Notes under the pieces: model-generated
The model's database searches: none
Seen by the model: only the letters and a program-made list of their open reading frames with translations
Told to the model about the DNA's origin: nothing
NCBI GenBank assembly: GCA_903858835.1
Contig: CAIOKD010000024.1
Span: forward strand, 1 to 43,851
Origin: an uncultured Verrucomicrobiota bacterium
Lineage (GTDB): Bacteria > Verrucomicrobiota > Verrucomicrobiia > Limisphaerales > UBA9464
Direction of reading: 5' to 3'
Length of the DNA: 43,851 nt
Translations under genes and position numbers: made by a program
Shown here: one piece after another, positions 1-43,851 of the stretch
How the letters are laid out: the number at the start of each line of letters is the position of its first letter
How positions within the stretch are numbered: position 1 is the stretch's first letter

Positions 1-94
1 AGCATGAAAGGTCTGTAATATTGTAATGCCTGAAAACGGCTTACGCTAGAGTGACAGTGCCACCGACTCCTGCAAATCCGGCAGTCGAGATACC

Positions 95-1402
<1,308 letters not shown>

Positions 1403-1414
1403 GTCCGACCCAAA

Positions 1415-1441
1415 GCCCCGCCTTTCCGGCGGGGCTTTTTC
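1415..1441 (+). terminator. Rho-independent terminator downstream of rpoD
   Basis: Perfect 8-bp GC stem: GCCCCGCC (1415-1422), loop TTTCC, GGCGGGGC (1428-1435). TTTTT follows at 1436-1440. It begins 13 nt after the rpoD stop. Confidence 0.75.
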
Positions 1442-1459
1442 ATCCCCTATGATCTCCCG

Positions 1460-3211
1460 ATGTCGACACCGTCCTGCTTAGAGATCGCCCCGGAGCGGCC
1501 TCTCGTACCGGGGCCCACGACACCCCGCCACCTCCTCGTCCCCATCCTGGGCCTGTTTCTGGTCGCGGTGATGGGCATGCCCGGCGTCCGTGGCCAGGGC
1601 TCGCCGGCCCGGACCGGGGTGCTGCGTGAACCACTCTTCGACGGGCCCGTGCTGCATTGGGACGTGCAGGTGCGGCGCAGCGGACTCGAGAAACTCCGGA
1701 AATCCGGCGGGCCCTGGAATCGGGCACAGGACGAGGACGCCTCGGCGACGGTGCGGGCGGGTGGGCAGGTCTGGACCAATGTCGCCGTGCACTTGAAAGG
1801 GGCGGCCGGGAGTTTCCGGCCGGTGGACGACCTGCCGGCCCTCACCCTCAATTTCGGCAAGTTTCAGGACGGCCAGACCTGCAACGGCCACCGCAAGCTA
1901 CATCTAAACAACTCGGTGCAGGATGCGGCGAGGATGGACGAGATCCTCGCCTCCGAAATGTTCCTCCAGTCCGGCGTACCCACCCCTAGGGCAACCCGTG
2001 CGTTGGTGTCCTTGAACGGCCGGTATCTCGGCATCTACGTGCTCAAGGGGGGCTGGGACAAACCCTTCCTGAAGCAGCACTTCGGCTCCTCCAAAGGCAA
2101 CTTCTACGACCCGGGGTTCCTCAAGGACCTCGACACCAACCTGGAGCGCGATTCCGGGGAGGGCATCGCCGACTGGTCCGACCTCGTCGCCTTGAGGCAG
2201 GCCCTGCGGGTCGAGGCCCCGCTGCAGCGCCTCGAGCAGGCCGGGCGTCACCTCGACCTCGACCGCATCACCACGCTGGCCGCGCTGCAGATCCTCTTGG
2301 ACGACTGGGACGGCTACCTGCGCAACCGCAACAACTACCGCGTGTACCACGCGCCTGATTCCGATCGCCTGGTACTGATGCCGCATGGCATGGACCAACT
2401 GTGGCGCAGTCCAAGGGGGTCGTTCACACCGCCCCTGACCAGCCTGTTAGGCCGCCGACTCTTCACCGTCCCGGCGATGGCCGACCGGTTGAGCCGCCGC
2501 ATGCGCGACCTGACCAACACCGTGTTCAACCCGGGATTCGTCGACGGAGTGTTCACCCAAGCCCAGGCCCGGCTCCGGGAACGGCTGGAGCAGGAGGGAA
2601 GGACCGAGGAATTCGCTCCGGTCCAACGGTCCGTGGACGAGACCCAGCGCCGGACCCGACAGCGGATGGCAGCATTTGCGGGGCAACCCTACCAGCCCCC
2701 CCAAACGGCCCGATTCGACGACGACGGACGCATGCGACTCACCGAGTGGCAGACGCTGGCCCCGGGCAAGGCGGATTCCCAGCCGGTCTCACCGGTGGTT
2801 GCTGATGACGGCTCCCGGGTGTTCCGGCTCGCGGCCGATCCCGACAAGAACAGCACATCCTTGCAGAAACGCGTGCTACTCTCCCCGGGTCTCTATCGAT
2901 TCGAGGCTCGAGTCCGCACCCGCTCGGTCTCGGGCCCTGGGGCCGGTCTGGGTTTTGAATCAGGACGCCGGGGGCAGCGGTTTGAAGAGGGGGATGTGAA
3001 GATCCAGAGGGTGACCGGCACTCACGAATGGACCTCCATCAGCCGAGAGATTTCATTGCAGGCTCGGGACGGCGGCGGTCGCCGGAGACCCGGGGAAGGC
3101 CATGGGAATGGCGGCGATTCCTCGAGAGAGGTCCTCCTTCATGCCGAACTGCTCGGCCAAGCCGGCATCGCGGAGTTCGATCCCGAGGCTTTCGTTCTCC
3201 TCAAGCGCTGA
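1460..3211 (+). CDS. Secreted CotH-family protein (atypical kinase fold)
   Basis: ATG at 1460. N-terminal hydrophobic signal or anchor: LLVPILGLFLVAVMGMPGV. CotH-like core by eye: KLHLNNSVQDAARMDEILASEMFLQSGVPTPRATRALVSLNGRYLGIYVLKGGWDKPFLKQHF, NFYDPGF, DGYLRNRNNYRVYH, LVLMPHGMDQ. Confidence 0.78.
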   Translation: MSTPSCLEIAPERPLVPGPTTPRHLLVPILGLFLVAVMGMPGVRGQGSPARTGVLREPLFDGPVLHWDVQVRRSGLEKLRKSGGPWNRAQDEDASATVRAGGQVWTNVAVHLKGAAGSFRPVDDLPALTLNFGKFQDGQTCNGHRKLHLNNSVQDAARMDEILASEMFLQSGVPTPRATRALVSLNGRYLGIYVLKGGWDKPFLKQHFGSSKGNFYDPGFLKDLDTNLERDSGEGIADWSDLVALRQALRVEAPLQRLEQAGRHLDLDRITTLAALQILLDDWDGYLRNRNNYRVYHAPDSDRLVLMPHGMDQLWRSPRGSFTPPLTSLLGRRLFTVPAMADRLSRRMRDLTNTVFNPGFVDGVFTQAQARLRERLEQEGRTEEFAPVQRSVDETQRRTRQRMAAFAGQPYQPPQTARFDDDGRMRLTEWQTLAPGKADSQPVSPVVADDGSRVFRLAADPDKNSTSLQKRVLLSPGLYRFEARVRTRSVSGPGAGLGFESGRRGQRFEEGDVKIQRVTGTHEWTSISREISLQARDGGGRRRPGEGHGNGGDSSREVLLHAELLGQAGIAEFDPEAFVLLKR

Positions 3212-3285
3212 CCTGTCCGTGGTGATCGGAACCATCGGTCCCTCGAACCTTTGGGCATTCCAGCAGGGCGTGGCGTCGCACGCAC

Positions 3286-3316
3286 AAAAAAAAGCCGCCC
3301 CAGAGGCGGCCTTTTG
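3286..3316. terminator. Bidirectional intrinsic terminator between convergent genes
   Basis: A8 run (3286-3293), stem GCCGCC (3294-3299), loop CCAGA, stem GGCGGC (3305-3310), then CTTTTG. On the minus strand the hairpin is followed by T8, so it is the stronger terminator for the ymdB-xseA-cytochrome operon. On the plus strand it is followed by T4. Confidence 0.6.
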
Positions 3317-3398
3317 CTGGAAATCGGAGGAGAAACCAGGGGGATCGGCGGGGAGCAGGAGGAACCCTGACGCCCGACCGCCTATCTTGGCTCGGGGC

Positions 3399-3779
3399 TC
3401 AGTCGGGCTTGTGGACCGAATGGCAGGCCTTGCAGTTGACGGCTGTCTTGAAGCCGTCGAGCGCACCGGGCTTGCCGGCGGCCAACGATTCGGCGGCGGC
3501 CTGAAGGGCCTTCGTCTTCTCGGTCCAGCTGGCCAAGTCGCCCTTGGAAGGCTTGTTCAGCGCCAGTTCCTTGGTCAGGAAGGCCATCTTCTTGAAATCG
3601 GCCTCATTCCCCTGCCCCTTCGAGATACGGGCACTGAGCGATTCCTTGCCCTTGAACCCGTCTTCCATGATCTGCTCGATGGAGAGGGAGGGCTTGGACG
3701 CGGACGAGGTGGACGCGCATCCGGCCGCGACGAGGGCGACCGCGGCGGCGGCGAGGAGGGAGGAGGTCGTGGATTTCAC
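3399..3779 (-). CDS. Lipoprotein, class II (cytochrome c-prime / c556-like) c-type cytochrome
   Basis: GTG start. Lipobox-like signal: AVALVAAGC. About 126 aa, helix-rich, with a single CXXCH (CKACH) about 10 residues from the C-terminus. That placement is the hallmark of class II four-helix-bundle cytochromes c. Confidence 0.68.
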   Translation of the reverse strand: MKSTTSSLLAAAAVALVAAGCASTSSASKPSLSIEQIMEDGFKGKESLSARISKGQGNEADFKKMAFLTKELALNKPSKGDLASWTEKTKALQAAAESLAAGKPGALDGFKTAVNCKACHSVHKPD

Positions 3780-3794
3780 GGGAGATTCGGCCGA

Positions 3795-5348
3795 TCAGGC
3801 CGGCGCGATAGAATCGCATCCGGCCCCGGGGTTCAAGGAGGAGATGCCGCCGGGGGGGCGTCCTCCTTCTTCGGTCGTCGCCGGGATCCCCGGGGCGACG
3901 CGGGTCACCACGCTGGACACCTCTCCGGATTGCAACCTCGTGCGCAATCGGACCCCTGCGACCAGCTCCGCAGCATGGCGGATCACCCTGCCGGTGTCAG
4001 CATCCACGGTCAGCGAATAGCCCCGGTCAAGGACGTTCTGGGGCGAGAGCAGGCGAAGGCGGCCGACCCACGACTCGAGCCTTCGGCGGCGGCGTTCGAG
4101 GGCCCGGGCGGGGATCGTGGCCAACGCCGAGCGGAATCGATCGAGTGCGGCTCGGGCCGATCTGACTCGAGCCTGGGGACGCCGGTCGAGCAACCGCTGG
4201 CGCCGGGACTCCAGAAGCCGGGCCATCGCCCGAACCGACCGGACAAACCCTCGCTCCAGAGCCACGACCGCGTCGTCCAACCGCTGGGATCGCGTCTCCA
4301 GTCGCCGGCGGGGATGGAGCTTCACCCAGCGCCGGACCCATCCGGACAGGTGCTGCCGGGAACGGTCCAAGCGCCGCCAAGCCAAGGTCGCCATACGATC
4401 CCGGCACGACTCCACGAACTCCCGGCTGTCGACCCAGTCCTGGGTGAGGATCTCGGCGGCCGAGCTTGGCGTCGCGGCCCGCAGGTCGGCGACGAAGTCG
4501 GCAATCGTGAAATCGATCTCATGACCCACCGCAGACACGACGGGCACCGCCGACGCGGCGATCGCCCGGGCCACAGCCTCTTCGTTGAAGCACCAGAGGT
4601 CTTCGAGAGAACCCCCACCCCGCGTGACCAGGAGGACGTCGAGAGGACGCCCCTGGGCTGAGAACCGGTTCAATCTCCCGATCGCAGCCGCGATCTCCTG
4701 GGCCGCCCCAGCCCCCTGGACCCGGACCGGCTCGAGCACGATCTCGGGCCGGAATCGCCGGGACAGGACATGAAAGACATCCTGGATGGCCGCGCCCGTC
4801 GGCGAGGTCACCAGGCCGATCCGGGCAGGGAAACGCGGCAGCGGACGCTTGCGGGCCGGATCGAAGAGCCCCTCGGCCGCCAGCTTCGCCTTGAGCCTCT
4901 CGAAGGCCGCTTGCAGCGCACCCACCCCCTGCACTTCCACCTTGGCGACCCGCAACTGGTAGTTGCCCCGAGGCTCGTACACCGTGATGTCGCCCTCCAG
5001 AATGACCTGGGCGCCATCCTGGATCGCGGACCTCCCGGCTCCGCCCTGCCCTCGGAACAGCACACAGCTCAACTGCGCCCCGGCGTCCTTCAGCACGAAG
5101 TAGGCGTGTCCGGAATTTTGAAGGCGGAAGTTCGACACCTCGCCGGCTACGCGCCGGTCCATGAAGGATCCCTCGAGCTGCCGCTTGATCCGCTGGGTAA
5201 GTTCGGAGACCGATTCCGGCGAGGGCGGGGCCGGCTCTTGGGTCTGCTCTTTGGGAGAGGCTTTGGTCGGAGCAAGAGCCGCTGCCTTGCCGGGCTCCTG
5301 GAAGAGATCGCCGGCGAAGTTCCACTGGCTCTTGGAGACTCGGGGCAT
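3795..5348 (-). CDS. xseA: Exodeoxyribonuclease VII large subunit
   Basis: OB-fold N-terminal region: VSELTQRIKRQLEGSF...GEVSNFRLQNSGHAYFVLKDAGAQLSCVLFRG. Catalytic core: VTRGGGSLEDLWCFNEEAVARAIAASAVPVVSAVGHEIDFTIADFVADLRAATPSSAAE. Low-complexity extensions at both termini. Confidence 0.9.
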   Translation of the reverse strand: MPRVSKSQWNFAGDLFQEPGKAAALAPTKASPKEQTQEPAPPSPESVSELTQRIKRQLEGSFMDRRVAGEVSNFRLQNSGHAYFVLKDAGAQLSCVLFRGQGGAGRSAIQDGAQVILEGDITVYEPRGNYQLRVAKVEVQGVGALQAAFERLKAKLAAEGLFDPARKRPLPRFPARIGLVTSPTGAAIQDVFHVLSRRFRPEIVLEPVRVQGAGAAQEIAAAIGRLNRFSAQGRPLDVLLVTRGGGSLEDLWCFNEEAVARAIAASAVPVVSAVGHEIDFTIADFVADLRAATPSSAAEILTQDWVDSREFVESCRDRMATLAWRRLDRSRQHLSGWVRRWVKLHPRRRLETRSQRLDDAVVALERGFVRSVRAMARLLESRRQRLLDRRPQARVRSARAALDRFRSALATIPARALERRRRRLESWVGRLRLLSPQNVLDRGYSLTVDADTGRVIRHAAELVAGVRLRTRLQSGEVSSVVTRVAPGIPATTEEGGRPPGGISSLNPGAGCDSIAPA

Positions 5349-5405
5349 GTCGGGATCAGGATTCGATTTCGGGGTCTCGGGGCAGTGGTGCTGCTGCGTG
5401 CCCGA

Positions 5406-6212
5406 TCAGTCCAAGGCCTCCGACACCCGGGTGATGGATCGGGCCGATCCGGACACCGGGTCGATGTCGATCAACGCGCCCTGCATCAGGATCCGGTCTT
5501 GGGCCACCTCGAAGCGCTGAGGAAGCCCCGTCAAGAATCGCCTCAGCACCGGCTCCACGGTGCGACCCAGGACGGAATCATGCGGACCGGTGAATCCCGC
5601 ATCGGTGAGGTAGGCGGTTCCCTTGGGAAAGACCTGCTCATCGGCCGTCTGCACGTGGGTGTGGGTGCCGATGACCGCCGACACCGATCCGTCGAGCATT
5701 CGACCCAGGGCGATCTTCTCGGAGGTCGCCTCGCCGTGGAAATCGACCAGGATGATCCGGGTCGCTGTCCTCAGCCGAGCCACCTCGGCCTGCGCCAGCA
5801 GGAAGGGATTCTCAAGCGGGGGCATGAAGGTCCGAGCCTGGAGGTTGAGTACCGCCACCGGGGGCAGGCCCGGCTTGTTCCAGACGATGGCCCCGCTACC
5901 CGGGATTCCCGGCGGATAGTTGGCGGGCCGCAGGACGCGGGATTCGGTGGTCAGGAACGAGGCCGTTTCCTTCTGGTCCCAGACGTGATCGCCGGTGGTG
6001 ATGACGTCCACCCCGTAGCCGAACAATTCGCCCGCGATGCCCGCGGTGATGCCGTTGCCCCCGGCGCTGTTCTCGCCGTTGGCCACCACGAAATCGATCT
6101 CCTCCCGCTGGACGAAGTTCTCGAGCATCAAACGGACCGCACGCCGGCCCGGTTCTCCCACGATGTCCCCCAAGAACAGAAGTTTCACGGACCCCACCCT
6201 GTCGGATTCCAT
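5406..6212 (-). CDS. ymdB: YmdB-family metallophosphoesterase (2',3'-cyclic-nucleotide 2'-phosphodiesterase-like, TIGR00282 type)
   Basis: Motifs: KLLFLGDIVGEPGRRAV, DFVVANGENSAGGNGIT, GVDVITTGDHVWDQKE, ILVDFHGEATSEK, IGTHTHVQTADE. Confidence 0.87.
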   Translation of the reverse strand: MESDRVGSVKLLFLGDIVGEPGRRAVRLMLENFVQREEIDFVVANGENSAGGNGITAGIAGELFGYGVDVITTGDHVWDQKETASFLTTESRVLRPANYPPGIPGSGAIVWNKPGLPPVAVLNLQARTFMPPLENPFLLAQAEVARLRTATRIILVDFHGEATSEKIALGRMLDGSVSAVIGTHTHVQTADEQVFPKGTAYLTDAGFTGPHDSVLGRTVEPVLRRFLTGLPQRFEVAQDRILMQGALIDIDPVSGSARSITRVSEALD

Positions 6213-6322
6213 GTCGGCTAGGAAGCAAACTGTGCTGACCAGAGCGCCCCTGGCCCGCCCCCGAGCCTCCGAGGGTTTTGCCTAGATCCCCGGGCCGAAT
6301 TCCCGGATCGTCCGCCTGCCGC

Positions 6323-7723
6323 ATGTCACCTTTCCGCTACGCATTCTGGAAGATCTACCGGGAGGCGGGCCACCTGTCGGAACAGGCCCAGAAGATCCTC
6401 GACCACCAGCGCGACCTGCTGAAGCCGGAACGGGTCACCGAGCTCGAGAGTGCCATCGGGCATCTCGAATCCACCCGCAAGTCCGGCACCCGAGAAGAGA
6501 TCGCCGCGGCGATGGCCCGATTGGAGACGGTCGCCCAGACCTCGCTGATGGCCTATCCGCACGCCTCGATGCGCGAAAATGTCGAAGGGCTCCTGACCAT
6601 GGGCATCGTGCTCTTCGCCTTCCGGCAGTTCTTCTTCCAGCCGATGGCCATCCCCACAGGGTCGGCCCAACCGACCTTCAATGGCATCACCTGCGAAGAC
6701 CTCCGTTATCAGGACAAACCATTCCCGAACCCGCTCGTCCAGGCGGTGGAGTGGGCACTGTTCGGATATCACTATTACGAGGTGATCGCCCAACAGGACG
6801 GCGAACTCCAAGGAATCGCACCGTCCAACGGTTCGGGCGGCCTCCTCGGGGCGCTCCGGAAGAGCTTCGACCTCGAGGTGGGGTCGGTCACCTACACGGT
6901 GGCCACCTCGATGAGCGAGGACACCGGTTCCTTCCTGCGGCACATGGGCCTAGTCAACGACTACAGCGTCTATCCGCAGCGGGCGTTCAAGAGGGGAGAG
7001 CCGATCATCCGATGTCGGGTGAAGTCCGGCGATCGCCTCATGGTCGACCGGATCACCTACAATTTCCGGACCCCGCGCCGCGGCGACACGGTGGTGTTCA
7101 AGTCGATGCAACACCCCGGCATGACGCCCAATACCCACTACATCAAGCGACTGGTCGGCCTCGGGGGCGAGACGATCCGGATCGGCGACGACCGCCATGT
7201 GGTGGTCGACGGCAAACGGCTCGATGCAGCCACCCCGGGATTCGAGACGGTCTACAGCTTCGACACGGCCGCCCATCCCGCCTCGAGCGTTTATTCCGGT
7301 CACGTCAACGGTCTGGGGTTCGTCGAGGGCCGCTGGTTCTCCACCCACGAGGCGGAATACGCGCTCATGAGAGAAAAGGGCCCCACCACCCACCGGCAGC
7401 TCCAGGATTTCGCCCAAGAAAAAACGCGGATCTGGCACCGATTCACCGGCACCGGAAACACCGAGCCCAAGGGTGAGGGTCGTCTCGACGGCAACCTCCA
7501 GCGTCTCGAGTCGGAACGTCTCCTGGGCGTCCCCAATTTCCCGGATTCCAAAGCCCACGTCACGATCCGCCCGGGACATGTCTTCTGCCTCGGCGACAAC
7601 ACCATGAACAGCTCCGACTCGCGCATGTGGCCCGTGCCCGATTTCCCACAGGAACGCATCGTGGGCAAATCAGGATGGATTTTCTGGCCTCTGAGCCGCC
7701 GCTGGGGGTGGAGCCAGCACTGA
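6323..7723 (+). CDS. lepB: Signal peptidase I
   Basis: Motifs: GDRLMVDRITYNFRTPRRGDTVVFKS, YIKRLVGLGGETIRIGDD, HVFCLGDNTMNSSDSRMWP. The ORF is open from a TTG at 6278. I prefer the in-frame ATG at 6323 (MSPFRYAFW...). There is a long insertion between the conserved boxes. Confidence 0.86.
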   Translation: MSPFRYAFWKIYREAGHLSEQAQKILDHQRDLLKPERVTELESAIGHLESTRKSGTREEIAAAMARLETVAQTSLMAYPHASMRENVEGLLTMGIVLFAFRQFFFQPMAIPTGSAQPTFNGITCEDLRYQDKPFPNPLVQAVEWALFGYHYYEVIAQQDGELQGIAPSNGSGGLLGALRKSFDLEVGSVTYTVATSMSEDTGSFLRHMGLVNDYSVYPQRAFKRGEPIIRCRVKSGDRLMVDRITYNFRTPRRGDTVVFKSMQHPGMTPNTHYIKRLVGLGGETIRIGDDRHVVVDGKRLDAATPGFETVYSFDTAAHPASSVYSGHVNGLGFVEGRWFSTHEAEYALMREKGPTTHRQLQDFAQEKTRIWHRFTGTGNTEPKGEGRLDGNLQRLESERLLGVPNFPDSKAHVTIRPGHVFCLGDNTMNSSDSRMWPVPDFPQERIVGKSGWIFWPLSRRWGWSQH

Positions 7724-7840
7724 CGGTCAAGCACGCTACCCTTGTCTGGCAACTCACCGGCTCGGGATGTTCCCGACGCCGACATCAGCGTTGACCGGAC
7801 TCCGTGAACCGCCAACCTCCTGTTCTGATCGTTTCCGCGA

Positions 7841-9982
7841 ATGAAGACCCTGTTGTTCGTCTGCACCGGCAATACCTGCCGCAGCCCGATGGCTGCCGCC
7901 TTGGCGAGGCAGGCCTTGGGTGACTCGAAGGACTGGAGGGTCGTGTCGGCGGGCATCGGAGCGCTCAACGGGCAGTCGGTCAGCCAGCACTCGGTCACGG
8001 CCCTCCGCCCGCTGGGACTCGACATCTCCCAGCACCGGGCGCAGATGCTGACCGGCAGGATGATCCAGGAGGCCGACTACATCTTCGGCCTGACCCGGGG
8101 CCATGTGGAGGGGATCGCCAGCCTGTACCCCGAGGCGGCCGAGAAATTGTTCGTGCTCCGCGAGTTCGAGGAGGAGATCGCCGACATAGACCTCGACATC
8201 CACGATCCCATCGGCGGACCGCTGGAAGGCTACATGGAGTGCCGCGACCAGATCCGCAAGGCGGTGGACGCGGCCGTCCGCTTCCTTAGGGAGGGCGCCT
8301 CGACGCGCGCGGGAATCACCGTCGCCCTCGGCTCCGACCATGCGGGCTTCACCCTCAAGAGCGCGCTGGCGACCGCCCTCGCCGGCTGGGGCGTCGAGGT
8401 CCAAGACGAAGGAACCCACGGCACCGATTCGGTCGACTATCCCGACCACGCCCAGGCCGTCGCCCACAGGGTGGCCGCCGGCGAGGCCGATCTGGGTATC
8501 CTCGTTTGCTCGACCGGGGTCGGTGTTAGCATCGCCGCCAACAAGGTGCCCGGCGTCCGCGCGGCGCTGGTACACACCGTCGAAGGCGCCGCTCTTGCCC
8601 GCCAGCACAACGATGCCAACGTGCTGTGCCTCGGAGCTCGGTTCGTCGCGCAGGACCAGGCCCTGGCCATCGTAGAAACATTCCTCCGGACTCCCTTTGA
8701 AGGCGGCCGCCACGAGCGCCGCGTGAACAAGATCGAACCCGAAATGTCCACATCCCTCGAATCTGTCGATCCCCAGATCGCTGAAATCATCCGCCACGAG
8801 CGTTCCCGCCAGCTCGAGAACATCGAGCTCATCGCCAGCGAGAACTTCACCAGCCCGGCCGTCATGCAGACCCAGGGCAGCGTGTTGACCAACAAATACG
8901 CCGAGGGATACCCCGGCAAACGGTGGTACGGAGGCTGCGAGTACGTCGACGAGGCCGAGCAACTGGCCATCGATCGCGCCAAGCGGCTGTTCGGGGCCGA
9001 GCACGCCAACGTCCAACCCCACAGCGGTTCGGGCGCCAACATGGCCGTCTATTTCAGCATGCTCAAACCGGGCGACAAGCTGCTGACCATGGACCTGAGC
9101 CACGGCGGCCACCTGACCCACGGCAACAAGGCCAACTTCTCGGGCAAGTTCTTCGAGATCGTCCACTACGGGGTCCGTCGAGACAGCGAACTGATCGACT
9201 ACGACCAACTGGCCAGCATGGCCCGTGAGCACCGCCCCCGGATGATCACGGTCGGCGCGTCGGCCTATTCCCGGCGCATCGACTTCCAGCGCATGGGTGA
9301 GATCGCCCGCGAGGTCGGAGCGATGCTCCTGGCGGACATCGCCCACATCGCCGGCCTGGTCGCCGCCGGGGTCCACCCGAGCCCGGTACCCCATGCCGAC
9401 TTCGTCACCACCACCACCCACAAGACCCTCCGCGGCCCTCGGGGGGGCCTCGTCCTGTGCAAGGCCCAGTACGCCAAGGCCATCGATTCCCAGGTGTTCC
9501 CCGGAATCCAGGGCGGGCCGCTCATGCACGTCATCGCGGCCAAGGCCGTGTGCTTCCACGAGGCCCTGCAGCCCGGATTCCAGGCCTACCAGCAGCAGAT
9601 CGTCCGCAACGCGGCCGCCCTCTGCGACGGCATGAAGCGCAACGGCTTCCGGATCGTCAGCGGCGGCACCGAGAACCACCTGATGCTCGTCGATGTCGGG
9701 GCGCGCGGCATGACGGGCAAGCAATGCCAGCTGGCCCTCGACGTGGCCGGGATCACCACCAACAAGAACACCATTCCCTTCGAAACCCGTTCACCCTTCG
9801 AGGGCAGCGGTGTCCGGTTGGGCACCCCGGCGGTCACCACCCGCGGCATGCGCGAGCCCGAGATGCTGGCCATCGCCGACATGATCAGCGAGGTATTGCT
9901 CGACATCGCCAATCCGGCAACGGCGCAGCAGGTCCGGGACCGTGTCCGGGCGCTCACCGCCCGATTCCCCCTACCCTACTGA
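7841..9982 (+). CDS. glyA: Tri-domain ORF: LMW phosphatase (YwlE-like) + ribose-5-phosphate isomerase B + serine hydroxymethyltransferase
   Basis: One uninterrupted 713-codon frame with a single stop at 9980-9982.
- Residues 1-~150: LMW-PTP fold, with P-loop [15 protein letters not shown] and a DP loop IHDPIGG.
- Residues ~158-300: RpiB/LacAB ([68 protein letters not shown]).
- Residues 302-713: SHMT ([58 protein letters not shown]).
An internal ATG at 8744 ([10 protein letters not shown]) could also initiate a stand-alone GlyA. There is no start codon at the PTP/RpiB junction. Confidence 0.88.
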
Positions 9983-10135
9983 TCGTCGGTCGATCCATCC
10001 CCGGGACCCGGCGTCGCCACGGCGGCCGGTTCCCGGAGAAGCCCTCCCCAGATCACCTCTGGGCAACTCCCCGGTCCGGGATCGACCCCGCCTTTCCGAG
10101 TGTCCAAGCCAGCCTCTGCGGTGTAGCTTCGGACC

Positions 10136-13100
10136 ATGATCAACGCCGCCCTCCGCCCCGGTGGCACGCTGGATGACCTCGCGAATCTGGCAGCGCAGGT
10201 GAGCTTTGCGCCGGCGGCGGTCGTCTTGGTAGAGGAACCTTCCGGATGGGTTCCCGCCGGCCAGGCAGGATGCACCGAAGAACTCCTGGCAGCGGCGCTG
10301 CCGATCGTCTCCGGACTGGCGCCCACAATCCACCATTGGGTCGAGCTGCGCGATGGTCAAGCCCGTCTCCCCGAGGGTTGGCGATGGCTTTCCTGCCTGC
10401 CCGCCCGACTGCCCTCGGTCCAGATGGCCGGGCTCATTGCGATCCTGGACCGGACACCCAGGCGCCTCAACGCCGGTCAACGTGCCGGACTTCAGACCGT
10501 GGCGCGGCAGGTGGTCGTGCACCTGGAACTCCGCAGGCAGGCCACCGACCTCGCCGCATCCACCGAGCAGCAGCGGCGGACCGAGACTCGGCTACGTGAC
10601 AATGAGGCCTATTTCCAGGCGCTGGTGGAGTCGCTCCCCCAGAACATCTTCCGCAAGGACCTCAATGGACGCTTCACTTTCGTCAACGGAGCCTTCTGCA
10701 GGACCCTCCAGCGCCATCGGGAACAACTGATCGGTGTCACCGATTTCGACCTGTTCCCGGAGGATCTCGCCCGCCGCTATGTCGAGGACGACCGGCGGGT
10801 CATCGAGTCGGGCCTGCCCATAGAGAAGACGGAGGTCAACGTCACCCCGGACGGTCAACGCCACTGGTTCCACGTGATCAAGACGCTGCTCCTCGACGCG
10901 GGCGGCCAACCCGTGGGCATCCAAGGGAGCTTCCGGGAGGTCACCCAGGAGAAGCGTGCCGAGGAGCAGCTCGCCCACGAGAAGGATCTGTTGCATGCCC
11001 TGCTCGAGCACGCCCCGGACGCGATCTACTTCAAGGATGCCGAATCCAGGATCACCCGGGCGAGCCGCGCATTGGCCGAGCGCGTGGGCCTGGCGGACCC
11101 ATCCGCCCTGATCGGGAAGACGGACCACGATTTCTTCGACCGGCAGTACGCCGATGCTGCCCGCGCCGATGAGATCGAGATCCTGCGAACCGGCCAGGCC
11201 ATTCTCGGACGGCTTGAAAAGGAGAACCTTCCCGGCGGACGGGTCCGGTGGGTGCTCACCAGCAAGATGCCGCTCCGCTCCCCCGACGGACACATCGTGG
11301 GCACCTTCGGCATCTCGAGAGACATCACCGAGCTGCAGTCCGCGCGTGAGCAACTCGAACGTACCGAGGCCAACTACCGTGGGTTGGTCCAGAACGCCGT
11401 GGACGGCATCTTCCAGACGACGCCGGATGGGCAGTATCTCAGCGCCAACCTGGCGCTGGCGAAGATGTACGGCTTCGACACGGTCGAGGACCTGTTGGCC
11501 AGCCGCACCGACATCGAGCATCAACTCTACGTCGATCCGCGGCAGCGCGACCGCTTCGAGGAACTGCTGGCCCGGAACGACAAGATCGATCACTTCGACA
11601 GCGAGGTATACCGCAAGGATGGTCGGAAAATTTGGATCAGCGAGAACGCCCGTGCGGTCAGGGATCCCGCGACCGGGCGGCTCCTGTATTACGAGGGCAC
11701 GGTCGAGGACATCACAGCCCGAAAGCAGGCAGAGAAGGACCTCAACGAAGCCAATGCCGCCCTCGCCGCGGCCCGCGATGTGGCCCTGGAGTCGGCCCGG
11801 GCAAAATCCCAATTCCTGGCCAACACCTCGCACGAGATCCGCACGCCGATGAATGGCATCATCGGATTCGCGCGCCTACTCCTCGACACCCCGCTGACCG
11901 GCGAACAACGCGAATACGCGGGTACCGTGCTGCACAGCGCGCAGAACCTCCTGAAGGTGCTCAACGACATCCTGGACTTCTCGAAGATCGAAAGCGGTAA
12001 GCTGGCCTTCGAGAACATCGAGTTCGACCTGCGCCCGCTCGTCGAAGAGACGGTGGAACTGCTGGCGGAGATCGCCCAGGCCAAGGGGGTCGAAGTGGTC
12101 AGCCGCATCGACCATGCACTGCCCGCCTCGCTGCGGGGCGACCCCGGGCGCATCCGCCAGGTGCTGACCAACCTGCTCGGCAATGCGATCAAGTTCACCC
12201 AGGAGGGCGAGGTCACCGTCGCCATCGAGGTGCTGGAGACGCCCGGAGACCGTTGCCGCATCGCCTGCCGGGTCCGAGACACCGGCATCGGCATCGAACC
12301 ACAGGCCCTCGGTCGGATCTTCCAGGAATTCACCCAGGCCGATGGCTCGACCACCCGGCGGTTCGGAGGCACGGGGCTCGGGCTTTCGATCTCCCGGGAG
12401 TTGGCCCGGAGGATGGGCGGCGACATCGAGGTGACCAGCGATCCGGGCAGGGGGTCCACCTTCACCATGACCGCAATATTCGAGGTCGCCGCCCCCCGCC
12501 CCAAGGCGCCGGACCCGATCCACCTTCGGTTGCTCATCGCCGACGCCCACCCGGCCACCTGCGACGCCTTCGTGCATGAGATGACCCGATGCGGAGCCCA
12601 CGTCACCTCGGTTTCCACGGCCGCATCGACCCTCGAGTCTCTCCGCGAGGCGGCGGAAAGCGGCCGACCGTTCGACGCGGCCTTCATTGCGCTGCAACTG
12701 CCGGATATGGACGGTCTGACCGTGGCCCATGAGATCCACTGTATCGCGGCGATCGCCTCGGTGCGCATCGTCCTCGTGGCGGCGGTCTCCCAGCGTCCGG
12801 ACCCCAATCTGCTGCGGACGGTGGGCATCGCCGGGCATCTCATCAAACCCTTCAAGCAATCCCGACTGCGCGAGGCGCTCCGGGCATTGGCCGCCGGCGA
12901 GAGCCTGCTCGGTGGTCCCGGGCCGGCGGAGACCGCGCAGGTGGCGAGCGGGCCGGCCGGACGCCCGATGCGGCTGCTGCTGGCCGAGGACAACCTGGTG
13001 AACCAGAAGCTGGCGGTGACGCAGCTCCGCCGCCTGGGCCACAGCGTGGCAGTGGCCTCGAACGGTCGGGAGACGCTGCAGGCGCTGCAACGTGAGCCGT

Positions 13101-13789
13101 TCGACGCGGTCTTCCTGGACTGCCAGATGCCCGAGCTCGACGGCTACGAGACCGCCCGGGAGGTCCGCCGCCTCGAGGCCGACAAGAAGCTGGGAGCGCG
13201 TCCTCCGGCTTTCCTGATCGCCCTGACGGCCAACGCGATGTCGGGCGACCGCGAGAAGTGCCTCGCGGCGGGCATGGACGAGTTCCTCACCAAGCCACTC
13301 GACCTCGACCAATTGCCCATCGTGCTCAACCGCGCGCTGGGCACCACACCGCCGGAATCGCCGAAGACCACGCCAGGATTCCGAACCGACGGCGGACAGC
13401 GTGCTCCGGTGCCGAACCCGGCAACGGGAAGCGCGGATGCCCCCGTGCTCGACCCGACGTTGCTGGAATCGCTGCGCACCCTCCGCTTCGACGGCGAGGC
13501 CGACCCGGTGGCGGAGATCATCGACCTGTTCCTGCGCGACACCCCGTCGCGCCTCCAGGAGGCCTCCGAAGCCGCGAGGCGGCGAGATGGTGCCGGGTTA
13601 CGAGCCGCCGCCCACACGCTCAAGGGCAGCGCCAACAACCTGGGGGCCCGCCGACTGGGCGCGGCCGCCGGGCGCCTGGAGACCGAGGCCATGGCAGGCC
13701 GTTGGGACCAGGTGGGTGCACTGCTCCAGGCCGCCACGGCGGAACTCCGTGCCCTCGAGCCCGAACTCCGGGACCAGCGCGCCCGGTGA
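10136..13789 (+). CDS. Soluble hybrid sensor histidine kinase (GAF - 3x PAS/PAC - HisKA - HATPase - pseudo-receiver - receiver - Hpt)
   Basis: No transmembrane segment seen.
- PAS-like starts: NEAYFQALVESLPQNIF, EKDLLHALLEHAPDAIYF, EANYRGLVQNAVDGIFQ.
- H-box: SHEIRTPMNGIIGFARLLL.
- N/G boxes: NLLGNAIKFT, DTGIGI, GGTGLGLSISRELARRMGGDIEVTSDPGRGSTF.
- Receiver: RLLLAEDNLVNQ...DAVFLDCQMPELDG...LTANAM.
- Hpt: AAHTLKGSANNLGA. Confidence 0.9.
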   Translation: MINAALRPGGTLDDLANLAAQVSFAPAAVVLVEEPSGWVPAGQAGCTEELLAAALPIVSGLAPTIHHWVELRDGQARLPEGWRWLSCLPARLPSVQMAGLIAILDRTPRRLNAGQRAGLQTVARQVVVHLELRRQATDLAASTEQQRRTETRLRDNEAYFQALVESLPQNIFRKDLNGRFTFVNGAFCRTLQRHREQLIGVTDFDLFPEDLARRYVEDDRRVIESGLPIEKTEVNVTPDGQRHWFHVIKTLLLDAGGQPVGIQGSFREVTQEKRAEEQLAHEKDLLHALLEHAPDAIYFKDAESRITRASRALAERVGLADPSALIGKTDHDFFDRQYADAARADEIEILRTGQAILGRLEKENLPGGRVRWVLTSKMPLRSPDGHIVGTFGISRDITELQSAREQLERTEANYRGLVQNAVDGIFQTTPDGQYLSANLALAKMYGFDTVEDLLASRTDIEHQLYVDPRQRDRFEELLARNDKIDHFDSEVYRKDGRKIWISENARAVRDPATGRLLYYEGTVEDITARKQAEKDLNEANAALAAARDVALESARAKSQFLANTSHEIRTPMNGIIGFARLLLDTPLTGEQREYAGTVLHSAQNLLKVLNDILDFSKIESGKLAFENIEFDLRPLVEETVELLAEIAQAKGVEVVSRIDHALPASLRGDPGRIRQVLTNLLGNAIKFTQEGEVTVAIEVLETPGDRCRIACRVRDTGIGIEPQALGRIFQEFTQADGSTTRRFGGTGLGLSISRELARRMGGDIEVTSDPGRGSTFTMTAIFEVAAPRPKAPDPIHLRLLIADAHPATCDAFVHEMTRCGAHVTSVSTAASTLESLREAAESGRPFDAAFIALQLPDMDGLTVAHEIHCIAAIASVRIVLVAAVSQRPDPNLLRTVGIAGHLIKPFKQSRLREALRALAAGESLLGGPGPAETAQVASGPAGRPMRLLLAEDNLVNQKLAVTQLRRLGHSVAVASNGRETLQALQREPFDAVFLDCQMPELDGYETAREVRRLEADKKLGARPPAFLIALTANAMSGDREKCLAAGMDEFLTKPLDLDQLPIVLNRALGTTPPESPKTTPGFRTDGGQRAPVPNPATGSADAPVLDPTLLESLRTLRFDGEADPVAEIIDLFLRDTPSRLQEASEAARRRDGAGLRAAAHTLKGSANNLGARRLGAAAGRLETEAMAGRWDQVGALLQAATAELRALEPELRDQRAR

Positions 13790-13813
13790 GCCCGTCGAAG
13801 TCACGGCCAGGTG

Positions 13814-15103
13814 TCAGCGCATCAGCGCCTCGATCGCCTCGGCCTCGATGGGGATGTCGGCCATCAGATCCACCGGTCCCTTCTCGGTGATCAGCACATC
13901 GTTCTCCAACCGGACCGCAAGGTTCTCCTGCGGGATGTAGATCGCCGGTTCCACGGTCATCACCCACCCGGCCGCGAACGGGCGGTTCATGTGGCCGAGA
14001 TCGTGGACGTCCAACCCGATCGGATGACCGTTGCCGTGCATGAACCACTTCTTGACCGGCTTCTTCGAAGGATCGGTGACCTTGACCTTCAGGTCCTTGG
14101 GCTTGAGCAACCCCAGGTCGACACATTCACGAGCCACGAGGTCCTCGGCCTCGGCCTGCCACTGGCTCCATAGCTTGCCCGGGGTCAGACCCGCGATCGA
14201 GGCCCGGAGTACCCTGAGCACGGCGTCATAGACCTGACGCTGCCGCCGGGTGAAGCGCCCGTTGACCGGGATCGTCCGGGTCAGGTCCGAGTTGTAGTTG
14301 GCATAGCTGGCCGCCACGTCCAACAGCAGCACATCGCCGCTCCTGCACACCTGGTCGTTGTCGAGGTAGTGCAGCACGCAAGAGTTGCGCCCGGCACCGA
14401 TGATCGGATTGTAAGCGAACTGGGCCCGGTTGCGGATGAATTCATGGGCGAACTCGGCCTCCACCTCGTACTCGTGGATCCCCGGCTTGACGAAGCGGCA
14501 CACCCGCTCGAAGCCCGCCCGGGTGATGGAGCATGCATGCCGGATGAGATCCACCTCGAGCGAATCTTTCACCACCCGTAGCGTGTGCAGGAGGGGCGCG
14601 AGGCGGCGGTACTCGTGCAACGGGTAGCGGGCGCGGAGGTCGCGGATGAACCGGGCATCCCTCGACTCGACCTCGACGACGGCCCGCTTGTGCTCGTTGG
14701 TGTTGAGCCACACCGATTGCGCCTCGCACATCAGCCGGTGGAGGATCCTCGGGAAATCGGTGGTCCAGTGCACGGTGGCGATGCCCGAGACCTCCGTCGC
14801 CTGGGGACGGGTCAGCTTGTGCCCCTCCCAGATGGCGATGAGCTCGCTGGTCTCCCGGAGGAAGAGCATCTCCCTCATGCGCTCGTCCTCGGCGTCCGGG
14901 AAGAGCACCAGCAGTGTCTCCTCCTGCTCCACACCGCTCAGGAAGAACAGGTCGGTGTTGGGCACCATCCTCAGGGTCCCGTCGGCATTGGTGGGAAGGA
15001 CGTCGTTGGCGTTGAGGATCACCAGCGCACCCGGGGGCAGCAGCTCGCGGAGCCTCCTACGGTTGCGGGCGAAGAGAGCGGACGGGATCGGTGCGTGTCT
15101 CAC
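13814..15103 (-). CDS. pepP: Xaa-Pro aminopeptidase (M24B family)
   Basis: GVEQEETLLVLFP lies in the AMP_N-type N-terminal domain. The M24 pita-bread core shows the metal-ligand context: GDVLLLDVAASYANYNSDLTRT, HGNGHPIGLDVHD, TVEPAIY, VRLENDVLIT. GTG start at 15103. Confidence 0.9.
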   Translation of the reverse strand: MRHAPIPSALFARNRRRLRELLPPGALVILNANDVLPTNADGTLRMVPNTDLFFLSGVEQEETLLVLFPDAEDERMREMLFLRETSELIAIWEGHKLTRPQATEVSGIATVHWTTDFPRILHRLMCEAQSVWLNTNEHKRAVVEVESRDARFIRDLRARYPLHEYRRLAPLLHTLRVVKDSLEVDLIRHACSITRAGFERVCRFVKPGIHEYEVEAEFAHEFIRNRAQFAYNPIIGAGRNSCVLHYLDNDQVCRSGDVLLLDVAASYANYNSDLTRTIPVNGRFTRRQRQVYDAVLRVLRASIAGLTPGKLWSQWQAEAEDLVARECVDLGLLKPKDLKVKVTDPSKKPVKKWFMHGNGHPIGLDVHDLGHMNRPFAAGWVMTVEPAIYIPQENLAVRLENDVLITEKGPVDLMADIPIEAEAIEALMR

Positions 15104-15134
15104 GCGCTCCAGATTCTCCGGGCACGCCCGCGCG

Positions 15135-15683
15135 TCAACCTTGCGCTGAAAGGCGTCCCCGCGGATGGATCGGGGCGGGAGCCACCACCCGCAGGAGAGC
15201 GTCGGCGGGAAGGCGTTCGAGGAGGGTCGCGATCGGGGCGTCGCCGCCCTGGAGACGGAACCCGGGCTCCAGCTCCGCGAGGGGCTGCAGCACGAATCGT
15301 CGCTCCCGGGCCCGCGGGTGTGGAAGGATCAGGCGCGGCGTATCGCGGGTCTGCCCGGACCATGCGATCAGGTCGAGGTCGAGGGGGCGTGATTCGTTGT
15401 GCACCACCTTCGGTCGCCGCCCCGCCTCGACCTCGAGCCGCTGCAAGAACGCGAGCAACGACTCCGGGGACTCGCCGGACAAGGGCTCCAGGATCGCCGC
15501 CGCGTTGATGAACACCGGAGAATCCGCGGGGCAATCCACGGGAGTACTGGTCCACAGTGAGGACCGCCGCAGCGGTCGGAGCGAACGCTCCTCGAGACGG
15601 TCCATGGCCGCCCCGATCAGGGACACCGAGTCGCCCAGGTTAGAACCGAAGGCCACCACCGCCTGCAGGGTTTCCAGAGCCAT
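15135..15683 (-). CDS. folK: 2-amino-4-hydroxy-6-hydroxymethyldihydropteridine diphosphokinase
   Basis: Motifs: VVAFGSNLGD, SSLWTSTPVDCP...FINAAAILE, RPLDLDLIAW, LILPHPRARERRFVLQPLAEL. I prefer the ATG at 15683 (MALETLQ). The ORF is also open to a TTG at 15719, which would overlap the dapB stop. Confidence 0.85.
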   Translation of the reverse strand: MALETLQAVVAFGSNLGDSVSLIGAAMDRLEERSLRPLRRSSLWTSTPVDCPADSPVFINAAAILEPLSGESPESLLAFLQRLEVEAGRRPKVVHNESRPLDLDLIAWSGQTRDTPRLILPHPRARERRFVLQPLAELEPGFRLQGGDAPIATLLERLPADALLRVVAPAPIHPRGRLSAQG

Positions 15684-15715
15684 GGTTTCAGCCGTGTCCG
15701 GAGAAGACGGAACGT

Positions 15716-16474
15716 TCAATGCAGGCCCAGCACATCTTGCATGCTATAGATGCCCGGGGCCTTGCCGACCACCCATGCCGACGCGCGCAGCGCTCCCTGG
15801 GCGAAGGTGTCCCGGCTGCTGGCCTTGTGGGTCAATTCCACCCGCTCACCCACCGCGGCGAAGAGGACCGTGTGGTCCCCCACCACGTCGCCGCCGCGCA
15901 CCGCATGGATGCCGATCTCCGACGGGGTCCGGGCACCCACGATGCCCTGCCGGCCATGCCGGAGCGCCTCGTCCAACTGGACCTTGCGCACATCACCGAG
16001 GATCTCGAGGAGCGTCGTCGCCGTGCCGCTCGGGGCATCCTTCTTGAGACGGTGATGGGTCTCGATGACCTCCAGATCGAAGGAGGGTCCGAGGATCTCG
16101 GCGGCCTTCCGGGTCAGCCAGAACAGGGTATTGACCCCGGTCGAATAGTTCGAGGCCCAGACCATCGGAATCTTCGCGGCCGCCGCGCGGATGGCCGCCT
16201 TCTCGGCCTCACTGTGGCCGGTGGTACCGATGACCAGCGCCTTGCCATGGGCCGCACACAGCGCCGCCACACGGGCGGTGGCGTCATGATGGGTGAAGTC
16301 GATGACCGCATCGGCCCCGGGCAGGACCGCCTCCAGGTCGTCCCCGACATCGAGACCGGCCACAACCTGCAACCCGGCATGATCCTTGGCGCACGACAGC
16401 AGCGCCTGACCCATCCGCCCCTTGGAACCATTGATGATGATGCGCGTCACGGAGGGCACCCTAGCGGTCCGCAT
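15716..16474 (-). CDS. dapB: 4-hydroxy-tetrahydrodipicolinate reductase
   Basis: Motifs: IIINGSKGRMGQAL, VIDFTHHDATARVAALCAAHGKALVIGTTG, EVIETHHRLKKDAPSGTA, HAVRGGDVVGDHTVLF. I prefer the ATG at 16474; a TTG at 16486 is an alternative. Confidence 0.92.
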   Translation of the reverse strand: MRTARVPSVTRIIINGSKGRMGQALLSCAKDHAGLQVVAGLDVGDDLEAVLPGADAVIDFTHHDATARVAALCAAHGKALVIGTTGHSEAEKAAIRAAAAKIPMVWASNYSTGVNTLFWLTRKAAEILGPSFDLEVIETHHRLKKDAPSGTATTLLEILGDVRKVQLDEALRHGRQGIVGARTPSEIGIHAVRGGDVVGDHTVLFAAVGERVELTHKASSRDTFAQGALRASAWVVGKAPGIYSMQDVLGLH

Positions 16475-16706
16475 CGGGTTGAACAAGGAGGCCGATGCCC
16501 GGAGGCATCCCAGCCCGGATCGGCGGCGAGGCCCATGGTGTTGCGGTGGCGAGATTCCAAGATCGGGTGTTCACTCCCACCACTCGATGCGCCCGCCCGG
16601 AGCCCCTCTGAAACCGATCCCTCCCGCCGTCCGCTGGACGGGACGGACGCTCGGCTGGGTCCTTGTGGCGGCATTTGCGGTCACCCGGACCCAAGGCAGG
16701 GGACCG

Positions 16707-17318
16707 ATGTCGATGAACTCGGCCCTATGGGCGGTGGGTTTCACCGTGGTGATCGCTCTCGAGGCCCACCGCTGGTTGCCCACCCAGAACATCATTGCCG
16801 CTGCCGGAATGATCTCGCTGGTGGCGTGCCTTGAAAACGTCCTCCGGGGAGCGCTCCCAGCGCGTGTTCCGTGGGTGGAATGCCTGACCTGGTTCAGCCA
16901 TGTCCTCGCCGCCCGAGGGCTCGTCCGACTCGTCCTGTTCCCCGGGCGCGGTCGCCCCGGCTACGGACTCGGTGTTCTGATCGGGACGACACTGGTGGCC
17001 AGCCTCTCCCTGGGACTCACCCGGACGGCCTGGGGACAGGCCCCCGCCCTCGGCGCAATCACCCTCCAGACCGCGGCCCTCGGTATCGCCGTCCTCGCGG
17101 CCAGCGCCTGGTTGCTCGTGAAGAAGCCGGTGCCTGAACCCCCCAATCCTCGTCCGGCCGGATTGTGGATGGCCCTGACCTGCACCCAGGTGTGGATCCT
17201 GTTCCAGGATGGGCACCTTTCTGTCGCCACCCTCGCGGCGGTGGCGGCAGTCGCGGCATTCGTGGGCGTAGGAGTCTCGAGCATCGCCTCGGGGCGACTC
17301 CGCCCTTCCGGTCAGTGA
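16707..17318 (+). CDS. Hypothetical integral membrane protein
   Basis: The ORF is open from 16422 but overlaps dapB there. The ATG at 16707 (MSMNSALWAVGFTVVIAL...) gives about 203 aa with 5-6 hydrophobic stretches. I recognise no family. Its stop overlaps the convergent CNNM gene by 7 nt. Confidence 0.45.
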   Translation: MSMNSALWAVGFTVVIALEAHRWLPTQNIIAAAGMISLVACLENVLRGALPARVPWVECLTWFSHVLAARGLVRLVLFPGRGRPGYGLGVLIGTTLVASLSLGLTRTAWGQAPALGAITLQTAALGIAVLAASAWLLVKKPVPEPPNPRPAGLWMALTCTQVWILFQDGHLSVATLAAVAAVAAFVGVGVSSIASGRLRPSGQ

Positions 17319-18670
17319 GCCTGAGGGGGGACTTCCGGGGCTGCGTCCGAGGCCGGCTGGGTCCGCACCATCATCACCCGGGAAACCCGCAGCCCGTCCA
17401 TCTCGCAGACGGTCAGCAGATGGTCCCCGAGCGGCACGGAATCGCCCACCTTGGCGAACCCGCCCAGGCAGCCGGTCATCCATCCGCCCACCGTATGGGC
17501 CCCGGAGGCCTCCACCGGCTGGCGGACCAGTTCCGCCAGCTCGAAGAGCGGCAGGGCCCCGTCGAGCCTCCATTGCCCGTCGCCCATCCGCTCGATGCGA
17601 GGCTTCTCCTGGTCGAACTCGTCCTGGATCTGGCCGACGAGTTCCTCAAGGACATTCTCGAGGGTGACCATGCCGGTGGTGCCGCCATACTCGTCGACGA
17701 CGATGGCGAGGTGGAGCCGACGATCGAGGAACAACTGCAGCAATCGGTCGAGGCGAGCCGTCTCCGGCACGTAGATCACCGGCTTGGCGGCAGGTCTCAG
17801 ATCCGCGGCTGCGCCGGTCGAATCCCGTCGCAGGTAGATGTCCTTCACGTGCACCACGCCCACCAGGCGGTCGAGGTCGCCTCCGTCGCTCAATGGAAAC
17901 CTGGAGTAGCGGCTGTCGTCGGCAAGGCGAAGGCATTCCCAGATCGGCCGCCGAAGATCCAATGCCACGATCTCACGCCGCGGGCGCATCACCTCGCGGA
18001 CCCTGCGCCGCCCCAGGTCCAGCGAGTTGTGGACGATCTCGCGCGCCAGCACCGAGCTATCCCCCGCCGCCAGCGTGGAACCAAGCATGAGCCTCAGCTC
18101 CTCCTCGCTGTGCACCTCCCCGTGCCCGGAGGCCTCGATGCCCAACTGCCGGAGAACCCAGAGCGAGGTCCAGTTGAGGACCCAGATGAGCGGGTAGGTC
18201 AGCAGGTAGAACCAGTGCAGCGGATACGCCACCCACAACGAGGAGGGTAGCGGGCGCTTGATGGCGATGAACTTCGGGGCCTGCTCCCCCACCACCACGT
18301 GGAAGAAGGTGACGACCATGATGCCCACCGATGCCGAGAGCAGGTGGCGCATCTGTTCCGACTCGATCCGGCACCAACCGAAGACCGGTTCGAGCAGCGT
18401 GGCGAACACAGGTTCCGCCACCCAACCGAGCGCAAGACTAGCCAGGGTGATGCCCAACTGGCAGGCGCTCAGATAACCGTCGAGGTGCGCGAGGATGTGC
18501 CGGGTCATGCCGGCCCGTCGGTGCCGCCGCTGCACCAGGCCCTCGAGCTGGGTGTCGCGGATCTTCACCAGGGCGAACTCGGCCGCCACGAAGAACCCGT
18601 TGAAGGCCACCAGCGCGAGGGCCAACGACAGCTTTCCAGTCACCTCGATGAGGGTGGGCGAGGCGCTCAC
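17312..18670 (-). CDS. CNNM/CorB-type (HlyC/CorC family) transporter: DUF21 - CBS pair - CorC_HlyC
   Basis: The GTG start at 18670 overlaps the upstream gene's stop (GTGA). DUF21: LALALVAFNGFFVAAEFALVKIR...LSACQLGITLASLALGW. CBS region: MRPRREIVALD...HLAIVVDEYGGTTGMVTLENVLEELVG. C-terminal CorC_HlyC-like: WRLDGALPLFELAE...GGWMTGCLG...LTVCEMDGLRVSRVMM. I reject the ORF-track N-terminal extension to 18973. Confidence 0.87.
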   Translation of the reverse strand: MSASPTLIEVTGKLSLALALVAFNGFFVAAEFALVKIRDTQLEGLVQRRHRRAGMTRHILAHLDGYLSACQLGITLASLALGWVAEPVFATLLEPVFGWCRIESEQMRHLLSASVGIMVVTFFHVVVGEQAPKFIAIKRPLPSSLWVAYPLHWFYLLTYPLIWVLNWTSLWVLRQLGIEASGHGEVHSEEELRLMLGSTLAAGDSSVLAREIVHNSLDLGRRRVREVMRPRREIVALDLRRPIWECLRLADDSRYSRFPLSDGGDLDRLVGVVHVKDIYLRRDSTGAAADLRPAAKPVIYVPETARLDRLLQLFLDRRLHLAIVVDEYGGTTGMVTLENVLEELVGQIQDEFDQEKPRIERMGDGQWRLDGALPLFELAELVRQPVEASGAHTVGGWMTGCLGGFAKVGDSVPLGDHLLTVCEMDGLRVSRVMMVRTQPASDAAPEVPPQAH

Positions 18671-19656
18671 GGGGTCCCCTCCAGGAACAGGGCTCCCAGC
18701 ACGTCGGACAAGGTCACAATGCCCGCATCGATGCCGCCGGGCCCACGGACGATCGCCAGGTGCTCCCCAGACCTCTGGAAGGCCCGCAGCGCCTCCTCGA
18801 TGCGGAGGGAATCGTCCAGGAAGAGGGCTGGACGCAACCAATCCCGGGCGGTCTTCCGGCGATCGTCGGGCTCCGAATAGAGCACATCCTTGAGGCTGAC
18901 GATTCCCTCGATCCGGCGTTCCGGACCGCTCCCGCCCCAAACGGGCATGCGGGTATGCCCCCCCTTCCGACACGATTCCCGGATCTCCTCAAGAGTGGCC
19001 GAGACGTGGATGGCCTGAACCTGGTCGAGCGGCTTGGCCACGCGCGACAAGGTCAGGTTCTGGGCGTCGATCACCCGATAGATCAGCGAGCGTTCCATCT
19101 TGGACAACCCTCCCGTGCTCGATTGGATCAGGGCTTTCAGCTCGTCGCGGTTGGCGAACAACCGGCCACTGAGAGCCCGGTCTCCGGTCACCCATAGCAG
19201 CGCCTGGGCAAAGCGGCCGACCAGGAACACCACGGGCGACAATGTCCAGTGGATGGCCGAGAACACGGGAAGCAGCCACAGGCAGAGGCGGTTCGGCATG
19301 CGCTGGAACAAGCGCTTGGGCAACAATTCGCAGGCCAGGTAGAGGACCAGACCCGTCGCCAGCAGCATCGGCCACAGGGTCCAGGGGCGGTCCCGGGACC
19401 AGGCCTGGAGATCCTGAAGGATCAGGGCCACCGCCGCGAAATTGGCCAGGGTGTTGCCCACCAGGATGGTCCACAGGAAATCCTCGGGCTTGTCCATGTA
19501 GGCGAGCAGACGCCGGGCGTTGCCGCTGCCCGCCCGGGCCCGCTGACGCACCCGGAGCCGGCTCAGCGCGAAGACGCCGGCCTCCATCCCCGAGAGGAAG
19601 AAGGACAACAGGAGCCAACCGGCCAGAGTCAGCACGTGCACCGCCTGGGAATTCAC
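18667..19656 (-). CDS. Short CNNM-type protein: DUF21 - CBS pair, no CorC_HlyC domain
   Basis: The GTG start at 19656 overlaps the upstream stop (GTGA). DUF21: LSFFLSGMEAGVFALSRLRVRQ...ILVGNTLANF. CBS-like: RVAKPLDQVQAI...HTRMPVW...GIVSLKDVL...EHLAIVRGPGGIDAGIVTLSDVLGALF. The protein ends 5 residues after the second CBS motif. Confidence 0.8.
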   Translation of the reverse strand: MNSQAVHVLTLAGWLLLSFFLSGMEAGVFALSRLRVRQRARAGSGNARRLLAYMDKPEDFLWTILVGNTLANFAAVALILQDLQAWSRDRPWTLWPMLLATGLVLYLACELLPKRLFQRMPNRLCLWLLPVFSAIHWTLSPVVFLVGRFAQALLWVTGDRALSGRLFANRDELKALIQSSTGGLSKMERSLIYRVIDAQNLTLSRVAKPLDQVQAIHVSATLEEIRESCRKGGHTRMPVWGGSGPERRIEGIVSLKDVLYSEPDDRRKTARDWLRPALFLDDSLRIEEALRAFQRSGEHLAIVRGPGGIDAGIVTLSDVLGALFLEGTP

Positions 19657-20906
19657 AGCGTGCCCTCCGTTTCCACCAGCAATTCACGGATCCGGCGTTC
19701 ATCGGCCTGCAGCACGGTGATCCGGAGCCCCTGGTGGCGGAACACCTCGCCCGGCACCGGCACCACGTCGGCCAACCACAGGACCAGCCCGGCGAGGGTC
19801 TCGACGTCGTCGGGGGGAACCAGCGCCGGATGTTCGCGCCTGAAATCGTCCAGTCGCATCGCGCCATGGGTCCTCCAGCGACCCGGTGCCAGTCGCTCGA
19901 ACACGAAACCCGGGGCTTCCCCCTCCCCGCGGATCGGACCGACCACCGAGACCAGAATGTCTTGGAGAGTCAAAAGCCCGGCCGTCCCGCCGTATTCGTC
20001 CAGCACGATCGCCACGCCCCGGTGCTGCCGTTGCATCGACTCGAAGAGCTTAAGCAGGTTCATGCTCTCGGGCACGAAGGAAGGGAACTCCATCGCCATG
20101 AAGAGGTCCGCGTCGGCGTCGAGGAGCAGCGTGCGGGTGTTCAACACGCCGATCACGTTGTCGGGCGACTCATCGTAGAGGGGGATCCAATGGTGCCCGG
20201 ACTTCCGTGCCTCGGCCACCATGCGGTCCATGGGCAGGTCGTCGGGAAGGAGCACCATGCGCGCGCGGGGCTGCATCACGTCGCGGGCCGTCCGCTGGTC
20301 GAGCGAGAGCACCTGCAGCAGGATCTCCTTCTCGCCGGCACCCAGGGTGCCCTGCTGATGGGCCAGTTCGATGAGGTCGGCGTACTCGTCATCCGAGACT
20401 CCGGACTGGATCTTGGCGGACCTCGGCACCCATCGCTCGACGACCCCGTCGACGCAGGCCTGCGCGACCCTCCGGACCGGACGGGTGAGACTGACGAAGA
20501 GCCAGAGGGGCTCCGCCACCCGCAGGGCCCACGTCTCGGGGCTCCGCACCCCGAGCGCCTTCGGGGTCACCTCGCAAGTCAGCAGGAGGAGCAATAGTCC
20601 CAACGCCGCCCATCCGACCCCGGGGATCCCACGGTCGAAGGCAAGTCCGCCGGCCACGGTGAGGGCCACCAGCAGGGAGTTCGACAGGGTGTTGCCCAGC
20701 GCGATGGCCGCCAATACGTCGGCGGGCTGGGCCAACAGGAGCCCCACCCGTTCACTGCCCCGCCGCCCCGACTCCACCAGTCGTCGGGAGCGCCAGGTAC
20801 CCAGGGAAAAGAGGGCCGACTCGGCGAGGGCGAAGAAGAAACTCGACGCCACCAGCGCCAAGAGCAGGAGCAGCGGTGTTGTGGGCAGGGAGGCCAACGG
20901 CGCCAT
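19653..20906 (-). CDS. CNNM/CorB-type (HlyC/CorC family) transporter: DUF21 - CBS pair - CorC_HlyC
   Basis: DUF21: LLLLLALVASSFFFALAESALFSLGTWR...LAAIALGNTLSN. CBS: VMQPRARMVLLPDD...HHWIPLYDESPDNVIGVLNTRTLL...GVAIVLDEYGGTAGLLTLQDILVSVVG. CorC_HlyC-like tail: WRTHGAMRLDDF...GLVLWLADVVPVPGEVFRHQGLRITVLQADERRIREL. I prefer the ATG at 20906 (MAPLASL). The ORF is open to 20969, only 29 bp from coaD. Confidence 0.84.
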   Translation of the reverse strand: MAPLASLPTTPLLLLLALVASSFFFALAESALFSLGTWRSRRLVESGRRGSERVGLLLAQPADVLAAIALGNTLSNSLLVALTVAGGLAFDRGIPGVGWAALGLLLLLLTCEVTPKALGVRSPETWALRVAEPLWLFVSLTRPVRRVAQACVDGVVERWVPRSAKIQSGVSDDEYADLIELAHQQGTLGAGEKEILLQVLSLDQRTARDVMQPRARMVLLPDDLPMDRMVAEARKSGHHWIPLYDESPDNVIGVLNTRTLLLDADADLFMAMEFPSFVPESMNLLKLFESMQRQHRGVAIVLDEYGGTAGLLTLQDILVSVVGPIRGEGEAPGFVFERLAPGRWRTHGAMRLDDFRREHPALVPPDDVETLAGLVLWLADVVPVPGEVFRHQGLRITVLQADERRIRELLVETEGTL

Positions 20907-20998
20907 CGACTCCGAAAATCGGTCCGTATTCAACCCTGGAGGCATTCCATCCACGAGGGTGTCTTCCAATTTTCGGCCCGAATCCCTAACCTATCTCC

Positions 20999-21493
20999 AT
21001 GCGCACCGTCGTGTACCCGGGGAGTTTCGACCCGATCACCAACGGCCACCTCGACGTGGTCCAGCGGGCCGCCAAGATGTTCGACCGGGTCATCCTCGCC
21101 GTCGCACGCAACGAGGGCAAACACCCCCTCTTCAGCCTCGAGGAGCGCAAGCGCCTGGCGCTGAAGGCCGTTTCGGGCCTCGGAAACGTGGCGGTGGAGA
21201 CCTTCGAAGGACTGTTGGTGGATTATGTGATCGCGCACCGGGCTTGCGCGGTGGTCCGGGGTCTCCGGGCGGTCAGCGACTTCGAGTTCGAATTCCAGCT
21301 CGCACTGATGAACCGGAAGCTCAACGAGAACGTGGAGACGGTCTTCCTGATGCCCAAGGACTCGTATTCCTTCCTCAGTTCGCGACTGGTCAAGGAGGTG
21401 GCCCGACTCAAGGGCGACGTCTCGCCGTTCGTCCCGCCCGAGGTCGTGGAGGCGCTCCGCTCACGGCTGAGCGCCCCGGGACGTCAGGATTGA
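20999..21493 (+). CDS. coaD: Phosphopantetheine adenylyltransferase
   Basis: Motifs: VVYPGSFDPITNGHLDVVQRA, VRGLRAVSDFEFEFQLALMNR, ETVFLMP, FLSSRLVKEV. Confidence 0.93.
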   Translation: MRTVVYPGSFDPITNGHLDVVQRAAKMFDRVILAVARNEGKHPLFSLEERKRLALKAVSGLGNVAVETFEGLLVDYVIAHRACAVVRGLRAVSDFEFEFQLALMNRKLNENVETVFLMPKDSYSFLSSRLVKEVARLKGDVSPFVPPEVVEALRSRLSAPGRQD

Positions 21494-21520
21494 TGGACCG
21501 GCTCTTCGGTTCCCGGACGA

Positions 21521-22372
21521 TCAGAACTTCCAGACGAGGTCCACGGTGACCCGATCCTTGAAGATGTCGGCCGAATCCGCGACACCGACCTCATAGGAGG
21601 CGCCGAAATCGATCGACGATGTCAGGTGGGATCGGAAGCCGACGCCCACCGCCCCCTGGTAGCGGCCGGAGGCATTGCTGCTGCCGAAGTTGATCACATC
21701 GAATCCCTCCGAACGGAGACCGAGGCCATTGCCGTCGCTCACCGTCAGGAAGGAGTTGTACGAGACGAACGGCGTGAACCAACGATGACACGCATAGTCC
21801 ACCATCGCGTTGAACCGGAGGTTCGAAGTGTTGGCGTCGGCATCGAAGGGAACGGTGCCACCCACGTTGGCATTCACGTGGAAACGGTCCCATCCCTTGA
21901 TCGCGGACACGAAGAGATCGGCCCGGCCCTTGCCCTCGCCCTGGAAGACCTCGGAGTTGCCGGTGGGGACGGTGACGGTGAATCCCGGCGTCACGGCGAA
22001 CTGGTTGGCCGTATCCTGGATCGCCACATACTTCAGCCCCGCGGCGAGATCGTTCCAACCGTCGAGGGTCGTGCCGTTGTCGAGATGGATACGGGTGTAG
22101 CCGTCACGGGTGGCGATGAACGCCAAGCGATCGGTGAAGGCGTACCGCAGTTGCATGGCATACACCTGGGCATCGGCGCCCACCCCGAGCAGTCCGGAAT
22201 CGAGCCTGTGATAGGCGAAGAGCGGGCGGACTTCGCTCTGGACGAGCGCGGACTCGAAGTAGATCGGATTGGCCACCGGGACGATGGCCGTGTCGAAGCC
22301 GTCGTTGGCGGCGATGGCGGTGGCGGTGACCGCGAGCCCGAGGAGGGCCGCACCCTGCATTGGATTCTTCAT
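21521..22372 (-). CDS. Outer-membrane beta-barrel protein (MetA / phenol-degradation-like transporter family, tentative)
   Basis: ATG at 22372 gives the signal peptide MKNPMQGAALLGLAVTATAIAA. Alternating amphipathic beta-strand pattern throughout. C-terminal OMP signature: VTVDLVWKF with terminal Phe. I reject the ORF-track extension to 22531. Confidence 0.68.
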   Translation of the reverse strand: MKNPMQGAALLGLAVTATAIAANDGFDTAIVPVANPIYFESALVQSEVRPLFAYHRLDSGLLGVGADAQVYAMQLRYAFTDRLAFIATRDGYTRIHLDNGTTLDGWNDLAAGLKYVAIQDTANQFAVTPGFTVTVPTGNSEVFQGEGKGRADLFVSAIKGWDRFHVNANVGGTVPFDADANTSNLRFNAMVDYACHRWFTPFVSYNSFLTVSDGNGLGLRSEGFDVINFGSSNASGRYQGAVGVGFRSHLTSSIDFGASYEVGVADSADIFKDRVTVDLVWKF

Positions 22373-22530
22373 GCGGCCCGAGCATGGAAGGTTCCAGCGA
22401 TCCGAGAACACCGCGCCTTGGCCACCACTGCACGGCCTTTGTCCCCGCATGCGGTTCCGGAATCCCCGTGTTCCGCCTCCGTGGTGCTCGCACGCTGGAC
22501 TCGCCACGAAGGCAGGCGCACACTCGTCCA

Positions 22531-23154
22531 ATGATTCCCCTCGAAGTGCGTCTCCTCACCCTGTCCCTCGTCGCCCTACCGCTGTGGGCTGGCGAGGCCA
22601 AATCCCTGTTCGATGGCAAGACCCTCCGAGGCTGGGAAGGCGACCCCAAGGTTTGGTCCGTCCAGGATGGAGCCATCACGGCCGGACGCCTGGACCTGAA
22701 TTTCCCGCGCAACGAGTTCCTGGCCACCACCCGCGGCTACACCAATTTCATCCTGCGACTGCAGTTCAAGATCGAGGGCACCGAGGGATTCGTGAACTCG
22801 GGCGTCCAGATCCGCAGCGAGCGGGTGCCGAACCACCATGAGATGGTCGGGTACCAGGCCGACATCGGAGAGGGCTGGTACGGTGCCCTGTACGACGAAT
22901 CGCGACGCAACACCATCCTGGCAAAGCCGGATCCGGAGGTCGTGAAGAAGGCGGTCAAACCCGGCCAGTGGAACCACTACGAGATCAAGGCCGATGGAAA
23001 CCGGGTGACCCTGAAAATCAACGACATCCAGACCGTGGACTACACCGAGAAGGACCCAAAGGTCGTGCCCCACGGAAAGTTGGCCGTGCAGATCCACGGG
23101 GGTGGGAAGAGCCGGGTCCAGTTCAAGGACATCAGCCTCGAGGAATTGCCCTGA
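22531..23154 (+). CDS. Secreted DUF1080 (3-keto-disaccharide hydrolase-like, concanavalin-type) domain protein
   Basis: ATG at 22531 with signal LLTLSLVALPLWAGEA. DUF1080 pattern: LFDGKTLRGWEG...WSVQDGAITAG, FILRLQFKIEG..NSGVQIRS, GYQADIGEGWYGALYDE, WNHYEIKADGNRVTLKINDIQTVDY, GKLAVQIHGGGKSRVQFKDISLEEL. Confidence 0.85.
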   Translation: MIPLEVRLLTLSLVALPLWAGEAKSLFDGKTLRGWEGDPKVWSVQDGAITAGRLDLNFPRNEFLATTRGYTNFILRLQFKIEGTEGFVNSGVQIRSERVPNHHEMVGYQADIGEGWYGALYDESRRNTILAKPDPEVVKKAVKPGQWNHYEIKADGNRVTLKINDIQTVDYTEKDPKVVPHGKLAVQIHGGGKSRVQFKDISLEELP

Positions 23155-23383
23155 TCGAGGGTCCGGCCCTGAATCAGGGTCTGCCGTGACGGGAAACCCT
23201 GATACCGACGCCTGCCCGATGCCGGTGCCCCGCGGTGTCTCCCACGGATTCCTAGGAAACGCGGGCGGCCTTTGGCCTGAGGAGGCCTGCCCCGGGGGGC
23301 GAATCTGTCGATCCAATCCGTCGGTCCGATCCGACAATCTCGATCGCTCTCGGCCGTGGCTTTCGCCGATCGAGCCTCGCCCC

Positions 23384-24433
23384 TCAGTCCTCGCCGGGTT
23401 CCAGCGGCGGGCGCACCCCATACTTCTTCTTTAGGGCCTCGACCTGCGCGAGGGGCTTCATGCCGCCGGTGCAGGTGGGGTCGGCCAGCGAGGCGGCCGC
23501 GGCGCAAACGCCGGTAAGCAGGGCTTTCTGGAGATCCCAACCTTCGTGGAGACCCAGGAGCACGCCGGCGCAGAAGGCATCTCCGGCTCCGGCGGAGCCC
23601 GCGATGGCCTTGGCCGGAACCTTGAGCGACGGCTGCCAGTGATCCTTGCCGTCACGGGTGCGGGCGAAGCAACCCTCGGGGAAATGGATGACCACCAGTT
23701 CCCTCACACCGAACTGCAGGATCGCTCCTGCGGCATGACGCAGGGACACCGTGTCGAGCACACCCTCCTTGCGGATCTTGAAGCCGGTCACCATGCCCGC
23801 CTCATACTCGTTGATGATGGCGTAATCGCAGTGCTTCAAGGCCGGGGTGACTACAGTCTTGAACCGGTCGCTGGCCTCGCTCACGACATCGATGCTCGTC
23901 TTGATGCCCGCCGCCTGCGCCGCCGCCAACAACTTGGCCGCGGGGGTGGTGCCGTCCTTGGAGACGCCGTCCAGCTTGTCGAGCAGCAGCAGATAACCAA
24001 GGTGGAAAATGCGGGCCTTGATCTTGGAGAAGTCGAGATCCTTGCCGTCCCAAAGCGCGTTGGCCCCGCGGTAGTGGAAGAAGGTGCGCTTGCCGTTGGA
24101 TTGGACCGTGAAGACGTCTGTGTAGCTGGTGTCGGCCTCGGCGGTCGCCTTCAGATGGCGGGTGTCGATCTTGTGCTTGGCACAGTCTTCGACGATCGCC
24201 GCGCCCAGCGCATCCTTGCCGACCAGTCCGGCCCCCATCAGAGGGAATTCCACCCCGAGCTTCGCGAGGTCGAGCAGCACGTTGTAGGGAGACCCCCCGG
24301 TGCCCATGTGTTGGCTCTTGATGTTGGCCAGTTGCTCGAGACCGGGGTAGGCATCGACCATCTTGACCCGATCGATGATCCAGTTGCCACCGGCGAGGAT
24401 GCCGGAGCGCTTGGAGACGGAATTGCTCTTCAT
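23384..24433 (-). CDS. PfkB-family carbohydrate kinase
   Basis: Motifs: GGSPYNVLLDLAKLGV, GKDALGAAIVEDC, and the C-terminal ATP/anion-hole motif IAGSAGAGDAFCAGVLLGL. I prefer the ATG at 24433 (MKSNSVSKR); the ORF is open to 24478. Confidence 0.87.
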   Translation of the reverse strand: MKSNSVSKRSGILAGGNWIIDRVKMVDAYPGLEQLANIKSQHMGTGGSPYNVLLDLAKLGVEFPLMGAGLVGKDALGAAIVEDCAKHKIDTRHLKATAEADTSYTDVFTVQSNGKRTFFHYRGANALWDGKDLDFSKIKARIFHLGYLLLLDKLDGVSKDGTTPAAKLLAAAQAAGIKTSIDVVSEASDRFKTVVTPALKHCDYAIINEYEAGMVTGFKIRKEGVLDTVSLRHAAGAILQFGVRELVVIHFPEGCFARTRDGKDHWQPSLKVPAKAIAGSAGAGDAFCAGVLLGLHEGWDLQKALLTGVCAAAASLADPTCTGGMKPLAQVEALKKKYGVRPPLEPGED

Positions 24434-24444
24434 CGGAAATGGAG

Positions 24445-24502
24445 ACCGCGGTACGGACGTACAGACTTGGACCGACAAAGATTACACCCACTGCACCGCG
24501 GT
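24445..24502. promoter_or_regulatory. Two copies of the 8-bp palindrome ACCGCGGT, 50 bp apart, in a divergent intergenic region
   Basis: ACCGCGGT occurs at 24445-24452 and 24495-24502. This lies between the pfkB-type kinase (minus strand, start 24433) and the PSCyt2/PSD1 operon (plus strand, start 24648). It is a candidate operator pair with no functional evidence. Confidence 0.25.
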
Positions 24503-24647
24503 TGTCTTCAAGATTTCTGGGGTGGGCGGGTCATGGCGAGTGCGCTCCCGCCCCCGGTGCCCCGATAAAAACAAACGTCGGGCCGCAACGCCTCTTGTCT
24601 GGATCACGGCCCGGCGCCTAGCATTCGCCTTCAACCCCTGACGGCTC

Positions 24648-27176
24648 ATGCGTTTGCCCCTGTCATCCTGGATGGCCGCCCTGTTCCTGGGCGCATCCCT
24701 CCCCCATCCCGCACTGATCGCGGCCGAACGCGGCGCCGACAAGCCGATCCCACCCGAACCACCGGTGCCCGCCATCCGGTCGTTGAGGCTGGAACCCGAC
24801 CGTCTGACCCTGCTCGACGGACGTGATTCGCGGAAGGTCCTGGTCCTGGGCGAGACTCCGGATGGTTCGTGGATCGACCTCGGGTCGGTGGCCCGCCTGA
24901 AGCCCGAGACCGAGGCCGTGGCCCTCGATTCCGACGGCTATCTGGTTCCGCGCCAGGTCGGCAAGTCGGCGGTGAGCGTCAGCGCCGGGGGCCGAAATGC
25001 ACGCCTCGAGGTCGAGGTCCGGAGCATCGCATCCCCCGAGGTCGGCTTCGTACGGGACATCGAGCCGATACTGAGCCGAGCCGGCTGCAACTCGGGCCCT
25101 TGCCACGGATCGGCCAAGGGCAAGAACGGGTTCAAGCTCGCGCTGCGCGGTTACGATCCGGAGTACGACTATCAGGCGCTGGTCAACGACCTGAGCGGCC
25201 GCCGGTTCAACCGGGTGCATGTCGACGATTCGTTGATGCTCCAGAAGCCCCTGGGGGACATCCCGCACGAGGGGCGTCAAGCGCTGGTGCCGGGCTCGCG
25301 CTACCACCAGACGCTCCGGCAGTGGATCGCCGAGGGGGCCCGATTCCAGGAGGTTAAACCCAACCGGCCCACGGGCATCCGGGTCCTGCCCGAGAAGGTC
25401 CGGCTCGACCTCGCCGGACGCCGGCAGCAGTTCCTGGTGATCGCCACCTACCCCGACGGCTCGACGCGCGATGTGACCCGCGAGGCGGTGTTGAGCAGCA
25501 ACAACGAGGAGGTGGGACTGGTTCAGGGAGCCACCGTGATCCCGCTCCGACGGGGCGAGATGGCCGTCCTGGTCCGGTACGAGGGTGTCTACGACGCGCG
25601 CGAGGTCACGGTCATGGGCGACCGCACCGGCTTCCGTTTCGCCGCAATGCCCGAGTACAACTTCATCGACCGCGCGGTGAACGCCAAGCTCGAGAGCCTG
25701 AAGACCAACCCGAGCGAGCTGTGCACCGACGCCGAGTTCATCCGGCGGGTGTCCCTCGACATCACCGGCCAACCGCCGACGGCCGACGCCGTGCGCGCCT
25801 TCCTCGCCGACAAGACCGAGTCCCGCCGGAAGCGCGAGGCGCTGGTCGATACCCTGATCGGCTCTCCAGCCTACTCGGAGTTCTGGGCCAACAAGTTCGC
25901 CGACCTCCTGCAGTGCAATTCAGAGATCCTCGGGAAAAAGGGGGTCTGGGTGTTCCGCAACTGGATCCGCGACCAGTTCGCCTCGAACCGCCCGTTCGAC
26001 GCGTTCACCCGCGACCTGGTCCTCGCCAAGGGCAGCACCTTCGAGAACCCGGCAGGCAACTACCTGAGGTCGCTGCGCGACTCCGGGAAGATGACCGAGG
26101 ACATCTCGCAGACGTTCCTCGGCGTGCGTTTCAACTGCAACAAGTGCCACGACCATCCCTTCGAGCGCTGGACCCAGAACCAATATTACGAATTCGGAGC
26201 GTTCTTCGCCCAAGTGGCCTTCAAGCGCGGCACGCTGGGGCGGGATCATCTGATCGGCTCCGGGGAGACCTACGCCCATGAGCAGGTCTCCGAGGAGATC
26301 GTCTACCCCAACGATCAGGGCGGCGAGATCAAGCACCCCAAGAACGACGCGGTGGTGTCCCCACGGGTGCCCTACGGCGAAAGCCGAGCCATCGCCCCGG
26401 GCGAGGACCGCCGCGAGGCCTTCGCCGTGTGGCTCACCGCCAAGGAGAACCCCTACTTCGCGAAATCCACGGTGAACCGTTTCTGGAGCTATTTCTTCGG
26501 CCGAGGAATCATCGATCCGGTCGACGACATCCGGGCCGGCAACCCGCCCAGCAACCCGGCCCTGCTCGAGGCCCTCACCGCACGATTCGTCGCCGACGGC
26601 CACGATCTGCGAAAGCTCATCCGGCACATGGCGACCTCCCGGACCTACCAGTCGAGCATCGTTCCCAACCGCTGGAACGAGGATGACCTGGTCAACTTCT
26701 CGCATGCCCTGCCCCGCCGCCTCAGTGCCGAGCAGATGCTAGACTCGATCGCCGTGGCCACCGGGCGACCGCTGCAGTTCTCCAACCTGCCAGAGGGGAT
26801 GCGCGCCGCGCAATTGCCCGATGGCCTCGTGCCCGGCAACGACTTCCTGAGCCTCTTCGGGCGTCCCAAGCGGCAGAGCGCCTGCGAATGCGAGCGGTCC
26901 AGCAATGTGACGCTGTCCCACGCCCTGAACCTGATCAACGGAAAGACCCTCGGCGAATGCGTGAACCGCAACGACAACCGGTTCTCCCGCCTGGTCGCCG
27001 AACAGTCCGACGACCGCAAGGTCATCGAGGAGATCTACCTCGGCTGCCTGGGCCGGATGCCGACCGCCAAGGAGTTGTCCACGATCCGCCTGGGTGAGGG
27101 GGCCCAACGCCTCGAAGGTGCCCAAGACCTCGCCTGGGCACTGATCAACAGCCCCGCCTTCCTTTTCAACCGCTGA
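24648..27176 (+). CDS. Secreted Ig-like / DUF1549 (PSCyt2) / DUF1553 (PSD1) protein
   Basis: Signal: MRLPLSSWMAALFLGASL. Motifs: FVRDIEPILSRAGCNSGPCHGSAKGKNGFKLALRGYDPEYDY. DUF1549: RRVSLDITGQPPTADAVRAFLAD...LIGSPAYSEFWANKFADLL, and FLGVRFNCNKCHDHPFERWTQNQYY (contains CXXCH). DUF1553: NPYFAKSTVNRFWSYFFGRGI, LFGRPKRQSACECERSSNVTLSHALNLINGKTL, LINSPAFLFNR. Confidence 0.88.
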   Translation: MRLPLSSWMAALFLGASLPHPALIAAERGADKPIPPEPPVPAIRSLRLEPDRLTLLDGRDSRKVLVLGETPDGSWIDLGSVARLKPETEAVALDSDGYLVPRQVGKSAVSVSAGGRNARLEVEVRSIASPEVGFVRDIEPILSRAGCNSGPCHGSAKGKNGFKLALRGYDPEYDYQALVNDLSGRRFNRVHVDDSLMLQKPLGDIPHEGRQALVPGSRYHQTLRQWIAEGARFQEVKPNRPTGIRVLPEKVRLDLAGRRQQFLVIATYPDGSTRDVTREAVLSSNNEEVGLVQGATVIPLRRGEMAVLVRYEGVYDAREVTVMGDRTGFRFAAMPEYNFIDRAVNAKLESLKTNPSELCTDAEFIRRVSLDITGQPPTADAVRAFLADKTESRRKREALVDTLIGSPAYSEFWANKFADLLQCNSEILGKKGVWVFRNWIRDQFASNRPFDAFTRDLVLAKGSTFENPAGNYLRSLRDSGKMTEDISQTFLGVRFNCNKCHDHPFERWTQNQYYEFGAFFAQVAFKRGTLGRDHLIGSGETYAHEQVSEEIVYPNDQGGEIKHPKNDAVVSPRVPYGESRAIAPGEDRREAFAVWLTAKENPYFAKSTVNRFWSYFFGRGIIDPVDDIRAGNPPSNPALLEALTARFVADGHDLRKLIRHMATSRTYQSSIVPNRWNEDDLVNFSHALPRRLSAEQMLDSIAVATGRPLQFSNLPEGMRAAQLPDGLVPGNDFLSLFGRPKRQSACECERSSNVTLSHALNLINGKTLGECVNRNDNRFSRLVAEQSDDRKVIEEIYLGCLGRMPTAKELSTIRLGEGAQRLEGAQDLAWALINSPAFLFNR

Positions 27177-27206
27177 CCGCCCCAACCCCGTCTCTCTACC
27201 CAGCCC

Positions 27207-28661
27207 ATGATCTCCATCCCCGGCCTCTCCGGAGCCACCTGCGACGGCTTCAATCGCCGTGAATTCATGCGACTCGGCGGCGCCGGCCTGCTTGGCCTCA
27301 GCCTGGCCGACATCCTGCGGCTCCAGGCCGAACAACCGAAGACCGTCGGCCCCGCCCCGGGCCAGCCAAAGAACGGTTGGGGATCGGCCAAGCAGGTCCT
27401 GATGATCTACCTGCAGGGCGGACCCAGCCACATCGACATCTGGGATCCCAAGCCCGACGCGCCGTCGAATGTCCGGGGTGACTTCAAGCCGATCCGCACC
27501 AAGGTACCTGGCATCCAGCTCAGCGAGGTCATGCCCAAGCTGGCGCAGCAGATCGACCGGGCCACGCTCATCCGCTCCATGAGCTACACCCCGGCTGGGC
27601 TCTTCAACCACACGGCCGCGATCTACCAGATCATGACCGGCTACACCCCGGACCGGGTGTCGCCCTCGGGCCAGCTCGAACCTCCGGCTCCCAATGATTT
27701 CCCCCACATGGGCGCCCAGATCTCGCGGCTCAAGCCGCTCGACATCCCGATGCTGCCCTTCGTGATGCTGCCCCGCCCGCTCCAGGAATCGAACGTGATC
27801 GGCAAGGGTGGCACCGCCGGATTCCTGGGAGCGGCCTACGACCCCTATTACTTCTACCAGGACCCCGCCAAGGGCATCAATCTGGACGACCTGACGCTCC
27901 GCAAGGAGGTCAGCAAGGAGCGCCTCGATCGCCGTTCCACGCTGCTCAAAGCGGTCAACGAGGCCATGCCCGACATGGAGAAGGCCGTCGAGAAGTACGC
28001 CCTCGACCGCTACTACCAGAAGGCCTTCGACCTGGTCAGCAGCGGCCGCGCCCGCGACGCCTTCGACCTCTCCAAGGAGAAGGACTCGCTGAGGGACCAG
28101 TACGGGCGGCACACCTTCGGGCAGGGACTGCTCCTGGCCCGGCGCCTCTTGGAATCGGGCACCCGCTTCGTGCAGATGAACTGGCCGGCCGTGGCCAACG
28201 GCGACCCGACCGTCGACGCCTGGGACACCCATGCGGCGAATTTCGGTCCCCTGCGCAATCTCCACTGCCCCAAGCTCGACTCCGGCCTCAGCGCGCTGCT
28301 GGAGGACCTCGACGAGCGGGGACTGCTCAAGGAGACCCTGGTGTTGGCCCTCGGAGAATTCGGACGCAGCCCGCGCCTGGGCGTGAGCACCAGCGGCAAC
28401 ACCAATTCCCCGGACGGACGGGATCACTGGCCCTATTGCTACACGGCCCTCATCGCGGGCGCCGGGATCCGACGCGGGGCCTTGTACGGCAAGTCCGACG
28501 CGACCGGCTCCTCCCCCATCGAGACGCCGGTACACCCGACCCAGATCGTCGCCACCGTGTACCATGCGCTGGGCATCGACCCGCACACCATGGTCATGAA
28601 CCACCTGAACCAGCCCCGCGAACTGGTCCAGGCCGAACCCGTCACCGGACTCTTCGGCTGA
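27207..28661 (+). CDS. Tat-exported DUF1501 protein (sulfatase / alkaline-phosphatase superfamily fold)
   Basis: Twin-arginine-type leader: [22 protein letters not shown]1501 pattern: [97 protein letters not shown]. It starts 30 bp after the preceding gene. Confidence 0.9.
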
Positions 28662-28731
28662 GCCTTACACCAGATACGAAGCCGATCCGGCGCAGGTCCC
28701 GACCGACCGATCGGAAGCACTCCTGTTTTTC

Positions 28732-31134
28732 ATGAGACACACTCTTGCTCTGGTGGCTGCATGGCTGTCGCTCTCAGGCATCCTGACGGCTCAACCCGCT
28801 CCCAAGCTGGATTCCGCCTCGGTCCAATGGCTCCAGCGTGGATCAACCCAGCAGGTCACCCTCAAAGGAGAAGCACTGAGCGGAATCACCGCAGTGCTCA
28901 TCAACAGCTCGGGGACGTACAGCTCCGGGATGTCCGCGACACCAGTGGCCCCGCCGACTCCGGCCGTCACTCTCGAAGGATCCGGAAACGGCCTGTCCAG
29001 CGCACCGGGGAATTCCGGTCAAGCCCTCACGCTCCGGTGTGTGGTTTCAGCCGACGCGGCCCTGGGTCCACGGGAACTCCGCGTCGCCGGTCCTGACGGT
29101 GTGTCGAACCCGCTCACCCTCGAAGTGAGCGACCTCCTCGAGATCACCGACCCCAGGACCAACAGCACCCGGGCGAGCGCCTTCTGGATGCCACTGCCCG
29201 CCGCCCTCTCCGGGGTGATCAACACCAACGCCGAGTCGGATTTCTTCCGGTTCAAGGCCCAAGCGGGCAAAACCCTGCTCTTCGATGTGCAGGCCAATCG
29301 CACCGGATCCCCTCTCGATGCCAACCTCATCCTGCGCGACCTGGACGGCAAGGAACTGCAGCGCAGCGAAGATGTCCACGGTCTCGACCCCTTCATCGAG
29401 TTCACCCCCAGCGCCGACGGAGAGTACCTCCTCGAACTCCACGACCTCCGATTCCAGGGTGGCGGCGACTACCGCTACCGTCTGGTCGCGGGGCGGGTGC
29501 CTTATCTGGAATCGCTCTTCCCCCTCGGCGGCAAGCGGGGTGGTTCGGTGGCGTTGCAGTGGATCGGCAAGAATCTGGAAGGCGTCGAGACGTTGCCGGT
29601 TCAAATCGCCGCGGGGGCGTCGCTCGGGCGTCAAGAGGTTCGGGCTCGGACGCCCCTGGGGTTTTCCAATCCCTTGGACTTCGAGGTGGGCGACCTGGAG
29701 GAATCCCTGGAGACCGAACCCAACAACACTCCCGACCAGGCCCAGAACCTGACCCTGCCCCGGGTCGTCAATGGGCGCATGGGTGCTGAAAAGGACGTGG
29801 ATACCTTCCGCTTCAAGGCCGCGGCTGACCAGAAGTGGGTCATCGAAGTCCGGGCTCGCTCTCTGGGATCCCGCCTCGACGCATTGCTCACCCTCTCCGA
29901 TACCAATGGAACGGTCCTTCAGCGCAACGACGACGCTTCGGGGCCGGATGCCCGCATCGAGTTCGATGCAAAAAAAGACACCGAATACCGGGTCGCCCTG
30001 CGCGACCTCACCCAGCGCGGGGGCGATCGCTTCGGCTACCGCATGAGTTTCGTGGCCCCCGATTCGAAGCCAGATTTCGGGGTCCGCACGACCGGGGGCC
30101 GATTCCGCGTCGCCCGAGGGGGGTCCGTCGCCATCCGGTGCGAGGTGGACCGACGCAATGGCTTCGATGGATTGGTTCGCGTCGAGCCCGAGGGGCTTCC
30201 ACCCGGCGTCTGGGCTCCGCCGCTGATCCTCGGCCCGGGCACGTCCGTCGGATGGTGGGTGATCTCGGCCAACGCCGACGCGCCTCTGGGTTACGCTACG
30301 CTCCAGGCCCGGGGTGTCGGCGACCACCAAGGCAGGCCCATCCACCGTTCCGTGCAATTCTCCGAGAGGGCGTGGATCACGGTCCTCCCGACGGTACCGT
30401 TCGATCTGAGCGTGGCACCGGCCAGCGTGACGGCCGAACAGAATGCCGCCACCGCCTTGGAAGTCCGAGTCAACCGACACGCCGATTTCGACGGGGAGGT
30501 GCGGATCCTGGCCGAAGACCTCCCGGGCGTCTCCATCCCCGCCGTCACGGTTCCGGCCGGTCAAGCCCGCACCCGACTCCCACTGCAAGTCGCCCAGAAC
30601 GGTGAGGCGGGAGTACGAATGGTCATGGTCCGAGCCGAAGCCACGGTGAAGGGACAAACCCTCTCCACCCATGCCCCGGCTCCGGTGCCGCTGACGGTGC
30701 AGCCCATCCCGATGTTCCTCACGGCCATGCTGCCGGGTTCGCCCTTCTTCCGCACCGACCCGGTCCGGTTGTCGGCGGTGGCGCTGCCCGAAGGCACCCG
30801 ATCCGAGGCCAACCAGACCCAATTCGTGGTCAAGGTCGACCGACGGGGGGTGTCCGGCGAGATCGAACTACGCCTGGAAGATCTCCCCAAGGGAGTGGAG
30901 GCTGGGATTTCGAACATCCCGACCAACAAGACCGAGGCGACCCTGCACCTGAAGGTTTCTCCCAAGGCCGAGACCGGCAAGGAGCATCAGTTCCGGGTCG
31001 TCGCCAGCGCCACCCACCAGGACCGCGTCTGGCGGCAGAAGACCCAACCCATCCACCTGACCCTCACCGCACCGGAACCCGAGGCTTCCGGGAGCGCCGC
31101 CCCCAAGAGTGCCGCCGACAAGGCAAAGCCATGA
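28732..31134 (+). CDS. Secreted protein with two pre-peptidase C-terminal (PPC) domains and Ig-like repeats
   Basis: Signal: MRHTLALVAAWLSLSGILTAQ. PPC-like unit 1: ESDFFRFKAQAGKTLLFDVQANRTGSPLDANLILRDLDGKELQRSEDVHGLDPFIEFTPSADGEYLLELHDLRFQGGGDYRYRL. PPC-like unit 2: DVDTFRFKAAADQKWVIEVRARSLGSRLDALLTLSDTNGTVLQRNDDASGPDARIEFDAKKDTEYRVALRDLTQRGGDRFGYRM. I see no catalytic domain. Confidence 0.75.
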   Translation: MRHTLALVAAWLSLSGILTAQPAPKLDSASVQWLQRGSTQQVTLKGEALSGITAVLINSSGTYSSGMSATPVAPPTPAVTLEGSGNGLSSAPGNSGQALTLRCVVSADAALGPRELRVAGPDGVSNPLTLEVSDLLEITDPRTNSTRASAFWMPLPAALSGVINTNAESDFFRFKAQAGKTLLFDVQANRTGSPLDANLILRDLDGKELQRSEDVHGLDPFIEFTPSADGEYLLELHDLRFQGGGDYRYRLVAGRVPYLESLFPLGGKRGGSVALQWIGKNLEGVETLPVQIAAGASLGRQEVRARTPLGFSNPLDFEVGDLEESLETEPNNTPDQAQNLTLPRVVNGRMGAEKDVDTFRFKAAADQKWVIEVRARSLGSRLDALLTLSDTNGTVLQRNDDASGPDARIEFDAKKDTEYRVALRDLTQRGGDRFGYRMSFVAPDSKPDFGVRTTGGRFRVARGGSVAIRCEVDRRNGFDGLVRVEPEGLPPGVWAPPLILGPGTSVGWWVISANADAPLGYATLQARGVGDHQGRPIHRSVQFSERAWITVLPTVPFDLSVAPASVTAEQNAATALEVRVNRHADFDGEVRILAEDLPGVSIPAVTVPAGQARTRLPLQVAQNGEAGVRMVMVRAEATVKGQTLSTHAPAPVPLTVQPIPMFLTAMLPGSPFFRTDPVRLSAVALPEGTRSEANQTQFVVKVDRRGVSGEIELRLEDLPKGVEAGISNIPTNKTEATLHLKVSPKAETGKEHQFRVVASATHQDRVWRQKTQPIHLTLTAPEPEASGSAAPKSAADKAKP

Positions 31135-32546
31135 TCCCTCCTCTTCCTCGCCTTCTGCGTCCCCAAGGCCGCATCGCCCTCGCCGGCCTTCTCCTGTCCG
31201 GCGCCCTGGGCTCCGGACTGCTTGCCCCGGCCTCCATCGCCGCCGCCGATGCTCCCGTCTCGTGGTGGCGCGACGTGACGCCCCTCTTCAAGCGCTCGTG
31301 CAACGGGTGCCACAATCCGAACAAGATGAAGGGCGAGGTCGACACCTCGACGTTCGCCGGCCTGATGAAGCCCGGAAAGCAGGGCCCGAACCTGGTGGTG
31401 GGCGATCCCGACAAGTCCCTCTTGGTCTCCTCCATCTCGGGCAAGGAACCCGACATGCCCAAGGAGGGCGACTCCCTGTCGGCGGCCGAGGTGGCGCTCA
31501 TCGCCCGCTGGATCCGGGAAGGGGCCAAAGATGACACGCCCGCCGACGCCTATTCGACCCGCCTCAAGGAGCCGCCCACCTATGCCCTGCCCCCGGTGAT
31601 CAGCGCACTCGACGTGTCCCCGGACGGCCGGAGCATCGCCGTGGCCGGCTACCATGAGGTCCTGCTCATTGACGCGGGAACCTGGGCGCTGGCCGGCCGT
31701 CTGTTGGGCGAATCGCCGCGCATCGAATCGGTGGCGTTCTCGCCGGATGGGAAATCTCTCGGAGTCAGCGGCGGAGCCCCGGCCCGATTCGGCGAGATCC
31801 AGGTCTGGAACCCGGTCGAGGCACGACAGGTCCGATCCCTTCGCCTCACCGGCGACTCGCTGTTCGGTCTGTCCTGGTCTCCCGACGGCACCCGGATCGC
31901 GACCGGGGGTGCCGACAAGAGCGTCCGTGTCACGCGGGTTTCCGACGGGGGCGAACTCGTCAAGTTCGACAACCATGGCGACTGGGTCTTCCGCACCGCG
32001 TGGCTCACCGATGGTACCCGTCTCCTGAGCGCCAGCCGCGACCGGGCGATGAAGCTCATCGATGCGTCCAATGGGCAATTCATCGATGACGTCAACAAAC
32101 TGCTCGAACCCATCGCCAGCATGGCCCGTCATCCCCGCGAGGAGTGGGCGGCCTACGGCGGTGCCGAGGGCGGGCTGCGGGTCTACCGGGCCAAGGAGAA
32201 CCAGGATCGCACCGCGGGCAACAACGACGTGAACCTGGTCCGGGAATTCGAGCGCCAGCCCGGACCGGTGCACGGGGTCGCCTTCAGCCCCGACGGTACG
32301 CTGCTGGCGGCGGGAAGCACGGGCTCCGAGGTGCGCGTCTACGAGACCGCCTCTGGAAAGCGGGCGGCCACGCTCAAGGGTCACGGCGGACCGGTCTTCA
32401 CCCTGCGATTCTCCCCCGATGGCCGGCGGCTCTACACGGCCGGCTTCGAGGGCATCCTCCGAGTTTTCAATCCGGCCACGGGAAGCCTGGAGGCGATCCT
32501 CTACCCGGTGCCGATCACCCCGTCCCGCCAGACGGCCGGACGGTGA
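31131..32546 (+). CDS. Secreted PSCyt1 (Planctomycete cytochrome c) - WD40 beta-propeller protein
   Basis: The ATG overlaps the upstream stop (ATGA, 31131-31134). Signal: IALAGLLLSGALGSGLLAPASIAAA. PSCyt1: FKRSCNGCHNPNKMKGEVD...VVGDPDKSLLVSSISGKEPDMPKEGDSLSAAEVALIARWIREGA. WD40 repeats: VAFSPDGKSLGVSGG, LSWSPDGTRIATGGADKSVRV, VAFSPDGTLLAAGSTGSEVRVY, LRFSPDGRRLYTAGFEGILRVF. Confidence 0.85.
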   Translation: MIPPLPRLLRPQGRIALAGLLLSGALGSGLLAPASIAAADAPVSWWRDVTPLFKRSCNGCHNPNKMKGEVDTSTFAGLMKPGKQGPNLVVGDPDKSLLVSSISGKEPDMPKEGDSLSAAEVALIARWIREGAKDDTPADAYSTRLKEPPTYALPPVISALDVSPDGRSIAVAGYHEVLLIDAGTWALAGRLLGESPRIESVAFSPDGKSLGVSGGAPARFGEIQVWNPVEARQVRSLRLTGDSLFGLSWSPDGTRIATGGADKSVRVTRVSDGGELVKFDNHGDWVFRTAWLTDGTRLLSASRDRAMKLIDASNGQFIDDVNKLLEPIASMARHPREEWAAYGGAEGGLRVYRAKENQDRTAGNNDVNLVREFERQPGPVHGVAFSPDGTLLAAGSTGSEVRVYETASGKRAATLKGHGGPVFTLRFSPDGRRLYTAGFEGILRVFNPATGSLEAILYPVPITPSRQTAGR

Positions 32547-32575
32547 TGGCCGGGCGGTGATCCGAGGTCGTGGAA

Positions 32576-32592
32576 CCCGGGCCTCACCCGGG
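32576..32592. terminator. Weak GC hairpin between convergent genes
   Basis: CCCGGG (32576-32581), loop CCTCA, CCCGGG (32587-32592). No flanking T or A run, so intrinsic-terminator function is doubtful. Confidence 0.25.
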
Positions 32593-32602
32593 GACCGGAA
32601 CC

Positions 32603-33538
32603 TCACTTCATCGGCACGCCCAGTTCCGACCGACCGTTGGTGGTCAGTATCTGGAAATGGTGCACCCCGGCCGCCAGCGGGTGATCGCTGGTCCAGACGA
32701 TCTTCCGGTCCCGGTTCAGCTCCACCATCGAGATGCCCTGGTTGGCCGCATGGCTGCCGACCACCGTGTTGCCGTTGGCCAACCGCTGCGATCCGCAGGG
32801 ATCCTTGAAGAGTCCGCCGACATCCTCGTTGGTGACCTTCCAGACGATCTGTCCCGACGGGGCGAACTCGGCCACCTTGTTGCCGTGGGTCAACGAGACC
32901 AGCGTGTTGCCGTTGTCGAGCCGGATGGCGGTGAACGGCCAATTCTCGGCCGGCCGACCGCCCAATTCGGCCAGATCGGTGCGCAGCGTGGCCACCACCC
33001 GGCCGTCCGGCGTGTACTCCTTCACCGCGAAGGCAAGGAGGTGCGGGACCAGGTAGTTGCCGTTCTTCAACTGCCGGGCCATGCGGGTCTGCATGTGGGC
33101 GTTGTCGGTCTCCGGCTGGAGCGGCGTCTCGTGGACGATCGCCCCCCGCCCGTCCACCTCCAGCAACCGGGGCCGCTGGCCGAGTTCGGTCACCAGCGTG
33201 TTGCCGTTGTAGAGGCGCTGCACGGTGCCGATCTCGGCATTGTCGGGATTGCGGGTGTAGGAGAACACCACCTGCTTGGCCGGGGTGACCTCCTCGACCC
33301 GGTCCGACCACGCCAGCAGCGCGTTGCCGTTGGGCAGCACAAACCCGTCGCGGGTTCCGCCCCGGTACTCCCAGCGGGTCGCACCGTCCTCGCCGATGAT
33401 CGCCGTCTTGGCGCCCATCACCAGGTAGGAGTGCCGGATGGAGGACGCAGCCTTGTCATCGGCCATTCCGACGGAGGCGGTGGCAAGGACGAGGATCCAG
33501 GCGGTGCTGGAAACAACGAGAGAACCGGAAGCGTTCAT
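32603..33538 (-). CDS. Secreted beta-propeller protein (repeated NGN-T/A-L-V blades; PQQ-like or arylsulfotransferase-like fold, family uncertain)
   Basis: ATG at 33538 gives the signal MNASGSLVVSSTAWILVLATASVGMA. Five evenly spaced blade signatures: LPNGNALLAW, LYNGNTLVTE, LKNGNYLVPH, LDNGNTLVSL, LANGNTVVGS. I reject the ORF-track extension to 34003 because it overlaps the divergent gene. Confidence 0.7.
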   Translation of the reverse strand: MNASGSLVVSSTAWILVLATASVGMADDKAASSIRHSYLVMGAKTAIIGEDGATRWEYRGGTRDGFVLPNGNALLAWSDRVEEVTPAKQVVFSYTRNPDNAEIGTVQRLYNGNTLVTELGQRPRLLEVDGRGAIVHETPLQPETDNAHMQTRMARQLKNGNYLVPHLLAFAVKEYTPDGRVVATLRTDLAELGGRPAENWPFTAIRLDNGNTLVSLTHGNKVAEFAPSGQIVWKVTNEDVGGLFKDPCGSQRLANGNTVVGSHAANQGISMVELNRDRKIVWTSDHPLAAGVHHFQILTTNGRSELGVPMK

Positions 33539-33684
33539 GGGAATCTGGGAACAGGATCCGCTGCCGGACGCGGGTTCCCAAGGCAAAAATGGGGCGAAGA
33601 TCGGGCCCCTCGCGGGGTCATTCCGAACCAGAAAGACCTCCCCGGCGGACCGTCTCGTCCCTAGACTCTGGTGCATTGGCCCGG

Positions 33685-36600
33685 ATGAAACTCTTCCCAC
33701 TGCTCGCACTGCTCCCCCTGTCCGTCGTCGGGGTCTTGGCGCAAAGCCCCTCGACCGATCCCGCGGTCGGACTCGAGTTCTTCGAGCAACGCATCCGCCC
33801 GGTGCTCGTGGAATACTGCCACGAGTGCCACAGCGCCTCGGCAACGAAGGTGCAGGGAGGCTTGAGGGTGGACTCCCGAGCGGCCCTCCTCGCCGGCGGC
33901 GACTCCGGCCCGGCCCTGGTTCCCGGGAAACCGGACGCCAGCCTGCTGATCCGCGCCGTGGACCACGTCGAACGAGGACTGGCCATGCCTTCAAAACGGG
34001 CACGATTGCCCGAACCGGTGCGGCAGGATCTGCGGCGCTGGGTGGCGGCAGGAGCCGTCTGGCCCGGCGGCCAAACCCCGGAAACCACGGAAGCCCCGAC
34101 CAAGGATCGGTTCAATCTCGAGGAGCGTCGAAAGGCCCAGGCATGGCTTTGGGAACCGCCACGCCGCCAGGCCATCCCCACGATCCGTCGCACGCAGTGG
34201 GCCAAGGATCCCGTCGATCATTTCATCCTGAACCCGCTCGAGGAGCGGTGGCTCCGCCCGGCGGAACCCGTCGAGGACGCGGTCTGGTTCCGCCGCGCCA
34301 GTGCCGCCGTCACAGGGCTGCCCCCGAGCCCTGAGGAACGCCAGCGACTGGAGGCGGAGGCCGGGCCCGCCGCACGGGAGCAGGCGGTCGATCGGCTCCT
34401 GGCCTCGCCGCATTTCGGGGAGCGCTGGGCGCGCCACTGGATGGACCTGATGCGGTATGCCGAATCCCGCGGCCACGAATCCGACTTCGCCATCGCCAAC
34501 GCCTGGCAGTACCGCGATTACCTCGTGCGGGCCTTCAACGACGATGTGCCCTACGACCGGTTCCTTCAGGAGCACCTCGCCGGGGACCTGCTCCGACCGC
34601 CCCGTCTGCGACCGGGCACCGACCACAACGAGTCCGTGCTGGGCACCGGTTGGGCATTCCTCGGCGAGGAGGTGCATTCGCCGGTGGACATCCGTCAGGA
34701 CGAGTGCGACCGGATCGACAACAAGATCGACGTCTTCACCAAGTCCTTCCTCGGCCTGACCGTGGCCTGTGCCCGCTGCCACGACCACAAGTTCGACCCC
34801 ATCCGAAGCCAGGACTACTACGCGCTGTCCGGGTTCATCCTGGGCTCGAGCTACCGGCAGGTGCGCTTCGAGGCCATGGAGAACAACCGCCGCATGGCGC
34901 AGGAACTCCAGCAACTCCGCGGCCGGCACCTCCCGCTCTTGACTCAGCGCGCGGGAGCCGTGCTTCGGCCCGCCGCCCAGCGTCTGGCATCGACGGTGAA
35001 CCAAGCGTTGGAGGGCAAACCCACGACCCACGAGACCTCAGCCTGGGTCGCGGAACTGCAACGGGCCGGGACCAACCGGCAGCACCTGCTGCACCCGCTG
35101 GTCCAACCCGAGGCCCGCACCGGGACACCCTCGGCCACGGACGGAGATCCGTTCCCCGCCCGGCGGATCATCGCCGATTTCACCCGAGCCCATGCCCAAC
35201 CGTGGAAGGCCGATGGCGAGGCCTTCGGATCGGGTCCCCTGCCGCCGGGAACCCTGGTGGCGGGACTCACCGAAGGACTCCCCGTCCTCCGCGTCGTGGA
35301 CCTCGGTGCGGCCCGGCGCGACGCCTTCTGGAACCGCCTCTCCAACACCCCGGGCAACGAGAACGACTCCGGCCGCATCGGATCGGCCGCCCGTGCCGGC
35401 CGCATGCTCCGCACCCCCACGGTCACCCTGCGATCGGGTCGACTGCACTACCTCATGCGTGGCCGCGCCAAGGTCTTCGCCTCCGTCGATTCGCACCTGA
35501 TGGTCGAGGGACCGCTTCATGGAGCGCTGAACCAGACCTTCGACACGGGCGATTCGCTGGAGCCCAAATGGGTCACCCACGGGCTCGAAGCGTATTCCGG
35601 CCATCGGGCCCACCTCGAGTTCGGCCCCGATGGGGATCGGGAGCTCGAGATCCTGCAGGTGGTGGAATCGGAGACGGTCCCGACCTGGCAACCCGTGCCC
35701 CTGGTGGCCGGAGCCCGCCGCGACACTCCGGTGAAGGACCTGTTGGACGCGCTCCAGCAGCGCGCACTCGAGGCTTGCGACTGGCTCGAGGGCCGCGGCA
35801 CGAACACGCCGTCGACAGCGGTCCTCCGTTGGACCGACTGGTGGCTGCAACACCCGGAACTCTCGGGCCTGGCAAGCGACAACGAGTACCGGGAACTCGC
35901 ACGTCGGTTCCTCCAGGACCAGGAGGCCCTGGCCGGCAAGGTGGTCTGGCAGTCCCGCACCGCCGTCGCCTGGATGGACGGGACCGGGGGTCGACGAACA
36001 CGTCCTCGTGAGAGGAAAGCCCTTCAAGTCGGGAGTGCTCGCCCCACGCAGCCTCCCGGTGGCCTTCTCGGCAGCGCACCCGATCCAACCGGCCGACTCC
36101 AGCGGCCGCCTCGAACTCGCGCGGCAATTGGCCGACCCGTCCAACCCGCTGGTCGCCCGGGTCTGGGTCAATCGTGTCTGGCACCACCTCTTTGGCCGCG
36201 GCCTGGTGCCCACCGTGGACAACTTCGGGGCCCTCGGCGAACGCCCCACTCATCCCGAATTGCTGGATCATCTGGCCTGGCAATTCGTCCATGTCGACCG
36301 CTGGTCGACCAAGCGCCTCATCCGACGATTGCTGCTGACCCAGACCTACGCCATGGGCAGTCGCGACAGCGACACGCGGGCGCCCGAACTGGACCCGGCC
36401 AACCAATGGTGGCACCGCATGCCCGTCCGCCGTCTCGAGGCCGAGGCGATCCACGATGCACTGCTGGCGGTCTCGGGCCGACTCGACCCCGCCCTCGGCG
36501 GCCCTCCGGTGCCGGTCCACCTCACCGAGTTCGTGATCGGCCGCGGTCGCCCCGACCAGAGCGGCCCCCTCGACGGCAACGGGCGCCGGAGCCTCTACAC

Positions 36601-36991
36601 GGCCCTCCGGCGAAACTTCCTGCCGACCACCCTCCAGGCTTTCGACTTCCCCACCCCGTTCAGCACGGTGGGGCGCCGCAACGTCACCAACGTCCCGGCC
36701 CAGTCGCTGGCGGTGATGAACGACCCCTTCTTCCACCAGCAGGCCGAACTCTGGGCCCGGCGCCTCCTGAGGGAGCATCCACAGGCAGACCTTCCGACCC
36801 GCGTCCGTGCCCTGTTCCTCCAAGCCTACCATCGGTCGCCGACACCGGCCGAACTCGAGGCCTGCCGGGCGACCTTGGCCGAACTTCATGCCTTCCATGC
36901 ATCGGAACCCGGCGGCTCCTCGGAGATCGGGCCCTGGATCGATTTCTGCCACGCGCTCCTGAACGCCAACGAGTTCATCTACCTGCCCTGA
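33685..36991 (+). pseudogene. PSCyt1 / DUF1549 (PSCyt2) / DUF1553 (PSD1) protein gene interrupted by a 1-nt frameshift (or an assembly indel)
   Basis: Frame A (33685 to ~35988):
- signal MKLFPLLALLPLSVVGVLAQ
- PSCyt1: FFEQRIRPVLVEYCHECHS...PGKPDASLLIRAV
- DUF1549: RRASAAVTGLPPSPEE...LLASPHFGERWARHWMDLMRYAESRGHE, and FLGLTVACARCHDHKFDPIRSQDYY
Frame B (~35987 to 36991):
- DUF1553: RLELARQLADPSNPLVARVWVNRVWHHLFGRGLV...HPELLDHLA...NVPAQSLAVMNDPFF...DFCHALLNANEFIYLP
The junction is at GGGGG 35986-35990. Deleting one G gives the continuous family-like sequence WMDGTGVDEHVLVRGKPFKSG. Confidence 0.8.
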
Positions 36992-36993
36992 CC

Positions 36994-38457
36994 ATGAGCC
37001 CTTTCCATCTCCACGGAGGATCTGTCGGAGCACGGATGAGCCGCCGCGAACTGCTGCGCCGCGCGTCCAATGGCTTCGGAACCCTCGCCCTGGGCACCCT
37101 GCTCTCCCGGGCCTCCACGCCGAGCCTTTCGGGTGCCAGCAAGACGGTGACCGACACTCCGGTGTCGTCCCTGCCCCACCATCGAGCCAGGGCCCGGAGC
37201 GTGATCTTCCTTTTCATGGAGGGCGCGGTGTCGCAGGTGGACAGCTTCGACCACAAGCCGATGCTGGAGAAGTACCACGGCCAGGACGCCCGGAAGGCCA
37301 TGGGTCGGATCGAGAAGACCCAGTTCGACAGCATCGGCAAGATCCTCAAGTCGCCCTGGACTTTCCGCCAACACGGGCAGAGCGGCCTCTGGATCAGCGA
37401 CCTCTTCCCGCACATCGCCCGACAGGCCGACGACCTGTGCGTGCTTAGGTCCATGACCTCCACCTTCCCGGAGCACACCAGCGCCAACTACTTCCTCCAC
37501 AGCGGCATCGGCCTGCAGGGGCGTCCAAGCATGGGCGCCTGGGTGAATTACGGACTGGGTTCCCTCAACGACAACCTGCCGGGATACGTGGTGCTCAACG
37601 GTGGCCAGATTCCCTCCGGCGGCCTCGACAACTTCGGCAGCGGATTCCTGCCGGCGACCTTCCAGGGTTCGTTGCTGCAGGCCCACGGGACTCCCCTGGC
37701 CAATGTCGTGCCCTCGGAGAAGCAGTCACGGTTGCAGCAGACCAAGCAACGCCTGGTCCGCCGCCTCAACGAGCACGGCCTGGAGCAGGCGGGCCCGGTC
37801 GACGCTCTGGAATCGGCCATCCGCAACTACGAACTGGCCGCACGCATGCAGGTGACCATCCCGGAATTGATGGACATCTCCGGAGAAACGGCGGCCACCC
37901 GCGCCCTTTACGGGCTCGATGCCCCCTATGAACACACCCGGACCTATGCGCGGGAGTGCATCCTGGCCCGCCGCATGGTCGAGCGCGGGGTCCGCTTCGT
38001 GGAACTCACCATCCCGATGGTCGACGGCTACAGCCGCTGGGACGCCCACGGCGGTCTGGTGAAGAATCACGGCGACAACGCCCGGGCCGTGGATCAACCG
38101 ATCGCCGGGTTGCTCATCGACCTCAAGCAACGCGGCCTCCTCGATGAGACCCTGGTCGTGTGGGCCGGTGAATTCGGACGCACTCCCTTCGCCCAGGGCA
38201 GTGACGGACGCGATCACAACGAGTACGGCTTCTCGGTCTGGCTGGCCGGTGGCGGCATCCGCGGCGGCATGGCCTTCGGCCAGACCGACGACTGGGGCTA
38301 CAAATCGGTCGTGGACCGCCTCGAGATGCACGACCTGCACGCGACGATCCTTCACCAACTGGGCGTCCATCACGAACGCCTGACCTACCGGTTCGGCGGG
38401 CGCGACATCCGGCTCACCGACGTCAAGGGCGAGGTCATCCGGGAAATCCTCGCGTGA
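36994..38457 (+). CDS. Tat-exported DUF1501 protein (second copy)
   Basis: It starts 2 nt after the preceding stop. Leader: MSRRELLRRASNGFGTLALGTLL (an alternative ATG at 37036). DUF1501 pattern: VIFLFMEGAVSQVDSFDHKP, ECILARRMVERGVRFVELT, WDAHGG, LVVWAGEFGRTPF, DGRDHNEYGFSVWLAGGGIRGGMAFGQTDD. Confidence 0.9.
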   Translation: MSPFHLHGGSVGARMSRRELLRRASNGFGTLALGTLLSRASTPSLSGASKTVTDTPVSSLPHHRARARSVIFLFMEGAVSQVDSFDHKPMLEKYHGQDARKAMGRIEKTQFDSIGKILKSPWTFRQHGQSGLWISDLFPHIARQADDLCVLRSMTSTFPEHTSANYFLHSGIGLQGRPSMGAWVNYGLGSLNDNLPGYVVLNGGQIPSGGLDNFGSGFLPATFQGSLLQAHGTPLANVVPSEKQSRLQQTKQRLVRRLNEHGLEQAGPVDALESAIRNYELAARMQVTIPELMDISGETAATRALYGLDAPYEHTRTYARECILARRMVERGVRFVELTIPMVDGYSRWDAHGGLVKNHGDNARAVDQPIAGLLIDLKQRGLLDETLVVWAGEFGRTPFAQGSDGRDHNEYGFSVWLAGGGIRGGMAFGQTDDWGYKSVVDRLEMHDLHATILHQLGVHHERLTYRFGGRDIRLTDVKGEVIREILA

Positions 38458-38518
38458 CCCGGTCGCCCGCTTGGGCTTCACTCCTTCGCATCACCCGCAC
38501 GTCCTCTTCGATCCGAGC

Positions 38519-39802
38519 ATGAACACGCGCCATCCGTTGACCCGCCGGGCCTTCCTCCGCAACACCGTCGCCACCATGGCCACCGTGACCCTCGTCCCAC
38601 GGCATGTCCTGGGCGGCCCCGGCCACACGCCGCCGAGCGAGATCCTCACCCGCGCCGTCATCGGCACGGGCGGCATGGGCATGGGCCATGTCAATTCGAT
38701 CAACACCGCCTGCAAGTTGCTGGCCGTCTGCGACGTGGATTCCAACCACCTGGCCCAGGCGGTGAAGGCCGGTGGCCCCGACTGCAAGGGCTATAAGGAC
38801 TTCCGCGAGGTGCTCGCCCGCAAGGACATCGACATCGTCCACGTGCCCACCCCGCCCCACTGGCACGCCATCATCTCCATCGCCGCGGCCAAGGCGGGCA
38901 AGGACATCTGGTGCGAGAAGCCGATGACCCGGACCATCGCCGAGGGCCGCGCGGTCGTGGCGGCCGTCAAGAAGCACAAACGCATCTTCCGCCTGAACAC
39001 CTGGTTCCGATTCCAGGACAACTTCTACGGCATGGGGGTGCCCGTGAAGGACATCCGCAAGGCCGTGATGCACGGTCTTCTGGGCGACGGTCCCTTAAAG
39101 GTCACGCTGAACGCCTCCACCGGATTCGACTGGAAGTTCTATTGGATCGGCCGCACCGACCTGAAGCCGCAGCCCGTCCCGGCCGAACTCGATTACGACT
39201 TCTGGCTCGGACCGGCCCCCTACAAACCCTATCATCCGCACCGCGTCCACGGCACCTTCCGTGGGTACTGGGACTACGATGGAGGCGGCCTGGGCGACAT
39301 GGGCCAGCACTACCTCGACCCCGTGCAGTACATCCTGGGCAAGGACAACGAGAGCCCGGTGGAGATCGAGTCTGACGCGCCGCCCCAGGATGCCGATGCG
39401 GTCGGCACCTTCCGCACCATCCGGATGAAGTACAAGGACGGCACCGAGATCATCCTGGACGGCGAAAACAAGGACAAGCAGGCCGCCTTCATCGCCGGAT
39501 CGAAGGGCCGCATCCTCAAGGGAATGAAGACCGACATCCCCAATTTCACGGAGGTCCTGAAGGGGTTGAAGGATCCGGAACCGATGGTCACTGATTTCGT
39601 CCAGGCGGTGAAGACCCGCTCCAAGTTCGCCTTGAACGAGGTCAACGGTCACCGTTCCTGCACGCTGGTGAATCTCGCCAAGATCGCCATGCAGACCGGC
39701 CGCGTGCTGCGCTACGACTCCAAGAAGGAGACCTTCATCGGCGACAAGGCCGCCAACGCCTACCTCGACCAACCGATGCGCGGGAACTGGAAGCTCAGCT
39801 GA
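38519..39802 (+). CDS. Tat-exported Gfo/Idh/MocA-family oxidoreductase
   Basis: ATG at 38519 with a twin-arginine leader: LTRRAFLRNTVATMATVTLV. Rossmann N-terminus: AVIGTGGMGMGHV...LLAVCDVD...KGYKDFREVLARKDIDIVHVPTPPHWHAIISIAAAKAGKDIWCEKPM. Followed by a typical C-terminal alpha/beta domain. Confidence 0.87.
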   Translation: MNTRHPLTRRAFLRNTVATMATVTLVPRHVLGGPGHTPPSEILTRAVIGTGGMGMGHVNSINTACKLLAVCDVDSNHLAQAVKAGGPDCKGYKDFREVLARKDIDIVHVPTPPHWHAIISIAAAKAGKDIWCEKPMTRTIAEGRAVVAAVKKHKRIFRLNTWFRFQDNFYGMGVPVKDIRKAVMHGLLGDGPLKVTLNASTGFDWKFYWIGRTDLKPQPVPAELDYDFWLGPAPYKPYHPHRVHGTFRGYWDYDGGGLGDMGQHYLDPVQYILGKDNESPVEIESDAPPQDADAVGTFRTIRMKYKDGTEIILDGENKDKQAAFIAGSKGRILKGMKTDIPNFTEVLKGLKDPEPMVTDFVQAVKTRSKFALNEVNGHRSCTLVNLAKIAMQTGRVLRYDSKKETFIGDKAANAYLDQPMRGNWKLS

Positions 39803-39850
39803 AGGGCCTCCGCCGCTCTGGCAAGATCGGCACGCCCGCCTACGATCGAT

Positions 39851-40573
39851 TCATCGGTCCACCTGGATGCCGAGGGCCATCAGCACGAAGGGGGCGGTGT
39901 TGAAGGTGACGTGGGCGGCGACCGGGGCCAGGAGGTTGCCGGAGTGCCGGTACAACAGGCCCAGCAGGTAGCCGAAACAGGTCAGCGGCACGAAGACGCT
40001 GCGGTTGGCGTGGATGACCCCGAAGGCCAGGGCCGTGCCCCAGAGCGCGAACCGGGGCCAGCCGAGGTCCCTCAAGAATGGATAGGCGACGCCCCGGAAA
40101 ATCATCTCTTCGACGAACGGAGCGGCCAGGGCAGCGGTGATGAAGATGGCCGACCGGCCCCAGGTGTCTGCCTCGGTGAGGATCCGGATGGCCTGCTGCG
40201 GCGGCAGCTCCACACCCAGGGTCTTGAGCCAGGTGCCGATGGCCCACTGCAGCCCATAGGCCGCCGGGAGGAATGCCAACCCGGCCAGCACCCCCATGCC
40301 CACCGCGCGCGCGCCTCCGCCCACGGCCAAGCCGAATCCCTGGCACCAACCGCGGCCGTGGCTCTTCAAGAACGCGACCACCGAGGCCACCACGGCCGCA
40401 TGGAGGCACACCTGGCCCAGGACCAGGGCCTTCCAGGGCTCGACAGTCGCGCTCCCGAAAACGCCCGGATGCATCGCCAGCGACTGCAGAAAACCCGCTG
40501 CCACGAAACCGATGAGCACCCGGAGCGTCAGTCGGAGGACCTCCTCGGGCTTCCAATCCCGGCGCTCGATCAT
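39851..40573 (-). CDS. CPBP-family (CAAX / Abi) intramembrane glutamic endopeptidase
   Basis: ATG at 40573 (MIERRDWKPEE). Multiple transmembrane segments. CPBP motif 1: FVEEMIFRGV. Motif 2: FGVIHAN. Motif 3: VAAHVTFN. I reject the ORF-track extension to 41446 because it runs across the ABC gene. Confidence 0.85.
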   Translation of the reverse strand: MIERRDWKPEEVLRLTLRVLIGFVAAGFLQSLAMHPGVFGSATVEPWKALVLGQVCLHAAVVASVVAFLKSHGRGWCQGFGLAVGGGARAVGMGVLAGLAFLPAAYGLQWAIGTWLKTLGVELPPQQAIRILTEADTWGRSAIFITAALAAPFVEEMIFRGVAYPFLRDLGWPRFALWGTALAFGVIHANRSVFVPLTCFGYLLGLLYRHSGNLLAPVAAHVTFNTAPFVLMALGIQVDR

Positions 40574-40629
40574 GGGGTACCCTGGCGCATTGGCGGTCTT
40601 TTGGCGACGTCGAATCGCCCCGGCCACCG

Positions 40630-41307
40630 TCATACCAGGCGGCCGTCTTCCATCGACAGGACGCGATCCATCCGTCCGGCCAGTTCGTCCGAATGCGTCA
40701 CCAGCACCAGGGTGATTCCCTGCTCGCGGTTCAGCTCGGTCAGCAGACGGGCGACCTCCGCCGCCGAGGCCCGGTCGAGAGCGCCGGTGGGCTCGTCGGC
40801 CAGGATCAGCCGGGGCCGGTTGATCAGGGCCCGGACCACGGCCACCCGCTGCCGCTCGCCGCCGGACAGTCGTCCCGGAAGCTGCCCCTCGCGGTGCTCG
40901 AGACCCACTCGCTTCAGCAGCGATCCGGCCCGCTCCAATACCTCGGGCCCGACCTGAGACGCCTGGGCCAACGCAGGCACCAGCACGTTCTCGAGCACGC
41001 TGAGGTGAGGCAACAGGTGATGGGATTGGAAGACGAACCCGATGTTCTGGTTGCGGAACTTCGCCAACTCGTCGCCAGCCATCATCGAGAGATTTCGGCC
41101 ATCGATGACCAGGGTGCCTTGGTCGGGCGTGTCGAGGGTGCCCAAGAGATTCAACAGGGTGCTTTTGCCTGAGCCGCTCGGTCCCACGATCGCAACGCTT
41201 TCCCCGGCGGCAACCGTCAGGTCGACCCCATCGAGGACACGGACCTTGTGGTCCCCTGCCCGGAACGATTTGCAGACACCTCGAACCTCCACCAAGCCCT
41301 GGTTCAT
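40630..41307 (-). CDS. ABC transporter ATP-binding protein (LolD/MacB/FtsE-type)
   Basis: Walker A: GPSGSGKST. Q-loop: FVFQSHHLLP. Signature: LSGGERQRVAVVRAL. Walker B: LILADEPTGALD. H-loop: LVLVTHS. No FtsX/MacB-type permease gene is adjacent in this window. Confidence 0.92.
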   Translation of the reverse strand: MNQGLVEVRGVCKSFRAGDHKVRVLDGVDLTVAAGESVAIVGPSGSGKSTLLNLLGTLDTPDQGTLVIDGRNLSMMAGDELAKFRNQNIGFVFQSHHLLPHLSVLENVLVPALAQASQVGPEVLERAGSLLKRVGLEHREGQLPGRLSGGERQRVAVVRALINRPRLILADEPTGALDRASAAEVARLLTELNREQGITLVLVTHSDELAGRMDRVLSMEDGRLV

Positions 41308-41566
41308 GGGGACAGGCTACCCGACGGGTAGGGATTGTCAGGCACGAGGTTGGATCCATCGCGGTGAAACTCGCCAAAAGCCCTTCCCGTGACCGGAGAG
41401 GAACCTGTAACACCTCATTCAGGGTCTGCCCCCTTCGGCGTGCCACCCCCCCAGGAGCCCCCAGGACCCGATGAAGATCGTTTTTGACTGTAAACGGGTT
41501 GACGACACAACCGATGGTGGTTTACCTCAATCCAGGCCACAGCCGATTGATTGCCACCCCGAGAAT

Positions 41567-42091
41567 ATGCGCTGTCCCAAATGCGGCGGTCAGGACGACA
41601 AAGTCATCGATTCCAGGTCCTCCAAGGAGGGGGCCACGATCCGTCGTCGCCGGGAGTGCCTCTCGTGTGAGCATCGGTTCACCACCTACGAGCAGATCGA
41701 GCAGGAGCCGCTGATGGTCGTCAAGCGCGACGGGCGGCGGGAAGCCTTCTCGAAGGAGAAATTGATCTCGAGCCTCCAACGCGCCTGCCAGAAACGACCG
41801 GTCTCTGAAGACGACCTTGCCTCGGCCGTCGAGCGAATCCAAGACGGCTTGGCCGGAAGTTTCGACCGCGAAACCACCTCCGGTGCGATCGGTGAACGGG
41901 TGATGCGGGAACTCCGCAAACTGGATCCCGTGGCCTACGTGCGATTCGCGAGCATCTACCGGAACTTCGAAGAGGCTACCGACTTCGTCAGCGAGGTGGA
42001 GCGCCTGGGACACCTCCCCATCGATGACAAGCGTCAACTGGAGCTGATCGAGGAGTCCGAGGCGGCCGCCCGGGGGAGGCGCAGCCAATGA
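41567..42091 (+). CDS. nrdR: Transcriptional repressor NrdR
   Basis: ATG at 41567: MRCPKCGGQDDKVIDSRSSKEGATIRRRRECLSCEHRFTTYEQIE (Zn ribbon CxxC...CxxC). ATP-cone: VVKRDGRREAFSKEKLISSLQRACQKRP...VAYVRFASIYRNF. I reject the ORF-track extension to 41471. Confidence 0.93.
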   Translation: MRCPKCGGQDDKVIDSRSSKEGATIRRRRECLSCEHRFTTYEQIEQEPLMVVKRDGRREAFSKEKLISSLQRACQKRPVSEDDLASAVERIQDGLAGSFDRETTSGAIGERVMRELRKLDPVAYVRFASIYRNFEEATDFVSEVERLGHLPIDDKRQLELIEESEAAARGRRSQ

Positions 42092-42675
42092 TCGCACTGC
42101 GCGACGAATTCCTGCTCGTGGAGCAAGACGGGGGGCAGTTCATCCCCTGCTCGGTCGAGCACCTGACCTTTGAACTGGCGGGCGAGGCTGCCAAGCAGGT
42201 CGATCCCGAGTGGATGCGCCAGGCGGCCGCCGGGGTGCTGCATTACTTCAAGGAGGAACTCGGCAAGAGCCATGTCACCTTGGCCGAGTTCACCGCGGCC
42301 CTTTCCAAGGTCTTCCAGGGATTGGGTCTCACCGCGGAGGTGGCTCCGGTCGATGTTCCCACCGTGGAGGGCGGGATACTGTCGGTTCCGAATGCCGCGG
42401 TCTGGCGGGGCGACCTCCGGGCCATCGCGGTCGAATCGGTGAAGCTGGGAGAACTCGCCTTCCAGCAGGCACTGTTGACCCAACTGGCGGCGGCGCTCGA
42501 ATCCGGCCCTCAGACCGTCGAGTTCTCCGGGCTGCGTAGCTGTGTCAAGATGATCACCGGGCGTAAGATCTGGTGCCCGGAATGCCGGCGGTGGTCGGCA
42601 TGGATCGTGGATCTCCTGCGATCCTGGCTCAGCGAGAAGGCCGCCAACCGCCACGTGGCGCTGGTCGTCCGCTGA
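42088..42675 (+). CDS. Hypothetical protein, translationally coupled to nrdR
   Basis: The ATG at 42088 overlaps the nrdR stop (ATGA). A GGAGG at 42075-42079 sits 8 nt upstream. 195 aa with a protein-like, balanced composition (MIALRDEFLLVEQDGGQFIPCSVEHLTFELAGEAAKQVDPEWMRQ...). One CxxC near the C-terminus: WCPECRRW. I recognise no family. Confidence 0.62.
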   Translation: MIALRDEFLLVEQDGGQFIPCSVEHLTFELAGEAAKQVDPEWMRQAAAGVLHYFKEELGKSHVTLAEFTAALSKVFQGLGLTAEVAPVDVPTVEGGILSVPNAAVWRGDLRAIAVESVKLGELAFQQALLTQLAAALESGPQTVEFSGLRSCVKMITGRKIWCPECRRWSAWIVDLLRSWLSEKAANRHVALVVR

Positions 42676-42712
42676 TTCCGACACCAATGCCCGAGGCCGC
42701 CCCTTCCATTCG

Positions 42713-43744
42713 ATGACCGCTCCCGGCCATGACGCCCCCTCGCTCGACTCGACGCCCGACGCTGGCTCGGATATCTCCCGTTGGAAACAACTTCCCTTGG
42801 GGCTCATGAACGAATACCGGGTTCAATTCGACGTTTTCGAGGGGCCGCTCGACCTCCTGCTCCACCTCGTCAAGAAGCAGGAAGTCGACATCTACCAGGT
42901 CAACCTCACCCGCATCGCCTCCGAGTTCGTGGCTTACATCGACCAGATGCGCGAACTCGACCTCGAGATCGCCGGCGAGTTCCTGGTGATGGCCGCGACC
43001 CTCATCTACATCAAGAGTCGCGAACTCCTGCCGGCCGACCAGAAACCCGACGCCCAGTCGGGCGACGACGACGAGGAGGAGGATCCCCGGTTCGAGCTGA
43101 TCCGGCGCTTGGTTGAATACAAGAAGTTCAAGGACGCCGCGGCCGACCTCCAGTCGCTCGAAAACCGGATGGATCAGGTCTACAGCCACCGCTCCGCCCC
43201 GGTCGTGCCCGATGGTACCGAGCCCCGCCGCCGGGAGGCGGTCTCGGTGTTCGACCTGATCCAAGCCGTCAGCGTCATCCTCAAACGATTCCAAGAGCGC
43301 GACGATGTCCGCGAGATCCAGGCCGATCCATACACCGTCTCCGAGAAGATGGCCGCACTGCGGATCCTCATCGAGGAACGGGGACGCTTCCGCTTCAGCG
43401 AACTCTTCGCCGAGGCCAGGAGCCGCAACGAGGTCGTGGTCACGTTCCTGGCGATGCTCGAACTGACGCGCTTGCGGCACCTGCGGGTCACCCAAGGAGA
43501 AGACTTCGGTGAGATCGAGGTCGAGGCGGCACCGCCGGAGGCTCCTGTCGAGGTCGCTCCCGAGGAACCGGTCGACGAGGCGACCGAATTGCCGATCACC
43601 CCCGGTGCGATCGAAGCCCCCGGGATCACCGACGCGGGCGACGCCCACTCCCCTCGGCCTGACCCCGGGTCGGTCGCCGTTCCGACGCCGAATCCCACCA
43701 TCCATCGATCGCGGAGGCGATCAAGGAGACACCGGAGTCCCTGA
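42713..43744 (+). CDS. scpA: Segregation and condensation protein A (kleisin)
   Basis: Motifs: YRVQFDVFEGPLDLLLHLVKKQEVDIYQVNLTRIASEFVAYI, EIAGEFLVMAATLIYIKSRELLP, SELFAEARSRNEVVVTFLAMLELTRLRHLRVTQ. The conserved core starts at the alternative ATG at 42806 (MNEYRV). There is a long Pro/Glu/Ala-rich C-terminal tail. Confidence 0.87.
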   Translation: MTAPGHDAPSLDSTPDAGSDISRWKQLPLGLMNEYRVQFDVFEGPLDLLLHLVKKQEVDIYQVNLTRIASEFVAYIDQMRELDLEIAGEFLVMAATLIYIKSRELLPADQKPDAQSGDDDEEEDPRFELIRRLVEYKKFKDAAADLQSLENRMDQVYSHRSAPVVPDGTEPRRREAVSVFDLIQAVSVILKRFQERDDVREIQADPYTVSEKMAALRILIEERGRFRFSELFAEARSRNEVVVTFLAMLELTRLRHLRVTQGEDFGEIEVEAAPPEAPVEVAPEEPVDEATELPITPGAIEAPGITDAGDAHSPRPDPGSVAVPTPNPTIHRSRRRSRRHRSP

Positions 43745-43851
43745 TGCCGCGGGAACGGCACTTGCTTTCGCCTCCGACGGATCGCATTGTGAAGGGCCGT
43801 TTTCGGGAACACCCGCTTAGATGCGGTCTTTCATATGAGCGAACCACTGGA

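Follow-up and report, generated by a model that had tools for sequence, protein, structure and literature searches.

A conserved four-gene DUF1501 cluster in a freshwater Verrucomicrobiota genome and a working model for its predicted periplasmic products

Identity and layout of the cluster

The four genes analyzed here, from a freshwater Verrucomicrobiota genome, are orthologous to the four-gene DUF1501 module of PVC bacteria. They lie within a stretch of 43,851 nucleotides, referred to as the window, and their products are designated P1 to P4. Kamneva et al. 2012 (PMC3542564) described clusters of four genes, conserved across PVC species and of unknown function, as the most complex in which DUF1501 occurs; these genes encode a DUF1501 protein (sometimes with a Tat signal), a PPC protein with a signal peptide, a PSCyt1/Big_2/PSCyt2/PSD1 protein and a PSCyt1/WD40 protein. 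All four of these published architectures are present in the window, and the match of P1 is complete because it contains a cryptic PSCyt1-like domain. Since the module was described in 2012, the window cluster is one more example of it and not a new system. An earlier note on this DNA had proposed an undescribed system in which the PPC and PSCyt1-WD40 proteins were an unusual extension of a gene pair; neither part of this proposal can be maintained, as both proteins belong to the published four-gene clusters (PMC3542564). The same note was right that the DUF1549/DUF1553, PSCyt1 and DUF1501 families are expanded in PVC bacteria and that no biochemical function has been assigned, none being reported in the literature consulted, up to 2026.

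All four open reading frames are on the plus strand. P1 (842 aa) is encoded at nt 24648-27176, P2 (484 aa) at nt 27207-28661, P3 (800 aa) at nt 28732-31134 and P4 (471 aa) at nt 31131-32546. Pfam searches assigned DUF1501 to P2, two PPC stretches to P3 and PSCyt1 plus WD40 to P4, while the P1 assignment combined Pfam, orthologue alignment, an AF2 model and homologues at 60-99% identity. Reading of the sequence placed 30 nt between the TGA of P1 and the ATG of P2, 70 nt between the TGA of P2 and the ATG of P3, and the P4 start codon across the P3 stop with a 4-nt overlap (ccATGAtc, 31131-31134), exactly as previously noted. The tight packing suggests an operon, a reading that draws on the ATGA overlap of P3 and P4 and on the absence of plus-strand terminator-like sites inside the four-gene cluster. 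A putative promoter region was assigned to the divergent intergenic stretch between a minus-strand PfkB kinase gene and P1 (24479..24647); as no sigma-70 consensus was found there, a promoter 5' of P1 can only be inferred.

Export signals are predicted on all four products, in agreement with the earlier reading. The N-termini of P1, P3 and P4, judged by eye and hydropathy, show the positive n-region, hydrophobic core and A-x-A-like site indicative of Sec-type export, and P2 carries the twin-arginine motif NRREFMR (aa 16-22, nt 27252-27272). Elsewhere in the window, a second PSCyt/DUF1501 pair is found 1 kb downstream of the cluster, and a DUF1080 3-keto-disaccharide hydrolase homologue and a GFO/IDH/MocA oxidoreductase are encoded nearby.

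Domain architecture of the four proteins

The domain calls made from the sequence (PSCyt2 plus PSD1, DUF1501, two PPC domains, and PSCyt1 plus WD40) were upheld by Pfam, and the two CXXCH motifs recognized previously were located in P1 (CNKCH, aa 497) and P4 (CNGCH, aa 57). For P1, the called domains stood, but a cryptic PSCyt1-like domain with a second haem-type motif had been missed. The analysis showed that P1 has two haem-c-type motifs, between Ig domains and a large helical PSCyt2-PSD1 body, with the overall order signal peptide, Ig, PSCyt1-like (CX4CH), Big_2 Ig, PSCyt2 (CXXCH) and PSD1. The first Ig-like beta-sandwich (aa 45-124, nt 24780..25019) is delineated by AF2 strands with pLDDT >90 and by Foldseek matches to LigA/LigB Big_2 domains. 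It is followed by the divergent PSCyt1-like domain (aa ~127-237, nt 25026..25358), which was not called in the Pfam search of P1 and emerged from the orthologue alignment and from hhalign comparison with the PSCyt1 domain of P4 (probability 96%, E 2.5e-9). Its CX4CH motif, CNSGPCH (aa 147-153, nt 25086-25106), is also kept in the distant loci L080 and L085, and an alignment of 13 orthologues showed no variation at C147, C152, H153 or H207. At the position of the PSCyt1 methionine, this domain instead has His207, in the sequence PHEG.

The second Ig-like (Big_2) domain of P1 (aa 241-322, nt 25368..25613) is supported by AF2 strands, by a Foldseek match to LigB 2mog (TMt 0.78) and by phmmer searches of the PDB, in which the Big_2-like repeats matched the Ig repeats of teneurin-like 9ifo/9pt5 (E 1e-15). 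The Ig-like call is supported for P1, whereas for P3 the support is only indirect. The PSCyt2 (DUF1549) domain (aa 340-523, nt 25665..26216; Pfam E 1e-48) contains the motif CNKCHDHP (aa 497-504, nt 26136-26159), invariant in orthologues, and the PSD1 (DUF1553) domain (aa 588-813, nt 26409..27086; Pfam E 2e-45) contains an invariant ACECER motif (C746, C748). Neither PDB sequence searches nor Foldseek found a solved structural relative of the PSCyt2-PSD1 part. The AF2 model of P1 is of good overall confidence (pLDDT 76.7), but pLDDT falls below 50 at aa 147-169, 197-211, 497-507 and 725-755; all of these stretches contain invariant Cys/His motifs, and such low values in the model would be expected for unmodelled cofactor sites.

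P2 is a DUF1501 protein (Pfam E 1e-101). Residues D80, K82, H135, D340, H342, E384, R387 and H407 are invariant across orthologues and paralogues; Ser74, the candidate nucleophile, falls short of this, with conservation in about 90% of members. From a weak model, Foldseek matched P2 to LtaS, S1 sulfatases and ENPP6 (E ~3e-6) and to 3lxq, all with probability 1.0, and its 'LDSGL...GEFGR' segment gave sub-threshold profile matches to sulfatases and LtaS. The sulfatase signature C/S-x-P-x-R was not found in the P2 sequence. Altogether, these observations showed that P2 belongs to the alkaline-phosphatase/sulfatase superfamily, with conserved Asp/His/Glu, and is not a formylglycine sulfatase. The P2 model itself is of low quality (pLDDT 56.7, with TM reaching only 0.3-0.4 against PDB entries), so that any active-site geometry drawn from it would be tentative.

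P3, a member of a large family, appears to be a non-catalytic protein of duplicated Ig plus PPC units, and no catalytic domain was detected in it. Its signal peptide is followed by tandem duplicated [Ig-like + PPC] units (41% identity, E 6e-32) and then by three weakly similar repeats. Pfam called two PPC stretches (E 8e-13): PPC domain 1 (aa ~140-255, nt 29149..29496) includes the best stretch, aa 169-236, and was delimited with the duplication alignment, and PPC domain 2 (aa ~325-445, nt 29704..30066) includes the second stretch and, in the orthologue alignment, begins with EPNN and has invariant D/N residues. Weak profile matches to the collagen-binding domains of ColG/ColH were also obtained, the ColG match covering aa 323-371. 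The C-terminal region (aa ~450-780, nt 30079..31071), to which no Pfam family was assigned, comprises three repeats of ~100 aa with the pattern 'V.V.R..GF.GE...' (BLASTP self-comparison, E 3e-6 and 2e-3), and we presume these to be beta-rich.

P4 was shown to combine a WD40 propeller with a cytochrome c domain of class-I-like type (CXXCH plus Met). A signal peptide precedes the PSCyt1 cytochrome-c-like domain (aa 57-112, nt 31299-31466; Pfam E 1e-8), which contains CNGCH plus MPKEGD, and the propeller (aa ~158-452, nt 31602-32486; Pfam E 2e-32). CXXCH is present in 57/57 orthologues and holds the only two cysteines of P4, and MPKEGD is conserved in at least 90%. PSCyt1 itself is grouped by Pfam with cytochrome c families.

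Conservation of the cluster across Verrucomicrobiota genomes

The neighbourhood survey covered 46 species-level GTDB Verrucomicrobiota genomes with sufficient flanking sequence. The arrangement is far beyond chance: 27 of the 46 have P1-P2-P3-P4 in the same order, at P3 identities of 37-91%, a conservation of gene order of the kind for which the earlier note had asked. The remaining 19/46 lack one gene pair, in one case both, beside P3, with P3-P4 only in 11/46 and P1-P2-P3 only in 7/46; the four proteins therefore need not be an obligate four-subunit machine. In more distant relatives (P3 at 30-34% identity) the genes stay clustered in permuted orders, namely P4-P1-P2-P3 (L080), P2-P4-P3 (L081), P1-P2-x-x-P3 (L082) and P3 plus an FG-GAP propeller beside P1-P2 (L085). 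A multi-subunit periplasmic machine is a reasonable reading, and this persistent clustering is in keeping with it. Beyond close relatives, the flanks share no further conserved gene family. Median identity to the window is 87% for P2, 70% for P1, 65% for P4 and 53% for P3, so that constraint is by a wide margin strongest on P2. A small HMA-like (heavy-metal-associated) ORF, with a weak Pfam mark, was seen inside the cluster of one distant locus.

Working model and alternative explanations

We infer, with a probability of roughly 0.6, that the products work together in the periplasm as a complex: a Tat-exported metallo-esterase or transferase, its partner with two haems, and a binding protein paired with a cytochrome-propeller protein. 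P1 to P4 would be transcribed together, and the periplasmic assembly would be made up of two sub-modules. One would consist of the P2 enzyme and P1, its dedicated partner, which holds or positions it; in the other, P3 and P4 would pair as binding protein and propeller to recruit the target. The group that P2 cleaves or transfers would be of the phospho- or sulfo-ester type and would sit on a polymer that is periplasmic or associated with the envelope, while the putative haems of P1 and P4 may donate or withdraw electrons or act as redox sensors. We know of no alkaline-phosphatase-superfamily enzyme that needs a cytochrome partner, and the redox link is for this reason a conjecture. A housekeeping role for the cluster, as opposed to substrate-specific scavenging, is favoured by the very strong conservation of P2, by the presence of one orthologous copy at each locus and by the lack of adjoining genes for catabolism, transport or regulation.

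It is unlikely, though worth weighing, that the cluster is instead a PUL-like module in which P1 (Ig) and P3 (PPC) bind an external glycan or organic polymer and P2 removes sulfate or phosphate esters, for substrate use or S/P harvest, with the PSCyt/DUF1501 paralogue expansion reflecting substrate diversity. According to He et al. 2017 (PMC5615132), many PSCyt proteins contain carbohydrate-binding modules and have sulfatases in their vicinity; genomes of the oxic epilimnion have the highest density of PSCyt genes, and this density varies inversely with that of glycoside hydrolases. The predicted sulfatase/phosphatase superfamily fold of P2, the relationship of PPC domains to the collagen-binding domains of clostridial collagenases, and the neighbouring PSCyt/DUF1501 pair, DUF1080 homologue and oxidoreductase would also fit. 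However, the cluster is a single orthologous unit in which P2 retains 77-99% identity where P3 drifts to 37%, a pattern atypical of niche-specific catabolic genes. Additionally, no glycoside hydrolase, transporter, ECF sigma factor or other regulator is conserved beside the cluster, no recognized carbohydrate-binding module was found in P1 or P3, and P2 is without the sulfatase signature.

We would also give low odds to the possibility that CXXCH and CX4CH are not haem sites, that P1 and P4 are non-redox scaffolds whose Cys/His clusters (CNKCHDHP, ACECER) bind metal or form disulfides, and that the complex is purely hydrolytic or binding. The PSCyt2 motif does lie in an unusually ligand-rich string (C-x-x-C-H-D-H-P-x-E), and with the further invariant P1 cysteines (C423, C746, C748, C800) it could make up a metal site. 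No similarity between the PSCyt2-PSD1 body and a solved cytochrome was detected, and the HMA-like ORF could be taken in the same sense. Against this, the N-terminal domain of P4 matches Pfam PSCyt1 and shares homology with aa 127-237 of P1, and the CXXCH of P4, kept in all 57 orthologues with a conserved Met and with no other Cys in the protein, is the classic c-type pattern. The signals of P1 and P4 are, moreover, Sec-type and not Tat, as required by apocytochromes c.

A structural role at PVC endomembranes or in the cell plan ('compartmentalisation'), with the module targeted to and active at intracytoplasmic or invaginated membranes, was the original hypothesis of Kamneva et al., and we regard it as highly improbable. 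The four-gene locus correlated with intracellular membranes with a coefficient of 0.852 (Kamneva et al. 2012, PMC3542564), and the housekeeping-like conservation of P2 would agree, but that correlation is confounded by phylogeny, as these authors themselves acknowledged. Domain searches found no transmembrane or membrane-coat-like domain in P1-P4, all of which have ordinary Sec or Tat periplasmic export signals, and internal membranes occur without DUF1501 in the anammox planctomycete K. stuttgartiensis.

Chance adjacency of four members of large paralogous families, lacking functional coupling, could appeal to their huge expansion, to the second pair downstream and to the genomes with only part of the set beside P3, but it was effectively refuted by the neighbourhood survey, in which the same four orthologues recur in the same order among MAGs that are not near-clonal (P3 identity to 37%), clustering outlasts permutation, nothing else in the flanks is conserved, and P3 and P4 overlap by 4 nt.

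The cluster and the published module

The four genes of the cluster lie on the forward strand between positions 24648 and 32546 of the window. The ORF listing places P1, the PSCyt2/PSD1 protein (842 aa), at 24648-27176; P2, the DUF1501 protein (484 aa), at 27207-28661; P3, the PPC protein (800 aa), at 28732-31134; and P4, the PSCyt1-WD40 protein (471 aa), at 31131-32546. The tight same-strand packing described in the earlier note was confirmed in the DNA, with gaps of 30 nt between P1 and P2 and of 70 nt between P2 and P3, and an ATGA overlap between P3 and P4. Its domain calls were all upheld by Pfam (PSCyt2 with PSD1, DUF1501, two PPC, and PSCyt1 with WD40), and the motifs it had listed were located at aa 497 of P1 (CNKCH), aa 57 of P4 (CNGCH) and aa 16 of P2 (NRREFMR). 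A search of NCBIfam gave no informative family. Sec-type N-termini were also recognized on P1, P3 and P4, by eye and hydropathy instead of a dedicated predictor. No terminator-like sites were found on the forward strand within the cluster, and a scan for a sigma-70-like site upstream of it, which is uninformative for this phylum, found none. The cluster begins a transcription unit, as the PfkB kinase gene upstream of it is divergent.

The extension of a PSCyt/DUF1501 pair by PPC and PSCyt1-WD40 proteins had been taken as unusual and as the sign of an undescribed system. This view is not supported, since the same four architectures were published by Kamneva et al. 2012 (Genome Biol Evol, PMC3542564), who analysed the neighbourhoods of all DUF1501 genes. 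Their module comprises a DUF1501 protein, which in some cases bears a twin-arginine signal; a protein that has a signal peptide, weak PPC domains and conserved but uncharacterised regions; a PSCyt1/Big_2/PSCyt2/PSD1 protein; and a PSCyt1/WD40 protein. It was found to be conserved across PVC species, with an example locus in V. spinosum, and membrane targeting and electron transport were proposed for it, its function being unknown (PMC3542564). Compared by architecture, the window cluster contains all four proteins and is also clustered, conserved and PVC-restricted. Nothing essential differs, except that the PSCyt1 domain of the window P1 receives no Pfam call and carries CX4CH in place of CXXCH. 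The window cluster is thus very probably a member of this published module.

As this type of cluster was already described in 2012, the window by itself does not open the question of function. Searches of the full-text literature to mid-2026 returned no functional study of DUF1501, DUF1549, DUF1553, PSCyt or DUF1800. What is new here is modest and includes a cryptic CX4CH PSCyt1-like domain in P1, a quantified conservation of gene order with two separable sub-modules, an extreme constraint on a DUF1501 protein that has no sulfatase signature, and a PSCyt2-PSD1 body without a solved structural relative. The PSCyt, PSD and DUF1501 genes nevertheless form some of the largest gene families still unexplained in Planctomycetota and Verrucomicrobiota, two phyla that matter for carbon cycling in water and soil. 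Their most conserved form is the four-gene version, and its function, once known, would account for a considerable part of the genome content specific to PVC bacteria.

Two related arrangements were considered. Pairs of PSCyt1/PSCyt2/PSD1 and DUF1501 genes occur by the dozens per genome in Planctomycetota and Verrucomicrobiota, according to Studholme et al. 2004, as cited in later papers, and He et al. 2017 (PMC5615132). P1-P2 is a pair of this kind, with a predicted Sec-exported CXXCH protein followed by a predicted Tat-exported DUF1501 protein. The ordinary pairs, however, are highly variable paralogues that usually carry LamG, F5/8-C or CBM inserts, whereas P1-P2 is distinguished by Ig domains, a CX4CH PSCyt1-like domain and linkage to P3-P4. 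The DUF1800-DUF1501 operons of Proteobacteria and others, likewise uncharacterised (Goncalves et al. 2016, PMC5122149), also place a Tat-signal DUF1501 protein beside a large uncharacterised partner, but DUF1800, unlike P1, lacks the PSCyt haem motifs.

Sequence and model features of the four proteins

P1 is built, in order, of a signal peptide, an Ig domain, a PSCyt1-like domain with CX4CH, a Big_2 domain, PSCyt2 with CXXCH, and PSD1. For its N-terminal 330 residues, the Ig domains that had been proposed earlier were retained, while the PSCyt1-like domain between them had been missed. PSCyt2 and PSD1 were matched in Pfam at E 1e-48 and 2e-45, respectively. PSCyt1 had no Pfam match in P1 and was detected by profile-profile comparison only, in which aa ~127-237 aligned with the PSCyt1 domain of P4 (hhalign probability 96%, E 2.5e-9). 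An alignment of 13 orthologues revealed the invariant block GCNxGxCHGSAKGKNGFKLxLRGYDP between two beta-sandwich domains. The haem motif in this region, CNSGPCH, is a CX4CH with a two-residue insertion relative to PSCyt1, and the invariant His207 ("PHEG") aligns with the PSCyt1 Met of "MPKEG". Both CX4CH and CXXCH are invariant in the 13 orthologues and are retained at nearly the same positions in the distant loci L080 and L085. P1 therefore carries two candidate haem sites, one of them the non-canonical CX4CH.

In the AF2 model of P1 (pLDDT 76.7, pTM 0.79), a large body of helices accompanies two Ig sandwiches. The domains on either side of the PSCyt1-like domain have Big_2-type Ig folds. A PDB sequence search matched them to Ig repeats of the teneurin-like proteins 9ifo/9pt5 (E 1e-15) and returned solved relatives for these repeats only, and the model matches LigB (2mog) in Foldseek with a TMt of 0.78. 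As Foldseek matches were confined to the Ig domains, the PSCyt2-PSD1 body of ~500 aa is without a solved structural relative. The pLDDT falls below 50 at aa 147-169, 197-211, 497-507 and 725-755, all of which hold invariant Cys/His motifs, a pattern compatible with cofactor sites left empty by the predictor. In PSCyt2, where the CXXCH region is among these stretches of low pLDDT, no distal axial-ligand candidate was assigned. A relationship between PSD1 and DUF1800 was also considered and was unsupported, with no Pfam match even at E<=10.

P4 matches PSCyt1 (E 1e-8) and WD40 (E 2e-32) in Pfam. Its PSCyt1 domain shows the classic pattern of a c-type domain with a single haem: CXXCH is kept in 57 of 57 orthologues, and the Met of "MPKEGD" is conserved in at least 90% of them. 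Together with the two motifs of P1, this gives three conserved haem-c-type motifs on proteins with predicted Sec signals. It is also conceivable, though unlikely, that these Cys/His motifs are non-haem metal sites or disulfides. Against this reading stands P4, which has two cysteines in total, both within CXXCH, and a conserved Met. The 43,851-nt window contains no Ccs/Ccm genes. In its gross layout, a class-I-like cytochrome c at the N-terminus followed by a propeller, P4 would be analogous to cd1 nitrite reductase and the quinohaemoprotein dehydrogenases, which are periplasmic redox enzymes combining cytochrome c with a beta-propeller. Unlike in those enzymes, the propeller of P4 is made of canonical WD40 repeats, with no recognisable PQQ or d1-haem signature, and WD40 propellers are typically scaffolds.

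P2 is a DUF1501 protein (Pfam E 1e-101) with a predicted twin-arginine signal, as the earlier note had claimed: after NRREFMR at aa 16-22 come an h-region of moderate hydrophobicity and an A-x-A site. The RR is invariant in orthologues, in some of which the motif reads SRREFLR. The n-region before it (aa 1-15, window 27207-27251; MISIPGxSGxTCDG) is at least 90% conserved among orthologues. Such conservation is uncommon in signal peptides and might reflect a site bound by a Tat proofreading chaperone. By analogy only, the predicted Tat export of P2 parallels that of PhoD and PhoX, enzymes that are outside the alkaline-phosphatase fold superfamily.

The residues D80, K82, H135, D340, H342, E384, R387 and H407 of P2 are invariant across orthologues and ~30%-identical paralogues, and S74, in "GGPSH", is ~90% conserved. 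Sequence searches found no close solved homologue. The family profile gave sub-threshold matches to sulfatases and LtaS over "LDSGL..LLEDL..RGLL.ETLV...GEFGR", and the mapping of P2 residues to known active sites comes from such sub-threshold HMM matches and one weak hhalign alignment (probability 45%). The AF2 model, built from an orthologue-only alignment, is weak (pLDDT 56.7, pTM 0.67), so that no active-site geometry could be read from it. Its Foldseek matches were LtaS (4uor), the sulfatases 7oz9, 1p49 and 4miv, 3lxq and ENPP6, at E 3e-6 to 1e-4, probability 1.0 and identity 10-13%, with TM values of just 0.3-0.4 owing to the weak model. By predicted fold, P2 belongs to the alkaline-phosphatase/sulfatase superfamily, with which it shares, as far as the weak model and weak profile matches indicate, an alpha/beta core and a "...D..h..Lh..L...GLh..T.hhh.." segment ending in putative metal-ligand positions. 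It differs from sulfatases, LtaS and ENPP in having "GEFGR" in place of the metal-ligand motif "SDHG/SDNG". The formylglycine-sulfatase signature C/S-x-P-x-R is absent from P2, and its extended form was found in 0 of 37 aligned DUF1501 sequences; judged from its sequence, P2 is not a formylglycine sulfatase.

P3 contains two PPC stretches in Pfam. An Ig-like+PPC unit is present twice in tandem, with 41% identity between the copies (E 6e-32), and three weak repeats of ~100 aa come after it. A profile search showed weak matches of its PPC domains to the clostridial collagen-binding domains of ColG/ColH. The C-terminal 330 aa match no Pfam family, and no catalytic domain was found in P3. By family assignment, the Ig, PPC and WD40 domains of the cluster are non-catalytic domains of the binding type. 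An exhaustive HMMER search at E<=1e-30 gave 2068 clusters (50% identity) for the P3 family; full-length homologues number in the hundreds, and those with organism names are almost all labelled Verrucomicrobiota.

Conservation of gene order and possible function

A pattern scan with the P3 alignment across one-genome-per-species GTDB contigs yielded 73 loci. Nearly all loci are from freshwater or soil Verrucomicrobiota MAGs, and the closest, with 91% identity in P3, is labelled "Verrucomicrobiales bacterium". Several carry the labels Akkermansia muciniphila, Bifidobacterium or Limnocylindria. A. muciniphila is reported to lack the DUF1501 module (PMC4960237), and the labels "Akkermansia muciniphila" and "uncultured Bifidobacterium sp." on module-bearing MAGs (L008, L051, L054, L055, L063 and L067) are probably wrong, the contigs resembling Limisphaerales or Pedosphaera-type Verrucomicrobiota.

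Gene arrangement was scored by tblastn of P1-P4 at the 46 loci with enough flanking sequence. The recurrence of the cluster in other genomes, which the earlier note had raised as a check, was observed: P1-P2-P3-P4 are found in the same order and strand at 27 of the 46 evaluable Verrucomicrobiota loci. P3-P4 only were present at 11 loci, P1-P2-P3 without P4 at seven and P3 alone at one. Identity to the window proteins was highest for P2 (median 87%, range 77-99%), followed by P1 (70%, 59-90%), P4 (65%, 54-83%) and P3 (53%, 37-91%). The 77-99% conservation of P2 among orthologues can be compared with its ~30% identity to the DUF1501 protein of the neighbouring paralogous pair.

Among representatives of the P3 family at 30-34% identity, on metagenomic contigs, the clusters are rearranged. 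The order is P4, a small HMA-like ORF, P1, P2 and P3 in L080; P2, P4 and P3 in L081; and P1, P2, two unknown ORFs and P3 in L082. In L085, P3 occurs with an FG-GAP propeller and the P1-P2 pair is on the other strand ~2.3 kb downstream of P3, and in L083 P3 is followed by a DUF1080/FG-GAP propeller protein. The components thus stay together even where their order has changed, which speaks well for a functional link between them, and the arrangements suggest two separable sub-modules, namely P1-P2 and P3 with a propeller protein. The FG-GAP propeller proteins after the P3-like gene (L083, 2516-4294, fused to a DUF1080 domain; L085, 11447-12598) replace PSCyt1-WD40, and the pairing of a PPC protein with a beta-propeller may be more general than the specific WD40 partner. 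L080 is a low-GC distant relative, and its ORF between P4 and P1 (3789-3953, 54 aa) has a weak HMA mark in Pfam and is a single instance.

In the mechanism that we propose, the four proteins would assemble in the periplasm. P1 would be a partner dedicated to the P2 enzyme, and recruiting or holding the target would fall to P3-P4. P2 would then cleave or transfer an ester group of phospho- or sulfo-type, and the haems would give electron transfer or redox control. Taken by itself this sketch is tentative, and we assign a probability of about 0.6 to the combined statement of module identity and mechanism. A housekeeping, possibly envelope-related role is inferred to fit better than substrate-specific scavenging, given the conservation of P2 at 77-99% against P3 down to 37%, the single orthologue set and the lack of co-travelling catabolic, transport or regulator genes. 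A scavenging module similar to a PUL is accordingly doubtful; the binding-type domains could be read in its terms, but no glycoside hydrolase, transporter or dedicated regulator is conserved in the flanks of the 73 loci, and Pfam detected no carbohydrate-binding module in P1 or P3.

A less probable alternative is that the haems of P1 (a bis-His CX4CH site and PSCyt2) and P4 together carry electrons to or from the DUF1501 metal centre. An enzyme of the alkaline-phosphatase fold would in that case carry out oxidative or reductive chemistry on a core housekeeping target of the PVC envelope, shown to it by the PPC/propeller pair. If true, this would be a new kind of periplasmic redox-coupled enzyme system; no alkaline-phosphatase superfamily member is known to work with a cytochrome partner. 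The link to endomembranes associated with the module by Kamneva et al. is very unlikely. Chance adjacency of the four genes is effectively excluded, their order recurring as it does at 27 loci.

Neighbouring genes in the window

Clustering of all flanking ORFs at the 73 loci gave no other conserved family beyond the closest relatives. A DUF1080/3-keto-disaccharide hydrolase homologue (22360-23154) and a GFO/IDH/MocA oxidoreductase with a C2-type C-terminal domain (38471-39802) flank the cluster in the window. In PVC genomes, genes of this kind are typical of periplasmic sugar oxidation; here they are syntenic in close relatives only and lie outside the conserved module.

A forward-strand ORF of 364 aa at 32570-33664 has a GTG start 23 nt past the P4 stop, which ends at 32546. 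Neither Pfam nor NCBIfam gives a match for it, and its conservation is limited to the closest relatives (L007, with 65% identity, L010 and L015). Being confined to these, it was ruled out as a fifth gene of the module, but the transcription unit may include it as a fifth gene specific to this lineage.

A second, paralogous PSCyt1-PSCyt2-X-PSD1 and DUF1501 pair is located just downstream, at 33589-38457. A 1622-aa ORF with these coordinates was considered as a natural PSCyt-DUF1501 fusion of the Rosetta-stone type and was rejected. PSD1 of this pair (E 1e-83, 36008-36991) is in a different frame from the ORF, and a switch of frame is seen in the GC3 profile between ~35735 and ~35950 (~35.75-35.95 kb), so that the ORF is an off-frame read-through in GC-rich DNA. 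The PSCyt gene of the pair carries an apparent frameshift, reflecting a pseudogene or an assembly error, and its DUF1501 gene starts near 37000.

Farther upstream, an uninterrupted ORF of 713 aa (7841-9982) combines three full-length domains that normally belong to different proteins, namely a low-molecular-weight phosphotyrosine phosphatase (aa 5-143), an RpiB ribose-5-phosphate isomerase (aa 161-298) and a serine hydroxymethyltransferase (aa 306-682), which makes this ORF a candidate three-domain fusion.
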